From IMG/VR virus record IMGVR_UViG_3300037418_001469: a DNA stretch of 64,000 nucleotides, one strand, 5' to 3'. The notes below the pieces were generated by a model, which worked only from the letters and a program-made list of their open reading frames with translations, made no database searches and was not told the origin of the DNA. Shown here piece after piece: positions 1 to 64,000 of this stretch. How positions within the stretch are numbered: position 1 is the first letter of the stretch; each line of letters opens with the position of its first letter. The DNA comes from a virus. The translations under genes were made by a program, and so were the position numbers.

Positions 1-209
1 ATATCATTTCCTGTTATAGACATAAGTGCTGTTATACCAAAATACACACTTTCTATAAATAAAGCTAATGATGCTATTGTTAGTGGAAATAGTAACGAAG
101 GTCTATGTGTATTTGTCTTAGATGTTGCTATAATTACTCTTAATAATTGAAAGAAAACTGAACCCCATGATAACACAGATATAATATATATAAATAGAAC
201 CCACAGCAA
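1..209 (-). CDS. membrane protein, partial (runs off window); possibly lysis-cassette associated
   Basis: TTG start at 209 downstream of GAGGTG; open frame MLWVLFIYIISVLSWGSVFFQLL...LFPLTIASLALFIESVYFGITAL with two hydrophobic segments; not in the ORF track. Confidence 0.6.
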   Translation of the reverse strand, partial: MLWVLFIYIISVLSWGSVFFQLLRVIIATSKTNTHRPSLLFPLTIASLALFIESVYFGITALMSITGND

Positions 210-210
210 A

Positions 211-447
211 TCAATGCACCTCTTTCTTATGATGTTTATTGTTGTTAATAGAAGATAAACTTTCATTGATAGTTCTAATAGAAGTTAGAATCTCGTCATA
301 TTGTTGCATTTTAGGCTCACTAGCTTTAGCTTTCATATATACTACACGCTGTTGTGCTTTTTTCTTTCTAGCCCTTATGTCATATTCGTATCTCAGTATT
401 ACTCCTACTGTTATTCCCATTACCAAATACATTAAATGTAATATCAT
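211..447 (-). CDS. small membrane-anchored protein (holin/spanin-like position)
   Basis: N-terminal TM helix followed by a basic coiled segment; overlaps stop of upstream gene. Confidence 0.6.
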   Translation of the reverse strand: MILHLMYLVMGITVGVILRYEYDIRARKKKAQQRVVYMKAKASEPKMQQYDEILTSIRTINESLSSINNNKHHKKEVH

Positions 448-725
448 CTGTTACCACCGCCATTAATATTGTTGGCTGTCATTACAGTATGTAATATTTT
501 AATAGTGAGCAACATCTCTTGCGAAATTTCTGCTTGCTTATTACTAGCCAACTCAATCCTATCTAATCCTTCTTCAATCTGGTCTAGTCTAGACTGTATA
601 TTTTCCCCTTTTCCCCAATTCTTATCTAGTCTCCACAGTGCCCACCCTGCTACAACTATAGGGAATCCAAACTGCTTAACTGCATCCATAATAAGTTTAA
701 AAACCTCTTCAACCATAGATACCAA
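444..725 (-). CDS. putative holin (YvrJ/BhlA-like)
   Basis: FGFPIVVAGWALWRLDK single TM followed by coiled coil; lies at end of tail module. Confidence 0.6.
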   Translation of the reverse strand: MVSMVEEVFKLIMDAVKQFGFPIVVAGWALWRLDKNWGKGENIQSRLDQIEEGLDRIELASNKQAEISQEMLLTIKILHTVMTANNINGGGNR

Positions 726-740
726 CCTCTTTCCTATTGA

Positions 741-1280
741 TTATGTAGTGTCGTCCTTCTTCCACACACCTGCTACTTTTACCCATACAGTTTTAGACTT
801 CTTCCATACACCTGCTACTTTTACCCACGCAACACCTTTGTCCCAATCACCCGAATGTTTGACCCACATCTTTCCACTTACTTCTATTGTATTTAGTGTA
901 AAAGTCGTTTGAGCTAAATCAACTCTACCATAATATGTGCCACTCAAAGTAACCTCAACATCAAAATACCCATCAAGTGAGAATGAACCTTCACCAGTAG
1001 TGGTATTATGTTGTATTGTAAAGGTTATCCTATGTATTTCTTTTTTTTCACCATCATTGATTGAAGCTAGATATGCTCCTGACGCTGTATTCCATGTTCC
1101 ACCATTATACTGTATAGCACAGGTCTTAGTGGCTGTTGAACGAACTGCATATGTTCCACCCCAATATAGAATAGCAGTTACAGTAGAGGTTTTTGCAGTA
1201 GTGTTTTGTGTAGCTGACCAATCTAATTGTAAATACCAATCTGTATTAACAATGGTTTTAATCTTTCCACTCAATGCCAT
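741..1280 (-). CDS. minor tail/fibre-associated protein
   Basis: beta-rich N-terminal domain (WSATQNT..STVT) and C-terminal repeated WVKVAGVWKK. Confidence 0.6.
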   Translation of the reverse strand: MALSGKIKTIVNTDWYLQLDWSATQNTTAKTSTVTAILYWGGTYAVRSTATKTCAIQYNGGTWNTASGAYLASINDGEKKEIHRITFTIQHNTTTGEGSFSLDGYFDVEVTLSGTYYGRVDLAQTTFTLNTIEVSGKMWVKHSGDWDKGVAWVKVAGVWKKSKTVWVKVAGVWKKDDTT

Positions 1281-1309
1281 CTATTGAACTCCTTTCCTGT
1301 TTATATGCA

Positions 1310-1335
1310 GGGTAGCATTGTAATTAATACTACCC
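1310..1335 (-). terminator. hairpin, possible terminator
   Basis: GGGTAG...CTACCC stem between genes. Confidence 0.35.
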
Positions 1336-1347
1336 ATTAACAACATA

Positions 1348-4300
1348 CTAATATTGTATGTATATATCTCCGTCTGACCCACCTGTAGGTGTAGCAGTTC
1401 CCCACTTTATAGTATCATTCACTGTAGCTACAGTATATCCATTTACGGTTACAGTACCTCCAAACGGATTTAACGAAAGATTAGCACTTGCACCATTATT
1501 TGCAACCTGTATTTCATTATTATCAAATCTCATGCTAATTCCTGAATCAACACCTATTTGGAATCCATGACTGGTACTAGTAAGTGAGGATATATCTCCT
1601 GCGTTCATTATATACCATCTTCCACCTTGGTCAGTGTTCATTCTTACATCACCGTTAGTGGAAAATAAGAGCTTCTCTACTCCGCCTACATTGATTGAGC
1701 CTGCTGAGTCAAATTCAAATGTTTTACCTGTGGTTGCATATGTAGAGTTTGTTGCGGAGTTCATACCAGTTCTAATAAACACACTATTATCAGATGTTAG
1801 ATATAGTTGTTCTGTTCCTGCTGTATTTCCAGTGCTTGCGGCTAAGAACCCGTCTACAAAAACATCAGCAGATTCACCTGCTCCTACTACAGTAAGTCCT
1901 CCTGCTCCAACCTTGACACCATATCCATTAACAGTTGGACCAAGAAGTTTTATTGCATTAACACCCTCAACATCAATACCTGTATTATAAGTAAAATTTA
2001 AATCGCCTGTCATTTTATTTACACCAGTAGTCTTGACTAGAGTACTATCGTTTCCTGCATGCCAAACATTATTTCCAACTACTTGTAAATTTCCTGCATT
2101 TAAAGTTTTGTTAACAGCAAAAGTAGAACCATCTCTTAGATTAAAAACACCACTTGAATCCAAAGCAAGTTGTCCTTGAACCCTGCCTCCCCAATGAAAG
2201 GCAAGAGCAGGTGCATAAGCATTTGAGCTTTGAGTAGTTGTGACATTATTGACTTCTCTTATCTCTATAGCTGATGTGTTATATGCACCAGAAGTGTCAG
2301 TTGCATAAAACTCATGATTTCCTGCAATTATAGCATCTATATCGCTTCTAATAAATTGAGATGAATCTAAGTTGTCAAGTTTATCTGAATCAACTGCCTT
2401 AGCACCTGCTTTTAGATAGCGAACATCAGTATCTTGACCTGAGTAATATAAATTTGTTGCATTTATTATTCCATTAGCATCTATCTTGTATGTTGAGTTT
2501 GGTGTTGTTGTTGCTATTCCAAGTGAACCACCACTACCATATAGAGTTGGACCTGTACTGCCTAGCTTAAGTGCTCCTACAGCAGTATTAGCTACACCAT
2601 ACAATCCCATAGTATTAGCAACATTTATATCCCACAGAGAAGATTCGTCACCTACTTGTATACTCTTAGTGTTGTTTCCAGGGGAGTATATTACACCAGT
2701 AACATTAACATCACCAGAGACATCTAGCTTGTAAGCAGGAGCCGAATTACCTATTCCTATTCTTCCGCCAGTTGTTAATGTCATTAAATCTAAGGCAGTA
2801 CTGTTCCAAAATCTTAAGTTCGAATTATCCCATCTGATTGTTTTAACACCATTTCCAGTTCCGATGGCTTGAAACACATCTCCATTAGACCTGCTTATAA
2901 TTGTACTATCTGCACCAATTACTCCTGCAACATCAAGACGATATGCAGGTGTCATTCCTAATCCTACATTTCCTTCTACATATAATCCGTTAGATGGGGC
3001 GCTGTTTGAATATGAAGATGAAACTACTAACGAGCCAACTTTCATGGATTGAGCAGTTCCAGTGTCAGTGTAAACATTTAAAAGGCTAGGAGAGTATATG
3101 TTATCTTGAACTCTGATATCCCCAACAACATCTAGTTTTTTAGTGGGTGTTGTAGTCCCAACTCCTGCACTTCCTTGCACATAAAGTCCATAGCTAGGTG
3201 CGCTATTAGAATAAGAGCTTGTTACTGCAAGCGAAGCCATTTTTACTGGCAATGCCCCTCCTGCATCATTTAAAAATCCAAGAGAAGATATGCCACTATA
3301 TATATTTCCACTTATTCTAGCGTCACCTTTTACATCTAAAAGTTTAAGTGGGCTTGTAGTCCCAATTCCCACATTTCCACCTGATAATAAAGTTAAAACA
3401 TCATTAGGTGTTGTGTTTCTTATGTGTAAATTTCCTGAGCCAAAATCTATATAAGCCTCTGAGTTATTGTGGTGTAATCTTAATCTATCTCCTGAGTCAG
3501 CATTGTTACCAATATAGATACTATCTCCATTGCGAAGTTTAATATTTCCTGCTACATCCAACATCTCAACAGGTGTGTCTGTGCCAACACCTACATGACC
3601 AACACCAGTAAATGAAATGTCAATATTGGCAGGATTAGCATTAGAACTAAATTGAGTGGAAGCAGGACCTCCTATGTACATTTTTAAGGTTGTGCTATTG
3701 TACTTTATACCTCCCCAAGTATTATAGTCCCAAGAATTTGAATCACCAAATCTAAGTTGGTTCAAACTTCTTATAGCTAGGTTTCCAGTGCTTCCAACAT
3801 TATCTATCGAAACACCATCTATCTTAATACCTGAGTCCGCACTCATAGAAGTGGTCATATTAAGTGGACCAGTAGTACCTATAGCTCCACCTGTTGCAAT
3901 AGTGAATTTACCGTTCATATAATTAAATTGACCATTAGTAGGTACATTGAGGGTAGCACCATTATTACCAACTTGAAAAGTTCCATCTGTTCTCATAGTA
4001 CCTGCGTTTTGATAAAATGACTTACTGCCAGTTGTACGAATCCAAGTTGTGTCAGTCATATTAAAACCGCCACCATATGTATCAAATGAAAGTGTATTAG
4101 AACTATATATGCCTATTCCACCACTTGCAGTTATCTTACCGCTAGCTGTCAAAGTGCCTTTCGTCCATGTATTCCCCGTAGAATCAACTGTAAGCCTATC
4201 AACATCACTTGTTCCCTGTATTCTAAAAGTACCTGCACTACCTGAGCCTGTTCCACCGATTCTAATTCTAGGGTCATTATTATACCAACCTAGATATGCA

Positions 4301-4725
4301 ACAGCGCTTGTATTAGTGGGATTTTGTGTTTGCAGGACACCGTTTGTGCGAACATCTCCACCGAACAATGTGTATTTACTACTGTTAGTATTGATTTCTA
4401 AATGGTCTACTGAGCTAGATACATCAATAAGACTGTATGAAGGTGTTCCGTTTATGGTTGTTATATATGCAGATTCGCTCCCACTAGAACTAAATACATC
4501 TAGTCTTTGGTTGTTTACTCCGTCATATATAATTACATTATTTCCCTGTGGGTCTATTCTTAAGTAACCAGTGTTTGCATTATCAGTAAGTACCGAATTT
4601 TTTAATGTTAGTGCTCCACCACTTATAGTTAAATTACTATTAATAGATTGTGAATTTGTGTCTGACTTTGATATAAAAGCGTTATTTAGATTGCTAGCTG
4701 TTAATAAGGTCTTCTTGCTTAACAT
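1348..4725 (-). CDS. long tail fibre protein
   Basis: repeated GNVGIGTTxP..LDVxG motifs, DSDKLDNLDSSQF fibre motif, C-terminal PTGGSDGDIYIQY. Confidence 0.8.
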   Translation of the reverse strand: MLSKKTLLTASNLNNAFISKSDTNSQSINSNLTISGGALTLKNSVLTDNANTGYLRIDPQGNNVIIYDGVNNQRLDVFSSSGSESAYITTINGTPSYSLIDVSSSVDHLEINTNSSKYTLFGGDVRTNGVLQTQNPTNTSAVAYLGWYNNDPRIRIGGTGSGSAGTFRIQGTSDVDRLTVDSTGNTWTKGTLTASGKITASGGIGIYSSNTLSFDTYGGGFNMTDTTWIRTTGSKSFYQNAGTMRTDGTFQVGNNGATLNVPTNGQFNYMNGKFTIATGGAIGTTGPLNMTTSMSADSGIKIDGVSIDNVGSTGNLAIRSLNQLRFGDSNSWDYNTWGGIKYNSTTLKMYIGGPASTQFSSNANPANIDISFTGVGHVGVGTDTPVEMLDVAGNIKLRNGDSIYIGNNADSGDRLRLHHNNSEAYIDFGSGNLHIRNTTPNDVLTLLSGGNVGIGTTSPLKLLDVKGDARISGNIYSGISSLGFLNDAGGALPVKMASLAVTSSYSNSAPSYGLYVQGSAGVGTTTPTKKLDVVGDIRVQDNIYSPSLLNVYTDTGTAQSMKVGSLVVSSSYSNSAPSNGLYVEGNVGLGMTPAYRLDVAGVIGADSTIISRSNGDVFQAIGTGNGVKTIRWDNSNLRFWNSTALDLMTLTTGGRIGIGNSAPAYKLDVSGDVNVTGVIYSPGNNTKSIQVGDESSLWDINVANTMGLYGVANTAVGALKLGSTGPTLYGSGGSLGIATTTPNSTYKIDANGIINATNLYYSGQDTDVRYLKAGAKAVDSDKLDNLDSSQFIRSDIDAIIAGNHEFYATDTSGAYNTSAIEIREVNNVTTTQSSNAYAPALAFHWGGRVQGQLALDSSGVFNLRDGSTFAVNKTLNAGNLQVVGNNVWHAGNDSTLVKTTGVNKMTGDLNFTYNTGIDVEGVNAIKLLGPTVNGYGVKVGAGGLTVVGAGESADVFVDGFLAASTGNTAGTEQLYLTSDNSVFIRTGMNSATNSTYATTGKTFEFDSAGSINVGGVEKLLFSTNGDVRMNTDQGGRWYIMNAGDISSLTSTSHGFQIGVDSGISMRFDNNEIQVANNGASANLSLNPFGGTVTVNGYTVATVNDTIKWGTATPTGGSDGDIYIQY

Positions 4726-4825
4726 ATATCACATGACCTCCTTCTTCTCATTCTTAAACTTACTTTCCTAGCTTTTATTATGCTCTTTCTGAAACTTGTC
4801 ATTATATGTATATATTTAAGAAAAA

Positions 4826-4853
4826 GACTCGCAAATTCGTCAGTAAGCGAGTC
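4826..4853 (-). terminator. intrinsic terminator candidate
   Basis: GACTCGC/GCGAGTC stem followed by a U-tract on the minus strand. Confidence 0.5.
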
Positions 4854-6084
4854 TGTAAATACCTTTAGGGTAAAATGGTTGGTTGCTAATATACCAAGAT
4901 GCTATTTCTTCATCTGTTCTTGCTATCTTATCTATTCTAAGTTCGTCTATTGTTCCATTAGCAACTACGCCTTTGCTACTTCCACCATCCCCACCATCTC
5001 CGCCAACATACAAATTGTTTCCTGCTATTTGACCTAATGCCTGAGTGGAGGTAAAAGAACCTGCCAACACTCCATTTTTATAAATTTTCCAATCTGTATT
5101 TTTCCATGTAACAGTAATCATAATCCATTCATCTTGTGTGAATATTGAGCCTATACTCTTACTCGCTGACCATCCACTGTCAGAGTTCCCTTTTACATAC
5201 ACAGTAAAGCTATTAATAAAGTTCCATAGAGTAATCGAACTATTACCATAATAATCTCCTATTTGCAATAGTTTAGGTGAGTTAGATTGTGCTGTAACAT
5301 AAGAAGAGGGATAGTGTGGCTTATACCATAGTGAAACAGTTCCTTCGTAAGAATTAATATAGTCAGCAGGATATTTTAAAATCCCCAAACCTCTTGTTCC
5401 GTTCACATATGAAGTCGCAATTAATTTTTGTTCAATTTGAGGTGCTACCCAATCTACCATTATTGTTTCATTAGCTACTGCTGAAGGGTTTTTAAATGAC
5501 CAAAATTTATTATCTGTTCTATCTGCTATATCGTACCATTTGGAAACGCTTCTTCTCCAACCATCATTCTGTATATATGTTCCAACATCGGTCCATCCTG
5601 CTATATTTGATGCAGTTCCTCCAACTACAATATCACTTTTATTTACAGGTCTCCAATATATTGAAGCCATATATGTATTCCCTGAGTTGTAAGTTCTACT
5701 AGAACCAAACACTCCATGACTCCACATATCATTTTGCATAGATGTAACGGCATTAGCGGATATTGGTGTCATTGACAACCTATATACTGTTGCTCCCATA
5801 TATGTCTCATTTAAGGCAACAAGTGATGCTGTCATTTGACCATTAGATGCATAGTTGTTATATATATTATAAGCACCTGTCCATAAATTTGTTGTTCCTT
5901 CTTCTACTGCTATTCCACCACCAAATTTTCCATCTCTTAGTGTAGAAATATTAGAAGTTGGCTCTATTCCATATAAAACATCATTAGCAGTAATATCCAT
6001 ATGTCCAAGAAAAACAGTATTGTTATCAACTGGAATAATTCTATTTGATAATATTAAACTACTTCCACTGTGTGAATTAGACAC
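4840..6084 (-). CDS. LamG/concanavalin-like virion protein
   Basis: GTVSLW..WIMITVTW..IYKNG..IDELRI LamG signature; paralog of 6097..7287. Confidence 0.75.
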   Translation of the reverse strand: MSNSHSGSSLILSNRIIPVDNNTVFLGHMDITANDVLYGIEPTSNISTLRDGKFGGGIAVEEGTTNLWTGAYNIYNNYASNGQMTASLVALNETYMGATVYRLSMTPISANAVTSMQNDMWSHGVFGSSRTYNSGNTYMASIYWRPVNKSDIVVGGTASNIAGWTDVGTYIQNDGWRRSVSKWYDIADRTDNKFWSFKNPSAVANETIMVDWVAPQIEQKLIATSYVNGTRGLGILKYPADYINSYEGTVSLWYKPHYPSSYVTAQSNSPKLLQIGDYYGNSSITLWNFINSFTVYVKGNSDSGWSASKSIGSIFTQDEWIMITVTWKNTDWKIYKNGVLAGSFTSTQALGQIAGNNLYVGGDGGDGGSSKGVVANGTIDELRIDKIARTDEEIASWYISNQPFYPKGIYRLAY

Positions 6085-6096
6085 TTCTCACACCTC

Positions 6097-7287
6097 CTAA
6101 TATGCATATGAGCGATAATCGTATGGATTGTAAAATGGTTTGCCTGAGATATACCAAGTACTTACTTCTTCTGCTGTTGGCATTTTTTTGTCTATCTTAA
6201 AGTCTGATAGTAATATATTTGGGTTTGCTCTTATTCCCGAGCCCAAATAGAATCCTGTTCCACTAGTATTATAGTAAGTTCCCCAATCAACAGGTGACGC
6301 TGTTGATGTTGATAGCACACCATTTATATAGACACCAAAAAATGTACTTTTATTCCAAGATACTACAACATGTGTCCACTTGTCATATAGATTAATAGCA
6401 GGTCTTAGCTGTGTTGAGCCTCCATCAGTTGCGTATGCTCTCACAAATGGGTCTAGAGTTGGAGTAATAAGAAAATCGAATCCGCCATCTATGCCTGATG
6501 AATAAACAGGGTTTGGATTATTGCCAGTGTCGCCTACACCATAAATCCAAAATGATACACAGCCTTCTAATGTGTTAATTACTTCTTTTGGATATTTTAG
6601 GAGCCCATTGTTTCTTGTTTTATTAGCGAAGGAGGTAGCGAATGGTAGTTTCTCTATTTGTGGGTCTGCTAGCTCAAATTTAGCTGTTTCATTAGCAGTA
6701 ATGTAGAAGTATGTGCCTCCTGATGTAATAGTAGGTGTCCATGTGTTTGTGATTCTTTTCCACTCCCCTATGTTCCCACTTACAACTTTTGAACTTCCCT
6801 GTGGATTCAAACCATTAGTGTCTTGTAGTATAATCGTTACATTATCTTCTGTCAGTTTTCTGCAATATATTGACCATGTGTATTGATTAGTATTTCCTGT
6901 TGTCCAAGTCGTAACACCATGATTATATTGTGCTACTTGCCAACCACTTCCTGTTGGAACTGCTTTTGATTCAAAATCAAATTGGGCAGAAGTAGTAAAT
7001 GGATTATCTAGTACAGTTACAGTTCCCTGATAGTTGTTTTTATTGATAGACCAATAGTTATCACCAACATTTGCTAGATTGTTGCCACTCATTTCCACTG
7101 CCACACCTCCCCCAAATCTACCTTCAAATGGTCGAGATGTATAAATTGCTCCTGCACTAGGCTCTATTAGATTCCCATATTGTATTCCTATCGCATCGTT
7201 ATTAAAATCAAAATGCGTAGAAGAAAAATCTACTGGTATCAAAGCATCTTTTAATATTAACTTACTACCTTTATGAGCATTAGACAC
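6097..7287 (-). CDS. LamG/carbohydrate-binding virion protein
   Basis: WTHVVVSW..YING; shares MSNxHxGSxLIL, G(K/R)FGGGxAVE, PQIE.L.ATS and WYISxxPFY with the neighbouring gene. Confidence 0.75.
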   Translation of the reverse strand: MSNAHKGSKLILKDALIPVDFSSTHFDFNNDAIGIQYGNLIEPSAGAIYTSRPFEGRFGGGVAVEMSGNNLANVGDNYWSINKNNYQGTVTVLDNPFTTSAQFDFESKAVPTGSGWQVAQYNHGVTTWTTGNTNQYTWSIYCRKLTEDNVTIILQDTNGLNPQGSSKVVSGNIGEWKRITNTWTPTITSGGTYFYITANETAKFELADPQIEKLPFATSFANKTRNNGLLKYPKEVINTLEGCVSFWIYGVGDTGNNPNPVYSSGIDGGFDFLITPTLDPFVRAYATDGGSTQLRPAINLYDKWTHVVVSWNKSTFFGVYINGVLSTSTASPVDWGTYYNTSGTGFYLGSGIRANPNILLSDFKIDKKMPTAEEVSTWYISGKPFYNPYDYRSYAY

Positions 7288-7314
7288 TTAAACTCCTCCT
7301 TTTATTTTACGTCT

Positions 7315-7328
7315 GCCCCCGAAGGGGC
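7315..7328 (-). terminator. GC hairpin
   Basis: GCCCC-CGAA-GGGGC (UUCG tetraloop on the minus strand). Confidence 0.5.
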
Positions 7329-7333
7329 ATTTA

Positions 7334-9376
7334 TTAATAAGCCTCAATGCTTACATCTACAATTACATCAGATTCACAAACATCATCTAATTCTATAGTT
7401 ACAGCATTTACTGTTTTATTTGTCCATCTAACATGTGGTTCAAAACTATTACAAGATAGCCTCACTGTATAATTGGAGATATTTTGATTGTGAGTCCATA
7501 CTATTGATGTAGTTCCTGTTGTAAATGTTAAGGATGTGTTTGTTCCGCTATTCTTTATTGGCTTACTAAATGCAATCGTTGGATTTGTTGATGTTACGGA
7601 GTTGTTTATGCTTAGTATACCATTTGCATTTAGATTTCCATTTGCTTGCGTAAACGGTTTCCATTCTCTTGTGTCAGTTATATGGATATTTTGTATGCTT
7701 CCTATGTTTTGAGGGACTAGAACTACTGCCAATTTAACAGCGTCAGCAGGGATGCTTGGCTCAGTAGGAGTTGATGCAGGAGTTCCTGTCGCAACAGTTA
7801 CAACTCCTTCATTTGCACCTGCACTAGAACCTTGCATATACACAACATCTTTTCTGTCATATGTAGCACTTGATGTAGCTAAAGATACATTTGTATTAGG
7901 ATATACAACTCTCATTCCGCTATTTGTATAAGCTGTTCCTGCGTTGACAAGCACTGTCATATTTGGTACTGTTTGTGCTACTACATTCATTCCAGTATAT
8001 ACACCCTTACCTGAAATTTCATATATGCTTTCATTCTTAGTTATGTACTTTTCTTTTACACCATTAACCATCTCTGCATTCAAGTTTGTTACAAGTGTTG
8101 TAGATGTTACAGAAATATTATTAGCAGTTACAGTTCCACTAAATTTAGCATTGCCTGATGCGTTCATGTAGACGGTAGTTCCTGCTAACTGGGTTGCATT
8201 ATCTCCTGCCAACTGAATAGCATTAGCACCACTTGTGGTTCTTACTATTAATGCTCCTGCTGTAGAAGAAGTTCCAACATATGCATTTCCACTCATTGTA
8301 AATCCTGTTAGAACTGATTGGTTTGTAGTGTTATTTGTAACATACTGAGAATGTGTATGGCTAAGGTCTACTGTTAGGTTTCCACCAGTATTTCTAGTCA
8401 CAGTCAAAGTACCATTTCCTCCTGCTGTTGAAGACAATCCAGTTACAAAAGTGTTGGTGTCTGTAGGAGTAACCCAAGTGTTGTCACCACGAAGAAATGT
8501 TGTGGCTGAACCGCCAGTAGGTATATGACCTCCTGCTCCTGTGTTTCCTGTGTGAGTTGCAAAAACACTGCTATCCAACTTATTTGCAGGAGTAAAATTA
8601 TTTGAGTGCCACACAGTATATCCACTAGAATTTAAGTCTGCTACAGAGCCGAATTTTAATTGACCAGTATTATCAATACCTAGAAATGCATTTGCACTTG
8701 TATGTACAAATTGCAAATTCACATTTGTATTGCTATTCCTTTGTAAAACCAAAGGTGTAGAACTTGAGCCTGAAACATTCAAAATGCCACTTAGTGTGCC
8801 ACCTTGGTCCGACCTTAAAAACTGACTTGAATCCAAATTATCTAGCTTATCAGAATCCACTGCTTTAGCATTGATACCTAAATACAATAAATTATGATTA
8901 TGAGACAAATCTATTGTTAAAGCAGTTAACCCACTTCTGTTTAGTGTTAATGTACCGTTTCCGCCATCTGTACTAGTCACAGAACTTACATAGTTATTTG
9001 TGTCTGTATCAGTTGGAGTTACCCAAGTTCCATCACCTCTTAGGAATGTTGTAGCAGTTCCTCCTGTAGGAATGTGTCCTTGCGAACCTATTTTGTTTTC
9101 ATGGGTATATGCCCAACCATTTGAAATGGGTACTGTTCCTCCATTAGCAGTAGTTCCATTTACGGTTAGAGTTGCACCGTTACCTTTTATTGTCCCTCCC
9201 GAGATTGTTCCAGTAGAAGTTACATTTGTTATTATTGCTGAATTTCCACTTATGATGTTTCCTGTTATGTTTCCTCCTACTAATAAATTAAAGGAGGAGG
9301 GGATAGAAGTATCCCCATTGACAGTTAGCTTACCATTTATCCTCACATCATTATCTATGTCATAGTATTTTGCCAT
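7334..9376 (-). CDS. tail fibre protein
   Basis: G/T/N-rich; duplicated GHIPTGGxATTFLRGDxTWVTPTDT; DSDKLDNLDSSQF motif. Confidence 0.75.
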   Translation of the reverse strand: MAKYYDIDNDVRINGKLTVNGDTSIPSSFNLLVGGNITGNIISGNSAIITNVTSTGTISGGTIKGNGATLTVNGTTANGGTVPISNGWAYTHENKIGSQGHIPTGGTATTFLRGDGTWVTPTDTDTNNYVSSVTSTDGGNGTLTLNRSGLTALTIDLSHNHNLLYLGINAKAVDSDKLDNLDSSQFLRSDQGGTLSGILNVSGSSSTPLVLQRNSNTNVNLQFVHTSANAFLGIDNTGQLKFGSVADLNSSGYTVWHSNNFTPANKLDSSVFATHTGNTGAGGHIPTGGSATTFLRGDNTWVTPTDTNTFVTGLSSTAGGNGTLTVTRNTGGNLTVDLSHTHSQYVTNNTTNQSVLTGFTMSGNAYVGTSSTAGALIVRTTSGANAIQLAGDNATQLAGTTVYMNASGNAKFSGTVTANNISVTSTTLVTNLNAEMVNGVKEKYITKNESIYEISGKGVYTGMNVVAQTVPNMTVLVNAGTAYTNSGMRVVYPNTNVSLATSSATYDRKDVVYMQGSSAGANEGVVTVATGTPASTPTEPSIPADAVKLAVVLVPQNIGSIQNIHITDTREWKPFTQANGNLNANGILSINNSVTSTNPTIAFSKPIKNSGTNTSLTFTTGTTSIVWTHNQNISNYTVRLSCNSFEPHVRWTNKTVNAVTIELDDVCESDVIVDVSIEAY

Positions 9377-9388
9377 CTATCTCACTCC

Positions 9389-12300
9389 TTAAAATTTATC
9401 GTAGGCTACTAATTCAACCCATCTAATACCAAGATTATTTCCAGTTGTTGCAAGCTTAGCTTGTATCTTACCATTACCAGTTGGTAAATCAGTGAAATAA
9501 GAGCTAAACCAATCTCTTCTTCCGTTTACTGCTCCCCAAGTGAGAGGTAAATCTAAGTCTTTGTCAGTTCCACCAGAAATTCTGATTGTTGCCTTTTGAC
9601 CCGCACTTGATTGAGTGCTATTGATGTCGTCAGAGTAAATTACATATAAGCGATAGTATCTAGTCGCACCTGATTTAACAGAAGGTAGAGCAAATGCACT
9701 TAAATCGTAGTAATCAACTATATCTTCAAATGTTATACTGTCAGTTTGGAATTGTAAATCGCCTGCTATGCCATAGATAGGTCTTCGGTGAACTTCTACA
9801 TATTTTCCAATTTCTTGTATTGAACCATTCTGAACTTTCAATGTGCCATTTACAGTTGTTATATCAGTACTAGCGTCACCTAATGTGCTATTTCCTCCAA
9901 CAATCAACTGACCATTTACTGTGTAATCACCGTTTACAGTTGTTGTACCACTATATGTTTGAACACCAGTTACAGTAAAGTCTCCTGCTATTGCAACTCC
10001 ACCTGAATAGTTTATTGAAAATAATTCATTTCCACTAGTGTTATTAACTTGGAATAGCTTAGTAGAGTTAGTAACATTGGCACTAGGTTGAATCTTAATG
10101 CCTAGTCCTGCAATATTAAATGTGTTGGTGTTCTTGAATATATTAGCTTGGCTTGCTTTTATATCTCCTGCATTTGTAACTGCTGTGTCTACTTCTGATT
10201 TTGTATAAATATTGCTATATAAGTCAGTAATTTGATTAGCAGAGTGAGTATGAGCCGAAGGTGTAAATGTAGAAGGTTTTCCTCCTAATTCCGACCAATC
10301 AACAATTCCCCATTGAGTAACCCCTGCTGTTGCAGTTGCTTTAAGCACATACTGATTATACCCTGTTCCATTAGCAGGAACATGCATATTTCCATCACCA
10401 GTTGGATGAATATAATTATTGGCACTTGTAGCTACAGTTCCTAGCTTATTAAAATCATTAAATGACATGAAGCCATGAGTGGTAGCATTAGCTAATGCGT
10501 GAGCAGAACCACCTGAGCCTGCGTGACCATTAAGAGTAGTTGTATTGAAGTTACCTGAGTGAATAACTAGATTTGAGCCAATATAGAATGTGTTTGGTGC
10601 TTTATAAAGTTCCAACCATTCAATTAGAGTCTCAGCAGTACCTGATGTATCGCCATAGTTGCCAATCATAACTAAGTCAAAATATTTAGCTTCGGGGTCA
10701 AACTTATTAGCAGAAGAACCAGAAGTAGCATTATATCCTGATATTGTAGCCTCAAAATACTGGGTATTACCCGATGCAATAGTTACACCAGTAGCGCCAA
10801 AGTAGTTATAAGACATTGCTTGGTCAGTCGATATAGACAAATAGTTGTTATCTAGTGAGTCAGCACCGATATAGAATGTGCCTGCACCACTCTTCTTTGT
10901 AACCTTTGCCCTAACAAAGTAGGTACTATCAGGGTCAATAGGCAATCTAGTCTTAACTTTAATCCAAGTGCTATTACCTGATAAAACAACTCCTCTGTAA
11001 GTTGAATTATAATATGCACTTCCACCACTCTTATAATAAATCAATGGTGTCCAATCGTTATTACCAAGAATTAAAGAATTACTTCCATGCTCCATTGATT
11101 TTCCGATTGTTGTACCATTCAGGTTGTTTCCTGACAACTTAGCATATATTCCATCAGCAGTAGTTTGGTTAATTGCATTGTCTTGGATTCTTAGTAGCTT
11201 ACCGTAGTTTGAACCATCAATAAATCCATTTGCTCCCCCACTTACCGCTACTGCGTGTGCGCTTCCTCCTGAACCTATGTGATTAGTAGTATTGGCACTT
11301 ACAGTTACGAAGCTAGCATTCAAATTAGATACATCGACACCATCTACAGTTCCCGTTACTGTGATATTTCCAGTTACAGATACATTTCCACTTGTGTTAA
11401 TAGCTTTAGCGTTTAATGTTCCAGTTAACTGTCCTCCATTAAGTGTTAAATACAAGTCATCATGCTTATGGTCTCCACGAGACAAGGTATTCGCAGTTCC
11501 ATAGTTGCCACTTGCACCTGCCCAATTTTCAATACTATTTAATAGCTCTAAGTTGTCTTCCCATATATGCAAGTCAGTTCCTAGTGGACCTGCACCAACA
11601 ATTATATTATGTCTTCCATGTTCATGAGTAGGGTGGTTTAGGTCTAGCTTGTGTTCTGAAATTCTAGCATAATTGCTAATATGCCAATCCATGATAGTAT
11701 TAGGCAAGATTTTCTCTGCCCTAACTGCTCCGTTTGCCAAGTGGTCATGTTGGATACCAGTTTTATGTGGCTGACTTCCGTTCCACTTTTCAATCTTATG
11801 AGCAGGGAATACATCAGCAGATTCAGACCTTCTCCAGTGTGTACTTAGTTTACCAGTTTCAAAGATTGAAGAAGTTACATATGCTGTACCTCTTTCCTCT
11901 TTAGAACCATCAGCATTGAGTTCAGTTCTTAATCTTACACGATATTTGATTGGCACTGATTTATCAGGAATACCAGTGTCAGGGTTTGTCCTTGGAGTGT
12001 CATATGCACCTTCTGTAGATTGTAATCCTTGACCTTGATACCATTTTGTTTGCTCAGAAACTACCTTGTATCTCTTAAACAATGTCGCAGAAGTGCTAGT
12101 GGGAATCAATAGAGATGAACGACTATTATATTGGAAGTCTTCAAAACGAAGCCTATCTAGTGTCACCTTGCCACTTTCTTGTCTGATAATTACCCTGTGT
12201 TTTCCTGCAACTACACCTTTCATAACATCTTCTTTAATGTTTTCAGATGGTGGGAACGACATAACATGTCTGTGTGCTACATTGTTTACGAATGGTGCTT

Positions 12301-15300
12301 CTTGACTTAGATAATGACCTGAGTTCATCAATGTAGGCATCTCAATTTCAATCTTACCGAACTGAGGACCAACAATGTATGTCATATACCACCAAGATGT
12401 AAATTCGATTTGTATATTCATTGCTACATATGCTTTCGAAATATCTGTAGAAACAAAACCCTTTCCATTTGTTGCAATTTGCTGACCTGCTTTAGGAGAG
12501 TTTGTAGGATACACATATCCTTTTTCTAACTGCCAATCTCCATATACTTTGATTTCAGTCCAATCGCTAGTGTTTCCTGATGTTTGACCGTCTCCACTAG
12601 TCCAACCATTAGCCCAATCCCGTACATATCTTACGGGTTTTGCATCAAATGTGATAAATTTAGCATAGTGTGTATGGTCATGCAGAGAATGATAAGTAGG
12701 CTTTTCATTGTATGTACCTGACACCGCACTGTCATAAACGGTATACCAAGTATTGCCATCTTCTGAAACCTCAGTTTTAGTTCCTTTGTATACTCTGTCT
12801 ACACCGTATTTGTGAGATACGCTGATTTTACCAATCATATATGTAGAGCCTAAGTCAACTTTTATCCATTGATTTCCCGATGGAAGGACAATTCCACCGC
12901 TTGAAGGTGGTAAAGGATTTGCTGTGGTATCTCCCTCTAGAGCGTCAACTTCATAATCGTTAACGATTAATCCGACTGTTCCAGAAGTAGGAGCAACAGA
13001 AGTGGTTACTGTCATTCCTTTTGCCCTATTAGTGATTGTGCTATATTCCAATCCAGTATATTGCTCATTAATTCCATTAGCAGAAGGAGTGAACGGTGCT
13101 GTCTGTTGGTTGTCTGCGACAACAAACTTAGGAACAAATTCATCAACTTCATAGGTCACATTGAAGTTTGGTGATGAACCGTTATCAATAGCAACTAGCG
13201 TAGACGCATTATGAGTCTTGAAATATATATTATTTCTAGCTGTATAATCTGCCTCTACCCAACCGCCTGACGGAATAGCGTTAGCAGAAAACTCAATTCT
13301 AGAATCAGGAGAATAGTAGATTGTGTATGTATTTGCACTTGCACTTGTACGAACAGTGCTTCCTGATACTAGTTGACCAATTTTAATATTACTTGGAGCA
13401 GGACTATTTAACCATTCTCCTGCTTTTGGTCTAAATATCGTATTTCCTGTTCCTACTGTATAAAGCCTTTCGCCAACAGTACTTATCAAGTTATTACCGT
13501 TTGAATAGTTAGTTATATTCGTAATATCTTGCTCAATCTGTGCATACTGATAGTCGTATCCATATGTGGTTAATTTTGAGTATCCGCCTTCGTTTAGAAG
13601 TGGTTCGTTAACATGAAACTCCACAGCCGATTTTGACCTTATGTTTCCACTTGCATCATATATCCAATCACTTCTATCAGGTGTCCAACCGTCAGCACCT
13701 TGATATAGGATTCCACCCTCAAGTCCCATGAATGGGTCTCCAATATAAGAACCAGTTGGATAAATAAATGATAGGTCACCTGAACCACCGTAGTTAGCTA
13801 CATACATATATCTTCCATCAGGAGTGAAATCGAATCCTTTAGGGTTAGTACCAACATTGATAGTCATTGTAACTGTCTCTGTTGTAGGATTTATTTTCAC
13901 TATTTGATTTTGTCCGCCAAGTGTTACATATAGGTTTCCACCTACTACATTCATAAATGATGGCTTAGAACCAACATTTTTTATCGTTCTTACTGTAAAT
14001 GTATTCGTTGTTCTCATTGGTTCGAATGGATTCCAGTTTTCGTATACCGACTCACCTAGGAAAGCACCATAGTAATCTCTGTCAGCTTGAATTTCATCTA
14101 AAATCTGTTGTTCGTCAATTACAGAAATACTATTTGAACCGCCTAGAGAAATGAATAGTTTACCATTTATCAATCTAACGAAGTCAGGAGAATCTCCTAC
14201 TGGAATACGATACCTTACATATGTTGTTCTTGGACCCCCACCGTCAGTTTCCATACCATCCCCAATAGGACTTTCAGCAGATGTGTCACGACCAGTTAGT
14301 GCGTTGTATGGTGCAGTGCCAGTTTTATCAATAACAACCAATTCGCCATTTTCATTATCAATCACATACAATGTGTCGGCATCTGTGCTTTTTTCAATAC
14401 CATGTGGTCTGTACTTTTTAAGCGAACCGTCGGAATCTCCGTATCCACCATGACTATGACTCATAGACATACTCATTTGACCTGATTCACTTGCATTATA
14501 CTGACTACTCGCATCTCCACCTGTTACTTCGTTTAATCCGAACATAGCGTCTAGACCGCCATGAGCATTATCTGTTCCGTAGGCTGAGATAGGTATTCTT
14601 CCTTTTACCTTCCATAAATGAGAGTCGTGTGCTGATGTATCAATTACTAATACATCTCCGTCACCTGCCATAGTTATATATGTAAACAAGTTGCTATCTA
14701 AAACAAGGTCATATGGTTCGTTACCTAGAGGAATTTTATGATGAATGTATAAATCTCCATTTACTGAACTTGGAGGTGAATCTACAACGATAAATGAGTC
14801 AGGAACATTCATATCCATTGGGTCACTATTCAATACGAATAAGTGCTTGTGGTCCGCTAATTCCTCCCCAACAAATTTAATTCTAGCAGGACCCATACCC
14901 ATTTTCTTAGTATTAGTTGTTAAAACATCTTGTACTAAGTCCAACTGAACCATAGTATCATCACCTTGAACAGTGATATACGCAAAGTTACCAGTAGGGT
15001 GAATAGCAATATCAACAGGTTTTTTAGCAGGAATATCAATTGCTTTTACTTTAACACCAGTTGTTAAATCAATCTTCCATACTTGGTGTGCTCCTATTCC
15101 AGTTGCAGTATTACCTAGTAAAGCCTCTCCACTTGGATTCTCTCTCTTAAATCCATAATCAGAAGATGATGCTAAAAATAGACCGTTCTTCAATAGATTA
15201 TCTGATTGAATAACACCTGCATCCAATCCATCTACTCTTAAGTATCCGCCACCAATCAAAGTCTCACCTGTTTGGCTATTATACACTTGCATAACTTGAG

Positions 15301-17827
15301 CATCTAACCCAATGGTTGAGATGTGGTCTGCTGTAATTGAACCTGCACGAATGGAATCTGATGTAATAGCACCTGATTGAATCTTGTCTGCTGTGATACT
15401 TTGACCTGCTAACTCAGTTGTAGTTATAGCACCTGACTTAATTTGCAAAGAATCAATGCTGTTAGCTACAATTTTATCACCAGTAATTGAGTTACCTGAA
15501 ATCTTATCGCCAGTAATTGTTCCACCTGAGATAAGCTGTCCATTTAGTCTACCAACCGTTATAGTGTCCGCATTTACACTTGCAATCTTGGCATATTGAA
15601 TTGTGGCATCAGCTATCAGAGCATTAGTAATATTACCGCTAGCAATATTAGCTGTTTTAATTTCACCTGTTCCAATCTTTGCTGATGTAATAATACCATC
15701 TTTAATTGTAGCAGTTGTGATTGATGCATCAGCAAGAATACCTGACTGAGCAGTAATTGTTCCTACTTGCATACTAGACGCAGTTATGCTTGCTGTGGTA
15801 ATCGTTGCACCGTCGATAACTGTGTTACCCTGTGTATAATACTTAGAAGGAACGACTTCCTTAACCAATGATGGCTTTGTCCATTTTACTATTGCTGTTG
15901 CTCCACCTGTTCCCTCTACCGCTTCAATAAGTATTGGATACCATTGACCCTGTGTTAATGAGATAGTTCCTGTTGTTTCAACGCCAGTGTAACTAGGAAT
16001 ATTTACAACTACAGTGTTATTTACAACTATTTTTCCTAAGTCATCAGCAGTTAAATGGAATGAATAGGTTCCACTTTCAGGCGCATATATAAAACCTTGC
16101 CATCTAACAGCAAAATTGTCATTTTGACCTACAATTGTAGGAGAGCCAGTTCCCCAACTAAAGTTAACTGTTGGGTCAATTTGATGCCCTTTATAAGTTT
16201 GAAACTTATTAGTACTACTACCTGTATATGTGTAGTATTGACCTAACAAACCTTCTTTTCTAGTTCCAACTGTTAAATGGTCTGTATCAATTGCTCCTCC
16301 TGAAATTTTATCACCAGTAATTGTTCCGCCCGAAATCTTATCTCCAGTAATACTATTTGAAGAAATGTGCTGTGTCTGAATACTATTAGCCGATATATGT
16401 TGTGCTTGAATAGCATTTGCAGTGATATGGTTAGCATTAATCGCATTTGCGGTAATGTGATTAGCAGAAATCTGATTAGCAGAAATCTTATCTCCGTATA
16501 TACTATTAGCAGACAAATGTTGAGTTCGAATTGCATTTGCTGTTATATGTTGTGCATTGATAGCGTTCGCAGTAATATGTGTAGCATTGATAGCGTTAGC
16601 TGTAATATGTCCTGCATTTATACTATTAGATGATATATGACTGCTTTGAATTGTACCTGCAACAATATGATTTCCAGTTATACTATTTGAACTAATATGT
16701 TGACCTTGAATAGTATTAGATGAAATATGTTGAGAAGTTATAGCGTTCGCAGTAATATGCGTAGCATTAATGACACCTGCCTGTATATGACCTGAGTTGA
16801 TAGTATTAGCAGAAATATGACCAGTTTGAATGCTATTAGAAGAGATATGACCTGCCTGAACTGAGTTAGCTGATATATGTTCAGTTCTGATTGCGTTTGC
16901 GGTGATATGGTTAGCTGAAATACTGTTTGCTGTAATATGTTGAGCATTAATAGCATTTGCGGTAATATGCGTAGCGTTAATAGCATTTGCAGTGATATGG
17001 TTAGCCGAGACTTGATTAGCCTGTATCTTTTCACCAGTTATACTATTAGCAGAAAGGTGCTGAGTTGTAATAGCGTTAGCAGTAATATGAGTTGCAGTAA
17101 TAGCGTTTGCTGAAATCTCACTAGAGGTAATACTGTTTGCAGAAATATGTGTAGCATTTATAGCGTCTGCTTTAATTTTAGTAGCATCAATACTATTAGC
17201 AGAAATCTGATTTGTCTGTACAGAATTTGCAGATAGATGTTGTACTTGAATTGCATTTGCATTAATATGTACAGAATTGATAGCATTTGCTGTAATATGT
17301 GTAGCATTTATAGCATTTGCAGTTATTGACACTGCATTAATTGCACCTGCCTGAATTTGTGTTGCTGTAATAGTATTCGAACTAATATGCTGTGTTTGAA
17401 TAGCATTCGCACTTATTTTATCAGAAGTAATGGAGTTTGCAGAAATATGCTCAGCCTGAATAGAATACGCTGAAATATGCCTAGCCTCTATTGTATTCGT
17501 CCTGATATGGTCAGAGTTAATCGTCCCATCTGCTAAATCATCAGTAGAAATAATAATAGGGGCATTTGGCTCTTTTAAGCCACCATTTATATTACTACCA
17601 CCTCTAGCTATTGGACTTCCATTGCTCCACTCAACAGTAACCCAATCACCGACTCTAGGAATGTAGTTTCCTTCTATTCCAACCGCCTCTAGTATAAATC
17701 CGCTACCGCCCATATTTACATTGATTAGTCTGTCAGTAATTACTTGAACTACTTCACCATAATCAAGATAATTATTGTCACTTGCATTTGTTTCATATTT
17801 TAAAAATCTCTTGTTAAAGTAACCCAT
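9389..17827 (-). CDS. giant tail tip/receptor-binding protein (decapeptide repeats, PA14, YVTN beta-propeller, discoidin domains)
   Basis: (ITANAINATH)n repeats; PA14 motif GLLGQYY..FAVRWQGFIYAP..ADD; YVTN-like INVGTNPKGFDFTPDGRYMYVAN; F5/8C-like QWIKVDLG. Confidence 0.8.
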   Translation of the reverse strand: MGYFNKRFLKYETNASDNNYLDYGEVVQVITDRLINVNMGGSGFILEAVGIEGNYIPRVGDWVTVEWSNGSPIARGGSNINGGLKEPNAPIIISTDDLADGTINSDHIRTNTIEARHISAYSIQAEHISANSITSDKISANAIQTQHISSNTITATQIQAGAINAVSITANAINATHITANAINSVHINANAIQVQHLSANSVQTNQISANSIDATKIKADAINATHISANSITSSEISANAITATHITANAITTQHLSANSITGEKIQANQVSANHITANAINATHITANAINAQHITANSISANHITANAIRTEHISANSVQAGHISSNSIQTGHISANTINSGHIQAGVINATHITANAITSQHISSNTIQGQHISSNSITGNHIVAGTIQSSHISSNSINAGHITANAINATHITANAINAQHITANAIRTQHLSANSIYGDKISANQISANHITANAINANHITANAIQAQHISANSIQTQHISSNSITGDKISGGTITGDKISGGAIDTDHLTVGTRKEGLLGQYYTYTGSSTNKFQTYKGHQIDPTVNFSWGTGSPTIVGQNDNFAVRWQGFIYAPESGTYSFHLTADDLGKIVVNNTVVVNIPSYTGVETTGTISLTQGQWYPILIEAVEGTGGATAIVKWTKPSLVKEVVPSKYYTQGNTVIDGATITTASITASSMQVGTITAQSGILADASITTATIKDGIITSAKIGTGEIKTANIASGNITNALIADATIQYAKIASVNADTITVGRLNGQLISGGTITGDKISGNSITGDKIVANSIDSLQIKSGAITTTELAGQSITADKIQSGAITSDSIRAGSITADHISTIGLDAQVMQVYNSQTGETLIGGGYLRVDGLDAGVIQSDNLLKNGLFLASSSDYGFKRENPSGEALLGNTATGIGAHQVWKIDLTTGVKVKAIDIPAKKPVDIAIHPTGNFAYITVQGDDTMVQLDLVQDVLTTNTKKMGMGPARIKFVGEELADHKHLFVLNSDPMDMNVPDSFIVVDSPPSSVNGDLYIHHKIPLGNEPYDLVLDSNLFTYITMAGDGDVLVIDTSAHDSHLWKVKGRIPISAYGTDNAHGGLDAMFGLNEVTGGDASSQYNASESGQMSMSMSHSHGGYGDSDGSLKKYRPHGIEKSTDADTLYVIDNENGELVVIDKTGTAPYNALTGRDTSAESPIGDGMETDGGGPRTTYVRYRIPVGDSPDFVRLINGKLFISLGGSNSISVIDEQQILDEIQADRDYYGAFLGESVYENWNPFEPMRTTNTFTVRTIKNVGSKPSFMNVVGGNLYVTLGGQNQIVKINPTTETVTMTINVGTNPKGFDFTPDGRYMYVANYGGSGDLSFIYPTGSYIGDPFMGLEGGILYQGADGWTPDRSDWIYDASGNIRSKSAVEFHVNEPLLNEGGYSKLTTYGYDYQYAQIEQDITNITNYSNGNNLISTVGERLYTVGTGNTIFRPKAGEWLNSPAPSNIKIGQLVSGSTVRTSASANTYTIYYSPDSRIEFSANAIPSGGWVEADYTARNNIYFKTHNASTLVAIDNGSSPNFNVTYEVDEFVPKFVVADNQQTAPFTPSANGINEQYTGLEYSTITNRAKGMTVTTSVAPTSGTVGLIVNDYEVDALEGDTTANPLPPSSGGIVLPSGNQWIKVDLGSTYMIGKISVSHKYGVDRVYKGTKTEVSEDGNTWYTVYDSAVSGTYNEKPTYHSLHDHTHYAKFITFDAKPVRYVRDWANGWTSGDGQTSGNTSDWTEIKVYGDWQLEKGYVYPTNSPKAGQQIATNGKGFVSTDISKAYVAMNIQIEFTSWWYMTYIVGPQFGKIEIEMPTLMNSGHYLSQEAPFVNNVAHRHVMSFPPSENIKEDVMKGVVAGKHRVIIRQESGKVTLDRLRFEDFQYNSRSSLLIPTSTSATLFKRYKVVSEQTKWYQGQGLQSTEGAYDTPRTNPDTGIPDKSVPIKYRVRLRTELNADGSKEERGTAYVTSSIFETGKLSTHWRRSESADVFPAHKIEKWNGSQPHKTGIQHDHLANGAVRAEKILPNTIMDWHISNYARISEHKLDLNHPTHEHGRHNIIVGAGPLGTDLHIWEDNLELLNSIENWAGASGNYGTANTLSRGDHKHDDLYLTLNGGQLTGTLNAKAINTSGNVSVTGNITVTGTVDGVDVSNLNASFVTVSANTTNHIGSGGSAHAVAVSGGANGFIDGSNYGKLLRIQDNAINQTTADGIYAKLSGNNLNGTTIGKSMEHGSNSLILGNNDWTPLIYYKSGGSAYYNSTYRGVVLSGNSTWIKVKTRLPIDPDSTYFVRAKVTKKSGAGTFYIGADSLDNNYLSISTDQAMSYNYFGATGVTIASGNTQYFEATISGYNATSGSSANKFDPEAKYFDLVMIGNYGDTSGTAETLIEWLELYKAPNTFYIGSNLVIHSGNFNTTTLNGHAGSGGSAHALANATTHGFMSFNDFNKLGTVATSANNYIHPTGDGNMHVPANGTGYNQYVLKATATAGVTQWGIVDWSELGGKPSTFTPSAHTHSANQITDLYSNIYTKSEVDTAVTNAGDIKASQANIFKNTNTFNIAGLGIKIQPSANVTNSTKLFQVNNTSGNELFSINYSGGVAIAGDFTVTGVQTYSGTTTVNGDYTVNGQLIVGGNSTLGDASTDITTVNGTLKVQNGSIQEIGKYVEVHRRPIYGIAGDLQFQTDSITFEDIVDYYDLSAFALPSVKSGATRYYRLYVIYSDDINSTQSSAGQKATIRISGGTDKDLDLPLTWGAVNGRRDWFSSYFTDLPTGNGKIQAKLATTGNNLGIRWVELVAYDKF
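16280..17525 (-). repeat. intragenic 30-bp/10-aa tandem repeats (about 40 copies)
   Basis: I(T/S)AN(A/S)I(N/Q/T)A(T/Q/N)H periodicity in the translation. Confidence 0.9.
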
Positions 17828-17846
17828 TTGCTAACTCCTTTCTCTG

Positions 17847-19487
17847 CTATGGCAAGACATTACCGCTTGCATCTTTCCTGATTGGCACTGGTATCGCAAC
17901 CGACATTTCTGAGGATACTGGTGATTTTGAACCTTTCTTTCCTATCGCTTTAAGCCTATATTTTAATGTTACTGTATTACCACTATACCCTGCTTTTTTA
18001 TAATTATCTATCACCGAACTAGCTGAATAGTCATAAAAATAATCTACTTTCTTATTAAGTGAACTTATGTACGATGGAATAGAAGCAATTGTTCCCCAAC
18101 TCCAAGTAGCCACTATATTTCCTGATTTATTTAATTGATGTGCTCTCTCTATTACATAGCCTCCAAAGTTATTATCTAATACATTGCCACTAGCATTTTG
18201 TGATGGTGGTGTCCATTTTGCCATAGGAAAACTTATAGTTTTCTCGTATCCTACCCACCCTGAATTAACATAGTTTTGTATAGTCCTAGATTGTATTAAT
18301 GAGGATAATCCTGTCGGAGCATTTGGTGCAATATCAGGTGTTGATAAAAATATGTCATAACCTTGCAACTGCAATGTTGTTCTTTTTCTGTCTTTACTAT
18401 AATCATTATTTACTGATAATACTTTAAAAATATCATTAGTCGGATTTGTACCTAATCTAGGATTCGTAATCTCAACAATGTCTCCTACCTGAACTAATGG
18501 ATGGAATGGTATCTCGGCAGTTTCAGTTGGATATGCAAACCTCAAATCCCTCAGTATTCCTTCGGCTAATTCATGTGCTTGTGAAACATCTGTAATTAAA
18601 TCAGACATTGACCTTTGTACTTCCATGTATCTCGGTCCATACTTAGCTATTGATTCGTCATCAGTTTTTGTTATTGGGTCGAATCCTTGAACTTTTACAA
18701 CAATATAGTTTCGTACATCTGAATCACTTAATTCCATAGAGTCCGATATTAAATTAGACATTCCTAACACTAAATCAGTAGGTTCTTGACTAAAATCCCT
18801 AACTATTTTTCTCATAACAAGAGAACCGTCTTCCATAAATCTGAGTTCTTGCATAGCAGTGTCAGCTAGCAACTGGATAGCGTCCCATAGATTAGTATCT
18901 TTCGGAGTATATCCACTATCAGGTGTCCCTACCATATATAATGTCGGGTCTAATACTTGTAGAGTTATCTTGTGAGTTGGCGCAAATTCGTCCAGTAAAT
19001 CCTGTATTATATCTTCAACTATCATTTGACTATATTTTGGACCTTGAAAAATATATTTATCTTGTAATAGCTTTGATTTGTCTCTACAAGAAATTGATAT
19101 TGTTGGCTCTGAACTTGCACTTATTTCATCACCCATGTATCCTACAAATTTCTTAACATATGTAAAAGCTCCATTTATAAGAACACCTTCATATAATTCA
19201 ATTCTATGGTTTGAGTCAAAAAGAGGGTTATACACACCTGAAACTAGGTTGTAAGAACTGGCTCTATTTAGTGGAGAAAGCTGATAGTCATAGTTGTCAA
19301 TTTCCAGATTCAACCTTCCACTTCTGCTATCAAAATCATAATTACAAGAGTACGAAATAATCCTATCAGAAATATCTATTGGAGTATTTTCAAGACCACT
19401 TGTGTTCCTGTAAAACTTAACCATTATATCGTATTTTCTATTTGTACCATTTATCGCATTAACAAAGTCAGTAGATGCTGTTATCAT
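17847..19487 (-). CDS. tail hub/baseplate protein with C-terminal FnIII-like domain
   Basis: position after distal tail genes; ISCRDKSKLL, SIAKYG, PLVQVGDIV hub-like motifs; APNAPTGL FnIII-like start. Confidence 0.65.
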   Translation of the reverse strand: MITASTDFVNAINGTNRKYDIMVKFYRNTSGLENTPIDISDRIISYSCNYDFDSRSGRLNLEIDNYDYQLSPLNRASSYNLVSGVYNPLFDSNHRIELYEGVLINGAFTYVKKFVGYMGDEISASSEPTISISCRDKSKLLQDKYIFQGPKYSQMIVEDIIQDLLDEFAPTHKITLQVLDPTLYMVGTPDSGYTPKDTNLWDAIQLLADTAMQELRFMEDGSLVMRKIVRDFSQEPTDLVLGMSNLISDSMELSDSDVRNYIVVKVQGFDPITKTDDESIAKYGPRYMEVQRSMSDLITDVSQAHELAEGILRDLRFAYPTETAEIPFHPLVQVGDIVEITNPRLGTNPTNDIFKVLSVNNDYSKDRKRTTLQLQGYDIFLSTPDIAPNAPTGLSSLIQSRTIQNYVNSGWVGYEKTISFPMAKWTPPSQNASGNVLDNNFGGYVIERAHQLNKSGNIVATWSWGTIASIPSYISSLNKKVDYFYDYSASSVIDNYKKAGYSGNTVTLKYRLKAIGKKGSKSPVSSEMSVAIPVPIRKDASGNVLP

Positions 19488-19500
19488 TATTTTTCACCAC

Positions 19501-20565
19501 CTATAAATTTCCCCATGTATCACTAAATCCTATATTGGTATACGCAATGTCAGCATTTATAGACACTTCGTACATAGCCTCGTTTGTATTTCTCTTTCTT
19601 AATACAGACATGTCTTTCACAGATAATACAGAAGGTATGTTCATTTCGTCATATATTGTTATCTGACCATTTGCAATTATACTTTTAAGATATTCGACAT
19701 CTATTCTAGCTGTGTTAGGATAGAATTGCAGAACCTTTTGACCTAATAGCATAAAGAAGTTATCACTATAATCACTGTAGCATAGATTCACTATATTTGA
19801 TTTTCTTGTTTCTGTCTTACAAACTATTTCTAGCGTAATCTTATCTAAGAATACAATGTCTGACTTATCTTGAAGCACGCCTATGTAATATTTTCCTGCT
19901 TTTTTGATATGTATAATTCCTGTGTATTTTTTCTTTGTGAGTGATGAATTGTAACTATAGTCATCAAATTGATATAAAAATGTATATGTTCCTGTTGTTT
20001 TATCAACAGTATATATTTTACCGTATGGATTAAGCATATATAAACTACTGCCATTGTCCCATGATATATGCTCTGCTGATGCTATATCATCTGTGCTATA
20101 TATATATTTACGATTTGCTACACCATTTTCGTCAGTTATCACTATCGTAGATTTTGTAGACTCCTTATAAATAAATGCTACTTCGGTATCAATATGAATC
20201 ATAGAGGTTGGATTTGTAGGTGGAAGAACTACTGATGCTGTTCCTGTAATTGTGTATGTTCCATATGTTGTTACGCCATCTTTACTTTTTACATCAAAAG
20301 CATTAGTGCTTTTCAAAAGGAACATTCTTTCAGTGGTCCTTTTTTCAGATATTGCGATATATGCTCCGTTGATATTCGCTGTATTATTTGCATATGTTGG
20401 CTTGTCGTAAATATCTATGGTAAATTTTTGAGTTCCATTGTAGTTTAAATTTGGATTGGATACTTCACCATTCATATTGATTGTTATTTGATTTTGAGCA
20501 TTCCACGATTTTCCATTCTCTTTAGGGTTATATTTAACATCATAACCACCTAAGTTCCATTTCAT
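19501..20565 (-). CDS. distal tail-like protein
   Basis: paralogous N-terminus (WNLGGYDVKYNP) to upstream gene; directly downstream of the TMP block. Confidence 0.55.
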   Translation of the reverse strand: MKWNLGGYDVKYNPKENGKSWNAQNQITINMNGEVSNPNLNYNGTQKFTIDIYDKPTYANNTANINGAYIAISEKRTTERMFLLKSTNAFDVKSKDGVTTYGTYTITGTASVVLPPTNPTSMIHIDTEVAFIYKESTKSTIVITDENGVANRKYIYSTDDIASAEHISWDNGSSLYMLNPYGKIYTVDKTTGTYTFLYQFDDYSYNSSLTKKKYTGIIHIKKAGKYYIGVLQDKSDIVFLDKITLEIVCKTETRKSNIVNLCYSDYSDNFFMLLGQKVLQFYPNTARIDVEYLKSIIANGQITIYDEMNIPSVLSVKDMSVLRKRNTNEAMYEVSINADIAYTNIGFSDTWGNL

Positions 20566-21569
20566 TACACAACACCCCTATTAACTTTGGTCGCTTGTAT
20601 GTCAACACTGTATTTAGCTAGACTTCCTTCTAATCTCTCGATATTATAATCAGAAATAGCAATTCTTCTTTTTATTCCCATATCATCTATCATATCAATA
20701 AATCCTTTTGTTTTGATTTCTTTTTCTAGAGAGTACAAGTCAAGCATCAATGTATTTCCATTTGTATATATAAGTTGATTTGTGTTGAATGTCGCAAATA
20801 TGAAGCTATTCCCATCATATGTAACATCTACTATCTGACTGTAATCAGGAAGCGCAAATGAATTACATATGAATCCACTATTCATGTCAATATGATAAAC
20901 ACCGCTTTCCGTATTGCCAACGAATGAAACCACTAAGTATCCATTAACTATTTCCATTCCCCTATATGCTAGATTAGCAGGGGATATATAAGGCAATGTA
21001 AGTGTTTTTAATATACTAAGACTAGTATTAGTGTTGTATATTGTAGTACCAGATACAATCCACATAGAGCCATTATTATATTTTATTCCTGTTATATCCA
21101 AGCCTCTACCTGGGTTGAATGTTGCTTTTGTAACAGTTCCAGTACCTCCTGCAACCTTCCAAACAATATCATCTGTAGATGATTGCACAACCCAAAGAGT
21201 TTCGTCTAACTCTACGTCAAATGCTACAAAATTCTCACCGTTTGGAGTTGCTGTTATTGTTATTGATTTAGATAATGATAGATTTGAATTATAGACATCA
21301 ACTTTTTTAGTAGTATTATTCAAAACATAATATTTTCCACTTACAAATTTTATCCCACTAAGATTAGGCATAGATACTTGAGATACAACTCTTGGTCTGT
21401 TTTGATAAAAAATTGACGATAAATTATATTCTTCTGTGGTAGTTGTTGGTTGTATGATTACTGTACCGTCTAATGTGACAACAGTATCTCCAACTAAGGA
21501 CACTTGCTCTCCATATGTGTTTGGATTAATTGTAAAAGTATAATTGCCAAGTTTCCATCTATCTGCCAT
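20565..21569 (-). CDS. distal tail-like protein with inserted beta-rich domain
   Basis: likely true start MADRWKLGNY at 21569 with AAAGGGTG RBS; the longer track ORF overlaps the TMP. Confidence 0.6.
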   Translation of the reverse strand: MADRWKLGNYTFTINPNTYGEQVSLVGDTVVTLDGTVIIQPTTTTEEYNLSSIFYQNRPRVVSQVSMPNLSGIKFVSGKYYVLNNTTKKVDVYNSNLSLSKSITITATPNGENFVAFDVELDETLWVVQSSTDDIVWKVAGGTGTVTKATFNPGRGLDITGIKYNNGSMWIVSGTTIYNTNTSLSILKTLTLPYISPANLAYRGMEIVNGYLVVSFVGNTESGVYHIDMNSGFICNSFALPDYSQIVDVTYDGNSFIFATFNTNQLIYTNGNTLMLDLYSLEKEIKTKGFIDMIDDMGIKRRIAISDYNIERLEGSLAKYSVDIQATKVNRGVV

Positions 21570-21618
21570 CTTTGTCACCCTTTCTAATTTTTCAACGTAT
21601 GGAGGAAACCCCCTACTA

Positions 21619-24600
21619 TTAGTAGGAAGTTCCTTTCCATGTGAGATTAGTAAACCTTTGGTCTCTTTTAACCCCTTCAATTGCTTTTTTAACTGCTGTC
21701 TCAACACTAGCTTGCAATGCCCCTGAATTTTGACCACCTTCAACATGAACAGTGATATTAAAATTAATATCTCCACCACTGCTATTGTTTGTTTGGCTAT
21801 TTCCACCAACTAGTGATGTTACCTGTTTATCTGTGAAAACTTTTTCACCTTGTCTAAGTACTGCATTTATTTCGTCAGGCTTAAGTCTGTTAGGACTAGA
21901 GAAGTTCATCATTCCTGCGATACCACCGTTATGATAAATATAACTCTTACCTACATAACCAGTTTTGCCTTTGTACTTGACATGTGCCCAACCGTCTTTA
22001 ACTCCTAAGTATTCTACTTTTGTACCTTTAGGTAGAACGCTTATTACATTGTTTCCTGTTTTGGCACTTGAACGGAAATTCAATGCTGTCTTAGTTGTTT
22101 TATAGGTTGTCTTCTTATCGTCCTTATTGTCATCTTTCTTGCCTTTATCATTAGAACTTGATTGAGTCTTGTGTATTTCTGCCCATGTCTTAGGACCAAC
22201 TATCCCATCTGCTGTCAATCCATGTTTCTTTTGGAACGCTTTTACAGCCGACTCTGTTTTAGGACCGAATATGCCATCTTGAGGAACTCCTACAGCTTTT
22301 TGGATTTCCTTAACATCTGCACCTGTGTCTCCTTTATTCACTGTTCCGTGTTTATGACCCGATGAACCACCTTTTGATGGAGCCTTTGGAGTATTAACCT
22401 TAGTGGAATCAGGTTTAGGTGTTGTGGTAGTACTACCTGTGCTAGGTGCTCCTGTGCCACCTGGAGCTGTACTACCTGGTGGTGAACCTGTTGCTCCTTT
22501 TCCTGATGTTCCACTAGGAGGACCACTAGGCTTATCTTTTTGAGGTGGGGTTGTAACTGTACCACCACCACTAGTAGGTGCGTCAGGTGAGCCTGCTCCA
22601 TTTTTACCAGTTGGGTCCCAATCTTTAACACCTTTACCCTTAGATACCTTGTATAACTCTTGGTCAATCTTGTATCCTTCAGGAGCATTAAATGTTTGGT
22701 CCTTCATGATATTGAACATGCCTTCAGTAGACGCTACTATTTCCTCGATTAATGGTAGGAATGGTGCTAGCATATTTTGTAGCTCTGTTCCAAAATCCTC
22801 GTTGTTGAACATATTAGCAATGTCGTCTGGATTTCCAGTAGTAGCCGCTTTTGTAACCTTAGAAATAAAACCATTAACTAAATCTAGAAGACCAGTATTG
22901 TTAAGTAGTGAACTAGCTAATGAAGAAGAAATTGCGCTAGCTATTGATTGTTTTACGCTATCAATAAATGCTTGTGCAGAATCCATATTACCTTGCATAC
23001 CACCTGATAATGCATTAGCAAACGCCTCTTGTATTCCTGATGATAGTGTATCGACCAATTGTATGGCGTTTTCTCTAGCCTCATTCTGAACATCACGAAG
23101 GTCATTCATCTTTTCCAAGTATTCATCTAGAGTCAAGGCTCCTGCTTTGAATGCTCCAACTACAGCAGAACGATACTCTTCTATTCCTGACATAAGTTGG
23201 TCTTGCAATCCTGCGATGATTTGAAGAGTGGCTAGTTCTTCATTAGCATCCATCTTACCACCATCTGCGACTTTCTTGGAAGATGCAGATTTAACACCAA
23301 CCTTATCTTTAACTATGCCTTTTTGAATCTCTTCTGACTTTTCCTTAGACAGATTACTTTCAGTAGTAACGGTATACTTTTTAGTTTTTTTATCATAAAT
23401 CAATGATGCTTCGACACCGTACTTATCATGTAATTTATCTTTAATCTTTTCAGCGTCTTTCTGTGAATAGCTACCACCTATTTGAGTCCTATAAGTATCG
23501 CCCATTTCACCGCTGTTGAGCTTAGATTTTGCAATACTAAGATTGTCTTTTGCTCGTTTTCTGTCTGAACTTGTTGTGTAAGCCTTTTGTTGGATATATC
23601 CATCAAGACCTTTTCCTGTCAATTCAAACATAGACTGAGCGTTTGCTAATCTTTTCTCCTCTAAGGCTCTTAGTTCCTCTTGAACTGCTACTGCCTCTTC
23701 AAGAACTGTATACCAAGCCTTAGTTCCCTCTGCAAAATCATTTAACACACCATTAATTTGAGACATTTTTTGGAACAAGATATTAATATCTTCTTGGTCT
23801 GCTGAACGCTTAGCAGATATATATCCACCTGTTCCTACTCCTGAATTTTGCCATACTTGACCAAGAATATTAGCCTTATTACGCTTAGTCATATAAGTGC
23901 TATTCATCTCGTTGAGTTCATTAGCAACACGCATATATTCAGGTGAGCCTGCTTCGCCTGATAAGCTTCTTAACTTGTCATATCCGCCTCTGATGTAGTT
24001 AATACCATTAACACTGTTTATTCTAGGGTCTGCGAGTTGCTTTGTATTTAGTTCTTTATCCCACTCACCCAATTTCTTGTTAGTCTCAGTGAGTGTCTCA
24101 ACCAACTTGTCGATAGCTTTTACAGCATTACTATACTCTTTGTATTCATCTTTGTTACCTGCCTTCAAAGCCTTGTTAGCTAATTCTACATTACTTTTAC
24201 GAGCAGTTCCTAGTTGCTTTAATTGTTCTACAGTTTCATATCTTTTTTGGTAGACAGTCTCTCTCTCCTGTATAACCCTATCTGCAACTGCTGTTCTACC
24301 TGATGTACCTAGTGGGTCTCTGATATTTCCTGCACCATAAGTCATGTTGGCATCTTTGTAGTATGCATCTTTTAGAAATTGTGGATTTTTTAAATCTGCC
24401 TCCGCTTGCATAGATTCAATGAAACTTCCTATCATAGCTTTCACTATGTCAAGATGGCTAGCTTCACCCTTAGTTATGCTAGTAGTTCCGTTAGCAGTTA
24501 TATTTTCATATACACCATCATATCTTTTTGCTCCAACATAATCTTTATGAGCATTTACACTAGTCAACTTAAGTGGCTGTCCACTTGAAGTCATGTTGTA

Positions 24601-27600
24601 CATCTTGCCATCTCCTGCATACATACCAACATGAGTTACTTTTCCGCCACTACCGAAATATATTAAATCTCCTTCTTTTAGTTCGGATTTGCTAACCTTC
24701 TTACCTTTATTGTCATTCCACATCATGTTTGATGAGCCTGTTCCTAGTTCGTATTTTCCAAATTCTCTAAAGAAATGTTGTACGAAACCTGAACAATCAG
24801 CCTTAGCTTTCTTTATAAAACTATCCCAGTCACCTGAGTCGTGACCACCACCCCACACATAAGTCAAACCTCCTTGAGATGGAGATTTTCCAACCATTCC
24901 TGCTAACATAGATAGAGGATTTCCAGAACTTGATTTAGATGATGTTGATGATGTGCTTGATAGTCCTAGTGAACTCCAAGTTTTATTTCCAACTATTCCA
25001 TCGGCATCTAAACCATGACTCTTTTGATATTTCTTTACAGCTTTCTCTGTTCCTGAGCCGAATATTCCATCAGCAGAAATACCAAGTGCTTTTTGCAATG
25101 CTTTAACATCGTCGCCTTTTGAACCTCTTCTGACAGTGCCACGACTACTGCTTACTGCTGTACTACCTCCTTTACCTGAGCCTGCATTAATTGATTGACC
25201 ACCAAGTAAGGCATCTTGAGAAATACCTGTCATACCTGAATAATATTTAGATACTCCACTTTGCCAGTAGTTGTTTAGACCATTAGGGTCATTATCTGCA
25301 CCAGATGGTGCATACTTCCTTTGAATTTCAGGAATAGTATTCAATCCTTGGTCAAAGTATAGTCTTTTCAATAAACTAGCTAATGCCTCTATCCCTTCAT
25401 CTAGAGATGCGAAGTTTTTAAGACCATTACTACCCATGATTCCGCCAACATTATTTCTATCTCTTACTGCCTTAGAGGTACCATTTCCAGTTTCATGCAT
25501 AGCAATTGCGGCTAGCAATCTAGGGTCAATGCCATATTGTGCTCCATATTTAGTAAAGGTATTTCCGTATCCTGCTAGCTTACCTCCTAGTTTACCATCA
25601 ATAGTCTTAGAATATTCAGAAACAGATGCATTGTTAGATGTTTCAGTAAGACCATTATTTACAGTAGTCTCTAATTCTTTACTAGACATTGACATTACTA
25701 GTTGCTTTCTAGCATTCACATATCCTGCTGTTCCTTTTTTGTAACCCATCTGTTCTAGATATGCATCTATCTTTTTATCCATTGGAGAGTCTTTAGTAAC
25801 ACCACTGCCATTATATGAAGGTATTTTCATAGCGTTGTTAAATGCCTCAGTTTGACCTGAGATAGAATCAGGATTTGATGCGGATTCCATAGCGAATTGT
25901 GCCCAATTTCCTAATACAGTATTTAGAGAGTCTGCACCTTTTAGAATCTTATCTCCTGCCTCAGTGAAATCATTCTTGATTAAGTCTTTAAGTGGACTAA
26001 TAAAGGCTTTGTCAAACTCAGTTCCCATTGTCTTATTGATTTCGTTATAAGCCTCATTTAACTTATCTGCATCATCACCATATGTATTTAATGCTGACAT
26101 TAATTGCTCGTAGTTATCTAAACCTCTATCACGAATTGACTCTAGTTTGCTTTGTCTGATTTCGTTTACACCTTGACCAGTAACAGCACTTCTCACTTGA
26201 GATAGTGAATCAACCATTGCCATGTCATTCTTCATATTGAATATTTCTTTATTAGCATCCTTAACTAGCTGAGTTCTATTTTGAACTCTTTCCCATACAT
26301 CAGCATACTTATCAGAATTTAACACCATTTCTTTTAGTTGTTGTGCTTGCTCGTATACATCTACTGTAGTTGATGATACGCTATCTTGAATTGATGTTTG
26401 TTTTTCCAAAAGTTCTTTATATGCAGATTGTTGTGCAGTTAATCCTTCTTCACCTGGATTATACAGATAGTTTAACGAGAAGTCTTGACCTGGGTTTTGT
26501 GATGCTATGCTATTCATTTTACTAGTAACAGAGCTAAGCTCTGCTCTATATCCCTTTAGCAATTCGGATGATACTTTAATCATGCTACTTTGAGCACCGA
26601 TTTGTTCTTTTGAATTAGGTTCAGCCATTTGTACCATAGCTCTACCTGTACCAACAGCACTATTTATCTTAGATATCTGAGCCTCCATAATTCCAATGCC
26701 ACTAGATGCCACTAATAGTTGTGCAGTATATTGTTTAATTGCATATTCTTGCTGTCTGTATGCCTGCTCTTGTTGTAAGCTAATATCAGTAAGACTATCC
26801 AACGCATCAGTACCACCTGCTAGCTTCATAACAAATTCAGCTATGCCCTTTAATATATATGCCTCATTCATCTTTGTTTGAACTTGTTCGTCAGTTAATC
26901 CTAAACCGTCACCTTTTTCTCCTTTTTTAGGTTTTGGTTTCTTCCATCTTTCGATATCTGCATCAGAAGGTGCTTGATAATTATCTAAAAATTCATCTGT
27001 CTTGCCTGATTCTTTAGCTTTCAAGTATTCTAGGTTAACTTCATCAATTTGCTTTTGAGTAATGCCATTTTTCATTGCTGTGTCTATGTATTTCGACATG
27101 TCATTCTTAATTGAACCAACATTAGCCTCAACTGCATTTTTTCTATCTAGCATTTTTGCTCTTTCGTCAGAAATTCCACCTAGACTTTGTTGAGTTGCAT
27201 TAATTTTTTCTTTTAGAGAGGCAATTGAATCAACACCGAAGAATTTAGCATCAATATTTTCAATATTAAATCCTAGGAGTTTCATAGCTCTACCAATCTC
27301 TTTTGTAATTTCTTGTGTCTTAAGTAGTTCGTCGTTATACTCTAAGACATAGTTAAGATTGGTCTCCCATTGGTTTTTAATTTCTAATGATTCATCCCTA
27401 AAACCATTTTCTCTATATGCATTAAATTTATCCATTTGCTCTTTGTCGCCTAGCTTTGCTGTGTATTCCTTCTTGGACATTTTTCCATCTTTACCAAGAA
27501 GATGATACTTTACAAAGTCTTCTTTGTCTTCGCCACTGCCTTTTGAATAAAATTTTAATCCATACTCGTCTTGGAATTTTTTTCTACCTTCGGAAATTCT

Positions 27601-30600
27601 TTTGTTCCTTTCAATAGCCTTAGTGCTCATATCAGTTCCCATAATTGACGCATTTTTGCTTTCTTTCATGAACTGAATGTTGTCTAGTATAAAATGGTCA
27701 ATCTCAGTGTTCTTCTTTTTAGATATTTCTTTATCGCCTAACATAGCCTTGGAATTTTCTTGAAGATTTTTGTTTTGTGTTTTGTAATCTGAGTCAGCTT
27801 TCTTTTTTGCATTATCAATTACTTTATTAACAACCCACCAAGCAGTTGCTAATGCACTACCTATAACAAATAATCTTGACAGTATCAACCCAAAACGATA
27901 AAAAGAAGGACCCATTTTCTTGAACCATTCACCAAACGCTTTTAAAGCACCGCCACTTCTTTCAGCTACTCCTGCTCCTGCTCTCCTCATGCCACCATTT
28001 CTAAATGATGCTATCATTAAAGCATCACCAATAAAATTACCTACACTACCAATAGCCTTTCTTCCGCCACTAGCTACACTTCTACTAGCATTTGATATAT
28101 TTCCACGAATAATGGTTCCTCTGCTAGGCATAGGACCGTCTTCGAGTTCTCTGAGACCTTGTTGCATAGCTATACGATTGCTTCTAAATATTCCTTGAGC
28201 ACCATATCTTCCATAGAAAGTACTTACATCTCTAGAACCAACTGGCATAACTCTTGGGTGAGGTGTTCCGCCTAATATAGGCATGCTACCTAAAATATTT
28301 GTAGCCATGATAGCATTGTTAGGGTTCATAACTCTTGGGTGAGGTGTTCCTCCTAATACAGGAATACTATTTACTTTTCTACTATTAGTAGTTCCTACAG
28401 GAATCATTGGTAGCATATTACTAGCAATAATAGCACCATTTTGAGCAACCGTAGTTGCAACTTTAGGAGCAACTCTAGATGTAGATATTGGAATTGGAGC
28501 ACCTGATATTACTGTGCCTCCAACTGTGCCTGCAATCTGTTTGAATCCTGCTCTACGACCAGTTTTGCTTTGCAACCAATCTCCTATTGCTGAGCCTACT
28601 CCTGGAGTTAGTTTGTTGACTACAGTAGTTAAACCTTTAAATGCAAGCATTAATCCTGCTAGTTCCATAGCCATTTTAGGTAGGTTTGCAAAGATAGGCA
28701 AATTATCACTGAACACATCACTTAGTTTTTGCACAACACCTAGGACTCCGTTGATAGAACTAACGAATAGAGTTAATCCTTTCACAACTAAACCTATAGC
28801 ATCCATAAGTCCAAGTCTTGCTAATTGCTGAACCAATTCTTTAACTTGTTCACCAAGTTCCATAAAGTTTCTCTTTAGTGTATTTGAAAAAGTATCCCAA
28901 GATTTTTCTAATGCATTTGGGGTATCTTTATTTGCTTTATCAAACTGATTAACATAATCTGACGATATAGCTTCTAAAAACTTTGTCATTTTTGGTGTCA
29001 TAGCAGAAGACTTACCAGTAAGACCTGCCAATCCTTCTGCAACTTCGGCTTGGTCTTTTTGTAGAAGAGTTGGAAACTTAGCCATCACAGCATCAGCTAA
29101 TTTCTTAGGTGTGTTATATTCTTCTTTGCTTGGGTCAATATCCATTTTATCAAGTGCATTTTTAACTGTTGGATTGTTTGGTTTTGCTAAAGAACCAAAA
29201 AACAATTTACCAATCTGAGTCATATTAGCACCAGTAGCATCAACATCACTAAGATTATATGAACCTAACATACCTGCTACTAGTTTAGGGTCAATACCTT
29301 TCTTAATAGTATCAGGCGCTAGCTCTGACATGGCATCAGCAACAGCATTTGTGTTTACACCCTTACCCTTCATTATAGCCATATAATCTAATAATCTATC
29401 AATTTTACCCATATGGCTTGTTTCGCCTTGTGTATACATGGCTTGATATAGGGACATAACATCTTGAGAAATAGCACTTACTTCTTCTGCTGATGCATTG
29501 CCACCTGTTGAAACTGCCGAATATTGTATGATTTTATCGACCATTTGTTTTTGCATCTTAGGGTCAATTTTACCGTCTTTACCTTTAATTAGGTTAGTTC
29601 TCGCCAAAACTTGAGATTCAACAGGTAATACTGTTGACATAGTGCTAACTCCATATTTCTGACCAACATCAAATGCATTCTCTTGGATGGCTGTTCTTAT
29701 CTCATTTGAGCCTCTACCAAAAGACTTATAGGTGTTACTTACCGCACCAGTATTGAGATTTTGAGTAATCATCCCTACCTGAGCAAGTTGAGCATCAAAG
29801 TTAATCATATCTTGAATAGATTGAGCGATAGCTTGTGACATCATACGGAAACCACTAGTAAACAATGTGTAAACTCCAATATTTCGTAGCATGTTTCCTG
29901 CTAATGCTTTAAAACTTCTATCTCCACGCTCTACTTTATCTCCAAGGCTAGTATATTCATATGTCAATGTTCTAACAGAGCGAATATGTCCTTCGTCATC
30001 ACGATAATTAATTGCGTATGCTCTTTGGAAATTCTGTTTGTTTGCCTTAGCTTCAGCTTGATTTCTTGGATGAATCTGTTTATTTAGGATTTCTAGACTA
30101 TCAGATAGGCTAACATTTGGATTCCTTAATTGCGCTTCTAAGTCAATACCTCTGTATTCCTTACTGCCTCCGTAACGAATAATACCCTGATTATAGTCTG
30201 ATGACCTTTGTTGTCTTGCTGTTAGTCCATTATTTCCTGAATTAACATTAGCACTGAGTGATTGTCGTGCTTGCTGTTCTGCATTTTGTCTAGCTAATTC
30301 TCTTGCAGGGTGAAATTTAGGAAGACTACTAGCTTTACCCATAGGCATATTATTTAATTTTTCTTGTAACTTTATCGCCTGTTCAATCTGCCTAGTAAGT
30401 TGAGAGACAGGATGATTTCTAGACAAGTTACTAGCTTTACCAGTAGGAATACTGCTTAGTTTTTCTCCAAGATTTTTAGCCTGTTCCATTTGCTTGACAA
30501 GCTGAGAAACTGGATGGTTAGGATTCAGCTTTGTAGCTTTGCCTACAGGAGTACTATCTAATTTCTCCTGCATTTTTCTAGCCTGTTCCATTTGAGATAA

Positions 30601-31998
30601 TAGTTGAGATACATGGTGATTTTTAGGTAAGTTGCTTACTTTACCAGTAGGAACAGAACTTAGTTTTTCTTGTAGTTTTATAGCTTGTTGCATTTGGTTT
30701 ATAAGTTGTGTAACAGGGTGATTTGCATTCAGCTTAGTTGCTTTACCCATAGCTGTATTACTCATCTGTTCATTTAATTTTTGAACTTGCTTAGCTTGAG
30801 CAACTCTTTCATCCATAGCCCTTTTTGCGCTAGCTTTAGAGATTCCTTGTTTAGCATCGAAATTAGGGTCATAGTATGATGAGGTTCTCTTTCCCATATC
30901 AGCTAGATGAGAATGCAATCTCTCCATATCTCTTTTTTGCTGTTCAGCTTCACGCATTTGTTTTTCATAATTAGCTTTAGTAATTTGCTGTGAAACCTTT
31001 TGTTGACCAGTGGGATTATTTGCAATTCTAGTTAATGACCTTTGGATTTGAGGAGTCATGAAGCTTTCTTGACTCATTTTTTGTCTAGCTATTTCTGTAG
31101 CTTGCATAGCTCTTTTTAATTGACGAGCAAGAGTTTCCTGTTCTTTAATCTCTTTCATTAATTGTTGCTTGTAATCATTAGCACCAACTTTGAACTTAGA
31201 ACCATCCTCTTTGTAGCCATACATATCGCCACTTTTTGTTTTACTCTTTTTTGCTCTCTCTAATTCAGACCTTAGTCTACTTAATTCTGTCTCACCTTTA
31301 ATTTGTTCTTTAAGATTCTTAGCCCTCTGTTGGTATTGTTGGAAAGAATCAAAGTAGTCCCTTTTAGCCTCTTGTATAGATGTTTGCCTGCTTCTGTTGT
31401 TTTGCTGTTGAGAACCGCCATTAGCAGTTTGTGAGTTTCTTTGCTCTCCAAACCTTCTCATTCCTCTTGTGTGGTCTTGTACTGCACTAACACTAGCTTT
31501 TACCTCAGCCTTAATAGACTCAATTTGAGTCTTAACTGCTTTAATATCAGCCTCATTGAGCTTTAAGCCTACTGTCATTGTTGCTTTAGTACCGCCAACC
31601 TCTTTTTGTACTTTTGCTTTTTCTCCTGCACCGACATTGAGGGAGGTATTAATACTAACTGTCTTCTTGTCATTAGATATACTATTTAGTTCATTTTTAA
31701 GCGCACTAATACGACTCTGTAGTTTTCTAATACTAGATTCGTCTACAGAAACAGGAATTTTAATATGTGGGGCTTGGCTTTTGTTGTACCCATCTATTGT
31801 TCTTTTTACTTCACCTTGTAGTTTAGTAATATCAGCATTTACTGATAATGGAACTCTAATTCCATTGTTCTTATTATTGTCAAAGTGTTGCTTAATTTGT
31901 TTGTCTACTTCTTTTACCTGTGTCAATAGTTTATTTATTGAACCTGTATTTAACTGCAATTCCGTTTTTATAATATACTTAAAATTATCTTGAGCCAT
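21619..31998 (-). CDS. tape measure protein with glucosaminidase/lysozyme-like, 2x PG-binding, NlpC/P60, SPOR-like and SH3b domains
   Basis: 3459 aa, helical; YGIDPRLLAAIAMHETG; DCSGFV..HVGMY; two DGIFG..T..AVK.(Y/F)QK.HGL.ADGIVG..TW; LNFRS..GWAHV..GYV. Confidence 0.9.
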   Translation of the reverse strand: MAQDNFKYIIKTELQLNTGSINKLLTQVKEVDKQIKQHFDNNKNNGIRVPLSVNADITKLQGEVKRTIDGYNKSQAPHIKIPVSVDESSIRKLQSRISALKNELNSISNDKKTVSINTSLNVGAGEKAKVQKEVGGTKATMTVGLKLNEADIKAVKTQIESIKAEVKASVSAVQDHTRGMRRFGEQRNSQTANGGSQQQNNRSRQTSIQEAKRDYFDSFQQYQQRAKNLKEQIKGETELSRLRSELERAKKSKTKSGDMYGYKEDGSKFKVGANDYKQQLMKEIKEQETLARQLKRAMQATEIARQKMSQESFMTPQIQRSLTRIANNPTGQQKVSQQITKANYEKQMREAEQQKRDMERLHSHLADMGKRTSSYYDPNFDAKQGISKASAKRAMDERVAQAKQVQKLNEQMSNTAMGKATKLNANHPVTQLINQMQQAIKLQEKLSSVPTGKVSNLPKNHHVSQLLSQMEQARKMQEKLDSTPVGKATKLNPNHPVSQLVKQMEQAKNLGEKLSSIPTGKASNLSRNHPVSQLTRQIEQAIKLQEKLNNMPMGKASSLPKFHPARELARQNAEQQARQSLSANVNSGNNGLTARQQRSSDYNQGIIRYGGSKEYRGIDLEAQLRNPNVSLSDSLEILNKQIHPRNQAEAKANKQNFQRAYAINYRDDEGHIRSVRTLTYEYTSLGDKVERGDRSFKALAGNMLRNIGVYTLFTSGFRMMSQAIAQSIQDMINFDAQLAQVGMITQNLNTGAVSNTYKSFGRGSNEIRTAIQENAFDVGQKYGVSTMSTVLPVESQVLARTNLIKGKDGKIDPKMQKQMVDKIIQYSAVSTGGNASAEEVSAISQDVMSLYQAMYTQGETSHMGKIDRLLDYMAIMKGKGVNTNAVADAMSELAPDTIKKGIDPKLVAGMLGSYNLSDVDATGANMTQIGKLFFGSLAKPNNPTVKNALDKMDIDPSKEEYNTPKKLADAVMAKFPTLLQKDQAEVAEGLAGLTGKSSAMTPKMTKFLEAISSDYVNQFDKANKDTPNALEKSWDTFSNTLKRNFMELGEQVKELVQQLARLGLMDAIGLVVKGLTLFVSSINGVLGVVQKLSDVFSDNLPIFANLPKMAMELAGLMLAFKGLTTVVNKLTPGVGSAIGDWLQSKTGRRAGFKQIAGTVGGTVISGAPIPISTSRVAPKVATTVAQNGAIIASNMLPMIPVGTTNSRKVNSIPVLGGTPHPRVMNPNNAIMATNILGSMPILGGTPHPRVMPVGSRDVSTFYGRYGAQGIFRSNRIAMQQGLRELEDGPMPSRGTIIRGNISNASRSVASGGRKAIGSVGNFIGDALMIASFRNGGMRRAGAGVAERSGGALKAFGEWFKKMGPSFYRFGLILSRLFVIGSALATAWWVVNKVIDNAKKKADSDYKTQNKNLQENSKAMLGDKEISKKKNTEIDHFILDNIQFMKESKNASIMGTDMSTKAIERNKRISEGRKKFQDEYGLKFYSKGSGEDKEDFVKYHLLGKDGKMSKKEYTAKLGDKEQMDKFNAYRENGFRDESLEIKNQWETNLNYVLEYNDELLKTQEITKEIGRAMKLLGFNIENIDAKFFGVDSIASLKEKINATQQSLGGISDERAKMLDRKNAVEANVGSIKNDMSKYIDTAMKNGITQKQIDEVNLEYLKAKESGKTDEFLDNYQAPSDADIERWKKPKPKKGEKGDGLGLTDEQVQTKMNEAYILKGIAEFVMKLAGGTDALDSLTDISLQQEQAYRQQEYAIKQYTAQLLVASSGIGIMEAQISKINSAVGTGRAMVQMAEPNSKEQIGAQSSMIKVSSELLKGYRAELSSVTSKMNSIASQNPGQDFSLNYLYNPGEEGLTAQQSAYKELLEKQTSIQDSVSSTTVDVYEQAQQLKEMVLNSDKYADVWERVQNRTQLVKDANKEIFNMKNDMAMVDSLSQVRSAVTGQGVNEIRQSKLESIRDRGLDNYEQLMSALNTYGDDADKLNEAYNEINKTMGTEFDKAFISPLKDLIKNDFTEAGDKILKGADSLNTVLGNWAQFAMESASNPDSISGQTEAFNNAMKIPSYNGSGVTKDSPMDKKIDAYLEQMGYKKGTAGYVNARKQLVMSMSSKELETTVNNGLTETSNNASVSEYSKTIDGKLGGKLAGYGNTFTKYGAQYGIDPRLLAAIAMHETGNGTSKAVRDRNNVGGIMGSNGLKNFASLDEGIEALASLLKRLYFDQGLNTIPEIQRKYAPSGADNDPNGLNNYWQSGVSKYYSGMTGISQDALLGGQSINAGSGKGGSTAVSSSRGTVRRGSKGDDVKALQKALGISADGIFGSGTEKAVKKYQKSHGLDADGIVGNKTWSSLGLSSTSSTSSKSSSGNPLSMLAGMVGKSPSQGGLTYVWGGGHDSGDWDSFIKKAKADCSGFVQHFFREFGKYELGTGSSNMMWNDNKGKKVSKSELKEGDLIYFGSGGKVTHVGMYAGDGKMYNMTSSGQPLKLTSVNAHKDYVGAKRYDGVYENITANGTTSITKGEASHLDIVKAMIGSFIESMQAEADLKNPQFLKDAYYKDANMTYGAGNIRDPLGTSGRTAVADRVIQERETVYQKRYETVEQLKQLGTARKSNVELANKALKAGNKDEYKEYSNAVKAIDKLVETLTETNKKLGEWDKELNTKQLADPRINSVNGINYIRGGYDKLRSLSGEAGSPEYMRVANELNEMNSTYMTKRNKANILGQVWQNSGVGTGGYISAKRSADQEDINILFQKMSQINGVLNDFAEGTKAWYTVLEEAVAVQEELRALEEKRLANAQSMFELTGKGLDGYIQQKAYTTSSDRKRAKDNLSIAKSKLNSGEMGDTYRTQIGGSYSQKDAEKIKDKLHDKYGVEASLIYDKKTKKYTVTTESNLSKEKSEEIQKGIVKDKVGVKSASSKKVADGGKMDANEELATLQIIAGLQDQLMSGIEEYRSAVVGAFKAGALTLDEYLEKMNDLRDVQNEARENAIQLVDTLSSGIQEAFANALSGGMQGNMDSAQAFIDSVKQSIASAISSSLASSLLNNTGLLDLVNGFISKVTKAATTGNPDDIANMFNNEDFGTELQNMLAPFLPLIEEIVASTEGMFNIMKDQTFNAPEGYKIDQELYKVSKGKGVKDWDPTGKNGAGSPDAPTSGGGTVTTPPQKDKPSGPPSGTSGKGATGSPPGSTAPGGTGAPSTGSTTTTPKPDSTKVNTPKAPSKGGSSGHKHGTVNKGDTGADVKEIQKAVGVPQDGIFGPKTESAVKAFQKKHGLTADGIVGPKTWAEIHKTQSSSNDKGKKDDNKDDKKTTYKTTKTALNFRSSAKTGNNVISVLPKGTKVEYLGVKDGWAHVKYKGKTGYVGKSYIYHNGGIAGMMNFSSPNRLKPDEINAVLRQGEKVFTDKQVTSLVGGNSQTNNSSGGDINFNITVHVEGGQNSGALQASVETAVKKAIEGVKRDQRFTNLTWKGTSY
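30290..30750 (-). repeat. five 102-bp/34-aa repeats in TMP N-terminal region
   Basis: GK(A/V)(T/S)xLxxNHxVSQLxxQ(M/I)EQAxKxQEKL recurring at a 102-bp period. Confidence 0.85.
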
Positions 31999-32083
31999 TA
32001 GTATACCTCCTCATAAAATATACGTTCTTAAAGGAATAGGGGGATAGTTATATAAACCAACCCCCTAGCTAATCCCCTTACTA

Positions 32084-32521
32084 CTAATCGTAGTCAACAC
32101 CACTAAATTCATAGTCATATTCAGTTCCGTCTTCTCCCATAGCATCTTCGTAGTAATCATCGTCCGCATCATCAAATATGATTACTTCTTCGTGTTCCAG
32201 TGCACCTTTATGAACATTGTTTGTTCCTTTGCTGTTTTTCTTAGCTCTATTTTCGACCTCTTTGCTCATATTTTCTACCCACTTATCTAGTAGGTCGTCA
32301 TTGTTTATTATTTTCATAGTAGGTCTCTCATGGTGCTCATACACACTATCATAAAATGAGAACCAGTAAGCTAGTGCTACTTGAGAAGGATTCCAATCTG
32401 CTACTATTCCACCGAACAACGGTGAACCTGTATCCTTACTTGCTTTCCATCTTGCTCTCCATTCTGCTCCAACTTCCCCTTGCCCTCTAGCTATTTCTCT
32501 TAGAACCCCGTTCTGAGCCAA
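32084..32521 (-). CDS. tail assembly chaperone, C-terminal part (pre-TMP)
   Basis: position just before TMP; LREIAR..EWRARW..YDSVYE..DDDLLDKW; TTG start with no visible RBS. Confidence 0.6.
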   Translation of the reverse strand: MAQNGVLREIARGQGEVGAEWRARWKASKDTGSPLFGGIVADWNPSQVALAYWFSFYDSVYEHHERPTMKIINNDDLLDKWVENMSKEVENRAKKNSKGTNNVHKGALEHEEVIIFDDADDDYYEDAMGEDGTEYDYEFSGVDYD

Positions 32522-32743
32522 AAGACAATTGATAAGATTTTGAAGTTTGTTTCATAATCAATATTTATTCATACAGTGCGAAACATAGGATTTTTATGTG
32601 GGCAAGGTTGAATGTAGTTACTAATATATTAGGCTTGTTATTAAGTGCTTGCCTATGCACATTGAGATACCTTACTTACCCTCACTACATTCAATTAAGA
32701 ATTATCATATGTCTAGACACTATCGTATGACTCTATTGTTTTA

Positions 32744-33415
32744 TTACTCCTCGCTACTTTCTTCTTCAATTGTTTCTTCTTCTAATTCAGAGGGGTCAAC
32801 AAGGAAGTCGGCAGGAAGACCATTAATAAATGTTAGGAATTGATATACAATTAGGTTAACAGTTGATTGGTCCTCTTCTTCTTTAAAATCTTTATATGTA
32901 GCCCACACAGGCTTTCCTGTGTCAGCAAATTCTGTACACTTATGAATCAGAAATGACATTTTAGACTCGTCAGCCTTTGCCTCAGCAGTATTATTGAAAT
33001 ACTTTTGTTTCTCTTGCTGTAGACCAAACATCTCGTCACGCAATTCATTAATCTTAGCCTCAATAGGAGCAATATTCTTTGCTGTATCCATCTTAGATAA
33101 AATAACTAGTTGCTTGTCAATTTCTCCACGAATTTTTTCAATTCTATCATCGTCTTTACTAGTCCATAATTTTTTCTTTTTAATTAATTCATCCATCTCA
33201 CGATTAGTAGGAATATCGTCCATACATGCTTGGTTGAATACCTTTGAATATTCCCAATCAGCTAAACGATTTTCTTCTACCTTTGGGTAGCGAATTTGTA
33301 GCAATCCATACTTTTCACTATCAAATACACGCCTACCAGTTTGAACCTCTACCATCTTTTCACGCTTTTCCTTGTTGGACATTTCTTGGCTTTCTTTTTT
33401 CTTAGTCTCTGCCAT
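32744..33415 (-). CDS. tail assembly chaperone, N-terminal part
   Basis: between tail tube and TMP; helical with acidic C-terminus. Confidence 0.65.
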   Translation of the reverse strand: MAETKKKESQEMSNKEKREKMVEVQTGRRVFDSEKYGLLQIRYPKVEENRLADWEYSKVFNQACMDDIPTNREMDELIKKKKLWTSKDDDRIEKIRGEIDKQLVILSKMDTAKNIAPIEAKINELRDEMFGLQQEKQKYFNNTAEAKADESKMSFLIHKCTEFADTGKPVWATYKDFKEEEDQSTVNLIVYQFLTFINGLPADFLVDPSELEEETIEEESSEE

Positions 33416-33457
33416 TCCTTTGCACCTTCCTTTTAATTGATATGTAAAAACAAAAAA

Positions 33458-33481
33458 GAGACATTATTTGAAAATGTCTCT
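33458..33481 (-). terminator. intrinsic terminator
   Basis: GAGACATT/AATGTCTC stem followed by a U-tract on the minus strand. Confidence 0.6.
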
Positions 33482-33495
33482 CATGGTCAATTAGG

Positions 33496-33756
33496 CTATT
33501 CGTCATTCGTATTATCAAAGTCAATTTGCTCGTCATAACGAGGTGTATAGCTCACTTCGTATTTTTCGAGTTCTTCTGACATTTTACGAATTTCATCATT
33601 TCCTGACCTGAGAATCATCTTCCTGATTTTTGCAAATTGCTTAGGCTCAATGTTCGCCATCTCCATCAGAGATAAAGAGTCTTTAAAGACTTTCTTAATA
33701 CTCTTAGAGACTGCACGATTGAGTCGCTCTTTGTCCTCATGAATGCTCATTAGCAC
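33496..33756 (-). CDS. hypothetical protein
   Basis: AAGGAG RBS, 86 aa. Confidence 0.65.
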   Translation of the reverse strand: MLMSIHEDKERLNRAVSKSIKKVFKDSLSLMEMANIEPKQFAKIRKMILRSGNDEIRKMSEELEKYEVSYTPRYDEQIDFDNTNDE

Positions 33757-33860
33757 TACTCCTTTCCTTCTTAATCCTTTAAACCTATTTGTAGCCTTCT
33801 ATATTAAGTTTTTATATAGAACGTATGCACTAGCCCCAAAGAGGAACTAGTGCCATTATA

Positions 33861-35408
33861 TTACGATACTTGGTTAGCGTTTAAGTATTTGTCAGTGATT
33901 GTAATGTTGTGAGCCAAGAACTCAAAGTTTTGAGTAGCATCACTATCAACTCGAACATCCCATGATTCTGATTGTGGAATTAGGTTTTTAACATAGATAG
34001 TTTTAACCGCATACTTATCAGGGTGTCCAGTAGCTAATTTAGCACGCTTAACATCAGTTTCACGATAGATTTTAACTAGTAATCCCTTGTTCTTAACTAA
34101 ATCGTCAAGAGCAATTTCGTTAGCACTTGCTAAGTTGCTATATCCTGCGAAACGAGCCATTAGTTCTAAGTCTGAATCTTTAAGTTCTAGAGATACAGAT
34201 ACATTAACTGGTAATGCTAATGGACGGTCATATGGATATAAAGAACCTAACTCAGCTAGTGGCTCACGCTGTAATGGAACAGAGATACGAGCAGATTGTA
34301 CACGAGTTGTACGGTTAGCGTCTACAGTTCCGTTAGCATCTACTAGGTAAAGTTCGATTTGACCTTCTTTGATACCGCCTGCGATTTCAGGGTGTGGGTC
34401 TTCTAAGGCAGGAACAGGAGCAAAGAATTTTCCATTGTTTGCAGATGTGTAACGAGCCTTAATTAAATCGCCTGATGCAGATGCAGGAGTTAAAGTTAAA
34501 GTAGTGCCTGAAACAGTAAAATCAGTACCCTCAACTAGAACAGTACCATTTTTAGTTACTTTAAGCATTTTATTACCATTTGCTAAAGCAAATGGAGTGT
34601 TGCTTAATGTATGAGTAGCTGAGCCTGTTGATAGAAACTCGTCAACTACCATTTGAGATGCGCTGTTTAAGAACCAACGCTTGTTGTCAGTTTCTAAACG
34701 ATAAGATGCAGTTGCTACGCCTTGAACTTGGAATGAGAAGTCAATGTTATTAGCAAACACTCTCTCCATGTACATAGTACGAGCAATAGCGCCATTTAGT
34801 CCGTCACCTGATTGTTTAACTGGTACGAAAATATCAGCCTTAGCTAATTCGAAATCATTTACTGAAATAGACGCAAATGGTCTGCTATCAGTAATATCGG
34901 CTTGTTTAACAATACTTCCACTTGGAGTTAAACTAGCAATTTGAATTGCTCCCGCAGGCAGTGAACTTGCAATACCTACCTTAGCACTTGCGTTTGCACT
35001 TGATGCTACAGGGTTGAGGTAAACTAACTGATTTCCTGTTGCATTAGCAGTAATAGTAGCACCTTCAAATAGTACTGAGTGACCAGTTTTTGCATAGTAA
35101 CGACCTGGGTTTACTTTAAGTTGTAGAGTGCCTAACGCACCACCACTAGGAACTGCTTCTACTTGACAACCATATCCTTTATTTGATAATAGTCCCAATA
35201 GTTCATTTGTTCCATTTTCATTTGAATCAACGGATACATCAACTTGAGGTACATCGTCAACAATTTCAACAATATTCAAAGTACCTAGTTCTTTCATGTC
35301 TTCTGTAGTTAAACGAGAAGAACTACCTAATGCTTGCACACGATTTGCTTGAGCATCGTCAATAAATGGTGCAGTACCAGTATATCTTACACGACTAGCT
35401 TTTGCCAT
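33861..35408 (-). CDS. major tail tube protein
   Basis: synteny, strong RBS, highly expressed codon usage (CGT/GCT), 515 aa with inserted domains. Confidence 0.7.
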   Translation of the reverse strand: MAKASRVRYTGTAPFIDDAQANRVQALGSSSRLTTEDMKELGTLNIVEIVDDVPQVDVSVDSNENGTNELLGLLSNKGYGCQVEAVPSGGALGTLQLKVNPGRYYAKTGHSVLFEGATITANATGNQLVYLNPVASSANASAKVGIASSLPAGAIQIASLTPSGSIVKQADITDSRPFASISVNDFELAKADIFVPVKQSGDGLNGAIARTMYMERVFANNIDFSFQVQGVATASYRLETDNKRWFLNSASQMVVDEFLSTGSATHTLSNTPFALANGNKMLKVTKNGTVLVEGTDFTVSGTTLTLTPASASGDLIKARYTSANNGKFFAPVPALEDPHPEIAGGIKEGQIELYLVDANGTVDANRTTRVQSARISVPLQREPLAELGSLYPYDRPLALPVNVSVSLELKDSDLELMARFAGYSNLASANEIALDDLVKNKGLLVKIYRETDVKRAKLATGHPDKYAVKTIYVKNLIPQSESWDVRVDSDATQNFEFLAHNITITDKYLNANQVS

Positions 35409-35450
35409 TATTAAATCTCTCCTTTTTATTATAATTAAATGACTATACTA

Positions 35451-36149
35451 TTATATGTTAATAGTTAAATCTGCAAATATTTCTGTTAAAAACTTTGGTT
35501 TATCTCCTATATCTAAACTTCCGCCTTTACGGTAATTTATGCTATCGCAATACATATAGCCTATGATTTGATTTTCTTCATTAAAGTTGTCATTCTTACT
35601 ACCGTCAGTGTTAGTTGGAAATCCTATATTGTAATCTACAACATTCATAGTTCCTTCTTCAAACATATCGACCACCATATCGGTTATGTCGTTTCTTTCT
35701 CCGCCTCTTTCAGCCCACACTTCAACCACCCAAGTTGGATGCATCTCTTTTTTTGCATTTCCCAATTCATATGCTTCATCTTTTCTGTTCATCTCATATA
35801 GTGCTATGGCAGGATACTTAAAATCATCACTCTCAGGATTACTGCTTTCGTCATATATGTTAATTGGGCAGTATGTATAATCTACTTCGACTACATCCAT
35901 TGATGTTAACTGTGAATTAAATGATATAATTCCATTTATATAATCAATTGAATAATTGGAAATGTCTTTTAGTGAGCCATTAACATAAACATTAACAGGT
36001 GATTTAGTCTGTACACTATTATATTTAAGATTGTATATACTAAAATCTGCACTCTTTGGTCTTTCTTTGGCTCTATACCTAGATAATGCATCCTGTAGTT
36101 TATGATATAATGACAGCTCCACCAACCTAGTTTTCTCCATATGTAACAC
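35451..36149 (-). CDS. tail terminator/completion protein
   Basis: YPAIAL..YELGN..VEVWAE; position upstream of tail tube. Confidence 0.55.
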   Translation of the reverse strand: MLHMEKTRLVELSLYHKLQDALSRYRAKERPKSADFSIYNLKYNSVQTKSPVNVYVNGSLKDISNYSIDYINGIISFNSQLTSMDVVEVDYTYCPINIYDESSNPESDDFKYPAIALYEMNRKDEAYELGNAKKEMHPTWVVEVWAERGGERNDITDMVVDMFEEGTMNVVDYNIGFPTNTDGSKNDNFNEENQIIGYMYCDSINYRKGGSLDIGDKPKFLTEIFADLTINI

Positions 36150-36156
36150 CTCCTTA

Positions 36157-36876
36157 TTAATTATTCAAATAACTTTGTACTCCACGACCAAGAATTTCTA
36201 CTACTTCTTGTTGCGAACTTGCCAACCCATCTCTGAATACATGACCTGCTTTAATTCCTGGGTGCTCTCTATGTGAAGATAAATCTTTTGCCCTATTTTC
36301 TCCTAAAAGATTTAGCAATGATTTATTATTTACCATAAAATATCCTTTTTTACTACCTCCACCTTCTCCTCCAACAGGACCAACAGAAGGACCATACATG
36401 TAGGGCTTATCTCTTTTTGTGTAAGTAATTTTAAATTCAGATGGAACAGGTTGAGAATACCTGCCACTACCAAATTCAGCTAGTATCCATTTGGGCAATT
36501 GCTGTTCTTGTTTAAGTCTAAATACAACAATTCTACCTTTGCTTCCTACTATATGGGTCTGTGTTTGAAAGTTACGCCTAGAAAATACTCCCATATTCAT
36601 GTTGTTTAACTCAAATACTCCTATGGTTAGCTTTGATTGTTTCTGTGCTACATCTCCATGCTTTCCTTCTTCTGATATCAATTGGTGAAATGCTCCTGAT
36701 TGGTCATAGTCATATCCTGACTTACCACCATCGACAACAGCATCACCAACATGTCTACCGATAGCCCTTCCTGCCTCTTTACCTGCTTGTTGCAATTCTT
36801 TACTCTTCAACATTCCTTTGAACTTAGCAGACAAGTGTTTCTCTAATTCTTCAATATTAGTAAAAGTGCCTTTCAT
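36157..36876 (-). CDS. neck/tail completion protein (HK97 gp10-like)
   Basis: EFGSG...HPGIKA motif; synteny. Confidence 0.55.
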   Translation of the reverse strand: MKGTFTNIEELEKHLSAKFKGMLKSKELQQAGKEAGRAIGRHVGDAVVDGGKSGYDYDQSGAFHQLISEEGKHGDVAQKQSKLTIGVFELNNMNMGVFSRRNFQTQTHIVGSKGRIVVFRLKQEQQLPKWILAEFGSGRYSQPVPSEFKITYTKRDKPYMYGPSVGPVGGEGGGSKKGYFMVNNKSLLNLLGENRAKDLSSHREHPGIKAGHVFRDGLASSQQEVVEILGRGVQSYLNN

Positions 36877-36880
36877 GCTA

Positions 36881-37375
36881 TCACACCTTCAACTTAAGAG
36901 TGATTCCTATTTCGTAGAAATTTCCTTGTAGATACCCAGGTTGGAAACTTTTTACAACATATTTTCCGCCCTTCCATTGGAAATATTCATATTGGTCTAG
37001 GAAACTTTTAATATCTTGTTGCTCATCCATATTATATTTACTATCTATGTTAAGTATCTCGCTTATCTCCTTAGAGTCAATAGTTGCCAATATTTCGCCA
37101 TCTAACAGTCTACCTGTGTTTCCATATTCGAATCTAAAATCATCTGCTGTTTCAACTGAGGAAGGAATATCGTAATAGCTTTCTGTTACAATCTTTCCCT
37201 TTCCATTACAAGTGTCACAGTAAGGGTCAGTGGACTCTTTTCTGATAGGGTCATAACCACAATCAGGGCAATCAGTTTCACTTACCTTACATAGTCTTAG
37301 TATTTCATTTAAAACATGATTAAGTTCGCTTATGGAGTTTAGCATATTTCTAAGATTAGACTCAGGTATATTCAC
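36881..37375 (-). CDS. head closure-like protein with CxxC pairs
   Basis: CPDC...CDTCNGKG; neck position. Confidence 0.5.
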   Translation of the reverse strand: MNIPESNLRNMLNSISELNHVLNEILRLCKVSETDCPDCGYDPIRKESTDPYCDTCNGKGKIVTESYYDIPSSVETADDFRFEYGNTGRLLDGEILATIDSKEISEILNIDSKYNMDEQQDIKSFLDQYEYFQWKGGKYVVKSFQPGYLQGNFYEIGITLKLKV

Positions 37376-37380
37376 TTAAA

Positions 37381-37788
37381 TCACTCCATTCTTACTCCGT
37401 CTATTCTTCCACCGTTTTTAGCACGATATAAAAGTCTCTTGTACTCCTTATCTATTAATTCTAAGGTGTCTTTGTGGTCTGTGGACTGATTTGTATTGTC
37501 TAAGGTTAGTCTACCCTTGACCATTCTAAAATTGTCTCTGTCAGCCTTATCTTTGGTTCTTAGCTTTATAAGGTAATGAGCCTTGACGCAGAATAGATTT
37601 GCATCTTTTTTATCAGGAACTACATTGAAAGCGCCAAACGAGACTTCGAAACCTCTCTCCCAATCTACTTCTACACTTGCGACAGCATCCTCTATATATC
37701 CTATTAAAAGGTCGTCTGTAAAAGTAAAAGGTTCTTCTGTGTCTCCAATTCTCCTTCTTAGTACATTTATTACATCAAACATTTCCAT
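37381..37788 (-). CDS. head-tail adaptor
   Basis: LRRRIGDT..FTDD.L motif typical of connector proteins. Confidence 0.6.
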   Translation of the reverse strand: MEMFDVINVLRRRIGDTEEPFTFTDDLLIGYIEDAVASVEVDWERGFEVSFGAFNVVPDKKDANLFCVKAHYLIKLRTKDKADRDNFRMVKGRLTLDNTNQSTDHKDTLELIDKEYKRLLYRAKNGGRIDGVRME

Positions 37789-37803
37789 TATATACCACCT
37801 CCA

Positions 37804-38928
37804 TTATAATCCTACTGAGATACCGTTTGAGGTATTTGTGTTCCTTTCTGACGATGTTAGCTCCCTACTATATATTTTTAATGACTTAATATATCCTGCA
37901 AATGGAGCCGAATGCCCCATTTCTGGAAAGTTAAGACTTCCAATATCTATTGCATGTCCACTAGTATCTATATCAGTCAATATTGCAGTTGCAACTCTGT
38001 TAAATATAACAGAATCGTTTATATATAACTTCTCTGTATTAGTGGTTTTATTTCCCACATAATTAAGTTTGTATACCGTATTAGCTGACAAGGTAGTATA
38101 TGTTCCACCATCCATATCTGTTAGTGTTCCGTTATCTTTTATAGCAATTCCAAATGAACCATTGGATTCTTGATAACCAAAAGGTAGCATACTAGTACCA
38201 GTACCGCCAAAAGGAGCTTGGAAATACATTTCAACTTCAAATATGTCGCTAGTAACAGTATTAAAAGCAGGTAATGAATAATAGTTTTTAGCTGTTGCCA
38301 TAAAAGAAAAAGGTGGATTTGGAGGGTTAGATTCTCCATTAAAATAAATTCCTTTAGTTGCATCCTTAGTAACTGCACCTGTTGGGGTTGCATTATAGTT
38401 TCCGTTGAATGAAGGAGCTATATTACTCCACGAACTAGACGACCAACCTTGGTCAGCATGATAATATCCAATTAACCCATCTTTAACTATTTGAGAACTA
38501 GCACTAGGGTCTTGTTCGTATGGTGTCCAACCTAATGAGTTTTGACCATATATATTAACCCTGTTGCCTCCTTCTTGGTATAATTCAGAATAGTCTATGG
38601 TAGCAGTAATCCCTATTCCTGACATTACTGCACCTCCACTTTCTGCTATTGTCCCTGTTGTTTGGCTTGTACCCATAACATTTACAGACCAACTAGTTAC
38701 ATCAGTATCAAACTTGAAAGTAACAATCGCTCTGTCTATTCCTGATTTATTACTTATTTTAACATGGTCAACTGAGATGACCGTTACACTAGGAGTGGAG
38801 GTAGGGTTAGCAGGGACACCAGTAATGTTAAATACTAATTGCCCTGTCTCTGTCAATCCATTAAATATTCTTCTACCACGCTCATCTAATATAGAGGAAG
38901 TCCATCTGCCTCGTTCTGTGATTGGCAT
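37804..38928 (-). CDS. virion accessory protein, Ig-like plus LamG domain
   Basis: IVKDGLIGYY..LYIND..FAGYIKSLKIYSRELT. Confidence 0.65.
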   Translation of the reverse strand: MPITERGRWTSSILDERGRRIFNGLTETGQLVFNITGVPANPTSTPSVTVISVDHVKISNKSGIDRAIVTFKFDTDVTSWSVNVMGTSQTTGTIAESGGAVMSGIGITATIDYSELYQEGGNRVNIYGQNSLGWTPYEQDPSASSQIVKDGLIGYYHADQGWSSSSWSNIAPSFNGNYNATPTGAVTKDATKGIYFNGESNPPNPPFSFMATAKNYYSLPAFNTVTSDIFEVEMYFQAPFGGTGTSMLPFGYQESNGSFGIAIKDNGTLTDMDGGTYTTLSANTVYKLNYVGNKTTNTEKLYINDSVIFNRVATAILTDIDTSGHAIDIGSLNFPEMGHSAPFAGYIKSLKIYSRELTSSERNTNTSNGISVGL

Positions 38929-38943
38929 CTATTTTCACCTACC

Positions 38944-39765
38944 TTATAGACTTATTTCTCTAAAAGATATGGTTGAGGGCATTGAATTTCTTTCATAGTA
39001 GGGATGAGAAGAACTGCTTTGTCTAAAACCTACACTCGTCCTTAACCCCGAATCCCCATAGTACACATTAAATTGTCCCCCGATAACTCCTTGAGCAACT
39101 ACTGATGTAGCCATTTGCATAACAGCAGGAATAGTAATAGTGCCACCAGAAGCTATAGATAAACCAATTCCTGTTGTACCATAAACAGCACATTGTTGGG
39201 TGGCATTAGCATTAGGTGTTGGCTGTCTTCCTTGTGTGAGTGCATGTGTAATGACTGTATCAGTTGTAAAAGTAAGGTCTTTTAAAATTGTATTCGGTTT
39301 ACTTAGAGCAACTTTTGTGGGATACATAGTAAAAGCATAATAATCTAATTGAGTGTTTGTTTGGGTTGACCACAATTTTACTTCAATAATATCACCTACT
39401 TGGGCATTCACACTTTGGGTATTTACAAAACTATAAGTCCAGTTATTTCCTGCTGTAACTGCATTCGTGCCTGTAGCCATCTGCGTTCCATTTATAAAAG
39501 TTTTATATGTTAGTGTGCATGCAGTCACAGCTTTCCCTGCAACATGAATAATTGGAGCATTTCCCATAAATACAGGACTAGGAGTAAGGGTAGGTAAATC
39601 ATTATTTCCAACTGTAAAAGACACTTGTGCAGTAGCAGGTTCCGATGTTGATAATGTGACAGGACTTGAACTAAGATAAGTTTCTCTCGCAGAAGGAGTA
39701 TTGATTGTAAAAGTTTTTAATGTGCCTGTTGACACTTTACCTGTATCACCCCATAAAACTGTCAT
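38944..39765 (-). CDS. hypothetical beta-rich virion protein
   Basis: T/S-rich, translationally coupled within late operon. Confidence 0.55.
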   Translation of the reverse strand: MTVLWGDTGKVSTGTLKTFTINTPSARETYLSSSPVTLSTSEPATAQVSFTVGNNDLPTLTPSPVFMGNAPIIHVAGKAVTACTLTYKTFINGTQMATGTNAVTAGNNWTYSFVNTQSVNAQVGDIIEVKLWSTQTNTQLDYYAFTMYPTKVALSKPNTILKDLTFTTDTVITHALTQGRQPTPNANATQQCAVYGTTGIGLSIASGGTITIPAVMQMATSVVAQGVIGGQFNVYYGDSGLRTSVGFRQSSSSHPYYERNSMPSTISFREISL

Positions 39766-39971
39766 CTGTTAACAACTCCCCCGAAATCTGACATATCTAC
39801 TTCGGTTTCATTTGTATAAATAATTAATTTACTTTCATAGAAATCATATTCCCACCCATCAAGAGTTAAGCGTTCCGCTAGTTTACTTGACAGTAAATCA
39901 ACCGCTCCAACTTGCTCTAAATAGATTCCCATAGCTTCTAGGTATGGTTTACAATTTGTTAGTATAATCAT
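39762..39971 (-). CDS. hypothetical protein
   Basis: ATGA overlaps at both ends. Confidence 0.55.
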   Translation of the reverse strand: MIILTNCKPYLEAMGIYLEQVGAVDLLSSKLAERLTLDGWEYDFYESKLIIYTNETEVDMSDFGGVVNR

Positions 39972-40255
39972 TTTGTTTGTACTCCATCATAACCAATATT
40001 GTTATTCCCTGCATAGTTATTGAGTATCTGTAAGTATTGTGTATTCGTTAAATGAAAAACCGTACCTAGCCTTGCTCCTGTTGAAGAATCTGAGTCAAAT
40101 CCAATAACATTTGCGCCTTTACAGATACGTACAGTAACCGATTGGCTCCAATACAGATTATGAATAACCCATTCTTCACCTGTTGGCGGTTGAATAACTA
40201 ACATTCCACCATTGGCAATTGCTTGTAAATCTGCTTTAATATCTCCTACTGCCAT
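39968..40255 (-). CDS. hypothetical virion protein
   Basis: GAGG RBS; in operon. Confidence 0.6.
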   Translation of the reverse strand: MAVGDIKADLQAIANGGMLVIQPPTGEEWVIHNLYWSQSVTVRICKGANVIGFDSDSSTGARLGTVFHLTNTQYLQILNNYAGNNNIGYDGVQTK

Positions 40256-40268
40256 ATGCTTTCCTCCT

Positions 40269-40562
40269 CTAAATAAATGCTACTTTAAACGAATCTCTTT
40301 TTAACGATGGGCTTCCTGCCATCTCTCCATACCATTCATAATATAATTTCCCTCTAACATCTAGAGGTATCACATAGTCATAGAACCAGTTTCCTGTATC
40401 ACTATTATTAGATTGACTCAGTACAAATTCTGAAAGTTGTTTATATGATTGGTCATATATTTTTACTTTAACTATGTCAGGATTTTTAAGTAATCCATCG
40501 AAATCTCTAAAAGCACATTTTAATCTTATTGTGTTTCCGACTTGATAAATAACTTCTGCCAC
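40269..40562 (-). CDS. small Ig-like/BppU-like virion protein
   Basis: GNTIRL..F.D.DG.L.NP..V..KIYD..G..YDY. Confidence 0.55.
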   Translation of the reverse strand: MAEVIYQVGNTIRLKCAFRDFDGLLKNPDIVKVKIYDQSYKQLSEFVLSQSNNSDTGNWFYDYVIPLDVRGKLYYEWYGEMAGSPSLKRDSFKVAFI

Positions 40563-41107
40563 TATTCCTTCACCACTTCCGTCATTATTTTATTTATACG
40601 AGAGTTACTATCTATTTTCATATCTCTGTTAACATTAGAGGTAGTTGTATTTCTAGCCTCCGATGATATTGATAAATTGTTTTCTGTTTTTAATATGCTA
40701 ACCCCTGTATCTTTGGTGATACCTGACATCTCAATTTCATTAATACAAATCGAGTCTTCAATACTTAACCTTAAATAGTTTACAGAAGGAATTATTTGTA
40801 TTGTTTTTGAGGCTAATACTGAAAGGTTGTCTACCTCATCTTTAACCCTAGCATAGAACGTGACCCATCCATTATCAAAATTAGATAATGTCATCTTACC
40901 GATATATTCATTTGAATCATAAGAAAATATATAACTATGTTTATTTCCGTACTGGTCAATTATGTAGAAGTCTTGAAAACCATCAGACAGTATTTCGTCA
41001 GAAGTTATTACTATTTCCATTTCTGTATCTTTAGTTATGTAATTTGGTGCATTTATCACTATATCAGGAGATGTAGTATCTAACTCTAATAAAAAAAATC
41101 CTGCCAT
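40562..41107 (-). CDS. Ig-like virion protein
   Basis: N-terminal FFLLELDTTSP paralogous to 41184..41885. Confidence 0.55.
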   Translation of the reverse strand: MAGFFLLELDTTSPDIVINAPNYITKDTEMEIVITSDEILSDGFQDFYIIDQYGNKHSYIFSYDSNEYIGKMTLSNFDNGWVTFYARVKDEVDNLSVLASKTIQIIPSVNYLRLSIEDSICINEIEMSGITKDTGVSILKTENNLSISSEARNTTTSNVNRDMKIDSNSRINKIMTEVVKE

Positions 41108-41183
41108 TTGTCTTTCTCTCCTCCCTTTTTAACTAGATACCCTGCCTACTATCTTTGCAAGCAGGGCACTATTCTGTTTCTTA

Positions 41184-41885
41184 TTAAGATGACCAGTTTC
41201 CTGCTCCATCCTTAACGAAAATTTTTATAATCTTACTTCCATCTCCTGCACTAGCAGATTCTAGGTCAGCACCTTTAATGGTACAGTTAATAGGTGTGTT
41301 AGCAGAGAACGAACCCGTCGCTGACATATTTGTAGACCCTGCTGTAGTAGGAATTAGAGTTCCTGTAGATTGGTCTGCTCCACTAGCTGATACTACCTTA
41401 ATCTTGTATTCAACAAATGCAACATCTGATTGAAAACTAAATGATGATGTATTCTTTCCAGTTTGTTTGGAAATCTTACTAACATCAGGACCACTAATTG
41501 TAACAGTTGGTAATGTCATATCTAATATAATAGCATCTGATTGTTGAGCAGATTCATTGTTTACATCATCTCTTATTTTAAGATAGATAGTTTTATTTCC
41601 ATCCCCTGATGATAATTGGACTTGCTTAGTTGTCGCATATGTAATCCATATTGCATCAGCTTCTAGTGTAGTTGTAGCACCACCGTTAATTAGTCCTGCT
41701 GTCTTTGCCCATGATAAATCCATATCTCCCCAAAGTTTCATTTGGTAGTTAGTTGTAATTGAATCACTAGTTGAAATTGTGGCATTGATTAATTGCTGTG
41801 TAGCATACTGAGCACCTGATTCTAAGGATATAGACGGACTAGCAGGACCAGTTGTATCAAGAGTCAGCGTGAAAAAATTTGCCAT
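41184..41885 (-). CDS. Ig-like head decoration/structural protein
   Basis: LDTTGP..GDGNKTIYLKIRD..VKDGAGNWS repeated Ig-like motif. Confidence 0.6.
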   Translation of the reverse strand: MANFFTLTLDTTGPASPSISLESGAQYATQQLINATISTSDSITTNYQMKLWGDMDLSWAKTAGLINGGATTTLEADAIWITYATTKQVQLSSGDGNKTIYLKIRDDVNNESAQQSDAIILDMTLPTVTISGPDVSKISKQTGKNTSSFSFQSDVAFVEYKIKVVSASGADQSTGTLIPTTAGSTNMSATGSFSANTPINCTIKGADLESASAGDGSKIIKIFVKDGAGNWSS

Positions 41886-41906
41886 TTAAAATCACTCCTT
41901 AGCGTA

Positions 41907-42443
41907 CTAATTCAATTCTTTAATACGGTTTTTAATCAATTCGTATTTTTTATTACCTTTCATTCCTAATTCATCAGCAACAAGAAGTAGCTTTTCTAAT
42001 CTTGCAATATTTGAGATATTAGTTATCTCTCTTTCGATTGTTTTCCAGTGTTTTTCTAGGAAGTTAACAAGGTCTATTTTATTGTCATCTGTCTCTATTG
42101 CCTTACCTACTTCAATAGATTCAACTGCAATAGCTCTGTTTTTACTTGCGGTTTCAGGGTCATAAACAATATGGCTACGAGTTTCACCTTTGTCGTTTTT
42201 AGTTGTTTCTTTAACAACGGTGTCGCTGATTTCTTTTTTAGCTTCCTTAGACTCTTTTACGTCAGCAATAGAGACCTCTATTTGACCTGTCGCAATAAAA
42301 TATTCTATTTCTTTTTTTGTTGCGTCTGTTAATAAAATTGGATTAACTTCAAAAGTTTCTCCGTCTTCTAACAATAGAGATGACAGAATCATCCTACCTT
42401 TTGCTACATTTTTAATTATGAATTTATTTTTACCTTCTAACAT
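41907..42443 (-). CDS. hypothetical protein downstream of capsid
   Basis: likely start MLEGKNK at 42443 (AAAGGTGA RBS); the track start lies in the MCP terminator region. Confidence 0.55.
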   Translation of the reverse strand: MLEGKNKFIIKNVAKGRMILSSLLLEDGETFEVNPILLTDATKKEIEYFIATGQIEVSIADVKESKEAKKEISDTVVKETTKNDKGETRSHIVYDPETASKNRAIAVESIEVGKAIETDDNKIDLVNFLEKHWKTIEREITNISNIARLEKLLLVADELGMKGNKKYELIKNRIKELN

Positions 42444-42475
42444 TATATTCACCTTTCCTTTTCTAAATAGAAAAC

Positions 42476-42503
42476 TCACCCCCCTAGCTAGAGGGGCAGT
42501 GAG
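42476..42503 (-). terminator. terminator after major capsid gene
   Basis: CTCAC..CCCCT/AGGGG..GTGAG stem followed by TTTT on the minus strand. Confidence 0.6.
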
Positions 42504-42529
42504 TTTATAGTACAATTATATTATATTAA

Positions 42530-43450
42530 TTAAGTTAATGCAGGTAGTGTAGCGTAACGCATAGCACGCTTATCAATGATAGCGAACCCAATTTCTTCCC
42601 AAGCTAGTACGCCTGCACGAAGACGATTGATTGCATCAGGCTTGTCATAAGTAGTCATACCAGTACGGATAGGCATAACACCTAACTTAGTTGTATCAAA
42701 CATGAATAACTCATTGTCGCCTAGTCCACGAAGTTCAACGATATTAACTCCGTATACAGAACCCATACCACCTTGCTTGAATAACTCTCTGCGAGTTACA
42801 TCATCAATATCAGTAGCAGACCAGTCACGAATTTGTGATGCTCTACGAGGAGATACATAGATTACATTTGGCTCAGTTGCTCCAACTGCTCTCATATCAG
42901 TGATGATTTTGTTGAACAATTTACGAGAAAGAGTTGTTTCACTATGTACGATTGTGTTAGATGCATCAATAGCACCACGGATAGTGTCCCATCCTGCTTT
43001 TTCTTCTGCACGAACGAAAGATTCAGCTAATTTTTCAAGAGCACGCTCAACGATGTTGTAACGAGCGTCACGAACAAAAGCTAATTTCCATTCTACAGAG
43101 TTAGCTACTTCAAAAGTAGGAACGATTAAGCTATCTCCAACTACTAAGTTTTGAGGAATAGCGCCAAGACGAGGCATTACTACCGCAGTCTCGATATCGT
43201 CCATATCAATTGGATATTCAGCTAGTGACCCCGCAGGTAATGTATCTACCATAAAAATCTCACGAACAGTTGAGATAGGTGCAACAGCTTTCAAGATAGG
43301 TACAGATAGGCTAGCCGCAAATGACTTACGGATTTCTTCGTTTTCGGCAGTAGCTTTGAAATCATTGATAAAAGTAGTTAGTTCTTCGCCTGCTAATGCC
43401 TTATTTTCTTTAAGGCTGTAAGCTAAAGAAATTTTATATTCATTTAACAT
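42530..43450 (-). CDS. major capsid protein (HK97 fold)
   Basis: 306 aa, synteny after scaffold and decoration genes, highly expressed codon bias. Confidence 0.8.
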   Translation of the reverse strand: MLNEYKISLAYSLKENKALAGEELTTFINDFKATAENEEIRKSFAASLSVPILKAVAPISTVREIFMVDTLPAGSLAEYPIDMDDIETAVVMPRLGAIPQNLVVGDSLIVPTFEVANSVEWKLAFVRDARYNIVERALEKLAESFVRAEEKAGWDTIRGAIDASNTIVHSETTLSRKLFNKIITDMRAVGATEPNVIYVSPRRASQIRDWSATDIDDVTRRELFKQGGMGSVYGVNIVELRGLGDNELFMFDTTKLGVMPIRTGMTTYDKPDAINRLRAGVLAWEEIGFAIIDKRAMRYATLPALT

Positions 43451-43485
43451 TTAATTTAACCTCCATTATTAGTTATTATTTTTAA

Positions 43486-43929
43486 TTAGTTAGCTAGGTT
43501 GCCAACAAGACGGATACGGATTTTATCTCCTGCATTAGTTCCTGCTGTTTCAGCGATAGCTACATGCTTAGTGTTACCTGCTGTAGGAGCAGTCTTAGTT
43601 AATTTACCACCTGCACCTGCATATAACTTATCACCTACTGCAATAGTACCGTCAAGAGTTTGGTCAGTGATGTAAACACCACCACCGAAGTATACACCAA
43701 CTTTTTCACCGTAGTATGCAACATGAGTTACAGAATCTAACTTAAAATTGTTAACTGTACGAGAAATAACTTTTTGTGCTAGGATACCGTAAACAGAATC
43801 ACCAGTAGCACCTCCAACAGCTACAGCAACAGAATCACCATTTAACTTTACAAGTACACCTGCTTCAAGGTCAGTTGATGGTGCTTTATAGTGAACTGCT
43901 AATTCACCTTCAAAAATAGCTTTTAACAT
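43486..43929 (-). CDS. capsid decoration/cement protein
   Basis: AG.LVKL..GIL..G.Y.TDQ..VGDKLY.GAGGKLT motif immediately upstream of MCP. Confidence 0.7.
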   Translation of the reverse strand: MLKAIFEGELAVHYKAPSTDLEAGVLVKLNGDSVAVAVGGATGDSVYGILAQKVISRTVNNFKLDSVTHVAYYGEKVGVYFGGGVYITDQTLDGTIAVGDKLYAGAGGKLTKTAPTAGNTKHVAIAETAGTNAGDKIRIRLVGNLAN

Positions 43930-43961
43930 TATGAATTTCCTCCTTAGAAAATTAGTTTTTA

Positions 43962-45533
43962 TTATTCAGACAAATGTCCGAATGGCTTAATTACTTTTGG
44001 TTGCGGTGTTTCGATATTAAGGTCAGTAGCCTCAGCTTTTTCAACTTCAACTTCAACTTCCTCAACAACTTCTTCCTGAACAACTTCTTCAACTACTTCC
44101 TCTGCAACAACTTGAGTATTCTTACCTAGTAATTCAGATAAGAACTCCTTATAGTCAACAAAAGAATCATTATCCATAGCAGAAACCTTTTCGATTTCTT
44201 TAGACTTACGAGCCTCAGAAAATTCAATACCTAATTCAGAAAGTTCAGCTAAACGAGATGCTGTAACAGCTTCTTTCTCACTAGCTTCTACTTTATTCTT
44301 TAATGCATCAAAATCTGTTTTAAGACTAGCAAATGCACTATCTTTTTCTTTAAGTTTGCCCTCAAGTTCGTCTAACTTTGTTTGTAATTCAGTTGCCAAT
44401 GCTTGATAATCTGTTGAATCTTCTACAACTACTTCTTCTACTACTTCCTCTACTACTTCTGCTACTACCTCAGTTACTTCTTCGGTAACAACTTCTTGAT
44501 TTTGTAAATCCATTTCTTCACTTCCTCCCTCTTCTTTGATTGCTCCCTCTACATTAGGTTGGTTGCAAATTTCTAAGTCAAGGTCTTCACTTGCTTGACC
44601 TTTAAAGTAATCGCTATTTATATTAGAAACATCAGATAAGAGTTGTTCTATAATACTCTTAACTTCAGAAACTAACTGGTCTTTGGTTGCGATAGTCTCC
44701 TTGTTGAATCTAGAAACAATATCGCTTTTGGCTTTGTCGAATACTTTTACGAATTTTGCTACTGTTAGAGCCTCTACAGTATCTTTATCTAATGTTTTTT
44801 CGCTGAAATCGTTTGTATTTCTTATTATTTGTGCAATTGCCTTAATCTGCTCGTCAGTTAGTCCATCAACGATTTCGTTATTTTGAATAACTTCCTCAGC
44901 GTGTTTTTTAGCAACTGCTAAGAATACAGCCTCTTTGTCAGCAGGGTTTTGCACAACACCCACGCCTCCGAAAATAACATCTTTAAAAATACGAAATACT
45001 TTTTGACCCATATACTCTCTACCAACATAATCAGTAATTCCAAGCTCATTTGCTTGCTCTTGGTCAAATATCTGGTCTCCGTATTTGTAATTAGCATCCT
45101 TAAAGTAACACTCCATTGAAAGTCTCAAGCCACCTGTTACTGACTTCTCTTTGATTGTGTCTGCCATCTCAGGATAGATAAACTTCCAAATGACCCCTAT
45201 AGCCTCTATGTATGCTCTGCCTTCATTGTCTTCCGCATATCGACTGTCTAATATAGTCCCTATCATAGGTTGACCATGTTCCCAATCAATAGGCTTAAAT
45301 CTAGGTGTGTATTGCGCTCTAGATAATACATCTTTAGTGAATGTGTCGCCATTTGCATTAGAGCCTTCATGACACATAATGAATTTTGCGTACATAAGGT
45401 CAGGGTCTAAAAATAAATCTTCTCTGTCAGCTAAACCTGCGAATGATTTCTTTACTTGAGTAATATCACAAGCCTCAACAGAAACTACCTGCATATCAAT
45501 CTTCTCCAAGATTGAGTTTTTATGCTCTCCCAC
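43962..45533 (-). CDS. prohead protease/scaffold fusion
   Basis: N-terminal NANGD.F..H...LSMEC..GVGVV.NPAD protease-like motifs; acidic coiled-coil C-terminus. Confidence 0.7.
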   Translation of the reverse strand: MGEHKNSILEKIDMQVVSVEACDITQVKKSFAGLADREDLFLDPDLMYAKFIMCHEGSNANGDTFTKDVLSRAQYTPRFKPIDWEHGQPMIGTILDSRYAEDNEGRAYIEAIGVIWKFIYPEMADTIKEKSVTGGLRLSMECYFKDANYKYGDQIFDQEQANELGITDYVGREYMGQKVFRIFKDVIFGGVGVVQNPADKEAVFLAVAKKHAEEVIQNNEIVDGLTDEQIKAIAQIIRNTNDFSEKTLDKDTVEALTVAKFVKVFDKAKSDIVSRFNKETIATKDQLVSEVKSIIEQLLSDVSNINSDYFKGQASEDLDLEICNQPNVEGAIKEEGGSEEMDLQNQEVVTEEVTEVVAEVVEEVVEEVVVEDSTDYQALATELQTKLDELEGKLKEKDSAFASLKTDFDALKNKVEASEKEAVTASRLAELSELGIEFSEARKSKEIEKVSAMDNDSFVDYKEFLSELLGKNTQVVAEEVVEEVVQEEVVEEVEVEVEKAEATDLNIETPQPKVIKPFGHLSE

Positions 45534-45547
45534 TTTTTATCACCACC

Positions 45548-47770
45548 TTAGTTGAAATCTAGTTCACAACGACAATGTGCATGTGGTCGTGGTGGAATAT
45601 TTCCTAATTGAAAGGATTGCCCATCAAGACCTCTACATGTTGCACAGGTCATATCATCAAGGTGTGCTCTCCAAGTGGCAGTAGAATTACCTAAGAACTC
45701 ATTACCTTGAATCTTAGCCTGCCTAGTTGAATCTAAAATAATAGCTTCTGACATAGCAGGTACTCTAAAAGCATTAGAATTAAATGCCTTATTTACCGCA
45801 ACATTAACTGGTAGTTCTTTAGAAAGATTTTGCAGTATTTGTGTTTTTATGTCGCTAGCTAGTTTTTGAACATAGCTGTTATTCCAATTCTTTAGTTCTT
45901 TTTTAGCCAGATTAGTTTTGTTAATATCAACATGAACAGAGTAGTTTGAAATCTCGCTGTTATACGATTCTTCTATGTATCTGTCGCCAATATGACTAAA
46001 CGATTTAAACAATCCAAGTAATGCACCTGTTAGTAAAATTGCCAGTAGTTCATCATTCTTATCTTGATTATCCTCTACCAATTTAATAACATCGGCTTTA
46101 ATTGAATTGTAGTAATCTACTAACTCAGTTTCATATTCTTCTTCTAGTTGCGTAGAATATGCCATAGCCTGGTTTGCCTTAGATTTTGGTGGATTTCCAC
46201 TATTTTGCTCAGGTGTTGTCGTCCGTTTCTTCATAGGTTTTTGTGGCTGACCAGTAGGTTTTCCACTGTTTGGACCAGTTTGACCACCTTGGAAAGGTTG
46301 TTCAGGTGGGAAGAATAATTTAGAGTTCTTCTCATTTCTTTTCTTTGTTTCTATAATAGATTCATAGTCACGACCAGTTTCTTTGAGAATGTCTTCTTCA
46401 TCAAGTAATCCTCTGTCATACATAGCAAGCAATACATCACGAATATAATTGTCTTCCCTAAGATTCATTTTGTTGAATTGTACCTTCGGAACTACTTTAA
46501 ATCCATTTTCATCAGCAACACGCTTGTATTCGTCTTCTAGCCACTGAACTACTTTGTGTCTTGTGTTGTCTAGTCTTTCGATTAATGATAGAATTGAAAC
46601 CCACGCAGTTGAAAAGTTAGAACCTTGACCATCAATTAAAACACGACTTACTCCAAGACCTGCTAATATATCATCATTCACTTGTTTGTATTTGTCTTGT
46701 GTTAATGTGTCAAGACCTTCAGGTTTATGGAATTGAACTTGTAAAGTATGATTCCAAAATACTGTATATGACTTACTAGGTGTTTGAAATAGCTGTGCAA
46801 TTGCTTCTAAATCATCATCATCAGCAGGATATTCATCATTTCCAATAGTTACAGTAACAAGCTGATTTATCAAGCCTTCGATTGTAGACATATCCATCAT
46901 TCTTAATTTTTGTTTATACATAATTGGCTCGAATACTCTCTCTAAGAAAGGCGTTGCATATCTTTCGTATGGCTGTTTTTTTCTGGTAATTCGAGTATAT
47001 AGATTAGGGTCTAAAGGCATTAAACCTTTCCCTGACCTTAATGCTTTCTTCATATCATCAGGAATCAAATTCATTAATTTGGAATCTTTATCTTTGAAGA
47101 TTTTAACTGTGTCACCATCTAATTGTAGGTAAGCCATTTCTTGATTAAATAATAAAGGACCTTCTATATGTACATTCATAGGATTTAAGATTGTATATCC
47201 GCTAGGAAAATCAAATGTTTCCTTAGCTGTAGCTTTAGAAGTTTTTTTAGTCTTAGTGACCTTAGCGTTTTTATTGCTTCTGTATATAGATACATTTCCA
47301 CTTCTATAGTACTCTAAGAATATTTGCTCTATTATCTCTTTTAACCTAATCTGTTTTCCCCACTCGTCATAAAGTTTTTTAATCTCTTTATCCTCGCACT
47401 CATTTTCAAAACCACTTGCACTAAAATCAACCATCATATCAATAACAGTACCAATAATAGGCTCTTTAAAATATAGCTCTGTTGCTAATCTTATTTTTTC
47501 ATGTGGGTCTAAAGGAGTTTTTAATGCTTGTGTATAAGGTTTATTATTTGAGTTGTACATATTCTGATAGTCGTTCAATGTAGGTTCATATCGACTTTTA
47601 ACACTGCCTTTTCCTATTTTAAAATCATCAGCCATAGTGTAACTAACACCTGATTCATCTAATTGACTAACATATTTACTTAGTTCAGTAGTGTCAACTT
47701 TAAAAGTAACTTGCTTTCTGCCATTACCCAAGTCTAATTTTTCTACAATATTATCATTACTCTCTGTCAT
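45548..47770 (-). CDS. portal protein with C-terminal MuF-like domain
   Basis: follows TerL; C-terminal DDMTCATCRGLDG..PPRPHAHCRC is the MuF/gp7 signature. Confidence 0.75.
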   Translation of the reverse strand: MTESNDNIVEKLDLGNGRKQVTFKVDTTELSKYVSQLDESGVSYTMADDFKIGKGSVKSRYEPTLNDYQNMYNSNNKPYTQALKTPLDPHEKIRLATELYFKEPIIGTVIDMMVDFSASGFENECEDKEIKKLYDEWGKQIRLKEIIEQIFLEYYRSGNVSIYRSNKNAKVTKTKKTSKATAKETFDFPSGYTILNPMNVHIEGPLLFNQEMAYLQLDGDTVKIFKDKDSKLMNLIPDDMKKALRSGKGLMPLDPNLYTRITRKKQPYERYATPFLERVFEPIMYKQKLRMMDMSTIEGLINQLVTVTIGNDEYPADDDDLEAIAQLFQTPSKSYTVFWNHTLQVQFHKPEGLDTLTQDKYKQVNDDILAGLGVSRVLIDGQGSNFSTAWVSILSLIERLDNTRHKVVQWLEDEYKRVADENGFKVVPKVQFNKMNLREDNYIRDVLLAMYDRGLLDEEDILKETGRDYESIIETKKRNEKNSKLFFPPEQPFQGGQTGPNSGKPTGQPQKPMKKRTTTPEQNSGNPPKSKANQAMAYSTQLEEEYETELVDYYNSIKADVIKLVEDNQDKNDELLAILLTGALLGLFKSFSHIGDRYIEESYNSEISNYSVHVDINKTNLAKKELKNWNNSYVQKLASDIKTQILQNLSKELPVNVAVNKAFNSNAFRVPAMSEAIILDSTRQAKIQGNEFLGNSTATWRAHLDDMTCATCRGLDGQSFQLGNIPPRPHAHCRCELDFN

Positions 47771-47831
47771 TTATGTGGCTCACTCCCTTCTTCTATATAT
47801 ATTTAAGAAACATAACAAAAAACTTTGCAAC

Positions 47832-49466
47832 CTACCAACTGCTATTCGTTAGATATGAGGTCCTTGCGAATCCCTTTGATAGCTTTTTAACAGGTGGACC
47901 TCCCCAATCTCTTTGTAGTTCTCTAGCTCCTTGACATGCAAGTAAGAAAGCAGAGTATCTATCTTTTTTCATTTTTTGTTTAGGTGTATCGAAATGTAAC
48001 ATACCTGATTTCATAGGAGTCGGAACAATAGTCATAGTTTCGGTAATCATAGATTCTATTTCGTCAAATATATTTCTAAATACCATGCCATCATCTTCTT
48101 CTGTTTGGGGTTGAGTTGGCATGATTACTCTGTTCTTCTCTAGGTCTGCTCTTAGGTCATAGTTCATAGTATTGATTGATGTAGCACTAAATACTTGCAT
48201 TTTAAGTATTCGCTCACCAGTTAGATATTGCTGGTCTTCGTCATCCATGTCAATAATAGCAGGGTCAGTTCTCCAAATATTAGCAGATGCGTCAAACCAA
48301 GCATACTCTTCTGCTAAAGCATCTTTGATTGTCAAACCTCCACCACCATTATCCATATGTAGCCTAACTACCTTACCGCCATTCTTACTGTATTGCCTCA
48401 TCATAAACCTTATAAAATCATGCATCTCAGGGAATGTATTACGATGCAATGAATAGCAGGCTACAATTTTATTAGGATTTCCTAGTTTTAAAACTGTCAA
48501 AGCGAAGTTATCTCCACTACGAGCAGGGTCAATTCCGAATACATATTCTGAACCTCTACTACCTTCTGCCTCAATAAGTACAGATGCCTTCCTAGCACCA
48601 TACATTAATTTAGCAGGAAAGAATCCATCTGACTCAGCAGGGAATAAACACTCGTACTCCATTTGAAATTGTAATTCTGATAACTGCTGTTTCGCCTCTG
48701 CGATAATAGCTTCATCCATCCAACCTTTAGGCATATCATAAACAGAGAACACATGTAATCCGTAATTAGGGTTGTACTCTTCACTTTTTTTATCTGACTT
48801 CTCTTTGTAGGCGAGATACTTGTCGTAGAGATGATTGAATTGATAATAAGCAGAGCTAGCCATAACAAGGTGGTTTTTGCGACCTGTTGTATCAAATGGG
48901 TCCTGCTTAACATTCATCATAGGTAAGATAACTAAGTTGATGATTGTGTCAGGAATTTGTGCTACCTCATCCATAACTAGAGTGTTAGCACGAGCACCAC
49001 GAATCTTATTTCCGTCACCTAGGGGATAACATATAATTTTTGAACCGTTATCTAGGTGGTGTTCACAGCTATTTGGACCCTTAGTAGGTGCCCTGACAGT
49101 TGCCTGCCTAAGTAATGGTGATTCATCATAAAACTTAATTATTTCATCAAATGTAAATTGTGCTTGTCGATATGAAGATGATGCGACTACACATTTTTCA
49201 CGAGGATATAGCATAGCTTTAAGAATACAATAAAGAGCCAATAAGAATGTCTTACCGCCACCACGAGTAAGTATAAGTAGGTTAAACTGGTGATTCCATA
49301 GACCTCTTATAATAAGTCGTTGATGCACAGCGAGTCTTAGTGGCTTGTCGTTACGAACTAGTAATCTACTAGCCGCTATATCAGGATTCTCTATAAAAAT
49401 CTTCATCATATCTCTTTGTTCTTCATTGAACAAACTACTAATTTGAGAAGGGTTGTTATTCTCCAT
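47832..49466 (-). CDS. terL: terminase large subunit
   Basis: Walker A RGGGKT, Walker B LVMDE, nuclease GIDPARSGD...KDRYSA. Confidence 0.9.
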   Translation of the reverse strand: MENNNPSQISSLFNEEQRDMMKIFIENPDIAASRLLVRNDKPLRLAVHQRLIIRGLWNHQFNLLILTRGGGKTFLLALYCILKAMLYPREKCVVASSSYRQAQFTFDEIIKFYDESPLLRQATVRAPTKGPNSCEHHLDNGSKIICYPLGDGNKIRGARANTLVMDEVAQIPDTIINLVILPMMNVKQDPFDTTGRKNHLVMASSAYYQFNHLYDKYLAYKEKSDKKSEEYNPNYGLHVFSVYDMPKGWMDEAIIAEAKQQLSELQFQMEYECLFPAESDGFFPAKLMYGARKASVLIEAEGSRGSEYVFGIDPARSGDNFALTVLKLGNPNKIVACYSLHRNTFPEMHDFIRFMMRQYSKNGGKVVRLHMDNGGGGLTIKDALAEEYAWFDASANIWRTDPAIIDMDDEDQQYLTGERILKMQVFSATSINTMNYDLRADLEKNRVIMPTQPQTEEDDGMVFRNIFDEIESMITETMTIVPTPMKSGMLHFDTPKQKMKKDRYSAFLLACQGARELQRDWGGPPVKKLSKGFARTSYLTNSSW

Positions 49467-50148
49467 TTTCCGTCACATCATTTTCTTCACTATCAACAAT
49501 AACATATCTATCGTTAATATCAGACGACTTCTTTTCTAACATGAACTTTTCTTCTTCTTCTCTAGCTTTACGCATTTCTTCGTCTACTCCACCTTGCATT
49601 AATTCCCTAGCGAATTGCTGTGCGATTGTAGCGATATTTAAACTAGCAACTTTATCGTCTTGTTTTAGACGTTGCTTTCTTAATGCGCCTAAGTCTTCTA
49701 GTGCTGTCCGAAGTCTTCTAGTACAGTCATTTAGAGGTCTTTCAATGTCAACAGATGGGTTATTAGCCTGCTTAGTATAAAGTCTCATTAAAATTACTTC
49801 TTCCATAATTGCTGTATGCAAAATAATTTCATCTGCCGAGCCATTAACATCGTAATCATTTAGATAGAGTTCTTGTCTTGCGAAATAATATTCTTGCTCG
49901 TCTTCGTTTAGGATTTTTCTGACATAACCACCATGTCTTAAATTTGTAGGTGAATCAGAACTATTCCTTCCTACTTGTAAGTTTGCCAATGCCTTCTTCT
50001 TCCCTTCCACCGTCTTTGGTCCCGTTAAATTTTTGGCACGATTAGCCAATTTTTCGTCACTTGTAAATATAGGTGTCTTCTTCCATTCTTTACTTGCGAT
50101 ATTTTCCATTTCATTATCATCTAATTTTCGTCTTGTCATATGTATCAC
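49456..50148 (-). CDS. terminase small subunit (putative)
   Basis: TGPKT.EGK..NLRHGGY motif; overlaps terL start. Confidence 0.65.
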   Translation of the reverse strand: MIHMTRRKLDDNEMENIASKEWKKTPIFTSDEKLANRAKNLTGPKTVEGKKKALANLQVGRNSSDSPTNLRHGGYVRKILNEDEQEYYFARQELYLNDYDVNGSADEIILHTAIMEEVILMRLYTKQANNPSVDIERPLNDCTRRLRTALEDLGALRKQRLKQDDKVASLNIATIAQQFARELMQGGVDEEMRKAREEEEKFMLEKKSSDINDRYVIVDSEENDVTENGE

Positions 50149-50279
50149 TCTCCTTTAAAAAGATTGGCTATTAAGAAGACCTAATAGCCAAAACCAAGAT
50201 AGGGGAATGTAAGGGGAAGTTTTTATAGAATATCTATAATTATCATACTTATGCATTTGCTAGTTTTTATGCTGTTACC

Positions 50280-50308
50280 TTGACATTGTAGGAAGTTATT
50301 GGTAAACT
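50280..50308 (+). promoter_or_regulatory. sigmaA-type promoter for recombinase
   Basis: TTGACA-17-TAAACT with extended TG. Confidence 0.6.
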
Positions 50309-50336
50309 GTGTTATAGGAACTAATAAATTGGAGGT

Positions 50337-51176
50337 TTGATAGATATGGAAAAATATTTAAAATACTTTTTAAACTATATTCGAACTGAAAAAAACTTAT
50401 CCGAGAACACAATTATTGGCTACAAAAAAGACCTAGAGCAATATCTTGATTCTTGCAATATCAAAGTATTGGAAGACCTAAATAAACACACGATAAGAGA
50501 TTTCCTCGCTAAGATAAATGACCTAGCACCAACGACTAGAAGACGTAAGCTAGCATCTATCAGAGGATTTTTTGGATTCTTATTTGATGAAGAAATTATT
50601 AATAAGAATGAATCGTTAAGCATTAAAAATGCTAAGATTGATAAAAAGTTGCCAGTGATTATGTCTGTAAATGAAACAGCTACCGTAATCGACTCAGCAT
50701 GTAGCAAACAAGATAAAGCAATTCTAGAAACGCTATATGGAACTGGTGCTCGTATATCTGAATTAGTTGGAATCCAAATATCTGATATTGACTTTGATGC
50801 TAGAACAGTTAGGTTGTTCGGAAAAGGAAACAAAGAGAGAATTGTACCGATTAACAATGCATCATTAATCGCCATAAAAGAACATCTGGATTCTAGAGGT
50901 TTCAATAGTCCTTATGTATTCGGTAGTAGAGTTACACCTAATCATCCAATGACAGCTAGAAATGCTCGTGAAAGAGTTTATAAGAGTGGTGGCAAGGAAG
51001 TTCACCCACACATGTTTAGACATAGCTATGCTACTCACTTGCATGCTAACGGTGCTAGTATTATGGATATCAAGGAAATGTTAGGTCATGCTGACATTAG
51101 CACAACACAAATATATACTCATGTAGCAAATGAACAAATGACTAGAACATATCGTCATTCTCACCCAAGGGGTTAA
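50337..51176 (+). CDS. XerC/D-like tyrosine recombinase
   Basis: TGARISEL, GKGNKER, HPHMFRHSYATH, LGHADISTTQIY catalytic motifs. Confidence 0.9.
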   Translation: MIDMEKYLKYFLNYIRTEKNLSENTIIGYKKDLEQYLDSCNIKVLEDLNKHTIRDFLAKINDLAPTTRRRKLASIRGFFGFLFDEEIINKNESLSIKNAKIDKKLPVIMSVNETATVIDSACSKQDKAILETLYGTGARISELVGIQISDIDFDARTVRLFGKGNKERIVPINNASLIAIKEHLDSRGFNSPYVFGSRVTPNHPMTARNARERVYKSGGKEVHPHMFRHSYATHLHANGASIMDIKEMLGHADISTTQIYTHVANEQMTRTYRHSHPRG

Positions 51177-51795
51177 GACTCTCTCTGAGTTTCTTGACTC
51201 CTCTTTTTGTTGCCCTAGAAACATTAGCTTGGTTAATATTTAATTCTTCTGCAATCTCTTCTTGTTTCATATCTGATAGATAATACATATTAATCAAATC
51301 TTTTTGATGTATTGTTAAACTGTCCAATCCTTGCTCAATAATAATTTTATCTATAACCGAGTTTTCATCAAAATCTTCTGAACCTAGAACACTCAATAGC
51401 TCATAGTCACTAATAATCCCAATTCCACTTTTCTGTGAATTAGCAGATATCCCATCAATACTAATAGTTCTTCTATCTTCTTTAAAGTAGTTCATTTCTT
51501 TTTTATAGTAGTTAAATATTCCGTTTCTCGATTTAGATGTTATATGTCTAATTGCAGAATCATCTAGTCTTTCATCATAGTCAAGCATAGCTTCGATTAA
51601 TTTTAAATCAATTACTTGACATACATCATCAAATTCCACACCTTTCCCTGCGAATTTTTTTGCTAATGACTTTCTAAAAGGCTCAAACATATTTAAAATT
51701 TCCATCATAGCATCTTCTCTTTTGAACTCATTTTCGTCTGCTTGAGCAACCTTAATTAAGTTTTTTACTACTACTTCAATCTCTTGTTTTGTCAT
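51142..51795 (-). CDS. phage RNA polymerase sigma factor (sigma70 family)
   Basis: region 2-like FDDVCQ..LIEAMLDYD; region 4 HTH QEEIAEELNINQANVSR. Confidence 0.8.
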   Translation of the reverse strand: MTKQEIEVVVKNLIKVAQADENEFKREDAMMEILNMFEPFRKSLAKKFAGKGVEFDDVCQVIDLKLIEAMLDYDERLDDSAIRHITSKSRNGIFNYYKKEMNYFKEDRRTISIDGISANSQKSGIGIISDYELLSVLGSEDFDENSVIDKIIIEQGLDSLTIHQKDLINMYYLSDMKQEEIAEELNINQANVSRATKRGVKKLRESLNPLGENDDMF

Positions 51796-51857
51796 TTTGC
51801 CACCTCCTTTTTATTGACCCAAATTTGGGACTATCAACTTTGGACAGTTATATATAT

Positions 51858-51921
51858 TATAATTACTAAGTAATTAAAAGATAAAAGATAATAAATATAA
51901 TATATAATTACTAAGTAATTA
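51858..51921. repeat. two copies of 19-bp TATAATTACTAAGTAATTA in an extremely AT-rich intergenic tract
   Basis: exact copies at 51858-51876 and 51903-51921, each containing palindrome TAATTACT-A-AGTAATTA. Confidence 0.8.
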
Positions 51922-52050
51922 CTAAATACATAATCAATAATAATAATAATAAATTCTTTTTAATTAATATTTAAGATTTGAACAAGAGAATTTTGCATTT
52001 GACAAAATTGAATTATAAGTGTATTATAAAAGAGTAATAAAAAAAGAGTG

Positions 52051-52287
52051 CTACATCGCACTCAAAGTTGATTCGTCTCTTTCATATACAGTCTTAGCCA
52101 AACTGTGAAGTGGAGAGAGTTTCATAAAGATGACGCAAAATCCATTGTAACATATACGATAATGCTCATCATCAATAGGGTATTTATTTCCGTATTTAAT
52201 AATATTATTTATTGCTGATGTGATTTCATCATAGGTAGCATTATAGTCAACTCTTTGTCTCCATCTGCTAACTAAATGCGTAGTCAA
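52051..52287 (-). CDS. small protein, possible RelE/DUF4258-like fold; start uncertain
   Basis: TxHxxxRWxxR...KTVY pattern shared with the 63467 ORF. Confidence 0.45.
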   Translation of the reverse strand: MTTHLVSRWRQRVDYNATYDEITSAINNIIKYGNKYPIDDEHYRICYNGFCVIFMKLSPLHSLAKTVYERDESTLSAM

Positions 52288-52300
52288 AGAAAATCTATCG

Positions 52301-53212
52301 TTAGCTACGCCAAAGACATTCTCCTGATATTTTTTCTTTAGTTAATTCGGTTATGAAAGATGAAATATCTAAGTCTCTGATTGCCTCCATAAGAGAAATA
52401 GTAGTTTGGAATACTCCGTATTCAGAAACCATTTCATCAATATCTGATAATGCTTTTTGAGAAACATTATTATCAGAGTATCTCTTAATAAAGTTGATTA
52501 TGTTATCTCTGTCATTTGAATGAACATGAGTTGGAACGGTTTTTGGAATCTCAACCTTCTGTTCTTCAATTTTTGATTCTTCAACTTTTAAAGGTTCGAC
52601 TTTCTCAACTTTAGGAACAACTGTTTCTGTATCTTGAATATTTGAATTGGCAATATCTTTGAAAGCAGGATTAATTTTTTCCTTACCACCAAGCGCTCTT
52701 GTAGAGAAACTCATTTTTCCATCATTATCAAGACGTTTTACTTTTACTCTAACTTTCTCGCCAATGTAAAAATAGTCATCAGGCAGGTCAACATATTGTC
52801 TACCTGTGATTTCTGAAACATGAATTAGTCCATCGAATCCTTCTTTGGTTTTTCCAAAAACTCCAAAATCATGAATAGATGTAATTTCAACTTCTAGTGT
52901 TTCTCCGATTTTATAAAAACTCCTAGGGTCTCTAAGGTCAGTTGTGACAGAGTTTACATAGTTGTTAATGCTCTCGTCTACATTCATTGGTTCTTCTAGT
53001 TTAGATTTGATATTGTTATAATAATAAAACTGTGCTGAACTTGCTGTGGTGTCTTTCTCCTTTGCAAAGTCTTTAAACAACACGGACAACGACTTCCTTT
53101 CCTGTTTAGTTTTTAAATTGTTCTCTATAACAACCTTCTCTAACTCCTTTCCTAGTTCAGTCCATTTTCCTTTCTCATAGGTTACTGTTGACATGAAAAA
53201 TTTCCTCCTCAT
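52301..53212 (-). CDS. S1 RNA-binding domain protein
   Basis: GETLEVEITSIHDFGVF..DGLIHVSEI..GEKVRVKV..SFS is a canonical S1 motif; probable start MSTVT at 53194. Confidence 0.8.
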   Translation of the reverse strand: MRRKFFMSTVTYEKGKWTELGKELEKVVIENNLKTKQERKSLSVLFKDFAKEKDTTASSAQFYYYNNIKSKLEEPMNVDESINNYVNSVTTDLRDPRSFYKIGETLEVEITSIHDFGVFGKTKEGFDGLIHVSEITGRQYVDLPDDYFYIGEKVRVKVKRLDNDGKMSFSTRALGGKEKINPAFKDIANSNIQDTETVVPKVEKVEPLKVEESKIEEQKVEIPKTVPTHVHSNDRDNIINFIKRYSDNNVSQKALSDIDEMVSEYGVFQTTISLMEAIRDLDISSFITELTKEKISGECLWRS

Positions 53213-53259
53213 TACTTTTTTGTACTTGTTTGGACAAGCACTTTGTTGACTCGGTTTTT

Positions 53260-53325
53260 ATTATAGATTATATTCTACTTAAAATCAAGTTATTCCTTGA
53301 CTAATTTTAGAATATAGGTTATAAT
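53260..53325. promoter_or_regulatory. divergent sigmaA promoters
   Basis: plus strand TTGACT(53297)-17-TATAAT; minus strand TTGATT(53288)-17-TATAAT. Confidence 0.7.
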
Positions 53326-53359
53326 ATAAATAAAATATAAAAATAAAGGTGTTGTTAGT

Positions 53360-53938
53360 ATGAGAGTAATCATATTGGAAGGTCCAAGATGTGTAGGAAA
53401 ATCAACGATTGCTAGAGCAATCAGAGAGAAAATTCCCGAAATTACGTTGGTGAACGCTACTGGATATCATTTGGACAATGAAGAAGGCAGAAAGAAAATA
53501 ATTGACTATTACTATAGTTGGATGAATATGATTAACAGTTTATCTAATACTGGTCACGATATTACATTTGTATTCGACAGATTCTTCTTTACAGAAAGAG
53601 TGTTTTCAGAGTTATACAAAGAGTATACTTTCGATTACTACGATATGTTTTGTGAGTGGCTAACTGATGTAGCAGAAGTAGATATCCTTTTCTTTACTAT
53701 TGATAATGTCGATGAATTAAAAGAGCGATTAAACAGAGATAAAGTTCCATTCGGAAAAGCAGAGGAAAGTGTAGTTGAAACACTCAAGCAACAAGATTTG
53801 TATGAAGATATTATGGTCGATTTTTACAGAGATTATTCAAGCGAATCAGCAAGATTACATACGATTGACACAAGTAATAAAAGTTTGGAAGAAATTCAAA
53901 ATGAAGTATTTAAAATAATTAAAAGAGAGGAGACTTAA
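53360..53938 (+). CDS. P-loop nucleotide monophosphate kinase (thymidylate kinase-like)
   Basis: ILEGPRCVGKST, FDRFF. Confidence 0.75.
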   Translation: MRVIILEGPRCVGKSTIARAIREKIPEITLVNATGYHLDNEEGRKKIIDYYYSWMNMINSLSNTGHDITFVFDRFFFTERVFSELYKEYTFDYYDMFCEWLTDVAEVDILFFTIDNVDELKERLNRDKVPFGKAEESVVETLKQQDLYEDIMVDFYRDYSSESARLHTIDTSNKSLEEIQNEVFKIIKREET

Positions 53939-53939
53939 A

Positions 53940-54695
53940 ATGAGAATTGGAATTGTATCAGATACCCATTCAAATGAACATGCTTTACGTTCTGTGCTAG
54001 AACATATGAATAGTGTCGGAGTAGATAAGAAAGTTCATTTGGGAGATATAGTTGGTTACGGACCGAGACCCAATGAGACATTGGCACTAACATTGGAACA
54101 TTTTAATTACATAATCAAAGGTAATCATGATTACGCTTGTGAGCGTGAAGAAAACACTTGGGGATTTAACCCTATGGCAAAAGAGGCTATCGAATGGACA
54201 GTAAATAAGCTGTCGAAAGAAGAAATCGAGGTGCTGACTAATCTGCCTTACGCACAGAACATTGGTGATACAATGTTTGTTCATGGTAGCCCATATTCTC
54301 CATTTGACTATATGGTTGACGAGAACGATGCCAAGTTAGCCTTTAGTAATGATGACTTTCAAGTAGCTTTTGTTGGTCACACACATGCTCCGTTTGTATG
54401 GTATGAAAAATCTATTGATAAGCCCGAATTTGAAAATACCTTAGTTCTAAACAATTATGGCATCATTGGTGCTTATGAAGTATTGTTGTCAAATAAAGGA
54501 AGAACAATTATTAATGTTGGCTCTGTAGGACAATCTCGTGATGGAGACAATCGTGCAACTTATGCTATTTATGATACACATCTCAATAGAGTAATCATTT
54601 ACAAAATCCCATATCCAGTTGACAGAGTAGTTGGACAAATGCAACGAGCAGGTTTTGATGAAAGACATTATCGAAGACTAATCTTTGGTAGGTAA
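53940..54695 (+). CDS. calcineurin-like metallophosphoesterase
   Basis: SDTH, GDIVGYG, GNHD, HG, GHTH motifs. Confidence 0.85.
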   Translation: MRIGIVSDTHSNEHALRSVLEHMNSVGVDKKVHLGDIVGYGPRPNETLALTLEHFNYIIKGNHDYACEREENTWGFNPMAKEAIEWTVNKLSKEEIEVLTNLPYAQNIGDTMFVHGSPYSPFDYMVDENDAKLAFSNDDFQVAFVGHTHAPFVWYEKSIDKPEFENTLVLNNYGIIGAYEVLLSNKGRTIINVGSVGQSRDGDNRATYAIYDTHLNRVIIYKIPYPVDRVVGQMQRAGFDERHYRRLIFGR

Positions 54696-54712
54696 TCGAA
54701 AGGAGAATCAAT

Positions 54713-55219
54713 ATGGATTTTAAGACACCAAAGGTGGTATGTGGAGTATGTAACGGAAAAGGTGGATTTAGAAAACTAAAAGATAATTTCCTTGATACAA
54801 ATTGGATTGATTGTGCATACTGTGAAGGATATGGTTTTGTTGATGACACTACCACCGAAGAAGAAGTAACAACACACCTTACATATAACCGATATAAAAC
54901 TAAGTTAGAATCATCATTCAGTATACTAGGAGAATTAAAGGTAGTCACATCAGAATCAGAAAAAACAGATATGTTTGTAAAAATTCTTCCATACAACAGA
55001 AAAAACTGGACTACCTTAATTAAGCACATATTAAAATTCTCGCATCATCACGATAAAATTAAAGTACTTCCTAAGCAAGCGTTTTATCATACAGATGATG
55101 AAACCCACTATATTGATTGGGAATTGCACATTACAATGCATACCCTAGAAGATTTAGATGGACTATTAGAACTAGTTCGCATGTATAATGACACATTAGC
55201 AGTAGGTGGTGGCATATGA
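54713..55219 (+). CDS. hypothetical protein with DnaJ-type zinc knuckle
   Basis: CGVCNGKG and CAYCEGYG. Confidence 0.65.
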   Translation: MDFKTPKVVCGVCNGKGGFRKLKDNFLDTNWIDCAYCEGYGFVDDTTTEEEVTTHLTYNRYKTKLESSFSILGELKVVTSESEKTDMFVKILPYNRKNWTTLIKHILKFSHHHDKIKVLPKQAFYHTDDETHYIDWELHITMHTLEDLDGLLELVRMYNDTLAVGGGI

Positions 55220-55986
55220 AATGTCTAGGATTAACATTCTTAGGAACTGGCAGTGCCTTCTCAAAGAAATTCGGAAATAACAGTGCGGTGGTTACGATAG
55301 GAGATAAGAATTTACTTATTGATTGCGGAAGAACAACACCAAATGATTTAGATAAATCTCAATTCTCATGGTCAGACATTGATGCTATTTTCATCACTCA
55401 TATTCACGGAGACCATGTATTTGGATTGGAAGAGGCAGGATTCATGGGTAGATTCGTTCTCAATAAAAAACCGCATATTATTTTCCCACATAAGAAGATT
55501 AAGCAAGACCTGTGGGAGAAAGTACTCAAAGGAACAATGATGCAAGGAGATTTAGACAGGAACATGACATTCGATGATTATTTTACATATGAAATTGTCG
55601 ATGAGAGAGAGCAATATTTCGAATTTAACGATGTAATGTTTTCTGTATTTTCAACACAACATGTCAAAAATAAAAAATCATATGGCTTAATTATTGGAGA
55701 GTATGATTATATAGTATATACATCAGACACACTTTTTGATAGTGAAATGGTAATTGCTTTCTACCAAGGTGGAGCACAAAAGATATTTCACGACTGTCAA
55801 ATGACAGATTACAAAGGAAAAGTACACGCATCACTAGATGAATTAGCTACATTACCAGAAGAAATTCGAGAGAAGACAGTTATTATGCACTACGGAGATG
55901 ACTTAGATGGCAATTTTACAAGAATTAAAGAATTAAAATTAGGAATAGCGTTGCCAAATATAACTCAAAAATTCGTAGTCAAATAG
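55216..55986 (+). CDS. apyc1: MBL-fold hydrolase, anti-Pycsar Apyc1-like
   Basis: GTGSAFSKKF.NNSA, LLIDCG, THIHGDH, GLEE, SDT.FD, FHDCQ, VHASLDEL, MHYGD match recalled Apyc1 motifs. Confidence 0.75.
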   Translation: MKCLGLTFLGTGSAFSKKFGNNSAVVTIGDKNLLIDCGRTTPNDLDKSQFSWSDIDAIFITHIHGDHVFGLEEAGFMGRFVLNKKPHIIFPHKKIKQDLWEKVLKGTMMQGDLDRNMTFDDYFTYEIVDEREQYFEFNDVMFSVFSTQHVKNKKSYGLIIGEYDYIVYTSDTLFDSEMVIAFYQGGAQKIFHDCQMTDYKGKVHASLDELATLPEEIREKTVIMHYGDDLDGNFTRIKELKLGIALPNITQKFVVK

Positions 55987-56008
55987 AGGGGTAAAATCCT
56001 CTATTTTT
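55984..56008 (+). terminator. intrinsic terminator
   Basis: TAGAGG..CCTCTA followed by TTTTT. Confidence 0.65.
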
Positions 56009-56026
56009 ATTTTTCCTTGTTTTTCC

Positions 56027-56056
56027 TTGACTTGTACCTATAACACAGTTTATAAT
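56027..56056 (+). promoter_or_regulatory. early sigmaA promoter (CCTTGACT class)
   Basis: TTGACT-18-TATAAT. Confidence 0.65.
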
Positions 56057-56090
56057 ACAAACATAATATAAAAGCAAAGGAGATGATAAG

Positions 56091-56747
56091 ATGGAGGCGA
56101 AATGTTTCTTTTCTAAATCTAGTAATATCTTATCCGTAGCTATTTTATTAGCAAGTCTAACGACATTCGGAGTTGGTATCTATGCTTATGATACCTATAC
56201 GAAAGACACACAAAAACAATTAAAAGACAAAGAGAGACAAATTGAATTGTTGGAAGATTCGATTTACAAAGAAAAAGGAAACACCCAAATTTACATGAAC
56301 AAGGTTGAGGAGCAAAGAACTGGTATATATAAACTTCTCAAGGAAAATAAAGACTTAAAAAAGAAGGTAACTACTTATAAAAATAAGAGTGAATCTCCCA
56401 CGAGACAGATACCAAGCAGAGGAGAGCCTGCAAAGAAAAAGATATATGTTGAAGCAACCGCCTACACCGCTTTCTGCGACACTGGATGTACTGGTGTGAC
56501 AGCAACAGGTCTTAATGTGAGTAATACTACTAAGCACCAAGGAGTTGTTGTTATAGCAGTAGACCCAAGAGTAATCCCATTACACTCTAAAGTAAGGGTT
56601 GATACCGAAAAAGGAGATAGTTTCCTAGCGATAGCAGAAGATACTGGTGGAGCAATTAAAGGTGGAAGAATTGATGTCTTGGTTTCAAATAACAGTAAAG
56701 CTATGGACTTCGGAAGACAAGGTGCTACAGTTACAATATTAGACTAG
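56091..56747 (+). CDS. membrane-anchored 3D-domain (MltA-like) cell-wall protein
   Basis: TM, coiled coil, then ATAYT..IAVDPRVIPL..AEDTGGAIKG.RIDV. Confidence 0.85.
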   Translation: MEAKCFFSKSSNILSVAILLASLTTFGVGIYAYDTYTKDTQKQLKDKERQIELLEDSIYKEKGNTQIYMNKVEEQRTGIYKLLKENKDLKKKVTTYKNKSESPTRQIPSRGEPAKKKIYVEATAYTAFCDTGCTGVTATGLNVSNTTKHQGVVVIAVDPRVIPLHSKVRVDTEKGDSFLAIAEDTGGAIKGGRIDVLVSNNSKAMDFGRQGATVTILD

Positions 56748-56758
56748 GAGGTTATGAT

Positions 56759-56962
56759 ATGAACATGAAGGAATCCTACTTAGATGCTATTAACTGGCTT
56801 ACGCAACACGATAGAAATAGAATCATTGTTAAAGTTAAAACAGAAAAAGAACTTAAAGCATATCAAAAGTATTTTAGAGTGCAAATTGATAGCGATTTAT
56901 TTTTAGATGAAAGCTTGTATGATATTATTGAGTGGAAAATTGACCCTACAATTGAAAAATAG
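56759..56962 (+). CDS. hypothetical protein
   Basis: AGGAGG RBS. Confidence 0.6.
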   Translation: MNMKESYLDAINWLTQHDRNRIIVKVKTEKELKAYQKYFRVQIDSDLFLDESLYDIIEWKIDPTIEK

Positions 56963-56970
56963 AGTTGTCC

Positions 56971-56999
56971 TTGACTTTTTGTTATAATTCATATATAAT
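56971..56999 (+). promoter_or_regulatory. early sigmaA promoter
   Basis: TTGACT-17-TATAAT; near-identical to 57530-57558. Confidence 0.75.
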
Positions 57000-57005
57000 A
57001 TAAGT

Positions 57006-57073
57006 ACTTGGAGAGTTTGATTCTGACTTTTATTGGTTGGTGGTGGTTTTTATAGCCTCCACCTCCTTGTCAG
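57006..57073 (+). ncRNA. candidate small RNA with 16S rRNA-end-like sequences
   Basis: has its own promoter and no ORF; GGAGAGTTTGAT and CACCTCCTT; CTGAC/GTCAG stem. Confidence 0.4.
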
Positions 57074-57080
57074 TTTGTCC

Positions 57081-57109
57081 TTGACTTTTTTTTACTAGGG
57101 AGTTATAAT
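57081..57109 (+). promoter_or_regulatory. early sigmaA promoter
   Basis: TTGACT-17-TATAAT. Confidence 0.75.
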
Positions 57110-57140
57110 ATAAATATAATTCAAAGAGGAGATGGTCAGC

Positions 57141-57269
57141 ATGAAAAAAATAGACAAAGACCTAATGGCTAAAATGTACGTAGAGATGGGAGAAATCAAT
57201 GTCTCCATTTCCGAAGGAATTACAGAAGAAATCGTATGGCATAAGGAGGTAGAAAATAATGGCAACTGA
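57141..57269 (+). CDS. 42-aa MazE/NdoAI-like antitoxin mimic
   Basis: GAGGAG RBS; MKKIDKDLMAKMYVEMGEINVSISEG resembles recalled B. subtilis NdoAI C-terminal RDLMRRGYMEMAKINLNISSE. Confidence 0.6.
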   Translation: MKKIDKDLMAKMYVEMGEINVSISEGITEEIVWHKEVENNGN

Positions 57270-57522
57270 AAGAGAAGCAGTATTATCACTGTTGCTAGTG
57301 CAGTGTATCAAGCGACTTAGCAAGAATGGCAAACAAAAGGTACATATCACAAATGCAGAATTAAATAGATTAGTAGAAGGAAACTTTGAAGTTGATTTTA
57401 GCGAAAGCAATAGCGATAGATTTATTTTAAAATTAGTTAAAGGCGAACCGCTAGTTGGTCTCGAAGAAATTGTAGTTGAAGAAAATGTAGAGCTACCAAA
57501 AGAACTATTAGAAGAACAATAG
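57259..57522 (+). CDS. hypothetical protein
   Basis: AAGGAGG RBS. Confidence 0.7.
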   Translation: MATEREAVLSLLLVQCIKRLSKNGKQKVHITNAELNRLVEGNFEVDFSESNSDRFILKLVKGEPLVGLEEIVVEENVELPKELLEEQ

Positions 57523-57529
57523 TTTATCC

Positions 57530-57558
57530 TTGACTTTTTATTATAATTCATTTATAAT
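57530..57558 (+). promoter_or_regulatory. early sigmaA promoter
   Basis: TTGACT-17-TATAAT. Confidence 0.75.
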
Positions 57559-57564
57559 ATAATT

Positions 57565-57897
57565 ACCGAGATAAGCGTAACGCTTAATCAATTAGGAAAC
57601 TGTCAGATGGAAGATAGTAGGGTGGCAGAGAGTAGCAGGTGAATGGGGTTTATTCCTGCCGAATAATTATGAGAGGCTAGCATCTCATAGGAAGTGCATA
57701 TTGGAGTCGGTAGAGGGATGCACAGGGACAACATGGGTTAAAGTGTCTCGCCAAATAATGTTCTACTCTCAAAACTACCAAAATAGCGAATGTCATGGAG
57801 AAACAGAGTGCCTGTAAACAAACTATGATAGCTATGAAAGTGAATGACTGGTTCGGAACATCAAGGAAGGGCAAGGGGCAAAGCTAACGTCCCCCTT
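57565..57897 (+). ncRNA. large structured RNA, family unknown
   Basis: follows promoter, no plus-strand ORF; GAGAGTAG/CTACTCTC encloses several hairpins. Confidence 0.55.
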
Positions 57898-57947
57898 CTA
57901 ACGTAGAAATATCGTCATATTTGACGACATAGAAGGGAATGAGGAAT

Positions 57948-58064
57948 ATGAGAAAGTGTGAAAATTGCGGAAACGATAGAGAAGAGTATTTGAATCACTA
58001 CTGCAAGACGTGTTTAGATAAAATGACAGAAAATAACAGTGTAGTAATTCGAAAAGAATTGTGA
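57948..58064 (+). CDS. 38-aa zinc-finger microprotein
   Basis: MRKCENC...YCKTC; GAGG RBS; not in the ORF track. Confidence 0.55.
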   Translation: MRKCENCGNDREEYLNHYCKTCLDKMTENNSVVIRKEL

Positions 58065-58078
58065 TACAAAATTTATCC

Positions 58079-58107
58079 TTGACTTTTTAAAGGTCATATG
58101 ATATAAT
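58079..58107 (+). promoter_or_regulatory. early sigmaA promoter heading the DUF2828/RNA island
   Basis: TTGACT-17-TATAAT with extended TG. Confidence 0.75.
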
Positions 58108-58126
58108 ATATTTATAAGATAATGAG

Positions 58127-58309
58127 GTGATTGTTATAAAAGAAGAAATTAGATATGCTTTAGAAAATTTAAAAGATGAAGATAAAATCAAGTCTTTCTT
58201 AGAAAGACAGTCACACGATAGCTTATATTATATATTTACAATGTTAGAATATACAGATGTTGAAACATCTAATCTATGGACAAACACATATAATAGTTTA
58301 TTTAAATAA
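58127..58309 (+). CDS. hypothetical protein
   Basis: short ORF after promoter; start uncertain. Confidence 0.5.
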   Translation: MIVIKEEIRYALENLKDEDKIKSFLERQSHDSLYYIFTMLEYTDVETSNLWTNTYNSLFK

Positions 58310-58314
58310 TATCA

Positions 58315-58381
58315 GAGACACTCACAGCAATCCTACATACAAACAATTCAATTGGTGAATATTAAATGTATATAGTGTCTC
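58315..58381 (+). ncRNA. ACAGCAA-family RNA 1 (Y-RNA-like)
   Basis: GAGACACT/AGTGTCTC stem followed by ACAGCAA. Confidence 0.6.
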
Positions 58382-58392
58382 GTTAAACGTAA

Positions 58393-58485
58393 AAGACCCA
58401 AACAGCAAAACAATATAGTGCGATTGGTTCGCAATTTTTCTACTACGAAAATCTAAGAGGTTCAAATCCTCCTATAATGGGTCTT
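58393..58485 (+). ncRNA. ACAGCAA-family RNA 2 with tRNA-like D, anticodon-like and T arms
   Basis: AAGACCCA/TGGGTCTT stem; TAGTGCGATTGGTTCGCA; GAGG-TTCAAAT-CCTC. Confidence 0.65.
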
Positions 58486-58505
58486 GTCAAACGTATCTAA
58501 ACGTT

Positions 58506-58610
58506 GGCACATACAGCAATCCACTAACCTATACAGGAAAGTTCTCTACATTATGTAGACTTTAAAGATTGCTCGTGAAGAGCACGAAAAAATTTATCAT
58601 AGCTAGTGCC
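58506..58610 (+). ncRNA. ACAGCAA-family RNA 3
   Basis: GGCAC/GTGCC stem followed by ACAGCAA; internal hairpins. Confidence 0.55.
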
Positions 58611-58669
58611 TAGTAAACTAGAAGTCTATCTCCCCCAAGAGTCCACGTCGACGGGGAGATAAAACGTCC

Positions 58670-58726
58670 AGACATTAACAGCAACACAAAACAAATTTTC
58701 TTTGGATGAAAAATTATAATATGTCT
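58670..58726 (+). ncRNA. ACAGCAA-family RNA 4, abutting the RBS of the DUF2828 gene
   Basis: AGACAT/ATGTCT stem followed by ACAGCAA. Confidence 0.55.
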
Positions 58727-58733
58727 AGAAAGG

Positions 58734-60254
58734 ATGATTTATATGTTAAACCACTTAAAAAATGAAACTAATGTAGCATATACTACTAACGGTGCTAAGG
58801 CACTAAAAACATCTAACTCTTATCTTGTTGATTTCTTCGCATCATCTGGTGCACTGAGAAATCGTTCAAAAGAAGATATTAATCAATTGTTCTCTAAAGC
58901 ATTTGCAGAGGATAAATTATTGGCTATGAAAGCTTTATTCTATACTAGAGACATTCGTGGCGGACAAGGTGAGCGTGAAACATTTAAAACTATTATTAAA
59001 CAATTAGCTTTTACACATCCAGAAGTATTAGCTAGTAATATTAATTTAATTCCCTACTTTGGTCGATATGACGACTTACTAGTTTTGCTAGACACTCCTC
59101 TTGAAAAATTAGCTATGTCTATTATCAGAGCGCAACTACTTGAGGATTTAGATTTAGAGGCTCCTTCGCTATTAGCAAAATGGTTGCCATCTGAAAACGC
59201 ATCTTCTCGTGAAACTAAGCGTTTAGCTAAGAAGGTAGTATATAATTTAGGATTAACTCCTAAGCAATACCGTAAAACATTAACAACACTTCGCAAGAAG
59301 ATTAATATTGTTGAAGGTTTGATGTCAGCAAAGAAATTCAATGAAGTTGAATACGATAAAATTCCTTCTAAAGCAGGTCTGATTTATCGGAATGCATTTT
59401 ACCGAAATGACGGAGAACGATATACTGCATTTGTTGATTCACTTGTAAAGAGCGTGGAAAATAACGACAAAGAAACTAAAATTAATGTTAAGACATTGTT
59501 TCCATATGAGATTATTGGCAAATTCCCAATTACTATGACTACAGCAAATAACCGTCGTCATTATAATGCAGTAGTTGGTCATGCAAGCTCTCAAGATGAA
59601 AAGCTACTAGATGCTATGTGGAAGTCATTACCTGATTTTATTGGAGATAATTTTGATAACGCATTAGCAGTAGTAGATACATCAGGTTCTATGCGTGGAT
59701 TACCTATTCAAGTAGCACTTTCTTTAGGTCTTTACCTTGCCGAAAGAAATAAAGGAATTTTCAATAATCACTTTATTACATTCAGCAAAAAACCTGAATT
59801 ACAAGAAGTGTTAGGTGATACTTTAGGTGATAAGCTAAGAAATATGTCTCAAGCTGATTGGGACATGAATACTGATATTCAGTCTGTATTTAGCCTAATC
59901 CTTAACACTGCAATTAAGAATAATGTTCCGCAAGAAGAGTTACCATCTAAGATTTTCATTATCAGCGATATGGAATTTGATAAATGCGTAGGAAGTGGAA
60001 ACAATAAAACCGTCTTTGGTGAATTGGCTAATGACTTTGCTAAGTTTGGTTATGTTATTCCTGAACTAGTTTTTTGGAATGTTAATGCATTATCTACACA
60101 TTTTCCTGTTAAATACAATGAAACTGGAACTGCCCTTGTATCAGGTTGTTCGCCAACCGTCTTTAAGAATCTACTTGCAGGAAAAGAAATGACACCATAT
60201 GCAATGATGCTAGATGTACTTAATAATGAGCGTTACGATATTGTAATGGCATAA
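58734..60254 (+). CDS. DUF2828-family TROVE/Ro60-like protein with C-terminal vWA domain
   Basis: TTNGA..S..VDFF, RDIRGGQGER, AKWLP; MIDAS-type VVDTSGSM, IISDMEFD, LVFWNV. Confidence 0.75.
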   Translation: MIYMLNHLKNETNVAYTTNGAKALKTSNSYLVDFFASSGALRNRSKEDINQLFSKAFAEDKLLAMKALFYTRDIRGGQGERETFKTIIKQLAFTHPEVLASNINLIPYFGRYDDLLVLLDTPLEKLAMSIIRAQLLEDLDLEAPSLLAKWLPSENASSRETKRLAKKVVYNLGLTPKQYRKTLTTLRKKINIVEGLMSAKKFNEVEYDKIPSKAGLIYRNAFYRNDGERYTAFVDSLVKSVENNDKETKINVKTLFPYEIIGKFPITMTTANNRRHYNAVVGHASSQDEKLLDAMWKSLPDFIGDNFDNALAVVDTSGSMRGLPIQVALSLGLYLAERNKGIFNNHFITFSKKPELQEVLGDTLGDKLRNMSQADWDMNTDIQSVFSLILNTAIKNNVPQEELPSKIFIISDMEFDKCVGSGNNKTVFGELANDFAKFGYVIPELVFWNVNALSTHFPVKYNETGTALVSGCSPTVFKNLLAGKEMTPYAMMLDVLNNERYDIVMA

Positions 60255-60284
60255 TAAATGGAGGGGTAAAACCCTCTTATACGT

Positions 60285-60385
60285 GGAGAGCCTTGGCGGT
60301 GTAGTCCAACGAGACTATTGGTGGTTCGATTCCATCTGAAAACAGTGGCATGCAAATAATAGAGGGTTCGATTCCTTCCTCTCTC
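60285..60385 (+). ncRNA. tRNA-like RNA with two T-arms
   Basis: GGAGAG/CTCTC ends; GGTGG-TTCGATT-CCATC and GAGGG-TTCGATT-CCTTC; no anticodon arm. Confidence 0.55.
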
Positions 60386-60447
60386 AAAAACGTGAATGGC
60401 ATATTTTTCTATATAAGCAGAAGACTAAGACAACACACAAAAATACG

Positions 60448-60562
60448 TAGACACTTACAGCAATCAATCCTACAGGCACTTTAGGTTGGAGGTTAAAATC
60501 CTTCATGACTGAATCAGTCATTAGCTCAAATGTTAGAGCAAAAGTTTTGGATGATGTGTCTA
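60448..60562 (+). ncRNA. ACAGCAA-family RNA 5 with circularly permuted tRNA module (YrlA-like)
   Basis: TAGACAC/GTGTCTA stem; order is T arm, closed stem ATGACT/AGTCAT, then D arm TAGCTCAAATGTTAGAGC. Confidence 0.7.
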
Positions 60563-60568
60563 GATAAA

Positions 60569-60640
60569 CACTCTATAGTATAACGGTTAGTACATGGCTC
60601 TCATAAGGCTATGGTGGAAGTTCGATTCTTCCTAGAGTGA
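60569..60640 (+). tRNA. tRNA-Met/Ile (CAT)
   Basis: CACTCTA/TAGAGTG acceptor, loop CTCATAA, GTTCGATT. Confidence 0.75.
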
Positions 60641-60642
60641 TA

Positions 60643-60715
60643 TGCGGTGAGGACAAATGGTAAGTCACTAGTCTCATAAGCTAGAGATAGTTGGTTCGAT
60701 TCCAACCACTCGCAA
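60643..60715 (+). tRNA. tRNA-Met (CAT), bulged acceptor stem
   Basis: CTAGT-CTCATAA-GCTAG; GTTGG-TTCGATT-CCAAC. Confidence 0.7.
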
Positions 60716-60828
60716 TTGTAGGGTTGTAAGAGGTGAAAGTCCTCTACCCTTCACAAAACGTGTTGGTGGCGATTCTTAGGCTACTAGGTTGACAACCTTG
60801 TACGGTATACAGTGCAGAATAGTTGTTC

Positions 60829-60899
60829 GCTCTTATAGTATAATGGTATTACAGTTGACTTGTAATCATCTGATGGCAGTTCGATTCTGTCTAGGAGCA
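60829..60899 (+). tRNA. tRNA-Thr (TGT)
   Basis: GCTCTTA/TAGGAGC, loop CTTGTAA. Confidence 0.85.
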
Positions 60900-60915
60900 T
60901 CTTCGCCCATACGTA

Positions 60916-61224
60916 TCGTGTGAGTGACAGAGACTATACTACCGTCCGTACCCCCTGTATCGGGTCGATAATTGAAAACGGACAACCGCAATATCCAATA
61001 AGACCTAATCTAAGGCGATACACCTGACATGAGCACAGTAAAGGTTGAGGATAGAGGCAAGCTAGGTTGGTTTTTGGTATGAGCCTAGCATTTCTAATTG
61101 GTGTTGCACTACCTTATCTCAAATGTGCCCTATACAGATAGGAGGTCGTGCTCCTTATAATTAACCTGATAGATGGATGCTCTGCTCCCCATCGGCAAAG
61201 TTGGCAGGCAACGTTAAAACACGA
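60916..61224 (+). ncRNA. large structured RNA, family unknown
   Basis: TCGTGT/ACACGA closing stem; GTCCGT/ACGGAC, GAGCAC/GTGCTC, GCTAGG/CCTAGC; no ORF. Confidence 0.5.
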
Positions 61225-61232
61225 AATATCAA

Positions 61233-61303
61233 TGGGGTGTGGTATAATGGTAACACCTACGGTTTGGGACCGTATGTTGCGAGTTCGATTCTCGCCACTC
61301 CAA
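61233..61303 (+). tRNA. tRNA-Pro (TGG)
   Basis: TACGG-TTTGGGA-CCGTA; T arm GCGAG-TTCGATT-CTCGC. Confidence 0.85.
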
Positions 61304-61347
61304 TAAGTCTTTTATCATCTGTGCTTCACAAAACGTGAGGTGATAAA

Positions 61348-61779
61348 ATGACAAAGAAAATTGAATATGATACAAATGAAAAAGGTTGCATGCTAGTAAC
61401 ATCGCATTACAAGTCTAACACAGGTCATGTGCAGTTAAGAAGAGATGGTAAGGTGCAATGGTTACATAGATATGTTTACGAGCAAGAATTTGGAGAGATT
61501 CCAGAAGGAATGGTTGTAAGACATAAATGTGACAACCCATCGTGTATGAATATTGACCATTTAGAATTAGGAACCCATGTTGATAATGTCAATGATAGAG
61601 TGAAACGTAGAAGGTCTGCAACAGGAACTTCAAATGGTCGCTCTAAATTAACAGAAGAACAAGCTAGGTTTATCAAACACGACAATGAGTACTCTAATGC
61701 AGAGTTATCTAGAATGTTTAATATTAATGCCAAAGTTATTTATGAAATAAAACGAAATTTAAAATGGAAACATGTATAA
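61348..61779 (+). CDS. HNH homing endonuclease
   Basis: HR.VYE..VVRHKCDNPSCMNIDHLELGTHVDNVND and C-terminal HTH; inserted in tRNA array. Confidence 0.9.
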   Translation: MTKKIEYDTNEKGCMLVTSHYKSNTGHVQLRRDGKVQWLHRYVYEQEFGEIPEGMVVRHKCDNPSCMNIDHLELGTHVDNVNDRVKRRRSATGTSNGRSKLTEEQARFIKHDNEYSNAELSRMFNINAKVIYEIKRNLKWKHV

Positions 61780-61794
61780 GTGTTTCCTTACTTT

Positions 61795-61868
61795 GGACCC
61801 TTAGTTTAATGGTAAAACTCTTGGCTCATAACCGAGGTTCGCTAGTTCGATTCTAGCAGGGTCCACCA
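61795..61868 (+). tRNA. tRNA-Ile2 (CAT, lysidine type) or Met
   Basis: GGACCCT/AGGGTCC-ACCA resembles Bacillus tRNA-Ile2; loop CTCATAA. Confidence 0.85.
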
Positions 61869-61879
61869 AATATTATCAT

Positions 61880-61939
61880 GTCGGGTAGGTCAAACGATAC
61901 TAGTCACTCGTGAGGTGAGATTCCTCCCACTCGGCTCCA
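61880..61939 (+). ncRNA. truncated tRNA-like RNA ending in CCA
   Basis: GTCGGGT/ACTCGGC-TCCA; GAGG-TGAGATT-CCTC T-like arm; 60 nt. Confidence 0.45.
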
Positions 61940-61945
61940 AATTAT

Positions 61946-62016
61946 GTGGAATTAGTATAGCGGTAATACATGTGCTTGCCAAGCATAAATCACGAGTTCG
62001 ACCCTCGTATTCCACA
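61946..62016 (+). tRNA. tRNA-Gly (GCC)
   Basis: TGTGC-TTGCCAA-GCATA. Confidence 0.85.
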
Positions 62017-62025
62017 TCTTATTTT

Positions 62026-62097
62026 GCCCTCTTAATGTAAAGGATAACATGTGTGGTTTCTACCCACGAAATAGGGGTTCGACTCCTCTAGAGGGTG
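62026..62097 (+). tRNA. tRNA-Arg (TCT)
   Basis: TGTGG-TTTCTAC-CCACG. Confidence 0.8.
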
Positions 62098-62102
62098 TTT
62101 AT

Positions 62103-62194
62103 GGAGTGTTGGGTGAGTGGCTAAAACCATCAGTTTGCTAAACTGACGAGGGACAGAAATGCGACCTCCATCCGTTCGAATCGGATACGCTCCT
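62103..62194 (+). tRNA. tRNA-Ser (GCT)
   Basis: TCAGT-TTGCTAA-ACTGA, long variable arm. Confidence 0.85.
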
Positions 62195-62203
62195 TATCCA
62201 TAT

Positions 62204-62274
62204 GTGGTGTTAGTATAGTGGCAATACTCCTGTCTTCCAAACAGGCATCATCAGTTCAAATCTGATACACCACA
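62204..62274 (+). tRNA. tRNA-Gly (TCC)
   Basis: CCTGT-CTTCCAA-ACAGG. Confidence 0.85.
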
Positions 62275-62294
62275 CTTTTATTATGTCTAAACGT

Positions 62295-62370
62295 AGGGAA
62301 TTAGCGTATAGTGGTTAACGCCAGTTAGAGTTATCTCTAGAGTAAGAAGGTTCGATTCCTTCATTCCCCA
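62295..62370 (+). ncRNA. tRNA-like RNA lacking a normal anticodon loop
   Basis: intact acceptor, D and T arms; middle arm TAGAG-TTAT-CTCTA has a 4-nt loop. Confidence 0.6.
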
Positions 62371-62378
62371 AAAACGTT

Positions 62379-62462
62379 ACGGTCAAGGTTTTATGCCTAC
62401 CTACTTAGTATTCTAGAAAAACTTTGCAAGGTGGTCGAAGGGTTCGATTCCTTTCAACCGTT
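62379..62462 (+). ncRNA. T-arm RNA family B, copy 1
   Basis: TCAAGGTTTT.TGCCT..TATTCTAGA.AAACTTT..TGGTCG..GGTTCGATTCCT. Confidence 0.6.
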
Positions 62463-62547
62463 AAAACGTGAGTTATCTGAGGTGTCCATAAATCCTCACT
62501 CAGTCGGTAATTCTGTTGATGTAAGTCCAACAGAGGTTGCGACAAAC

Positions 62548-62634
62548 GTGCGTTCAAGGTTTTTGCCTGTCTTATTGGACTTATTCTAGATAAACTTTAA
62601 GATGGTCGGTAGGTTCGATTCCTACCAATCGTAC
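62548..62634 (+). ncRNA. T-arm RNA family B, copy 2
   Basis: same motif blocks as 62379-62462 with different stems. Confidence 0.6.
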
Positions 62635-62796
62635 AAACGTGCAGAAAGTGTCACATATCTTTAAGGCATATTGCCACTAAGCCCATTAGTAGATATGTAT
62701 GGGAGACACTTAGCATCAACACACCAGTATACACAGCTTAGTCATAGCAACTGCCTTTACAGAATTTAAAAATATATTCTAAAGGAGAATGATAAA

Positions 62797-63084
62797 ATGT
62801 CTTATCCAATTATCTATGAAAAAACTATAGGAAGTCGCCCAACGGCAGTTCCATATCCTAATGATACTGTTGGACAAACAAATGCTATGAAACAAGCAGA
62901 AGATATTGCAAAAAAAGAGTTATTTGATTTATTGATTAACGAGGCTTTTACAGGTAGTAATAAGTTCGCAACCGATGTAACTTTAACAACTGAAATAGTT
63001 ACTGACCTAAATGGAAATAAAACTGTTAAATCTATTGCACAATCAAAAATCTTCAAACGAACAGACATTGTATATCCTGTTTAA
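62797..63084 (+). CDS. hypothetical protein
   Basis: AAGGAG RBS, 95 aa. Confidence 0.65.
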   Translation: MSYPIIYEKTIGSRPTAVPYPNDTVGQTNAMKQAEDIAKKELFDLLINEAFTGSNKFATDVTLTTEIVTDLNGNKTVKSIAQSKIFKRTDIVYPV

Positions 63085-63179
63085 TTAAATAAGGAGAAAG
63101 ATTCGTCTTTCTTCTAACGTGCATGGTTCACACAATCTCATTTTATCGTACCTCCGTGGGAGATTATTCTCCCTCTTAT

Positions 63180-63253
63180 GCGAGTTTAGTTTAAAGGCAG
63201 AACTAAGGTCTCCAAAACCTTCGGTAGGGGTTCGACTCCTCTAACTCGTGCCA
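63180..63253 (+). tRNA. tRNA-Trp (CCA)
   Basis: AAGGT-CTCCAAA-ACCTT; encoded 3' GCCA. Confidence 0.9.
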
Positions 63254-63284
63254 ACGTGATTAACATAATACCAACTCCTTTTTT

Positions 63285-63314
63285 TACTAGGCTTAATTGC
63301 CTAGTATTTTTTTT
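63285..63314 (+). terminator. intrinsic terminator closing the RNA island
   Basis: TACTAGGC/GCCTAGTA followed by T8. Confidence 0.75.
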
Positions 63315-63335
63315 GAATTTTTTTCTAGTTTGTCC

Positions 63336-63365
63336 TTGACTTTACCCTATTCTACCATTTATAAT
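63336..63365 (+). promoter_or_regulatory. early sigmaA promoter
   Basis: TTGACT-18-TATAAT. Confidence 0.65.
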
Positions 63366-63466
63366 ACAATTATAAGATAAAACGTAACCCAAATAACTCC
63401 TGATAAACAAGAGGACACACAGCCATGAGGCAGGACGTTTTATCAATAACGTAGGAGGTTGGTAGA

Positions 63467-64000
63467 ATGAAAAATTGCACTAAACACTTTTTGGAGCGTT
63501 GGACAGAAAGGATTGTCGGAATTAAAACTGACAAAGAAAGAAATGACTACATAACCAGTAACAGACAAATGATTATTGACCATGCCAATACAACTTTTGA
63601 ACATGCAGACTTTATCTACACTGGTCAGATTGGAAATAACACAGTAAAGAACTTCTACATTAAAGATGATATTATCTTTGTCGCTAATACCTCTAATGAT
63701 GCCCTTATCACTGTTTATAAGATTGACCTAGGCTTTACCCCTGAGTTGAATGTAACGGTTCGTAGAGGCTTACTAGAGGAGATTAGAAGGCTTACCGCTG
63801 AACACGAGGAAATCGAACTACAGGCTATGTTAGAGGTCGATAAAAAGTACGAAGAGGCAGATAAAATGGAAGACCAAATTAAAATCATGAAAGAGCAGTT
63901 GTTGCTAATGGAGAAACAAAGAGACTTTGTTAAACAAGAGGCTAACATGCTTAAGTCAAGGTCTTTAAATACTGGACTAGAGTTAAAGAAATTTACTACA
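63467..64000 (+). CDS. hypothetical protein, partial; N-terminal RelE/DUF4258-like pattern followed by coiled coil
   Basis: AGGAGG RBS; MKNCTKHFLERWTERI...LITVYK; open to window end. Confidence 0.7.
   Translation, partial: MKNCTKHFLERWTERIVGIKTDKERNDYITSNRQMIIDHANTTFEHADFIYTGQIGNNTVKNFYIKDDIIFVANTSNDALITVYKIDLGFTPELNVTVRRGLLEEIRRLTAEHEEIELQAMLEVDKKYEEADKMEDQIKIMKEQLLLMEKQRDFVKQEANMLKSRSLNTGLELKKFTT

Follow-up and report, generated by a model that had tools for sequence, protein, structure and literature searches.

Few recoding events in phages are as highly conserved as the -1 frameshift that produces the long form of the tail-assembly chaperone. The known cases of programmed bypassing come from essentially two systems. 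Translational coupling by unmasking and termination-reinitiation is exemplified by the coat/replicase long-range pairing of RNA phages. The -1 programmed frameshifting of lambda G/GT and of other tail-assembly chaperones (Levin 1993; Xu 2004, 2013, 2014) is summarized in a recoding review (PMC5009743). The mitochondrial 'byp' elements of Magnusiomyces and related yeasts are described in PMC5009743 and in a preprint on gene 60 (10.1101/2022.08.31.505936) as hairpin inserts skipped by the ribosome and flanked by matched codons. The same review defines bypassing by its matched codons, lists CUU as a classic shift-prone codon and states that further cases of bypassing have long been expected (PMC5009743).

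The window analyzed here is a 64-kb stretch of DNA from a soil phage, and all the genes relevant to this work lie on its minus strand. The main features of the locus are as follows.

33415..32744, minus strand: ORF1, 223 aa, the putative short, G-like form of the tail-assembly chaperone (TAC-N)
32741..32746, minus strand: the stop codons TAA TAA of ORF1, inside the hairpin
32522..32743, minus strand: spacer of 222 nt, an insertion specific to one clade that makes up the upper part of the hairpin
32521..32084, minus strand: ORF2, 145 aa, the putative T-like C-terminal chaperone module, whose conserved part starts at 32503
21619..31998, minus strand: tape-measure-like protein of 3459 aa with cell-wall hydrolase domains, directly downstream of ORF2

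As in lambda G/GT, the two ORFs directly precede a tape-measure-like gene, the first would give an abundant short form, and a reliable start is lacking in the second module itself. The 3459-aa protein, which carries Glucosaminidase, NlpC/P60, PG_binding_1 and SH3_3 domains, is presumed to be the tape-measure protein from its size and position. ORF1 and ORF2 are in the same frame because their starts are 894 nt apart; past its two terminal stops the ORF1 frame contains nine more, up to the opening of the ORF2 frame at 32551. The initial annotation, which had described two halves in one frame separated by 222 nt with several in-frame stops, was correct on this point. It had also credited ORF2 with only a TTG and no visible ribosome-binding site, and the same was found here: the sole canonical start is TTG (32521-32519), and the sequence 5' of it, AAATCTTATCAATTGTCTT, contains no GGAGG-like or other Shine-Dalgarno-like site.

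Unlike lambda G/GT, the two proteins have no sequence match or convincing fold match to named chaperone families. A search of Pfam, PHROG and NCBIfam gave no match. The AF2 model of ORF1 (pLDDT 80.6) is mainly helical with a short beta-hairpin, and that of ORF2 (pLDDT 73) is helical. When the ORF1 model was submitted to Foldseek, the best E values were 0.5 (PDB) and 0.02 (BFVD), and a named chaperone appeared only at E 0.27; none of these fold matches is convincing. One ORF1 homolog bears the UniRef name 'Tail assembly chaperone'. Three observations, namely the location of the ORFs ahead of the tape-measure-like gene, a -1 overlap in a distant relative (L023, described below) and this one database name, underlie our best explanation of ORF1 and ORF2, in which they represent the N and C modules of a tail-assembly chaperone.

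The homologs of ORF1 number 74, all of 128-238 aa, and are found in Paenibacillus- and Chengkuizengella-type prophages and in soil metagenomes, on contigs of up to about 178 kb. A search of 50,697 phage records by blastn and tblastn gave no match, and 401 genomes of the order around Chengkuizengella yielded no prophage beyond the one already known. From the 74 homologs of ORF1 and 26 of ORF2, DNA was compared at 15 informative loci; counts of the candidate codons, arms and gaps refer to 14 loci, that is, the window and 13 relatives.

Four arrangements of the locus were observed. In L044 and L045, downstream of an N-only gene lies a separate gene, B (346 aa), in which an N-like domain is fused to an ORF2-like domain in one ORF; the junction reads ...FVRGF-DQGT-LRALARN, and in L045 four residues separate the INGL-equivalent from LR, as in INGL-PADF-LR. 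In L023, ORF1 and the ORF2 frame share 82 nt, with the latter in -1, and the slippery heptamer C_CCA_AAC lies just after INGLS; the frameshift product would read ...FINGLSP-KLIRTIARG. These distant relatives resemble lambda G/GT in their -1 overlap and outright fusion, and they answer in the affirmative the question raised by the initial annotation of whether homologs join the two halves near INGL/LR. In six further loci (L006, L012, L014, L015, L016 and L024), the spacer insert is absent and the conserved start of ORF2 (L-R-x-I-A-R-G) lies 15-30 nt past the ORF1 stop in frame 0, +1 or -1. Slippage of -1 or +1 near the ORF1 stop was considered for L012, L015, L016 and L024, and no usable site was found. 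Eight loci including the window have the layout of these six with an extra 130-200 nt. Neither the 74 ORF1 homologs nor the close ORF2 homologs include a fused ORF. Unlike lambda G/GT, the window and its 13 relatives have no overlap and no slippery site, and the two modules, in arbitrary frames, are separated by 67-303 nt containing stops. We read the spacer as an insertion into a layout that already lacked the frameshift. The comparison of loci identifies the 222 nt as a self-folding insertion atop a hairpin whose length in other relatives is no more than 67-102 nt.

Recoding had been proposed for this locus, with a near-repeat flanking the spacer, ATTAATGGTCTT/ATCAATTGTCTT, as its possible signal. 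This near-repeat (in codons, ATT AAT GGT CTT at 32827-32816 and ATC AAT TGT CTT at 32533-32522, 294 nt apart) is present in the window, but its similarity is at chance level (p~0.12) and is not reproduced in relatives, where the best ORF1 matches lie elsewhere and are likewise not significant. A hop from the CTT of INGL to the CTT of INCL does not fit the relatives either: the Leu of INGL is TTG in 8/15 loci, and the INCL triplets are out of frame, or are followed by stops, in L001, L005 and L018.

A different pair of Leu codons was marked out by the comparison. The spacer forms the upper part of a single hairpin of 297 nt (32800-32504, minus strand), whose foot lies between a CTT of ORF1 and the CTA at the start of the conserved part of ORF2.

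32801..32803, minus strand: candidate take-off codon CTT (Leu205 of ORF1), CTT in 14/14 loci
32501..32503, minus strand: candidate landing codon CTA (L of LREIARG), with which the conserved part of ORF2 begins
32777..32798, minus strand: 5' arm of the gap-closing helix, within ORF1 (codons for DPSELEEE), pairing with 32526-32504
32504..32526, minus strand: 3' arm of the gap-closing helix, containing TTG (32521-32519) and GGGG (32509-32506)

Conservation of the ORF1 protein stops at ...FINGLPADFL (residue 205), beyond which the tail is acidic and variable, so that the peptide F[IV]NGLP[AS][DE]FL is conserved up to the candidate take-off codon. At five further conserved Leu positions of ORF1, each of which shows 3-5 codon types, CTT occurs in 0-1 loci, and the codons beside the invariant CTT vary synonymously (GCC/GCT/GCG/GCA and TTC/TTT). 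The codon that follows it is variable and ordinary (GTT, ATT, GTA, TCA, GCA, GAA, TCG, CAA or TTC), never a stop or hungry codon. On the ORF2 side, the candidate landing codon is CTA in seven and CTT in seven of the 14 loci and never TTA or TTG, codons that make up 52% of the Leu codons in the genes of the window; four further conserved Leu positions of ORF2 show 5-6 codon types each. The distance from this codon to the Ala codon of IARG is constant, and indels occur upstream of it. The gap modulo 3 is 0, 1 or 2. Going 5' from the landing codon, the ORF2 frame is closed after 1-9 codons; in L006, TAA stands immediately 5' of it.

The approximately 22 nt after CTT pair with the approximately 22 nt before CTN in 14/14 loci (dG -17 to -25; p<=0.003 in 13/14), and the arms of the window, 32798-32777 and 32526-32504, pair with a dG of -21.9 (p=0.003). 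Cognate arms pair at -22.7 kcal/mol vs -15.4 kcal/mol for non-cognate arms, and 0/20000 permutations of the 14 loci reached the observed sum (P<5e-5). Compensatory changes are seen between the arms across loci. The helix begins 2-8 nt past CUU in 14/14 loci, and the entire gap forms one closed rod in each of them, whose outer pair falls within 0-9 nt of each Leu codon. Loci without the insert have gaps of 67-102 nt, and insert-bearing loci have gaps of 229-303 nt. Folding of the whole gap of the window (309 nt) gave -71.4 kcal/mol (z=-2.9; 0/100 shuffles as stable), and in this minimum-energy fold CUU itself pairs with the AAG of CUA-AGA. The 5' arm accounts for the conserved Pro-Ser (CCC UCN) of the tail, which is otherwise puzzling. 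A G-run (GGGG, GGAGGG or GGGGGG) is found 2-6 nt 5' of the landing codon whatever the frame. It was initially read as a Shine-Dalgarno site and is now assigned to the 3' arm of the helix; its spacing from the landing codon, which is not divisible by 3, rules out a reading as Gly codons. Take-off at the last Glu codon with landing on the GAA of LREIARG was rejected as it suits the closest clade only.

The invariant CUU, its CUU/CUA partner and a co-varying hairpin are a comparative signature expected of bypassing, and they partly support the initial proposal. This is probably a recoding locus that uses take-off and landing codons other than those first suggested. The best explanation of the comparison is that the usual -1 frameshift has been replaced in these phages by a hairpin-closed coding gap, and the reading we favor, with a probability of about 0.4, is that low-level translational bypass from CUU to CUA yields a fused chaperone. 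For the majority of ribosomes, translation of ORF1 would end at its stop beyond the acidic tail, and the product would be the short form (223 aa), made in abundance. In a minority, the peptidyl-tRNA(Leu) on CUU (32803-32801) would lose its codon pairing; these ribosomes would get past the 297-nt hairpin and re-pair at CUA (32503-32501), just 3' of the G-run. Translation would resume at AGA GAA AUA... and give a 343-aa fusion, ...INGLPADFL-REIARGQG.... The hop itself, its efficiency and the passage of the ribosome over about 300 nt are what we infer. The predicted product of 343 aa compares with 346 aa for the one-ORF fusion of L045, and the INGL-to-LR spacing, four residues, is identical. Bypassing would explain the codon invariance at both sites, the arbitrary frames and the stops that extend up to the landing codon. 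It would also account for the missing canonical starts in L001, L014, L017 and L018, where no ATG, GTG or TTG occurs between the last stop and the conserved N-terminus, and for the need for a fused N-C chaperone.

The locus shares several properties with the bypass of T4 gene 60, which crosses a 50-nt gap. In both, the candidate or known take-off codon lies on the 5' side of a stem-loop and the gap begins in a stem, a G-rich element (a mini-Shine-Dalgarno) lies a few nt 5' of the landing codon, a conserved peptide just precedes take-off, and ribosomes that do not bypass soon terminate; take-off (CTT, 14/14) and landing codons (CTT/CTA, 14/14) are matched and readable by one tRNA. Unlike gene 60, the codons after take-off are ordinary sense codons (GUU, AUU, UCA, CAA and others) rather than a stop or hungry codon. 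This missing key feature counts against bypassing, as does the stable rod of 229-303 nt, which far exceeds the gene 60 gap and should hinder a sliding ribosome. The gap of 67-303 nt here is one closed rod, low efficiency is expected, the non-bypassed product would itself be functional, and bypassing is a prediction. CUU triplets 17-27 nt before the landing codon in several loci, located in the 3' arm, are possible decoys and also weigh against it. The byps resemble the locus as hairpin-forming inserts between matched codons, with skipping at the phage locus a proposal. Unlike it, they are numerous mobile elements only tens of nt long, and no tRNA exists for the codon that follows take-off, whereas the phages have one locus per genome with a long AU-rich rod and ordinary next codons.

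In a related reading, elongating bacterial ribosomes would cross the foot of the closed hairpin from CUU, a sense codon, to CUU/CUA at any length (67 to about 300 nt) in a shunt-like manner, with no threading of the whole gap. This crossing would take the place of the near-universal -1 frameshift that sets the ratio of short to long chaperone. We regard it as unlikely.

The upper part of the hairpin, present in the eight insert-bearing loci, has the following features.

32559..32738, minus strand: upper rod, whose outer helix extends from 5 nt past the second stop of ORF1 to 3 nt before AUGAAA
32694-32684 / 32618-32608, minus strand: inner 11-bp stem, with compensatory and G-U changes among loci
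32660-32645, minus strand: small hairpin with loop AUAGGCAA, enclosed by the inner 11-bp stem (32608..32694)
32600..32607, minus strand: conserved internal-loop motif CCUUGCCC, which has its complement, GGGCAAGG, in ORF2
32478..32485, minus strand: GGGCAAGG in ORF2 (codons G-Q-G), partner of CCUUGCCC
32487..32555, minus strand: AUGAAA (32555-32550) and a 22-codon mini-ORF ending in UAG (32489-32487), without a Shine-Dalgarno site

The elements by which the initial annotation had called the spacer structured are present. Its 11-bp inverted repeat is the inner stem, which is weak evidence when taken alone (p~0.01): a perfect inverted repeat of at least 11 bp occurs in 1.2% of shuffles of the 222 nt, and 33 comparable repeats were counted in the 64-kb window. 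The two halves of its possible pseudoknot, GGCAAG (32653-32648) and CTTGCC (within 32607-32600), were both located. Folding of the spacer with its flanks gave z=-0.67 in the window, and folding from the ORF1 stop to AUG gave z=-2.3 in the window and -1.35 to -5.6 across the eight loci. In each of these loci the nesting depth of the rod exceeds that of most or all shuffles. The layout of the upper rod is identical in 8/8 loci, though the inserts of L020 and L013 are unrelated to that of the window and have almost no sequence in common with it. We conclude from this comparison between loci, and not from the single features listed, that the structure is real.

The loop motif occupies a relative position of 0.73-0.80 in 8/8 loci, as CCUUGCCC in seven and as CCGUGCCC in L013, where it is matched by GGGCAUGG, so that complementarity between the loop motif and ORF2 is found in 8/8. 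Covariation of CCUUGCCC with GGGCAAGG among the eight loci amounts to one double change and is not decisive. A local hairpin in the ORF2 leader showed weak covariation. Within the spacer, no conserved ORF for a small protein was found on either strand, and no promoter or terminator on the coding strand.

The spacer could be a selfish or neutral palindromic insertion (MITE-like) that plays no role, with ORF2 expressed as in the insert-free relatives; this would be compatible with the other readings. It occurs in only part of the relatives, occupies the apical part of a pre-existing hairpin and folds equally well in sense and antisense, with no strand asymmetry of the rod. Against this, compensatory changes preserve the shape of the rod, also in L020 and L013 with their unrelated sequences, AUGAAA is invariant, and the loop motif keeps its fixed spacing. 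A mobile MITE-like palindrome was rejected: the spacer is single copy in the 126-kb phage record, and its conserved core is found at no other locus in IMG/VR. We consider a passenger without a role improbable.

Removal of the gap at the level of nucleic acid, either by RNA cleavage and ligation at the foot or by a polymerase jump between the CTT/CTN repeats, would leave a minority of joined mRNA. Removal independent of length would suit a closed hairpin that ranges from 67 to 303 nt and has short repeats at the foot, and the equally good folding of the rod on both strands also favors this reading. Splicing had been suggested for the spacer and finds no support here. An Rfam scan of 31500-34000 (E<=10) gave only three chance matches, all outside the spacer and none to an intron or ribozyme, and ARAGORN detected no tRNA-like element in the gap. 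A group I or II intron was rejected on the Rfam result and on the insert-free relatives, which retain a stop across their 67-102 nt, have no continuous ORF and are in arbitrary frames. RtcB ligase was not found in the 74%-complete record, and realignment would need more than the 3-nt repeat, which is imperfect in half of the loci. We know of no mRNA excision pathway of such a kind for bacterial mRNAs. Excision is, in our assessment, highly improbable.

The AUGAAA and its mini-ORF, to which bypassing gives no role, fit better with ORF2 being a separate protein whose translation is coupled to that of ORF1 through the hairpin and the mini-ORF, with no fusion. In this arrangement, the helix would hide the G-run, acting as a Shine-Dalgarno site, by pairing it with CCCUC-type codons of the ORF1 tail; ribosomes translating the tail would open the helix, and ORF2 would start at a weak codon, either TTG 32521 or AUA 32494-32492 (11 nt after GGGG). 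Where the insert is present, its rod would set the ORF1 stop beside the Shine-Dalgarno-less AUGAAA, and the mini-ORF would relay ribosomes to the ORF2 start. Out-of-frame stops at this start (CUAAGA, AUAGCUAG) would then allow termination and re-initiation. The closing helix equally suits such masking of a ribosome-binding site. As in known translational coupling, the 3' end of ORF1 pairs just before ORF2, and out-of-frame stops cluster at the ORF2 start.

Several observations favor coupling. AUGAAA is invariant in 8/8 insert-bearing loci, 0-6 nt from the last pair of the rod and opposite the ORF1 stop, with a frame relative to ORF2 that varies. In 6/8 loci, the mini-ORF ends at most about 12 nt from the start of the conserved part of ORF2 (CUNAGA). 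In some homologs, an ATG or TTG coincides with the conserved N-terminus or directly precedes it (MARG, MIARG and MGILR, and one MK... from AUGAAA), which also counts against bypassing: L013 has an ATG 8 nt after the G-run, L020 a TTG, and L016 and P0095-P0099 an ATG, and P0083 reads from MK... straight into ORF2. The lack of a fused ORF among the 74 ORF1 homologs and the close ORF2 homologs points the same way, insertion of the rod would be harmless under masking or coupling, and CCUUGCCC could mask GGGCAAGG just 3' of the start.

Unlike the known coupled genes, however, ORF2 lacks a start codon that could be relied on, and the CUU/CUW invariance, with CTT in 14/14 loci on the ORF1 side and CTA or CTT only on the ORF2 side, is left unexplained by coupling. 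Coupling needs AUA, AUU or AUC starts 11-15 nt from the G-run in many loci, the mini-ORFs of L002 and L013 end after 2 and 5 codons, and the fixed distance from the landing codon to the Ala of IARG, with indels upstream, counts against it. It also requires a C module that works unfused, whereas fused N-C chaperones are reported as the rule (PMC5009743, PMC12846349) and are present in the distant relatives. We hold coupling to be the main rival of bypassing, at odds somewhat below even.

In summary, bypassing from CUU to CUA remains the reading that we prefer. The relatives of this phage provide a natural series, from a fused gene through a -1 overlap and a hairpin gap of 67-102 nt to one of roughly 300 nt. 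The candidate signals are sharply defined and mutable: one CUU, one CUA, two helix arms and AUGAAA. With this series and these signals, the locus makes bypassing from a sense codon, over long structured gaps, directly testable. If ORF2 is instead translated by coupling, the phage would have exchanged a stoichiometry set by frameshifting for structure-gated re-initiation and an unfused C module.

Within the rod, the self-folding hairpin formed by the 222-nt spacer between the short tail-assembly chaperone gene (ORF1) and the T-like C-module gene (ORF2), one internal loop is a perfect complement of a segment of ORF2 lying about 122 nt downstream:

32600-32607, CCUUGCCC, internal loop of the rod
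32478-32485, GGGCAAGG, ORF2 codons G-Q-G

The pairing of these two segments is retained in all eight insert-bearing loci, the window included, and takes the form CCGUGCCC:GGGCAUGG in L013, one of the related loci. The predicted loop:ORF2 pairing could act as a barrier or a mask. A second complementarity, between CCGACUUCCUU (32801-32812), which includes the candidate take-off codon of the proposed bypass, and GGGGAAGUUGG (32469-32479, in ORF2), contains three G-U pairs; it was not kept when checked in the related locus L014, and so is probably due to chance.

The window also carries tRNA genes:

58411-63253, cluster of ten tRNA genes

The cluster includes tRNA-Arg(UCU), which reads AGA, the codon directly after the candidate landing codon, CTA; tRNA-Leu is absent among its ten genes.

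Two other arrangements were found in related loci. A classical layout is retained in L023 (metagenome contig Ga0302277_1001653, region 2040-2160), a distant relative with 41% identity to ORF1. There the T-like frame lies at -1 relative to ORF1 and shares 82 nt with it, and a candidate slippery heptamer, C_CCA_AAC, directly follows the INGLS motif. On the IMG/VR contigs L045 (104-1959) and L044, of 180 and 97 kb, the end of an N-only chaperone gene overlaps, at ATGA, the start of a 346-aa gene that carries a diverged N-like domain and a T-like domain in a single ORF; the long form there therefore derives from a duplicated gene, not from recoding.

The chaperone genes of the window are flanked by the following features:

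33861-35408, protein of 515 aa encoded upstream of ORF1, with an Ig-like CBM_X2 stretch just under the Pfam cut-off
33456-33490, minus strand, terminator-like hairpin with a T-run and an overlapping promoter-like site, just upstream of ORF1
21619-31998, tape-measure-like protein of 3459 aa, with glucosaminidase, NlpC/P60, two PG_binding_1 and SH3_3 domains

The 515-aa protein may be the major tail protein, a candidate role for which no family match was found. Given the terminator-like hairpin and promoter-like site before ORF1, transcription of the chaperone and tape-measure genes may depend on read-through or on a promoter of their own. The length of the tape-measure-like protein implies an unusually long tail.

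Follow-up and report, generated by a model that had tools for sequence, protein, structure and literature searches.

A 42-residue open reading frame (ORF) at positions 57141 to 57269 (+ strand, stop codon included) of the 64,000-nt stretch of viral DNA analyzed here, which we call the window, probably encodes an early-expressed phage antitoxin mimic that binds and blocks the MazF toxin of the host. The ORF belongs to the phage MazE-like antitoxins and most likely acts as AimX does. The mechanism itself is already known from AimX of phage phi3T and YosL of SPbeta and phi3T, published in 2023-24, so the novelty implied by an earlier note on this DNA was overrated. What is new is the setting: an uncultured soil-phage lineage without arbitrium, a gene with its own early promoter, an Apyc1 gene two genes upstream, and an invariably overlapping gene for an 87-aa protein. 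Binding of the product to MazF is predicted by modeling, and MazF neutralization and early timing are inferred.

The window comes from a 126-kb IMG/VR virus record with an estimated completeness of 74% and a provirus label. The DNA has 36% G+C. Alongside a structural module and ten tRNA genes, it contains a block of early-type genes on the + strand, in the order thymidylate-kinase-like gene, metallophosphoesterase, 168-aa Cys-rich ORF, Apyc1, 3D-domain protein, 67-aa ORF, MazE-like ORF, and 87-aa ORF. The block is conserved in related contigs. The homologue of the anti-Pycsar cyclic-nucleotide phosphodiesterase Apyc1 (55216 to 55986, +; PF23023, E value of 7.9e-39, 134 bits against a cutoff of 50) lies in the same early + strand block and is syntenic in all related contigs; together, Apyc1 and the MazE mimic mark an early anti-defense block. 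Among the ORFs of the block, those of 67 and 168 aa and especially the coupled one of 87 aa are candidates for new anti-defense genes.

The residues that the earlier note had given for the ORF are exactly those encoded at 57141 to 57269, and the expression signals it had named were located as well. A Shine-Dalgarno sequence, AGAGGAG, can be read at 57125 to 57131 (+), 9 nt upstream of ATG 57141. An alternative start at ATG 57132 would give a protein of 45 aa and is the one chosen by gene callers elsewhere (P0002). ATG 57132 abuts the GGAG of the ribosome-binding site (RBS), whereas ATG 57141 follows the RBS after 9 nt, and on the basis of this spacing the likely start codon is ATG 57141, not 57132; the GAGGAG-N9-ATG layout is also found in orthologues. 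A sigma-A-type promoter, TTGACT-17 nt-TATAAT, matching the consensus at 11 of 12 positions, lies at 57081 to 57109 (+), where it would drive both the ORF and the overlapping downstream gene, and is kept upstream of the orthologues in related contigs L022, L023, L028, and L029. An extended form of the promoter, TTGACTTTTT...TATAAT, occurs four times in the window, in each case on the + strand and between 56971 and 58107; no copy was expected by chance (0 in 100 shuffles), so strong host-type promoters cluster around the ORF. About 68 nt without an ORF (57006 to 57073, +) lie between the 56971 promoter and that of the ORF and contain a GGTGGTGG...CCTCCACC hairpin. This stretch is kept, with changes, upstream of the L028 and L029 orthologues and is absent in L022 and L023.

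The MazE-like ORF is a real, conserved gene. Close relatives, 68 to 83% identical and 42 to 47 aa long, are found at the same position in metagenome contigs. Differences per synonymous site exceed those per nonsynonymous site in comparisons with the L022 copy (pS of 0.40, pN of 0.15) and the L028 copy (pS of 0.60, pN of 0.13); judged by these values, the gene is under purifying selection. Scans of the Pfam, PHROGs, NCBIfam, and PADLOC libraries gave no match to the protein, a megablast search of the region against phage records gave none, a word-based search for longer, fused relatives found none, and nothing was confirmed in a species-genome scan with the helix alignment described below. PF27083 (MazE_antitoxin_C) is listed in the precomputed annotations of AimX-type and cellular MazE proteins; the precomputed Pfam tables hold no hit for window-type relatives.

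The core of the ORF had been likened, by way of a stretch of NdoAI, to the toxin-binding helix of Bacillus NdoAI/MazE. The stretch was correct: HMMER aligns residues 5 to 25 of the ORF with residues 54 to 74 of EndoAI (PDB 4ME7, chain E). In a single-sequence search of the PDB, this chain was the sole match among 177,635 sequences, with an E value of 0.44 that is nonsignificant alone. Profile comparisons then bore out the likeness. An alignment of the four-member window subfamily (A1) gave the same chain as its best match in the PDB, with an E value of 0.0086. A second alignment (A2), consisting of AimX, the C-terminal parts of YosL proteins (YosL-C), and FADO-type sequences and containing no window-type sequence, was matched to A1 by hhalign with a probability of 96.7% (E value of 3.5e-10), and its profile, run against the six frames of the 126-kb genome, found this ORF as its sole match (E value of 7.1e-7). 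An alignment of all of these phage proteins, that is, the window subfamily, AimX, YosL-C, and FADO-type sequences (A3), provided the profile from whose matches 11 full-length MazE proteins with a ribbon-helix-helix (RHH) domain were taken (A4). Comparison of A1 with A4 by hhalign gave a probability of 95.2% (E value of 2.7e-8), in an alignment that covers only the C-terminal part of A4. The A4 set matches EndoAI over its full length at 4e-21 and AimX (PDB 8ANV, chain C) at 6e-8, and one of its members is located in a canonical alr-mazE-rsbR locus. A profile check against NdoAI, suggested in the earlier note, has thus yielded matches both to EndoAI itself and to the RHH-MazE set, and by these measures the similarity of the ORF to MazE/EndoAI is more than chance.

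That the ORF arose by chance, or is a noncoding spacer before the 87-aa gene with a coincidental likeness to MazE, is an explanation that the very short length, the lack of a library match, and the single-sequence E value of 0.44 might favor, but it has to contend with conservation of the ORF, its excess of synonymous change, its own RBS, profile E values of 1e-7 to 1e-10, and the canonical motif in its orthologues. We regard it as extremely improbable; the profile matches, by hhalign and in the six-frame genome search, and the pS and pN values effectively refute it.

The predicted MazF-binding helix occupies codons 5 to 25 (57153 to 57215, +), as delimited by alignment A3, hhalign, the 4ME7_E alignments, and predicted contacts at residues 9 to 24. 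The ORF contains the M-x3-Y-x-E-M ... I-N-x-x-I pattern of the C-terminal MazF-binding helix of MazE, and residues M9, Y13, E15, M16, N20, and I23 are invariant across the window subfamily, AimX, YosL-C, and the FADO-type sequences. Residues M14, Y18, E20, and M21 of AimX are contact residues common to AimX and MazE (PMC10769878); they correspond, with the same spacing, to M9, Y13, E15, and M16 of the ORF. The substitution M14D abolishes MazF binding by AimX (PMC10769878), and Y18A abolishes its antitoxin activity (bioRxiv 10.1101/2023.04.27.537455). At the position where AimX, YosL, and MazE have an invariant glycine (MAKGY), the ORF has a methionine (MAKMY); orthologues have G, A, or M there, and three of them, P0009, P0011, and P0188, which lie in the same syntenic slot in related phages, have the canonical MAKGY(V/E)EM motif. 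P0009 matches SPbeta yosL directly in a tblastn search, and 23 of its 23 phage matches are to Bacillus phages. MazE and AimX have an acidic tail after the helix, of which the ORF retains only a loose version; in the ORF this segment also has to accommodate the RBS and start codon of the gene that overlaps it downstream. No RHH match was found, in agreement with the absence of this domain claimed earlier; a protein of 42 aa whose helix begins near residue 5 has no room for it.

A complex was predicted for the ORF, with its alignment, and two copies of Bacillus subtilis EndoA. The prediction, a check that the earlier note had proposed for the host NdoA, passed with a score of 0.84, whereas the best of three controls scored 0.02; this result shows likeness and may come from the predictor's memory of a like complex that has been solved (4ME7). 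Of 80 solved complexes, 58 reach the mark applied to the score, as do 2 of 110 mismatched pairs. Runs agreed in at least 72% of contacts, and the partner had a pLDDT of at least 63. Predicted contacts involve ORF residues 9 to 24, where they end, and both MazF copies, through residues 34 to 41 of one copy and residues 16 to 23, 48 to 57, and 76 to 79 of the other. This set includes T48 of MazF; a T48A mutant of MazF has no RNase activity (PMC10769878).

The closest functional parallels are phage proteins. [quoted passage not shown] Like the ORF, AimX is a phage-encoded stand-alone MazE C-terminal helix without an RHH domain, and it is monomeric. AimX binds and inactivates host MazF; for the ORF, binding is predicted only. 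AimX is encoded downstream of aimR-aimP and is controlled by AimR antitermination, whereas the ORF has its own sigma-A promoter in a record in which aimR was not detected. The ORF is also 9 residues shorter than AimX, has Met in place of the invariant Gly, and does not conserve the acidic tail; its phage is unrelated to phi3T, in which the 87-aa gene coupled to the ORF is missing. The ORF is not AimX in the strict sense, as no arbitrium system was found in the 126-kb record (74% complete) and the genes upstream of the ORF encode the 3D-domain protein and the 67-aa ORF. The C-terminal helix of YosL of SPbeta and phi3T (about 120 aa) is MazE-like, and the protein inhibits MazF in the course of the lytic cycle, but it also has an unrelated N-terminal domain of about 70 residues, which is toxic in its own right, and a place in a replication operon, whereas the ORF is a bare helix. 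The 42-aa ORF, with an in-frame stop upstream, does not contain the YosL-type N-terminal domain and so is not YosL in the strict sense either.

Cellular antitoxins differ in other ways. MazE/EndoAI (YdcD) of B. subtilis has the toxin-binding helix in common with the ORF; cellular MazE has, in addition, an N-terminal RHH domain for DNA binding and dimerization and is encoded directly upstream of mazF, and the ORF lacks both features. It is thus not a full member of the cellular MazE family. MazE of Staphylococcus aureus (56 aa; NF041459) is naturally short and consists mostly of the MazF-binding segment, but it is encoded with its own mazF. NF041459 gave weak matches to gp40 of phage FADO (E value of 3e-4) and to AimX-type proteins (E value of 0.015), and the ORF does not reach this model. 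Phage substitutes for antitoxins that disarm host toxin RNases are represented by Dmd of T4, directed against RnlA and LsoA, and by the pseudo-ToxI of PhiTE; the strategy is the same as that proposed for the ORF, but the molecules and target toxins are unrelated.

On this basis we propose that the ORF product is a minimal phage antitoxin mimic, a single amphipathic helix formed by about residues 5 to 25, whose own sigma-A-type promoter would provide for early expression. The helix would dock, as one copy, in the interface groove of a host MazF dimer (EndoA/PemK-type), mask the surface used for RNA binding and catalysis, and so prevent cleavage of transcripts; with MazF blocked, lytic development could proceed. 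Since the RHH domain is missing, the mimic would neither dimerize on DNA nor regulate a mazEF operon. The suggestion in the earlier note of an anti-MazF or lysis-lysogeny role is supported by the experimentally shown function of the homologues AimX and YosL and by the predicted complex. We found no avoidance of UACAU, the site of B. subtilis MazF, in the sense strands of the phage (observed/expected ratio of 1.07, 1.7 sites per kb), so the phage transcripts would be cuttable by MazF.

A mazF gene had been said not to be adjacent to the ORF, and none is: the downstream gene has no PemK match, and a search with PF02452 (PemK/MazF), which gave matches in control genomes, found none anywhere in the 126-kb record (74% complete). 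The lack of such a gene led us to reject a role for the ORF as antitoxin to a mazF carried by the phage itself.

The gene downstream of the ORF encodes an 87-aa protein (57259 to 57522, +) and overlaps the 3' end of the ORF by 11 nt. Its RBS, AAGGAGG (57243 to 57249, +), is inside the MazE-like ORF, in the last codons, which is probably why K-E-V-E is conserved near the C terminus of the ORF. The two genes form a conserved cassette: in every related contig examined, the helix gene and a following gene of 85 to 96 aa overlap by 8 to 11 nt. Neither gene was seen in two distant relatives (capsid 64 to 65% identical), the records of which are 71 to 76% complete. The 87-aa protein belongs to a family of 31 clusters, all unnamed, and had no match in Pfam, PHROG, PADLOC, or PDB sequences and no usable match in the ESM Atlas. 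AlphaFold2 models reached a pLDDT of 53 when 5 sequences were supplied and 65 when 24 were; a Foldseek search of the PDB with the latter gave nothing at an E value of ≤0.001, and its weak top matches were winged-helix regulators. A type II toxin is not supported as the identity of the 87-aa gene, given the lack of a toxin-family match or a significant fold match for the model with a pLDDT of 65; a new toxin fold is still conceivable.

That the ORF is invariably coupled to the 87-aa gene hints at something besides MazF, either a partner or a function. The helix might act mainly on a phage partner, most plausibly the translationally coupled 87-aa protein, in a toxin-antitoxin-like or regulator/anti-regulator module. 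An antitoxin gene that overlaps its downstream gene is the classic layout of type II toxin-antitoxin systems, the overlap of 8 to 11 nt is also present in a contig whose helix follows a fused N-terminal domain of 90 residues, and AimX, which also binds the phage protein phi3T_93, does so through the same helix that it uses for MazF (PMC10769878). The 87-aa protein, however, matches no toxin, PemK, PADLOC, or PHROG family and no PDB chain, phi3T_93 of 8ANV included, and its model has no significant fold match; furthermore, an unrelated partner would not require conserved MazF interface residues, and homologues of the FADO and AimX types have no 87-aa neighbor. We consider a mainly phage-directed helix unlikely. 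Equally doubtful, in our estimation, is that the helix and the 87-aa protein make up a new two-component module, for example, one in which the 87-aa protein is an effector, or a manipulator of the MazE/MazF circuit, that is held in check by the helix in parallel to phi3T_93; were it true, this arbitrium-free lineage would steer host MazEF in its own way, not by simple blocking. Inhibition of host MazF is the reading that we prefer.

The helix is widely distributed. The A3 profile, searched against 1.84 billion representatives, matched 154 clusters (50% identity) at an E value of ≤0.001, including proteins of 85 to 100 aa with an N-terminal RHH domain. Of 148 further representatives, 91 have up to 75 aa, 33 have 76 to 112 aa, and 24 are longer; phage origin is established for only some of the short clusters, and the contexts of few were read. 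Two of the short representatives outside the window lineage are arbitrium-linked AimX genes. The long class has at least two unrelated N-terminal domains, one of the YosL type and one helical, of about 80 residues. Fusions of the helix, which point to modular reuse of the MazF-binding segment, were seen in L019, L020, and L049 (5625 to 6008) and in P0010, P0019 to P0024, and P0187. ORFs of about 50 aa in SPbeta-like proviruses directly follow a 381-aa TPR protein and a 46-aa peptide that ends in SIIRGA; this order is the aimR-aimP-aimX arrangement.

By tblastn, we reached a 49-aa gene in Bacillus phage FADO and relatives. This MazE-C-like gene, gp40 of FADO (L001, 2501 to 2650), overlaps the start of a RecJ-like exonuclease gene, and a similar gene occupies the same place in PK-3, 2S-4, and PJN02; these are phages of the B. 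subtilis group, with genomes of 142 to 166 kb. FADO gp40 is annotated as hypothetical, and its counterparts in the other three phages are unannotated. Among cellular genomes, CP035485.1 has an alr-mazE-rsbR locus (L035) with a MazE gene and, in the usual place of mazF, 236 nt with no called gene; a separate pair of RHH-MazE and PemK genes lies elsewhere in the genome (L053), and the MazE of the alr-mazE-rsbR locus may be an orphan.

Phage MazE mimicry thus reaches beyond the SPbeta-like arbitrium phages, to distant, uncultured large soil phages, and in the lineage described here the mimic is wired as a plain early gene beside the known anti-defense gene Apyc1. The MazF-binding helix of about 20 residues occurs bare, in several unrelated fusions, and in RHH-MazE proteins, which suggests a mobile module and, further, that phages of Bacillota commonly face MazEF as a barrier.

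A MazF inhibitor could, as in phi3T, serve mainly to tune a lysis-lysogeny or carrier-state decision instead of plain counter-defense. MazF activity promotes lysogeny in phi3T (PMC10769878), IMG/VR classes the record as a provirus, and a tyrosine-recombinase gene is present in the window (50337 to 51176, +). Weighing against such a role are the constitutive-looking sigma-A promoter, which is not antiterminated, and the failure to find aimR in the 126-kb record (74% complete) either by protein search or with PF22871. A related capsid gene, moreover, was not found in the species-genome scan or in 401 sampled genomes of the class searched, which leaves lysogeny of the lineage unsupported; the capsid protein had no match in plasmids either. 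Tuning of lysogeny appears to us a still less probable main role than action on a phage partner, and counter-defense by MazF inhibition the better account. The recombinase itself has 279 aa and matches a PHROG integrase (E value of 6e-59); its gene converges on a sigma-factor gene (51142 to 51795, −) and overlaps the end of it, an arrangement that bears on a temperate versus plasmid-like lifestyle.

The phages of this lineage have genomes of 150 to 175 kb. Their capsid protein shares 27% identity with that of Bacillus phage G, and their terminase about 30% with those of Bacillus megaterium phages; the nearest cultured phages, with only 27 to 30% identity in capsid or terminase, infect Bacillus. 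A weak hint to the host comes from a related contig that was binned with a Psychrobacillus metagenome-assembled genome (MAG); in the same slot, this contig encodes a protein of 127 aa whose helix is preceded by an unrelated N-terminal domain. Two short motifs are depleted in the 64-kb window. The palindrome GCWGC is absent (GCAGC, 0 observed and 40 expected; GCTGC, 0 observed and 22 expected) and CCTGG nearly so (2 observed and 21 expected), a pattern that resembles avoidance of the host's restriction sites and could serve as a clue to the identity of that host.

What the first reader, a model, noticed from the sequence alone, without database searches (positions are those of the whole stretch)
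57886..63452. AACGT motif punctuates the non-coding RNA island at unit boundaries
Counted by eye: 19 intergenic AACGT (57886, 57900, 58386, 58490, 58500, 58663, 60389, 60757, 61210, 61332, 62290, 62373, 62465, 62545, 62636, 63116, 63253, 63381, 63448) plus TACGT at 60280, 60444 and 60910. Most lie within a few nt of the start or end of a structured unit, mainly the non-canonical RNAs, and are usually preceded by extra A's on the plus strand. Inference: a sequence-specific endoribonuclease site that cuts a polycistronic precursor into individual RNAs, in the way MazF- or ToxN-type enzymes recognise short motifs.
Basis: partly seen in the sequence, partly recalled or inferred. Interest (0 to 1): 0.8.

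Follow-up and report, generated by a model that had tools for sequence, protein, structure and literature searches.

The report
Phage RNA punctuation motif (A)ACGU
An uncultured phage marks the ends of its tRNAs, tRNA mimics, Y-RNA-like RNAs and several mRNAs with the short signal (A/U)ACGU, a sequence it otherwise avoids, which most likely tells an unidentified RNA-cutting enzyme where to cut long transcripts.

Summary
Observation confirmed and extended. All 19 intergenic AACGT and 3 TACGT sites exist on the transcribed strand. AACGT is the most enriched 5-mer in the island's non-coding DNA: 19 seen, 0.68 expected from the rest of the 126-kb genome, 3.6 from dinucleotide shuffles. Elsewhere ACGT is about 4-5-fold depleted.

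Two related viral contigs keep the motif at the same unit boundaries while the linkers vary. More distant DUF2828 phages lack it.

New points:
- ACGU starts exactly at tRNA position 77. It follows encoded CCA in 5 of 29 CCA-tRNAs (about 0.1 expected) and follows N73-AAA in four tRNA mimics.
- The same signal, "hairpin, 1-11 nt, WACGU, AU-rich, Shine-Dalgarno", occurs as single sites between late genes. These sites are conserved at orthologous positions in both relatives.

Best reading (~0.55): an RNA processing or 3'-end-defining signal, cut at or just after position 76. The enzyme is unidentified. The record holds no MazF/PemK, ToxN, RtcB or RNA ligase gene. Coding-strand mRNAs show no sense-specific avoidance of AACGU, and folding calculations do not show the sites to be unusually accessible. 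So the MazF/ToxN analogy is only partly supported.

The scan held no look-alike on other DNA. No paper on an (A)ACGU nuclease was found.

The parts
57886..57890 (+). AACGT in the terminal hairpin of the ~335-nt promoter-driven RNA (57565-57900)
57900..57904 (+). AACGT directly after the GAAGGG/CCCTTC hairpin, 14 nt after the previous site, upstream of the small ORF at 57939
58386..58390 (+). AACGT between Y-like (ACAGCAA) units 1 and 2; conserved in L063 and L064
58490..58504 (+). Tandem pair AACGT-N5-AACGT between Y-like units 2 and 3; the relatives have one copy
58663..58667 (+). AACGT after the TCTCCCC/GGGGAGA hairpin (helix + UAAA + ACGU), before Y-like unit 4 in the DUF2828 5' UTR
58734..60254 (+). 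DUF2828/DUF7788-vWA (Ro60-like) gene inside the island
   Evidence: PF25043 2.8e-49, PF11443 4.8e-32
60280..60284 (+). TACGT after the 3' hairpin of the DUF2828 mRNA (helix + UUAU + ACGU), abutting tRNA-like unit U5
60389..60393 (+). AACGT ending tRNA-like U5 (T arm-N12-AAACGT, that is N73-AAA-ACGU)
60444..60448 (+). TACGT abutting the 5' stem of the YrlA-like unit (60448-60565)
   Evidence: (RF02553 30.3 bits, E 0.0017, below the gathering score of 69)
60757..60761 (+). AACGT after the acceptor/T-arm minihelix that closes the block of Y-like unit, two tRNAs and minihelix
60910..60914 (+). TACGT 11 nt after tRNA-Thr, at the start of a ~300-nt unassigned RNA
61210..61214 (+). AACGT at the end of the ~300-nt unassigned RNA (60915-61214)
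61332..61336 (+). AACGT immediately 5' of the Shine-Dalgarno site of the HNH endonuclease gene (61348-61779)
62290..62294 (+). AACGT 15 nt after tRNA-Gly(UCC), 1 nt before tRNA-like U11
62373..62377 (+). AACGT ending U11 (N73-AAA-ACGU) and starting U12
62465..62469 (+). AACGT ending U12 (N73-AAA-ACGU) and starting U13
62545..62549 (+). AACGT ending U13 and starting U14
62636..62640 (+). AACGT ending U14 (N73-CAA-ACGU, same register as the AAA units)
63116..63120 (+). AACGT after the 3' hairpin of the 95-aa ORF (helix + UCUA + ACGU)
63253..63257 (+). A76 of tRNA-Trp (encoded CCA) followed directly by ACGT
63381..63385 (+). AACGT about 10 nt after the predicted start of the next operon's transcript; conserved in L063
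63448..63452 (+). AACGT immediately 5' of the AGGAGG of the 193-aa ORF
32022..32026 (-). Single intercistronic site: hairpin, 10 nt, AACGU, AU-rich, GAGGAGG, before the 3459-aa ORF; orthologous sites in G001 (4365) and G002 (13250)
33821..33825 (-). Single intercistronic site: GCACTAG/CTAGTGC hairpin + A + UACGU; orthologue in G002 (15040)
21595..21599 (-). Single intercistronic site: hairpin + UACGU + Shine-Dalgarno site; the orthologue in G002 (2947) reads AACGU
7309..7313 (-). Single intercistronic site: GCCCC-ttcg-GGGGC hairpin + AG + ACGU + AAGGAGG

Best explanation
(A/U)ACGU is an RNA-level processing or 3'-end-defining signal. Long phage transcripts are cut at the motif, most likely at or immediately 3' of the nucleotide preceding ACGU. 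That nucleotide is tRNA position 76. The cutting enzyme is a sequence-specific endoribonuclease not yet identified, encoded by the host or the phage.

The upstream product keeps a helix plus a short tail of about 4 nt: NCCA on tRNAs, NAAA on tRNA mimics, a protective hairpin on mRNAs. The downstream product starts at the next RNA unit, or a few nucleotides before a strong Shine-Dalgarno site. The motif is used where no adjacent tRNA would give an RNase P cut.

Shown: the enrichment, strand bias, conservation, register and contexts. Inferred: that cleavage occurs, where it occurs, and that one enzyme reads the motif.
For: - Enrichment against a depleted background: 19 observed against 0.68 or 3.6 expected in island non-coding DNA. 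ACGT in CDS is 50, against 175 to about 235 expected.
- Strand bias: 19 on the transcribed strand, 4 on the other.
- Conservation: the motif is invariant at the U1|U2, U2|U3 and U3|U4 boundaries in L063 and L064, while the linkers differ in length and sequence.
- Register: ACGT starts directly after encoded CCA in the window's tRNA-Trp and in L064 tRNA-Asp, His, Gln and Trp. That is 5 of 29 CCA-tRNAs, against about 0.1 expected. L063 tRNA-Trp has CCA-A-ACGT. Four tRNA mimics share T arm-N12-AAACGT although their acceptor strands differ.
- CCA-tRNAs followed within 3-8 nt by another tRNA lack the motif.
- Single sites of the form hairpin-WACGU-SD lie between late genes. They are conserved in G001 and G002, where they are the only intergenic ACGT in 26 and 31 kb.
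- Several sites abut Shine-Dalgarno sequences.
- Endonucleolytic cutting right after an encoded CCA exists in nature, and B. subtilis RNase Z is strongly inhibited by CCA (PMC7479834). A Bacillus-type host would therefore leave a gap for such a signal.
Against: - There are no RNA-end data.
- No candidate nuclease was established. PemK, ToxN, RtcB and RNA ligase families are absent from the record. The record is only about 74% complete by CheckV.
- Coding mRNAs show no sense-specific avoidance of AACGU: observed/expected is 0.27 on the sense strand against 0.18 for ACGUU. The -1 base of the remaining coding sites is not shifted away from A/U.
- Predicted accessibility of the sites is no higher than for controls.
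- Position -1 is not always A/U (GACGU at 7309).
- Only three related genomes carry the motif, so there is no phylogenetic profiling power.
Confidence: 0.55

Rival explanations
1. Decoy or sponge for a host ACGU-specific defence RNase, by analogy with pseudo-ToxI. The abundant island RNAs carry many copies of the target motif to titrate or inhibit a host toxin. The phage purges ACGU from its ORFs for the same reason.
For: ACGU is 4-5-fold depleted in CDS. The motif is clade-specific, as expected for a host-specific enzyme.
Against: The exact register at position 77 and the single conserved sites between late genes just upstream of Shine-Dalgarno sequences point to use as processing sites rather than to titration. 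The depletion is symmetric and is accompanied by total loss of GATC, CCGG and GGCC, which looks like restriction avoidance. No such toxin is known.
Confidence: 0.12
2. The self-complementary ACGU copies that flank a unit pair with each other. This 4-bp extension of the terminal helix is cut by a double-strand-specific RNase: RNase III, Mini-III, or an RNase M5-like Toprim enzyme such as the phage's 133-aa Toprim protein.
For: MFE folds of many units pair the 5' and 3' ACGU across a 4-5-nt 3' bulge. A stand-alone Toprim protein whose only NCBIfam hit is RNase M5 (E 1.9e-5, far below the cut-off) lies 1.1 kb downstream and is conserved in L001.
Against: Any repeated palindrome pairs in silico. 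Many sites are single, with no partner ACGU within hundreds of bases, including the late intercistronic sites and the CCA-ACGU sites of canonical tRNAs whose 5' leaders lack ACGU. In arrays each motif would have to serve two mutually exclusive helices. A Toprim homologue (52% identity) occurs in Bacillus phage HSE3, which has no ACGT depletion or punctuation in the 40 kb examined.
Confidence: 0.1
3. The motif is a binding site for an RNA-binding protein, or a stop or entry mark for exonucleases, rather than an endonuclease site. Candidates are the DUF2828 Ro60-like protein or the phage S1-domain protein. The motif would set the ends indirectly.
For: The island encodes a Ro60-like protein, and Ro60 proteins engage helix-plus-3'-tail RNAs (PMC4201824; general knowledge). 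An S1-domain protein of 302 aa is conserved next to the island. The helix-N4-ACGU geometry is recurrent.
Against: DUF2828 phages of other clades have the same Y-like RNAs without the motif, so DUF2828 does not need it. Sites in front of late-gene Shine-Dalgarno sequences have no link to Y-like RNAs.
Confidence: 0.1
4. The signal acts at the DNA level. It could be the junction or core site of recombined RNA-gene cassettes (a tyrosine recombinase gene lies at 50337-51176), a strand-specific nicking site, or a site kept for a modification system.
For: The ACGT core is palindromic. Unit content differs greatly between relatives: 10, 24 and 24 tRNAs. Units are each flanked by the motif. A recombinase gene is present.
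Against: The 5' A-run and 3' purine make the site asymmetric and always on the transcribed strand. The register to tRNA position 76, the placement after mRNA hairpins and before Shine-Dalgarno sites, and the conservation at orthologous sites where no cassette differs are all RNA-logical. Five base pairs is too short for known recombinases or homing enzymes.
Confidence: 0.08

Closest known systems
ToxIN-type (type III) toxin-antitoxin RNA processing, and phage pseudo-ToxI
   Same: A short single-stranded motif punctuates a multi-unit RNA precursor and is read by a sequence-specific endoribonuclease. Phages can carry such arrays.
   Different: The units here are heterogeneous: 80-300 nt, comprising tRNAs, tRNA mimics, Y-like RNAs and mRNAs. 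There are no tandem repeats and no ToxN gene in the record. The motif is (A/U)ACGU, not AAAU.
MazF/PemK mRNA interferases (for example B. subtilis EndoA, U^ACAU; from general knowledge)
   Same: These enzymes read 3-7-nt single-stranded RNA motifs.
   Different: There is no PemK-family gene in the record. UACAU is not avoided (ratio 1.11). There is no sense-specific avoidance of AACGU. No MazF with ACGU specificity was found in the literature searched.
Endonucleolytic cleavage directly after encoded CCA by archaeal (PMC7479834) and, from general knowledge, Thermotoga RNase Z
   Same: The inferred cut lies after position 76 of CCA-containing precursors and of acceptor-stem-bearing mimics. Those enzymes tolerate the loss of other arms.
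   Different: Those enzymes read tRNA shape, not a downstream sequence. The phage's RNase Z-like protein is a genuine Apyc1-family member (PDB 7u2r, E 4e-46), with RNase Z similarity only in the N-terminal half.
Phage intercistronic processing sites (T7 RNase III sites; T4 RegB at GGAG; from general knowledge)
   Same: Conserved signals between cistrons leave a 3' hairpin on the upstream mRNA and a short leader on the downstream one. RegB is a phage-encoded sequence-specific RNase.
   Different: RNase III cuts inside the helix, whereas this motif lies 1-11 nt 3' of it. RegB destroys Shine-Dalgarno sites, whereas this motif spares them. The motif is also shared with tRNA and ncRNA ends.
Bacterial Ro60 (Rsr)/Y RNA modules (PMC4201824)
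   Same: The context matches: a Ro60-like DUF2828-vWA gene surrounded by Y-like RNAs with tRNA-like modules. There is a weak YrlA hit.
   Different: The punctuation motif is not part of that system. Other DUF2828 phages have the ACAGCAA RNAs but no AACGU.

Membership tests
MazF/PemK-type cleavage site | A PemK/MazF-fold toxin gene is available to read the motif | tested here: not met
   PF02452 search of the whole record found no match at E<=1. The host genome is unknown, so a host enzyme is not excluded.
MazF/PemK-type cleavage site | Target mRNAs under selection avoid the motif on the sense strand specifically | tested here: not met
   Observed/expected: sense AACGT 0.27, ACGTT 0.18, TACGT 0.26, ACGTA 0.26. 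The -1 base of coding ACGT sites is A21 T15 G11 C3, close to composition. The depletion is of the palindrome ACGT.
MazF/PemK-type cleavage site | Products carry 5'-OH and 2',3'-cyclic phosphate ends | not testable with these tools
   Needs end-specific RNA sequencing.
ToxIN / type III TA | The antitoxin is a tandem array of near-identical repeats of about 34-36 nt | tested here: not met
   TRF finds no array in 57500-63600. The units align only at the T arm and the motif.
ToxIN / type III TA | An adjacent ToxN/AbiQ-family nuclease gene | tested here: not met
   PF13958 is absent from the record.
Restriction-site avoidance (DNA level) | Symmetric depletion of a palindrome over the whole genome | tested here: met
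   ACGT in CDS: 50, against 175 (Markov) to about 235 (synonymous shuffles). GATC, CCGG and GGCC are all 0. This explains the background, not the local strand-specific enrichment.
Double-strand processing stalk (RNase III / Mini-III / RNase M5) | The two cut sites lie in one helix formed by the 5' and 3' flanks of the unit | tested here: inconclusive
   Flanking ACGU pairs appear in MFE folds. However, many sites are single, and the motif is invariant, so covariation cannot be scored.
RNase Z-type cut after position 73 or 76 | The 3' boundary is in fixed register with the acceptor stem | tested here: met
   ACGU begins at position 77 in 5 CCA-tRNAs and 4 tRNA mimics.
RNase Z-type cut after position 73 or 76 | A bona fide RNase Z enzyme (TIGR02651, with the tRNA-binding exosite) | tested here: not met
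   The phage MBL protein scores 73 bits against a cut-off of 293, over the N-terminal half only. It matches Apyc1 over its full length.
Ro60/Y RNA module (context only) | A TROVE-like/vWA protein plus Y RNA with a tRNA-like domain | tested here: inconclusive
   DUF2828 and DUF7788 score above the Pfam cut-offs. YrlA scores 30.3 bits against a gathering score of 69. ACAGCAA RNAs are widespread next to DUF2828 genes.

The most novel reading that the evidence does not exclude
A dedicated endoribonuclease of unknown family, phage- or host-encoded, reads W^ACGU next to a helix. It sets the mature 3' ends at position 76 of phage tRNAs, of tRNA mimics that end in AAA instead of CCA, of Y-like RNAs and of late mRNAs. 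In this reading the genome-wide ACGU avoidance is at least partly RNA-level self-protection against that enzyme. This would be a new sequence-specific RNA maturation system organising a whole phage transcriptome.
Probability: 0.22. Interest if true: 0.8.

Novelty: new variant of a known kind. Interest (0 to 1): 0.62.

Why it matters
If (A/U)ACGU is a cleavage signal, three things follow.
- It defines a new RNase specificity.
- It shows a phage organising tRNA, decoy-RNA and mRNA maturation with a single 5-nt code.
- It gives exact predicted ends for a family of tRNA mimics (NAAA-3') and Ro60-associated Y-like RNAs whose function is unknown.

It would also offer a compact, portable processing signal for multi-RNA expression in Gram-positive hosts. 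If it is not a cleavage signal, a strongly conserved, strand-specific 5-mer kept against 4-5-fold genome-wide counter-selection still needs an explanation.

Tried and rejected
1. Sense-strand avoidance test for an mRNA interferase. There is no asymmetry.
2. In-silico accessibility and exterior-loop tests. The sites are no more unpaired than controls. The truncated-fold 'tail' test was not discriminating, because controls also score high.
3. Search for the same punctuation in other DUF2828 phages: Tsamsa, PK-3 and about 80 metagenomic or viral loci. It is absent, although the ACAGCAA Y-like RNAs are present.
4. Signature scan for T arm-N12-AAACGT in IMG/VR. It gave 17 singletons without AACGT enrichment, which are chance hits.
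5. Candidate nucleases:
   - PemK, ToxN, RtcB and RNA ligase families are absent.
   - The Toprim 133-aa protein is only weakly RNase M5-like. A homologue sits in phage HSE3, which has no punctuation.
   - The MBL protein is a genuine Apyc1.
   - The 193-aa ORF downstream of the island has no informative hit and is missing at the syntenic place in G001.
   - The 168-aa ORF is uninformative.
6. Host identification through DUF2828 in bacterial genomes. The best hit is only 51% identical, in Halobacillus, so no host could be assigned.
7. Promoter reading. There is no second conserved element at fixed spacing downstream of the motif.
8. Literature. No paper pairs AACGU or ACGU with a specific endoribonuclease.
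Full report
**What the window is.** The window is 64 kb of a 126,449-bp IMG/VR virus record, classed as a provirus and about 74% complete by CheckV. It has Firmicutes-type TTGACT/TATAAT promoters.

The stretch 57.5-63.5 kb is an RNA island on the + strand. It holds:
- 10 canonical tRNAs;
- a YrlA-like hit below the Rfam gathering score (30.3 bits, E 0.0017);
- several Y-like RNAs with an ACAGCAA box, tRNA mimics, and two unassigned RNAs of about 300 nt;
- a DUF2828/DUF7788-vWA (Ro60-like) gene and an HNH gene.

Upstream, in the same orientation, lie a P-loop kinase, a metallophosphoesterase, an Apyc1 anti-Pycsar protein and a MazE-like peptide. An S1-domain protein gene lies upstream on the opposite strand. 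A small Toprim protein lies downstream.

Every listed site exists.
- 20 of the 23 plus-strand AACGT of the window, and 20 of the 38 of the whole genome, lie in 57886-63452. AAACGT: 14 of 16 genome copies are in the island.
- In the island's 3,371 non-coding bases AACGT occurs 19 times, against 0.68 expected from the rest of the genome. It is the most enriched 5-mer, ahead of the T-loop word.
- Shuffles that keep the island's own dinucleotides give 3.6 ± 1.8, with a maximum of 10 in 1000.
- Only 4 copies are on the other strand.

**The background is depleted.**
- ACGT in ORFs is 50, against 175 (maximal-order Markov) or about 235 (synonymous-codon shuffles). GATC, CCGG and GGCC are absent from all 126 kb.
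- The depletion is symmetric: observed/expected is AACGT 0.27, ACGTT 0.18, TACGT 0.26, ACGTA 0.26 on the sense strand. The base before the remaining coding ACGT follows composition.
- So mRNAs are not purged of AACGU in a sense-specific way. Because the core is a palindrome, this test cannot tell RNA-level from DNA-level selection on ACGT itself. The company of other lost palindromes favours restriction avoidance.
- Other DUF2828 phages (L010, L011) also lack ACGT without having the punctuation.
- Either way, the island keeps 26 copies of a word that the genome otherwise sheds.

**Conservation.** Two viral contigs with 72-73% identical DUF2828 proteins and the same gene order keep AACGT at the same boundaries between Y-like units 1|2, 2|3 and 3|4. 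The flanking linkers differ in length and sequence.

More distant DUF2828 loci do not have the motif. This covers Tsamsa, PK-3, a 67% relative and about 80 others. They do carry the ACAGCAA RNAs, separated by AU-rich linkers. A signature scan of IMG/VR found no further clade. The motif is therefore a recent, clade-specific and selected feature.

**Anatomy.** Across 39 boundary sites in the three genomes the consensus is a pyrimidine-rich 3' helix strand, then (A/C)-A-A, then ACGU, then a purine. The -1 position is biased by how the sites were chosen.

*First, the register.* ACGU begins at tRNA position 77.
- It follows the encoded CCA directly in the window's tRNA-Trp and in L064 tRNA-Asp, His, Gln and Trp. 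That is 5 of 29 CCA-tRNAs, against about 0.1 expected.
- It follows CCA-A in L063 tRNA-Trp.
- Four tRNA mimics with unrelated acceptor strands all read T arm-N12-AAACGT, that is N73-AAA-ACGU.
- CCA-tRNAs followed within 3-8 nt by another tRNA have no motif. The signal appears where RNase P would not supply a nearby cut.

*Second, the motif is not confined to the island.* Single sites of the form 'strong hairpin, 1-11 nt, WACGU, AU-rich, Shine-Dalgarno' lie between late genes on the other strand.
- In the window they are at 32022, 33821, 21595 and 7309. Two more lie in the same genome outside the window.
- Their orthologues in G001 and G002 are conserved. They are the only intergenic ACGT in 26 and 31 kb.
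- The same hairpin-N4-ACGU module ends the DUF2828 mRNA and the 95-aa-ORF mRNA. Several island sites abut Shine-Dalgarno sequences.

**Mechanism.** These contexts fit an RNA processing signal best. The upstream product is left with a helix and a short tail: NCCA, NAAA, or a protective hairpin. The downstream product starts at the next unit or just before a strong Shine-Dalgarno site. The position-77 register argues that the cut, or the final 3' end, lies at or just after the base preceding ACGU.

Cleavage right after an encoded CCA is known for archaeal RNase Z, and B. subtilis RNase Z is strongly inhibited by CCA (PMC7479834). A Bacillus-like host therefore has no direct endonuclease for such ends. 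All of this is inference. No RNA ends are available, and folding calculations do not show the sites to be unusually accessible.

**Who cuts is unknown.**
- The record has no PemK/MazF, ToxN, RtcB or RNA ligase family member.
- The MBL protein is a genuine Apyc1 (PDB 7u2r, E 4e-46). Its RNase Z similarity is limited to the N-terminal half (PMC9117128).
- The 133-aa Toprim protein's only NCBIfam hit is RNase M5, far below the cut-off. A homologue sits in Bacillus phage HSE3, which shows neither ACGT depletion nor punctuation in 40 kb.
- No host could be assigned.

**Rivals.**
- *ACGU:ACGU pairing into a double-stranded stalk.* This appears in MFE folds. It is contradicted by the many single sites and by canonical tRNAs whose leaders lack ACGU.
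- *A decoy for a host ACGU-specific toxin.* This fits the anti-defence neighbourhood, but not the exact register or the late-gene sites.
- *A protein-binding mark.* This remains possible. DUF2828 itself does not need the motif, because other clades lack it.
- *DNA-level readings.* These do not explain the strand asymmetry, the tRNA register or the placement relative to Shine-Dalgarno sites.

**Comparison and novelty.** The logic resembles ToxN/ToxI, CRISPR repeat processing, T7 RNase III sites and T4 RegB, but membership in each fails on tested features. There are no tandem repeats and no ToxN or PemK gene, and the motif lies outside the helix. No paper linking AACGU or ACGU to a nuclease was found. 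The scan holds no look-alike elsewhere.

I rate it a new variant of a known kind of signal. The probability that it is a processing signal is about 0.55, and the interest is moderately high.

Noticed in passing
window 1-64000 and the whole genome (G000): GATC, CCGG and GGCC are completely absent from 126 kb, and CGCG occurs once. Synonymous shuffles of the CDS predict about 270, 47, 55 and 32. This is extreme avoidance of four-base palindromes, shared by the relatives G001 and G002.
   Followed up: partly
window 60285-60388, 62295-62372, 62378-62464, 62550-62635: Four tRNA mimics with a canonical GGTTCGATTCC T arm and an acceptor-like stem carry N73-AAA (or CAA) where tRNAs have N73-CCA. One (U5) contains two T arms. 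If they are cut before ACGU they would end in AAA-3' and could not be aminoacylated.
   Followed up: partly
window 58310-58733, 60448-60565; loci L004, L010, L011, L065-L072, L077: Y-like RNAs with the box RGRCNC-NN-ACAGCAA occur in up to 14 copies beside DUF2828 genes in many unrelated phage and metagenome contigs. The first copy often starts at a promoter. This is a widespread family, apparently uncurated, linked to the Ro60-like protein.
   Followed up: partly
window 55216-55986 (+): Apyc1 anti-Pycsar phosphodiesterase (PF23023, 134 bits; PDB 7u2r, E 4e-46). At about 80% identity it is the best-conserved protein of the neighbourhood in both relatives. RNase Z models match only its N-terminal half.
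   Followed up: yes
window 53360-54695 (+): An adjacent P-loop kinase (192 aa) and a YfcE-like metallophosphoesterase (251 aa). The phosphoesterase is conserved in both relatives and the kinase in one. The pairing recalls RNA end-healing (kinase plus phosphatase), but no ligase was found in the record.
   Followed up: partly
L005:6631-7029 (-), about 1.1 kb beyond the window's right end: A stand-alone 133-aa Toprim protein with motifs IVEG..D, TDGT and DPDEAGD. Its only NCBIfam hit is RNase M5 (E 1.9e-5), and its nearest PDB relative is a 'small TOPRIM domain protein' (2fcj). Homologues are annotated as primase in Bacillus phages and as ribonuclease M5 in an Exiguobacterium phage.
   Followed up: partly
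window 60915-61214 and 57565-57900 (+): Two structured non-coding RNAs of about 300 and 335 nt, bounded by the motif, with no Rfam match at E<=1.
   Followed up: no
window 21619-31998 (-): A single 3,459-aa ORF among the late genes, preceded by one of the conserved hairpin-AACGU-SD sites. Its N-terminal 665 aa and six neighbouring late ORFs gave no PHROG hit at E<=1e-5.
   Followed up: no
window 52301-53212 (-): A 302-aa protein with a central S1 RNA-binding domain (CvfD/GSP13-like, E 7e-15) and unassigned N- and C-terminal parts. It is conserved in both relatives, next to a phage sigma factor gene.
   Followed up: no
window 54713-55219 (+): A 168-aa protein with two DnaJ-type CxxCxGxG zinc-finger motifs at the N terminus and an unassigned C-terminal domain. 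It is conserved in both relatives, between the phosphoesterase and Apyc1.
   Followed up: no

What the first reader, a model, noticed from the sequence alone, without database searches (positions are those of the whole stretch)
60448..60562. Circularly permuted tRNA module on an ACAGCAA handle (YrlA-like topology)
Inside the handle the order is T-arm (GGAGG-TTAAAAT-CCTTC), a loop-closed stem (ATGACT-GAATC-AGTCAT), then a D-arm (TAGCTCAAATGTTAGAGC). This is a tRNA elbow with a sealed acceptor, the handle replacing the anticodon arm. It matches the established architecture of bacterial YrlA RNAs and independently supports the Ro/Y analogy. Unit 2 (58393) instead carries a non-permuted D-AC-T module, so both topologies coexist.
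Basis: partly seen in the sequence, partly recalled or inferred. Interest (0 to 1): 0.8.

Follow-up and report, generated by a model that had tools for sequence, protein, structure and literature searches.

The report
Inside-out tRNA mimic, Ro60-like partner
A soil phage encodes a 115-base RNA shaped like a tRNA turned inside-out (amino-acid end sealed, anticodon loop replaced by a conserved 'handle') just after the gene of a Ro60-shaped ring protein; it is a divergent, uncatalogued cousin of bacterial YrlA Y RNAs and probably docks that protein onto tRNA-handling machinery.

Summary
Window 60448-60562 (+) folds with 34 of 34 standard pairs. A 7-bp closing helix is followed by an 8-nt bulge holding ACAGCA, a second helix, and a canonical tRNA four-way junction. 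The junction runs variable loop, T arm, sealed 7-bp acceptor hairpin, U8-A9, D arm, A26.

Rfam YrlA matches it end to end, but only at 30.3 bits (cut-off 69; E 8.8e-4).

It lies 193 nt downstream of, and on the same strand as, a DUF2828/DUF7788 gene. That protein's predicted fold matches Ro60 best (1yvr, E 1e-7).

Models built from this unit find 26 strong relatives beside DUF2828 genes in 20 phage loci. None overlaps a tRNA. Pairing is 90% versus 63% in shuffles, and 25 of 29 pairs carry compensatory changes.

Unit 5 alone has A56 and U19 where all relatives have C56 and G19, so the elbow pair is preserved. In phage contigs, 5 of 6 sealed modules with a non-C56 are compensated, against 4 of 89 tandem-tRNA controls.

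It fails two YrlA membership tests: the score and the GNCGAA motif. I call it a new variant of a known kind.

The scan has already reported the same handle/Ro60-like pairing in at least 88 other genomes.

The parts
60448..60454 (+). Closing helix P1, 5' strand (TAGACAC)
   Evidence: Pairs with 60556-60562. The family helix is 94.6% paired, and all 7 pairs carry compensatory changes.
60455..60463 (+). One-sided bulge holding the conserved ACAGCAA 'handle' motif (60457-60463); the last A opens helix P2. Proposed binding site for the Ro60-like protein.
   Evidence: CAGCA is invariant in 17 aligned homologues. Helix-plus-CAGCAA units number 217 on the gene strand and 29 on the opposite strand across 92 DUF2828 loci. 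Binding itself is inferred.
60463..60470 (+). Helix P2, 5' strand (ATCA-A-TCC, one bulged A); the CUAC (YUAY) motif begins at 60470
   Evidence: Pairs with 60549-60555. Family support is weak, at 62.8% paired. cmscan aligns CUAC to the YrlA 'CUAc'.
60478..60487 (+). Anticodon-stem equivalent, 3'-side strand ACTTT (60478-60482), followed by the 5-nt variable loop AGGTT (60483-60487; U48)
   Evidence: Five Watson-Crick pairs with 60541-60545. The same helix is 5 of 5 paired in 6 of 24 relatives, three of them with different sequences; it is not significant family-wide. The A15:U48 Levitt pair covaries across the family.
60488..60504 (+). T arm: GGAGG / TTAAAAT / CCTTC (G53:C61 kept, U54 and A58 kept, A instead of C at position 56)
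   Evidence: The family T stem is 99.2% paired and G53:C61 is invariant in 24 of 24.
60505..60521 (+). Sealed acceptor-stem hairpin: ATGACTG / AAT / CAGTCAT, 7 bp
   Evidence: The family helix is 90.9% paired, and all 6 modelled pairs carry compensatory changes.
60522..60540 (+). U8-A9, the D arm GCTC / AAATGTTA / GAGC (A14, A15, G18, U19, A21), and A26
   Evidence: The family D stem is 97.9% paired. U19 is complementary to A56.
60541..60555 (+). Anticodon-stem equivalent, 5'-side strand AAAGT (60541-60545), 3-nt junction TTT, and P2 3' strand GGATGAT (60549-60555)
60556..60562 (+). Closing helix P1, 3' strand (GTGTCTA). It ends 6 nt before tRNA-Met (60569-60640).
   Evidence: RNase P cleavage of the next tRNA would free the 3' end; this is inferred.
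58734..60254 (+). Partner gene: 506-aa DUF2828 + DUF7788 (vWA with an invariant DxSxS MIDAS motif). A Ro60-like ring protein by predicted fold.
   Evidence: Pfam and PHROG 850. AlphaFold pLDDT 86. The top Foldseek hits are all Ro60/TROVE: 1yvr E 1e-7, 2nvo, and phage phiLo 9l5y/9kop.
58079..58107 (+). Sigma-70-type promoter (TTGACT-17-TATAAT with extended -10) that probably drives the whole RNA/Ro-like/tRNA unit
   Evidence: It is conserved upstream of the unit arrays in L001 and L002.
63285..63306 (+). First strong intrinsic terminator downstream of the unit (8-bp stem followed by T8)
58315..58727 (+). Four sister handle units upstream of the gene (58315-58381, 58393-58485, about 58506-58610, 58669-58727) with other modules
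   Evidence: They are conserved in L001 and L002.

Best explanation
Unit 5 is a Y-RNA-type small RNA of the YrlA design. It is the RNA partner of the phage's Ro60-like (DUF2828) ring protein.

Shown by computation:
- The RNA has two modules.
- Module 1 is the handle: a 7-bp end-to-end helix, then a one-sided bulge carrying ACAGCAA, then a second helix. The handle is shared by all five units of this locus and by hundreds of units beside DUF2828 genes in other phages.
- Module 2 is a tRNA body without an anticodon loop or a free acceptor end. It keeps the T arm, D arm, connector lengths, and the elbow contacts 19:56, 15:48, U8/A14 and U54/A58.

Inferred:
- The unit is transcribed from the promoter at 58079-58107 as part of one long RNA that also holds the Ro-like mRNA and the tRNA array. 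It is cut out by the tRNA-processing enzymes; RNase P cleavage at tRNA-Met, 6 nt downstream, would make its 3' end.
- The Ro-like ring binds the handle, as Ro60 binds the bulged stem of Y RNAs.
- The tRNA elbow then acts as an adaptor. It brings the ring to a factor that recognises tRNA shape, or the reverse. Candidates are host PNPase as in RYPER complexes, RNase P, or tRNA-modifying enzymes.
- The resulting particle would survey or dispose of misfolded or damaged tRNA-like RNAs during infection, or blunt a host defence.
For: Anatomy: 34 of 34 standard pairs and exact tRNA connector lengths. The MFE keeps the three arms.

Known-family match: Rfam YrlA aligns full length, 30.3 bits, E 8.8e-4. 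Comparable sub-threshold YrlA hits lie just downstream of DUF2828 genes, on the same strand, in Klebsiella phage KP2025 (40.1 and 34.3 bits) and Mycobacterium phage Enceladus (39.8 bits).

Partner: the gene ends 193 nt upstream on the same strand. Its model (pLDDT 86) matches Ro60 structures first, over the full length. Mycobacteriophage homologues are annotated 'Ro-like RNA binding protein'.

Family:
- A model built from unit 5 alone finds L015 (58.8 bits), KP2025 (53.3) and L050 (43.7). 88 of its 89 hits are on the gene strand.
- The second model gives 26 hits of at least 42 bits in 20 sources, none overlapping an ARAGORN tRNA.
- Covariation: 90% paired versus 62.7% in shuffles and about 40% in slid controls; 25 of 29 pairs have double changes.

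Tertiary contacts:
- Unit 5 has A56 with U19, where 25 of 25 relatives have C56 with G19.
- 5 of 6 sealed modules with a non-C56 are Watson-Crick compensated, against 4 of 89 tandem-tRNA controls. Fisher p is 1e-5, or 1e-4 after collapsing homologues.
- Levitt pair: A15:U48 10 times, G15:C48 6 times, A15:C48 never; p 0.012.

Handle: units are 217 on the gene strand versus 29 on the opposite strand in 92 loci.

Operon: one strong promoter and the first strong terminator bracket 58107-63306.

Precedent:
- Ro60/Y RNA/PNPase complexes in bacteria, and in Thermus phage phiLo (PMC4201824; PMC12135203).
- Felixounavirus Bas63 gp130 is described as Ro60-like, counters the Ppl defence, and lies beside tRNA genes (bioRxiv 10.1101/2024.10.10.617714). 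The DUF2828 homologues found here include Felixounavirus records, but gp130 itself was not compared.
Against: - There are no expression, processing or binding data. Everything about the RNP is inferred from linkage and analogy.
- The Rfam score is less than half the gathering score.
- The canonical Ro-binding motif GNCGAAN0-1G / CGAA is absent.
- The protein shows no sequence-level similarity to TROVE (Pfam, 0 of 12 homologues; PDB profile search empty). The Foldseek TM-score is only about 0.55.
- The closest relative, L001, has a different module at the same position, and L002 has no unit there. This particular module is therefore dispensable or exchangeable.
- Helices P2 and P3 are weakly supported family-wide.
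- The alignment used for pair counts was fitted to the model's own structure.
- No RtcB or Rnl-type ligase was found in the 126 kb held, so a repair role has no local support.
Confidence: 0.75

Rival explanations
1. The unit is a stand-alone tRNA-elbow decoy or sponge that does not work through the Ro-like protein. The sealed, anticodon-less tRNA body would soak up a host factor that reads tRNA shape, such as a defence nuclease, a modification enzyme or RNase P. The ACAGCAA helix would be only a processing or stability signal shared by the phage's small RNAs.
For: The tRNA body is the best-conserved part (T stem 99%, D stem 98% paired). The locus and its neighbours hold several other anticodon-less tRNA look-alikes. 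The unit sits inside a tRNA operon. An anti-defence gene (Apyc1 family) lies 4.5 kb upstream.
Against: Handle units track DUF2828 genes on the same strand in 74 of 92 loci. A handle precedes the Ro-like start codon itself (unit 4). Known YrlA RNAs of the same design are bound by Ro60 (PMC4201824). This rival does not explain why unrelated modules share one handle.
Confidence: 0.13
2. It is a genuine circularly permuted tRNA gene. The transcript would be matured by cutting in the hairpin loop and joining or trimming the outer ends, giving a working or split tRNA.
For: The order (3' half, linker, 5' half) is that of permuted tRNA genes. The 7-bp acceptor helix is the length RNase P needs. M. smegmatis YrlA, with a 7-bp stem, is cleaved by RNase P and receives CCA (PMC4201824).
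Against: There is no anticodon loop. The anticodon-stem equivalent runs into two further helices and an 8-nt bulge. No bulge-helix-bulge motif lies at the ends, no CCA or discriminator context is present, and no RNA ligase was found in the phage. Relatives carry quite different or nested inserts in the hairpin loop.
Confidence: 0.04
3. It is a decaying remnant: the T arm of one dead tRNA and the D arm of the next, with chance complementarity around them and no function.
For: It lies in a tRNA array. Tandem tRNAs are a known false positive of the YrlA model (PMC4201824), and they also score up to about 38 bits with my model. The T and D loops deviate from consensus.
Against: The two 'acceptor' strands are perfectly complementary to each other, which tandem tRNAs are not. 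The outer helices also pair, giving 34 of 34 pairs against a shuffle maximum of 23. The two loop deviations are mutually compensating. 25 relatives keep the design with compensatory changes.
Confidence: 0.03

Closest known systems
YrlA, the tRNA-like Y RNA of bacteria and mycobacteriophages (Rfam RF02553; Chen et al. 2014, PMC4201824)
   Same: It is encoded next to, and on the strand of, a Ro60-type gene. The ends pair into a stem. Inside, the order is V region with YUAY, T arm, closed acceptor-like hairpin, D arm. tRNA tertiary pairs are possible and the Levitt pair covaries. Several Y-type RNAs occur per locus. The Rfam model aligns end to end.
   Different: It scores 30.3 bits against a cut-off of 69. 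The proposed protein-binding motif is a bulged ACAGCAA rather than GNCGAAN0-1G. The partner protein is DUF2828/DUF7788, not a Pfam TROVE protein, so it fell outside the TROVE-based 2014 survey. The T loop has A56 and the D loop U19.
Thermus phage phiLo Ro60 with Yrl1/Yrl2 (PMC12135203; PDB 9KOP, 9L5Y)
   Same: It is a phage-encoded Ro60-type ring with Y-like RNAs encoded beside the gene. The phiLo structures are among the top fold matches of the window's protein. It is the experimental precedent for a phage Ro/Y/host-PNPase complex.
   Different: The phiLo RNAs are simple stem-bulge-stem RNAs with a CGAA motif, they lie upstream of the gene, and no tRNA-like module was reported.
Bas63 gp130, a Ro60-like protein of a Felix O1-type phage (bioRxiv 10.1101/2024.10.10.617714)
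   Same: The paper calls gp130 structurally Ro60-like and places it directly beside a tRNA array. DUF2828 homologues of the window's protein occur in Felixounavirus records in the same setting, but gp130 itself was not compared here. The authors guessed that some 'tRNAs' there are Y RNAs. A related Ounavirinae phage (Moogle) has a handle-plus-T/acceptor/D unit at L013 4864-4980 (72 bits).
   Different: No partner RNA was identified there. The reported phenotype, countering the Ppl defence, has not been tied to any RNA.
Vertebrate Y RNAs and D. radiodurans Yrn1 with Ro60/Rsr
   Same: Both have a two-module design: a terminal bulged helix that binds the ring, plus an effector module that tethers a partner such as PNPase.
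   Different: There is no sequence relation. Vertebrate Y RNAs lack a tRNA body, and Yrn1 has the arms in another order (PMC4201824).
Circularly permuted tRNA genes (Cyanidioschyzon type) and two-piece tmRNA
   Same: The 3' half of a tRNA-like body is encoded before the 5' half.
   Different: Those are matured into molecules with free acceptor ends, and the tRNAs have an anticodon loop. Here the acceptor is sealed and there is no anticodon loop.

Membership tests
YrlA (Rfam RF02553) | Score at or above the curated gathering score (69 bits) | tested here: not met
   30.3 bits, E 8.8e-4, model positions 1-114 of 114. It was not listed at the gathering threshold.
YrlA (Chen et al. 2014) | Encoded within 4 kb of a Ro60 orthologue, on the same strand | tested here: met
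   It lies 193 nt downstream of 58734-60254 (+). The protein is Ro60-like by predicted fold but is not a Pfam TROVE protein.
YrlA (Chen et al. 2014) | GNCGAAN0-1G motif at the 5' end (proposed Ro60 contact) | tested here: not met
   The 5' region reads TAGACAC-TT-ACAGCAA. The family-invariant letters are CAGCA.
YrlA (Chen et al. 2014) | Nearly invariant T and D stem-loops separated by a closed acceptor-like stem-loop, in the order T, AS, D | tested here: met
   The order is conserved with covariation in 26 relatives.
YrlA (Chen et al. 2014) | YUAY at the start of the V region | tested here: met
   CTAC at 60470-60473, aligned to the model's CUAc.
YrlA (Chen et al. 2014) | tRNA tertiary pairs can form; the Levitt 15:48 pair covaries | tested here: met
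   U8, A14, A15:U48, G18, U19:A56, U54, A58 and G53:C61 are all present. The 15:48 pair is associated with p 0.012. The 19:56 pair is compensated in 5 of 6 modules against 4 of 89 controls.
YrlA (Chen et al. 2014) | Bound by Ro60/Rsr in vivo; carries pseudouridine 55 and dihydrouridine | not testable with these tools
   This needs immunoprecipitation and modification mapping.
Canonical tRNA (RF00005 / ARAGORN) | Cloverleaf with free acceptor ends and a 7-nt anticodon loop | tested here: not met
   No tRNA is called at 60448-60562. The acceptor is closed by a 3-nt loop, and there is no anticodon loop.
Circularly permuted tRNA genes | After the ends are joined, a complete anticodon arm is formed; the ends form a bulge-helix-bulge splice motif | tested here: not met
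   The ends form a 7-bp helix plus an 8-nt one-sided bulge and a second helix. No anticodon loop can be formed.
ACAGCAA-handle RNAs beside DUF2828 genes (provisional class seen repeatedly in this scan) | An end-to-end helix, then 1-4 nt, then CAGCAA; on the strand of a nearby DUF2828 gene | tested here: met
   A 7-bp helix, TT, then ACAGCAA. The class is enriched 217 to 29 on the gene strand in 92 loci.

The most novel reading that the evidence does not exclude
The ACAGCAA-handle RNAs and the DUF2828 ring protein form a separate, undescribed branch of the Ro60/Y-RNA world. DUF2828 homologues occur in at least 701 phage genome records, including Felix O1-like, Listeria, Staphylococcus, Campylobacter, Vibrio and Mycobacterium phages. 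In this reading one protein reads a common handle, and exchangeable modules act as adaptors. The modules include an inside-out tRNA, a normal tRNA body, and a UUCAAUGGUGAA loop. The adaptors aim the ring at different host RNA-handling or defence factors. The inside-out tRNA of unit 5 would be the adaptor for elbow-recognising proteins.
Probability: 0.5. Interest if true: 0.8.

Novelty: new variant of a known kind. Interest (0 to 1): 0.62.

Why it matters
Ro60 and its Y RNAs are a conserved RNA-surveillance particle whose bacterial and viral roles are still poorly understood. The purpose of the tRNA mimicry in YrlA is also an open question.

This unit shows that the same inside-out tRNA design has been kept on a different protein-binding handle, beside a protein family that Pfam files as 'unknown function'. 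That family is common in well-studied, cultivable phages.

A preprint reports that Bas63 gp130, a Ro60-like protein, is a counter-defence factor, and its authors only guessed that Y RNAs hide among the neighbouring tRNA genes. The handle gives a concrete way to find those RNAs and to test them by pull-down, gel shift and knock-out.

The compensated 19:56 pair is sequence-level evidence that the elbow, not just the arms, is under selection. This points to an elbow-reading partner.

Tried and rejected
1. DNA similarity to known phages found nothing useful. Megablast of the 3.6-kb region gave no hit, and blastn of the unit gave only 24-nt chance matches.

2. The genome search with RF02553 on the phage's own genome missed the unit and returned a 15-bit tRNA-region hit. 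Its first-look filter is too coarse for this divergent RNA, so I used cmscan and my own models instead.

3. MAFFT alignments of the units (A2, A3, A7) misplaced the handle and the hairpin and were not used for pair counts.

4. Sequence searches of the protein against PDB chains, singly and as a profile, found no Ro60. Only the fold comparison did.

5. I tested family-wide support for the anticodon-stem equivalent (P3). The mean was 3.67 pairs against 3.49 in shuffles, which is not significant. P3 is claimed only for unit 5 and a subset of relatives.

6. A viral-contig scan for ACAGCAA followed by a non-C56 T arm returned mostly chance matches in coding DNA. Only the window and L213 were real.

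7. A simple 6-bp helix-plus-CAGCAA descriptor is unspecific inside the window, so I required 7 bp or more and used the opposite strand as the control.

8. I looked for phage RNA ligases (RtcB, Rnl) in the 126-kb record and found none.

9. Supplementary tables of Chen et al. 2014 and the 2020 Annual Review were not available. I therefore could not check directly whether any DUF2828-linked phage RNA was on their list.

10. The decayed tandem-tRNA and true permuted-tRNA readings were considered and rejected, as set out under rival explanations.

Full report
**What is there.** Window 60448-60562 (+) was read directly. The elements, in order:

- TAGACAC pairs with GTGTCTA at the two ends (P1).
- After two T's comes ACAGCAA. 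The first six letters sit in an 8-nt one-sided bulge, and the last A opens a second helix.
- The second helix, P2, is ATCA-A-TCC with GGA-TGAT.
- Next is CTAC, then ACTTT, which pairs with AAAGT on the far side.
- Then a 5-nt loop AGGTT.
- The T arm is GGAGG/TTAAAAT/CCTTC.
- With no spacer, a sealed hairpin follows: ATGACTG/AAT/CAGTCAT.
- Then T-A, the D arm GCTC/AAATGTTA/GAGC, and one A.

These are exactly the connector lengths of a tRNA four-way junction: variable loop 5, none between T and acceptor, U8-A9, and position 26. All 34 proposed pairs are standard pairs; 10,000 shuffles gave a mean of 13.3 and a maximum of 23. The structure costs only 2.6 kcal/mol more than the MFE, which contains the same T, acceptor and D arms.

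The correction is that only the anticodon loop is replaced. A 5-bp anticodon-stem equivalent remains and leads into the handle.

**Is it chance or a tRNA artefact?** ARAGORN and Rfam tRNA call ten and eleven tRNAs in the window but nothing here. Rfam YrlA (RF02553) aligns over all 114 model positions at 30.3 bits, E 8.8e-4 for the 3.6-kb search. It places the T, closed-stem and D helices as above and aligns CTAC to the model's CUAc. That is well below the gathering score of 69.

Chen et al. warn that tandem tRNAs can mimic YrlA. Here the two 'acceptor' strands are complementary to each other and the outer ends pair, which tandem tRNAs do not do.

**Context.** The unit starts 193 nt after the stop codon of a 506-aa gene (58734-60254, +).

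- The protein carries DUF2828 and DUF7788 (a vWA domain with an invariant DxSxS motif) and belongs to PHROG 850, 'RNA-binding protein'.
- tblastn finds homologues in 701 phage records. Many sit next to tRNA arrays, and the mycobacteriophage ones are annotated 'Ro-like RNA binding protein'.
- None of 12 homologues matches Pfam TROVE, and sequence searches of PDB chains find no Ro60.
- An AlphaFold model (pLDDT 86, pTM 0.86) has Ro60 structures as its best full-length fold matches. These are Xenopus 1yvr (E 1e-7, TM 0.55), Deinococcus Rsr 2nvo, human Ro60, and the Ro60 of Thermus phage phiLo.
- A strong promoter (TTGACT-17-TATAAT, extended -10) at 58079-58107 is conserved in the two nearest relatives. 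The first strong terminator, at 63285-63306, closes the bracket.
- Between them lie four other handle units, the gene, unit 5 and the tRNA array.
- tRNA-Met begins 6 nt after the unit.

**Relatives.** Sub-threshold YrlA hits lie just downstream of the DUF2828 gene, on its strand, in two other phages. Klebsiella phage KP2025 has two (40.1 and 34.3 bits), and Mycobacterium phage Enceladus has one (39.8 bits). Both loci also contain further helix-plus-CAGCAA units.

A covariance model made from unit 5 alone, run over 90 DUF2828 loci (710 kb), found L015 (58.8 bits), KP2025 (53.3, 35.6), L050 (43.7, 30) and others. 88 of its 89 hits were on the gene strand.

A second model built from 16 hits gave 26 matches of at least 42 bits in 20 sources. 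None overlaps an ARAGORN tRNA, and all have the handle followed by T arm, sealed hairpin and D arm. Tandem tRNAs reach at most about 38 bits.

On the 24 distinct sequences:

| Measure | Value |
|---|---|
| Cells paired | 90% (62.7% in column shuffles, about 40% when partners are slid) |
| Pairs with changes on both sides | 25 of 29 |
| P1 paired | 94.6% |
| T stem paired | 99.2% (G53:C61 invariant) |
| Sealed hairpin paired | 90.9% (all six pairs compensatory) |
| D stem paired | 97.9% |
| P2 paired | 62.8% (weak) |

The alignment was fitted to the model, so these figures lean towards it. The hairpin sequences are nevertheless unrelated from phage to phage.

Helix-plus-CAGCAA units (7 bp or more) number 217 on the gene strand, in 74 of 92 loci, against 29 on the other strand. 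In the phage's own 126 kb only unit 5 (108.6 bits) and unit 1 (33 bits) match the second model.

**The elbow.** All 25 other strong family members have C at T-loop position 56 and GG at D-loop positions 18-19. Unit 5 alone has A56 and G18-U19. In tRNA, G19:C56 is the Watson-Crick pair that locks the D and T loops together, so the two deviations compensate each other.

To see whether this is general, I scanned viral contigs for a non-C56 T arm followed by a GCTC/GAGC D arm. I split the hits into two groups: those with a flush sealed hairpin of 6 bp or more, and tandem-tRNA-like spacers.

- Of six sealed modules with a non-C56, five have the Watson-Crick partner at 19. Three are U56:A19, including L213, which has an ACAGCAA handle. 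Two are A56:U19. The sixth has a U-G wobble.
- Of 89 tandem controls, four are compensated.
- Fisher p is 1e-5, or 1e-4 if two homologous loci are merged.

The Levitt pair behaves the same way: A15:U48 ten times, G15:C48 six times, A15:C48 never (p 0.012). U8 is present in 23 of 24 sequences and A14 in 24 of 24.

**What argues for caution.**

- The nearest relative (L001, 73% protein identity) has, at the same place before its tRNA array, a unit with the same handle but a different, well-folded module (z -3.1). L002 has no unit there. The family keeps the arm order, but the locus swaps modules.
- The anticodon-stem equivalent is 5 of 5 paired in only 6 of 24 relatives and is not significant family-wide.
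- There are no expression or binding data.
- No RtcB or Rnl ligase is present in the held genome, which is 74% complete.

**How it most likely works.**

Shown: a two-module RNA, with a shared handle and a tRNA body that has an intact elbow; tight same-strand linkage to a Ro60-fold protein; and an operon with tRNAs.

Inferred:
- The RNA is excised by tRNA-processing enzymes.
- The ring protein binds the bulged handle, as Ro60 binds the bulged stem of Y RNAs.
- The elbow recruits a tRNA-shape reader.

The best precedent is the Ro60/Y RNA/PNPase machine of Deinococcus and Salmonella, and the phiLo phage Ro60, which assembles with host PNPase through its Y-like RNAs.

Bas63 gp130, described as structurally Ro60-like, counters the Ppl defence. 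Its authors suspected Y RNAs among the adjacent tRNA genes. A counter-defence role is therefore as plausible as RNA quality control. The 7-bp sealed stem is the length that made M. smegmatis YrlA an RNase P substrate, so cleavage in the hairpin loop is possible.

**Comparison and novelty.** The unit works like YrlA but fails two membership tests, the Rfam score and the GNCGAAN0-1G motif. Its partner is outside Pfam TROVE, so it would have been missed by the TROVE-based survey of 2014. I found no paper describing DUF2828-linked Y RNAs. I class it as a new variant of a known kind.

Notes of this scan show that the same handle/Ro60-like pairing has already been reported in at least 88 other genomes, and that this locus has sister findings. 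I reached my reading before consulting the cross-genome notes, and they agree with it.

Noticed in passing
window 58669-58727: Handle unit 4 (AGACAT / ACAGCAA / ATGTCT) ends directly at the Shine-Dalgarno sequence and start of the Ro-like gene (AGAAAGGATG...ATG at 58734). It is conserved in L001 (3927-3986) but absent in L002. It could let the protein regulate its own translation.
   Followed up: partly
window 58315-58381; L001 3561-3624; L002 3664-3729; L011 about 4455-4580; L008 3961-4015: A second handle-RNA type has a conserved apical loop, UUCAA(U)UGGUGAA. It is shared by this phage, its relatives, Klebsiella phage KP2025 and Mycobacterium phage Enceladus.
   Followed up: partly
L023 4712-4879; L066 2623-2808; L086 3280-3385: In some phages the sealed acceptor hairpin of a T/acceptor/D unit carries a second CAGCAA handle unit nested in its loop.
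   Followed up: no
window 60285-60386: An RNA-like unit lies directly after the Ro-like stop codon. It is closed by GGAGAG/CTCTCT and has two canonical TTCGATT T arms and no anticodon arm.
   Followed up: no
window 57886-63452: AAACGT / AACGT recurs within a few bases of the ends of nearly every structured unit, for example at 58386, 58490, 58663, 60389, 60757 and 61332. The same is seen in L001 and L002. It may be a processing or punctuation signal.
   Followed up: no
window 55216-55986: This ORF matches the anti-Pycsar protein Apyc1 family (PF23023, E 7.9e-39), a metallo-beta-lactamase-fold cyclic-nucleotide phosphodiesterase.
   Followed up: no
window 60644-60714: Rfam finds a tRNA with a CAU anticodon here (50.6 bits), but ARAGORN does not list it. 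It lies immediately after tRNA-Met at 60569-60640.
   Followed up: no
window 61348-61779: An HNH_3 homing-endonuclease gene is inserted inside the tRNA array.
   Followed up: no
L099 and L155 (rc positions about 180-330 and 1450-1600); L185 and L094: Other phage contigs hold sealed T/acceptor/D modules on different handles: a CGAA-type stem in L099 and L155, and GGTGAGTGT/ACACTCACT in L185 and L094. Their 19:56 pairs also co-vary (U:A, A:U, U:G).
   Followed up: partly
L007 (Listeria phage LMSP-25) 5350-6506: An annotated tRNA-splicing ligase (RtcB-type) gene lies 1.3 kb downstream of the DUF2828 gene. No such ligase was found in the window's own phage.
   Followed up: no
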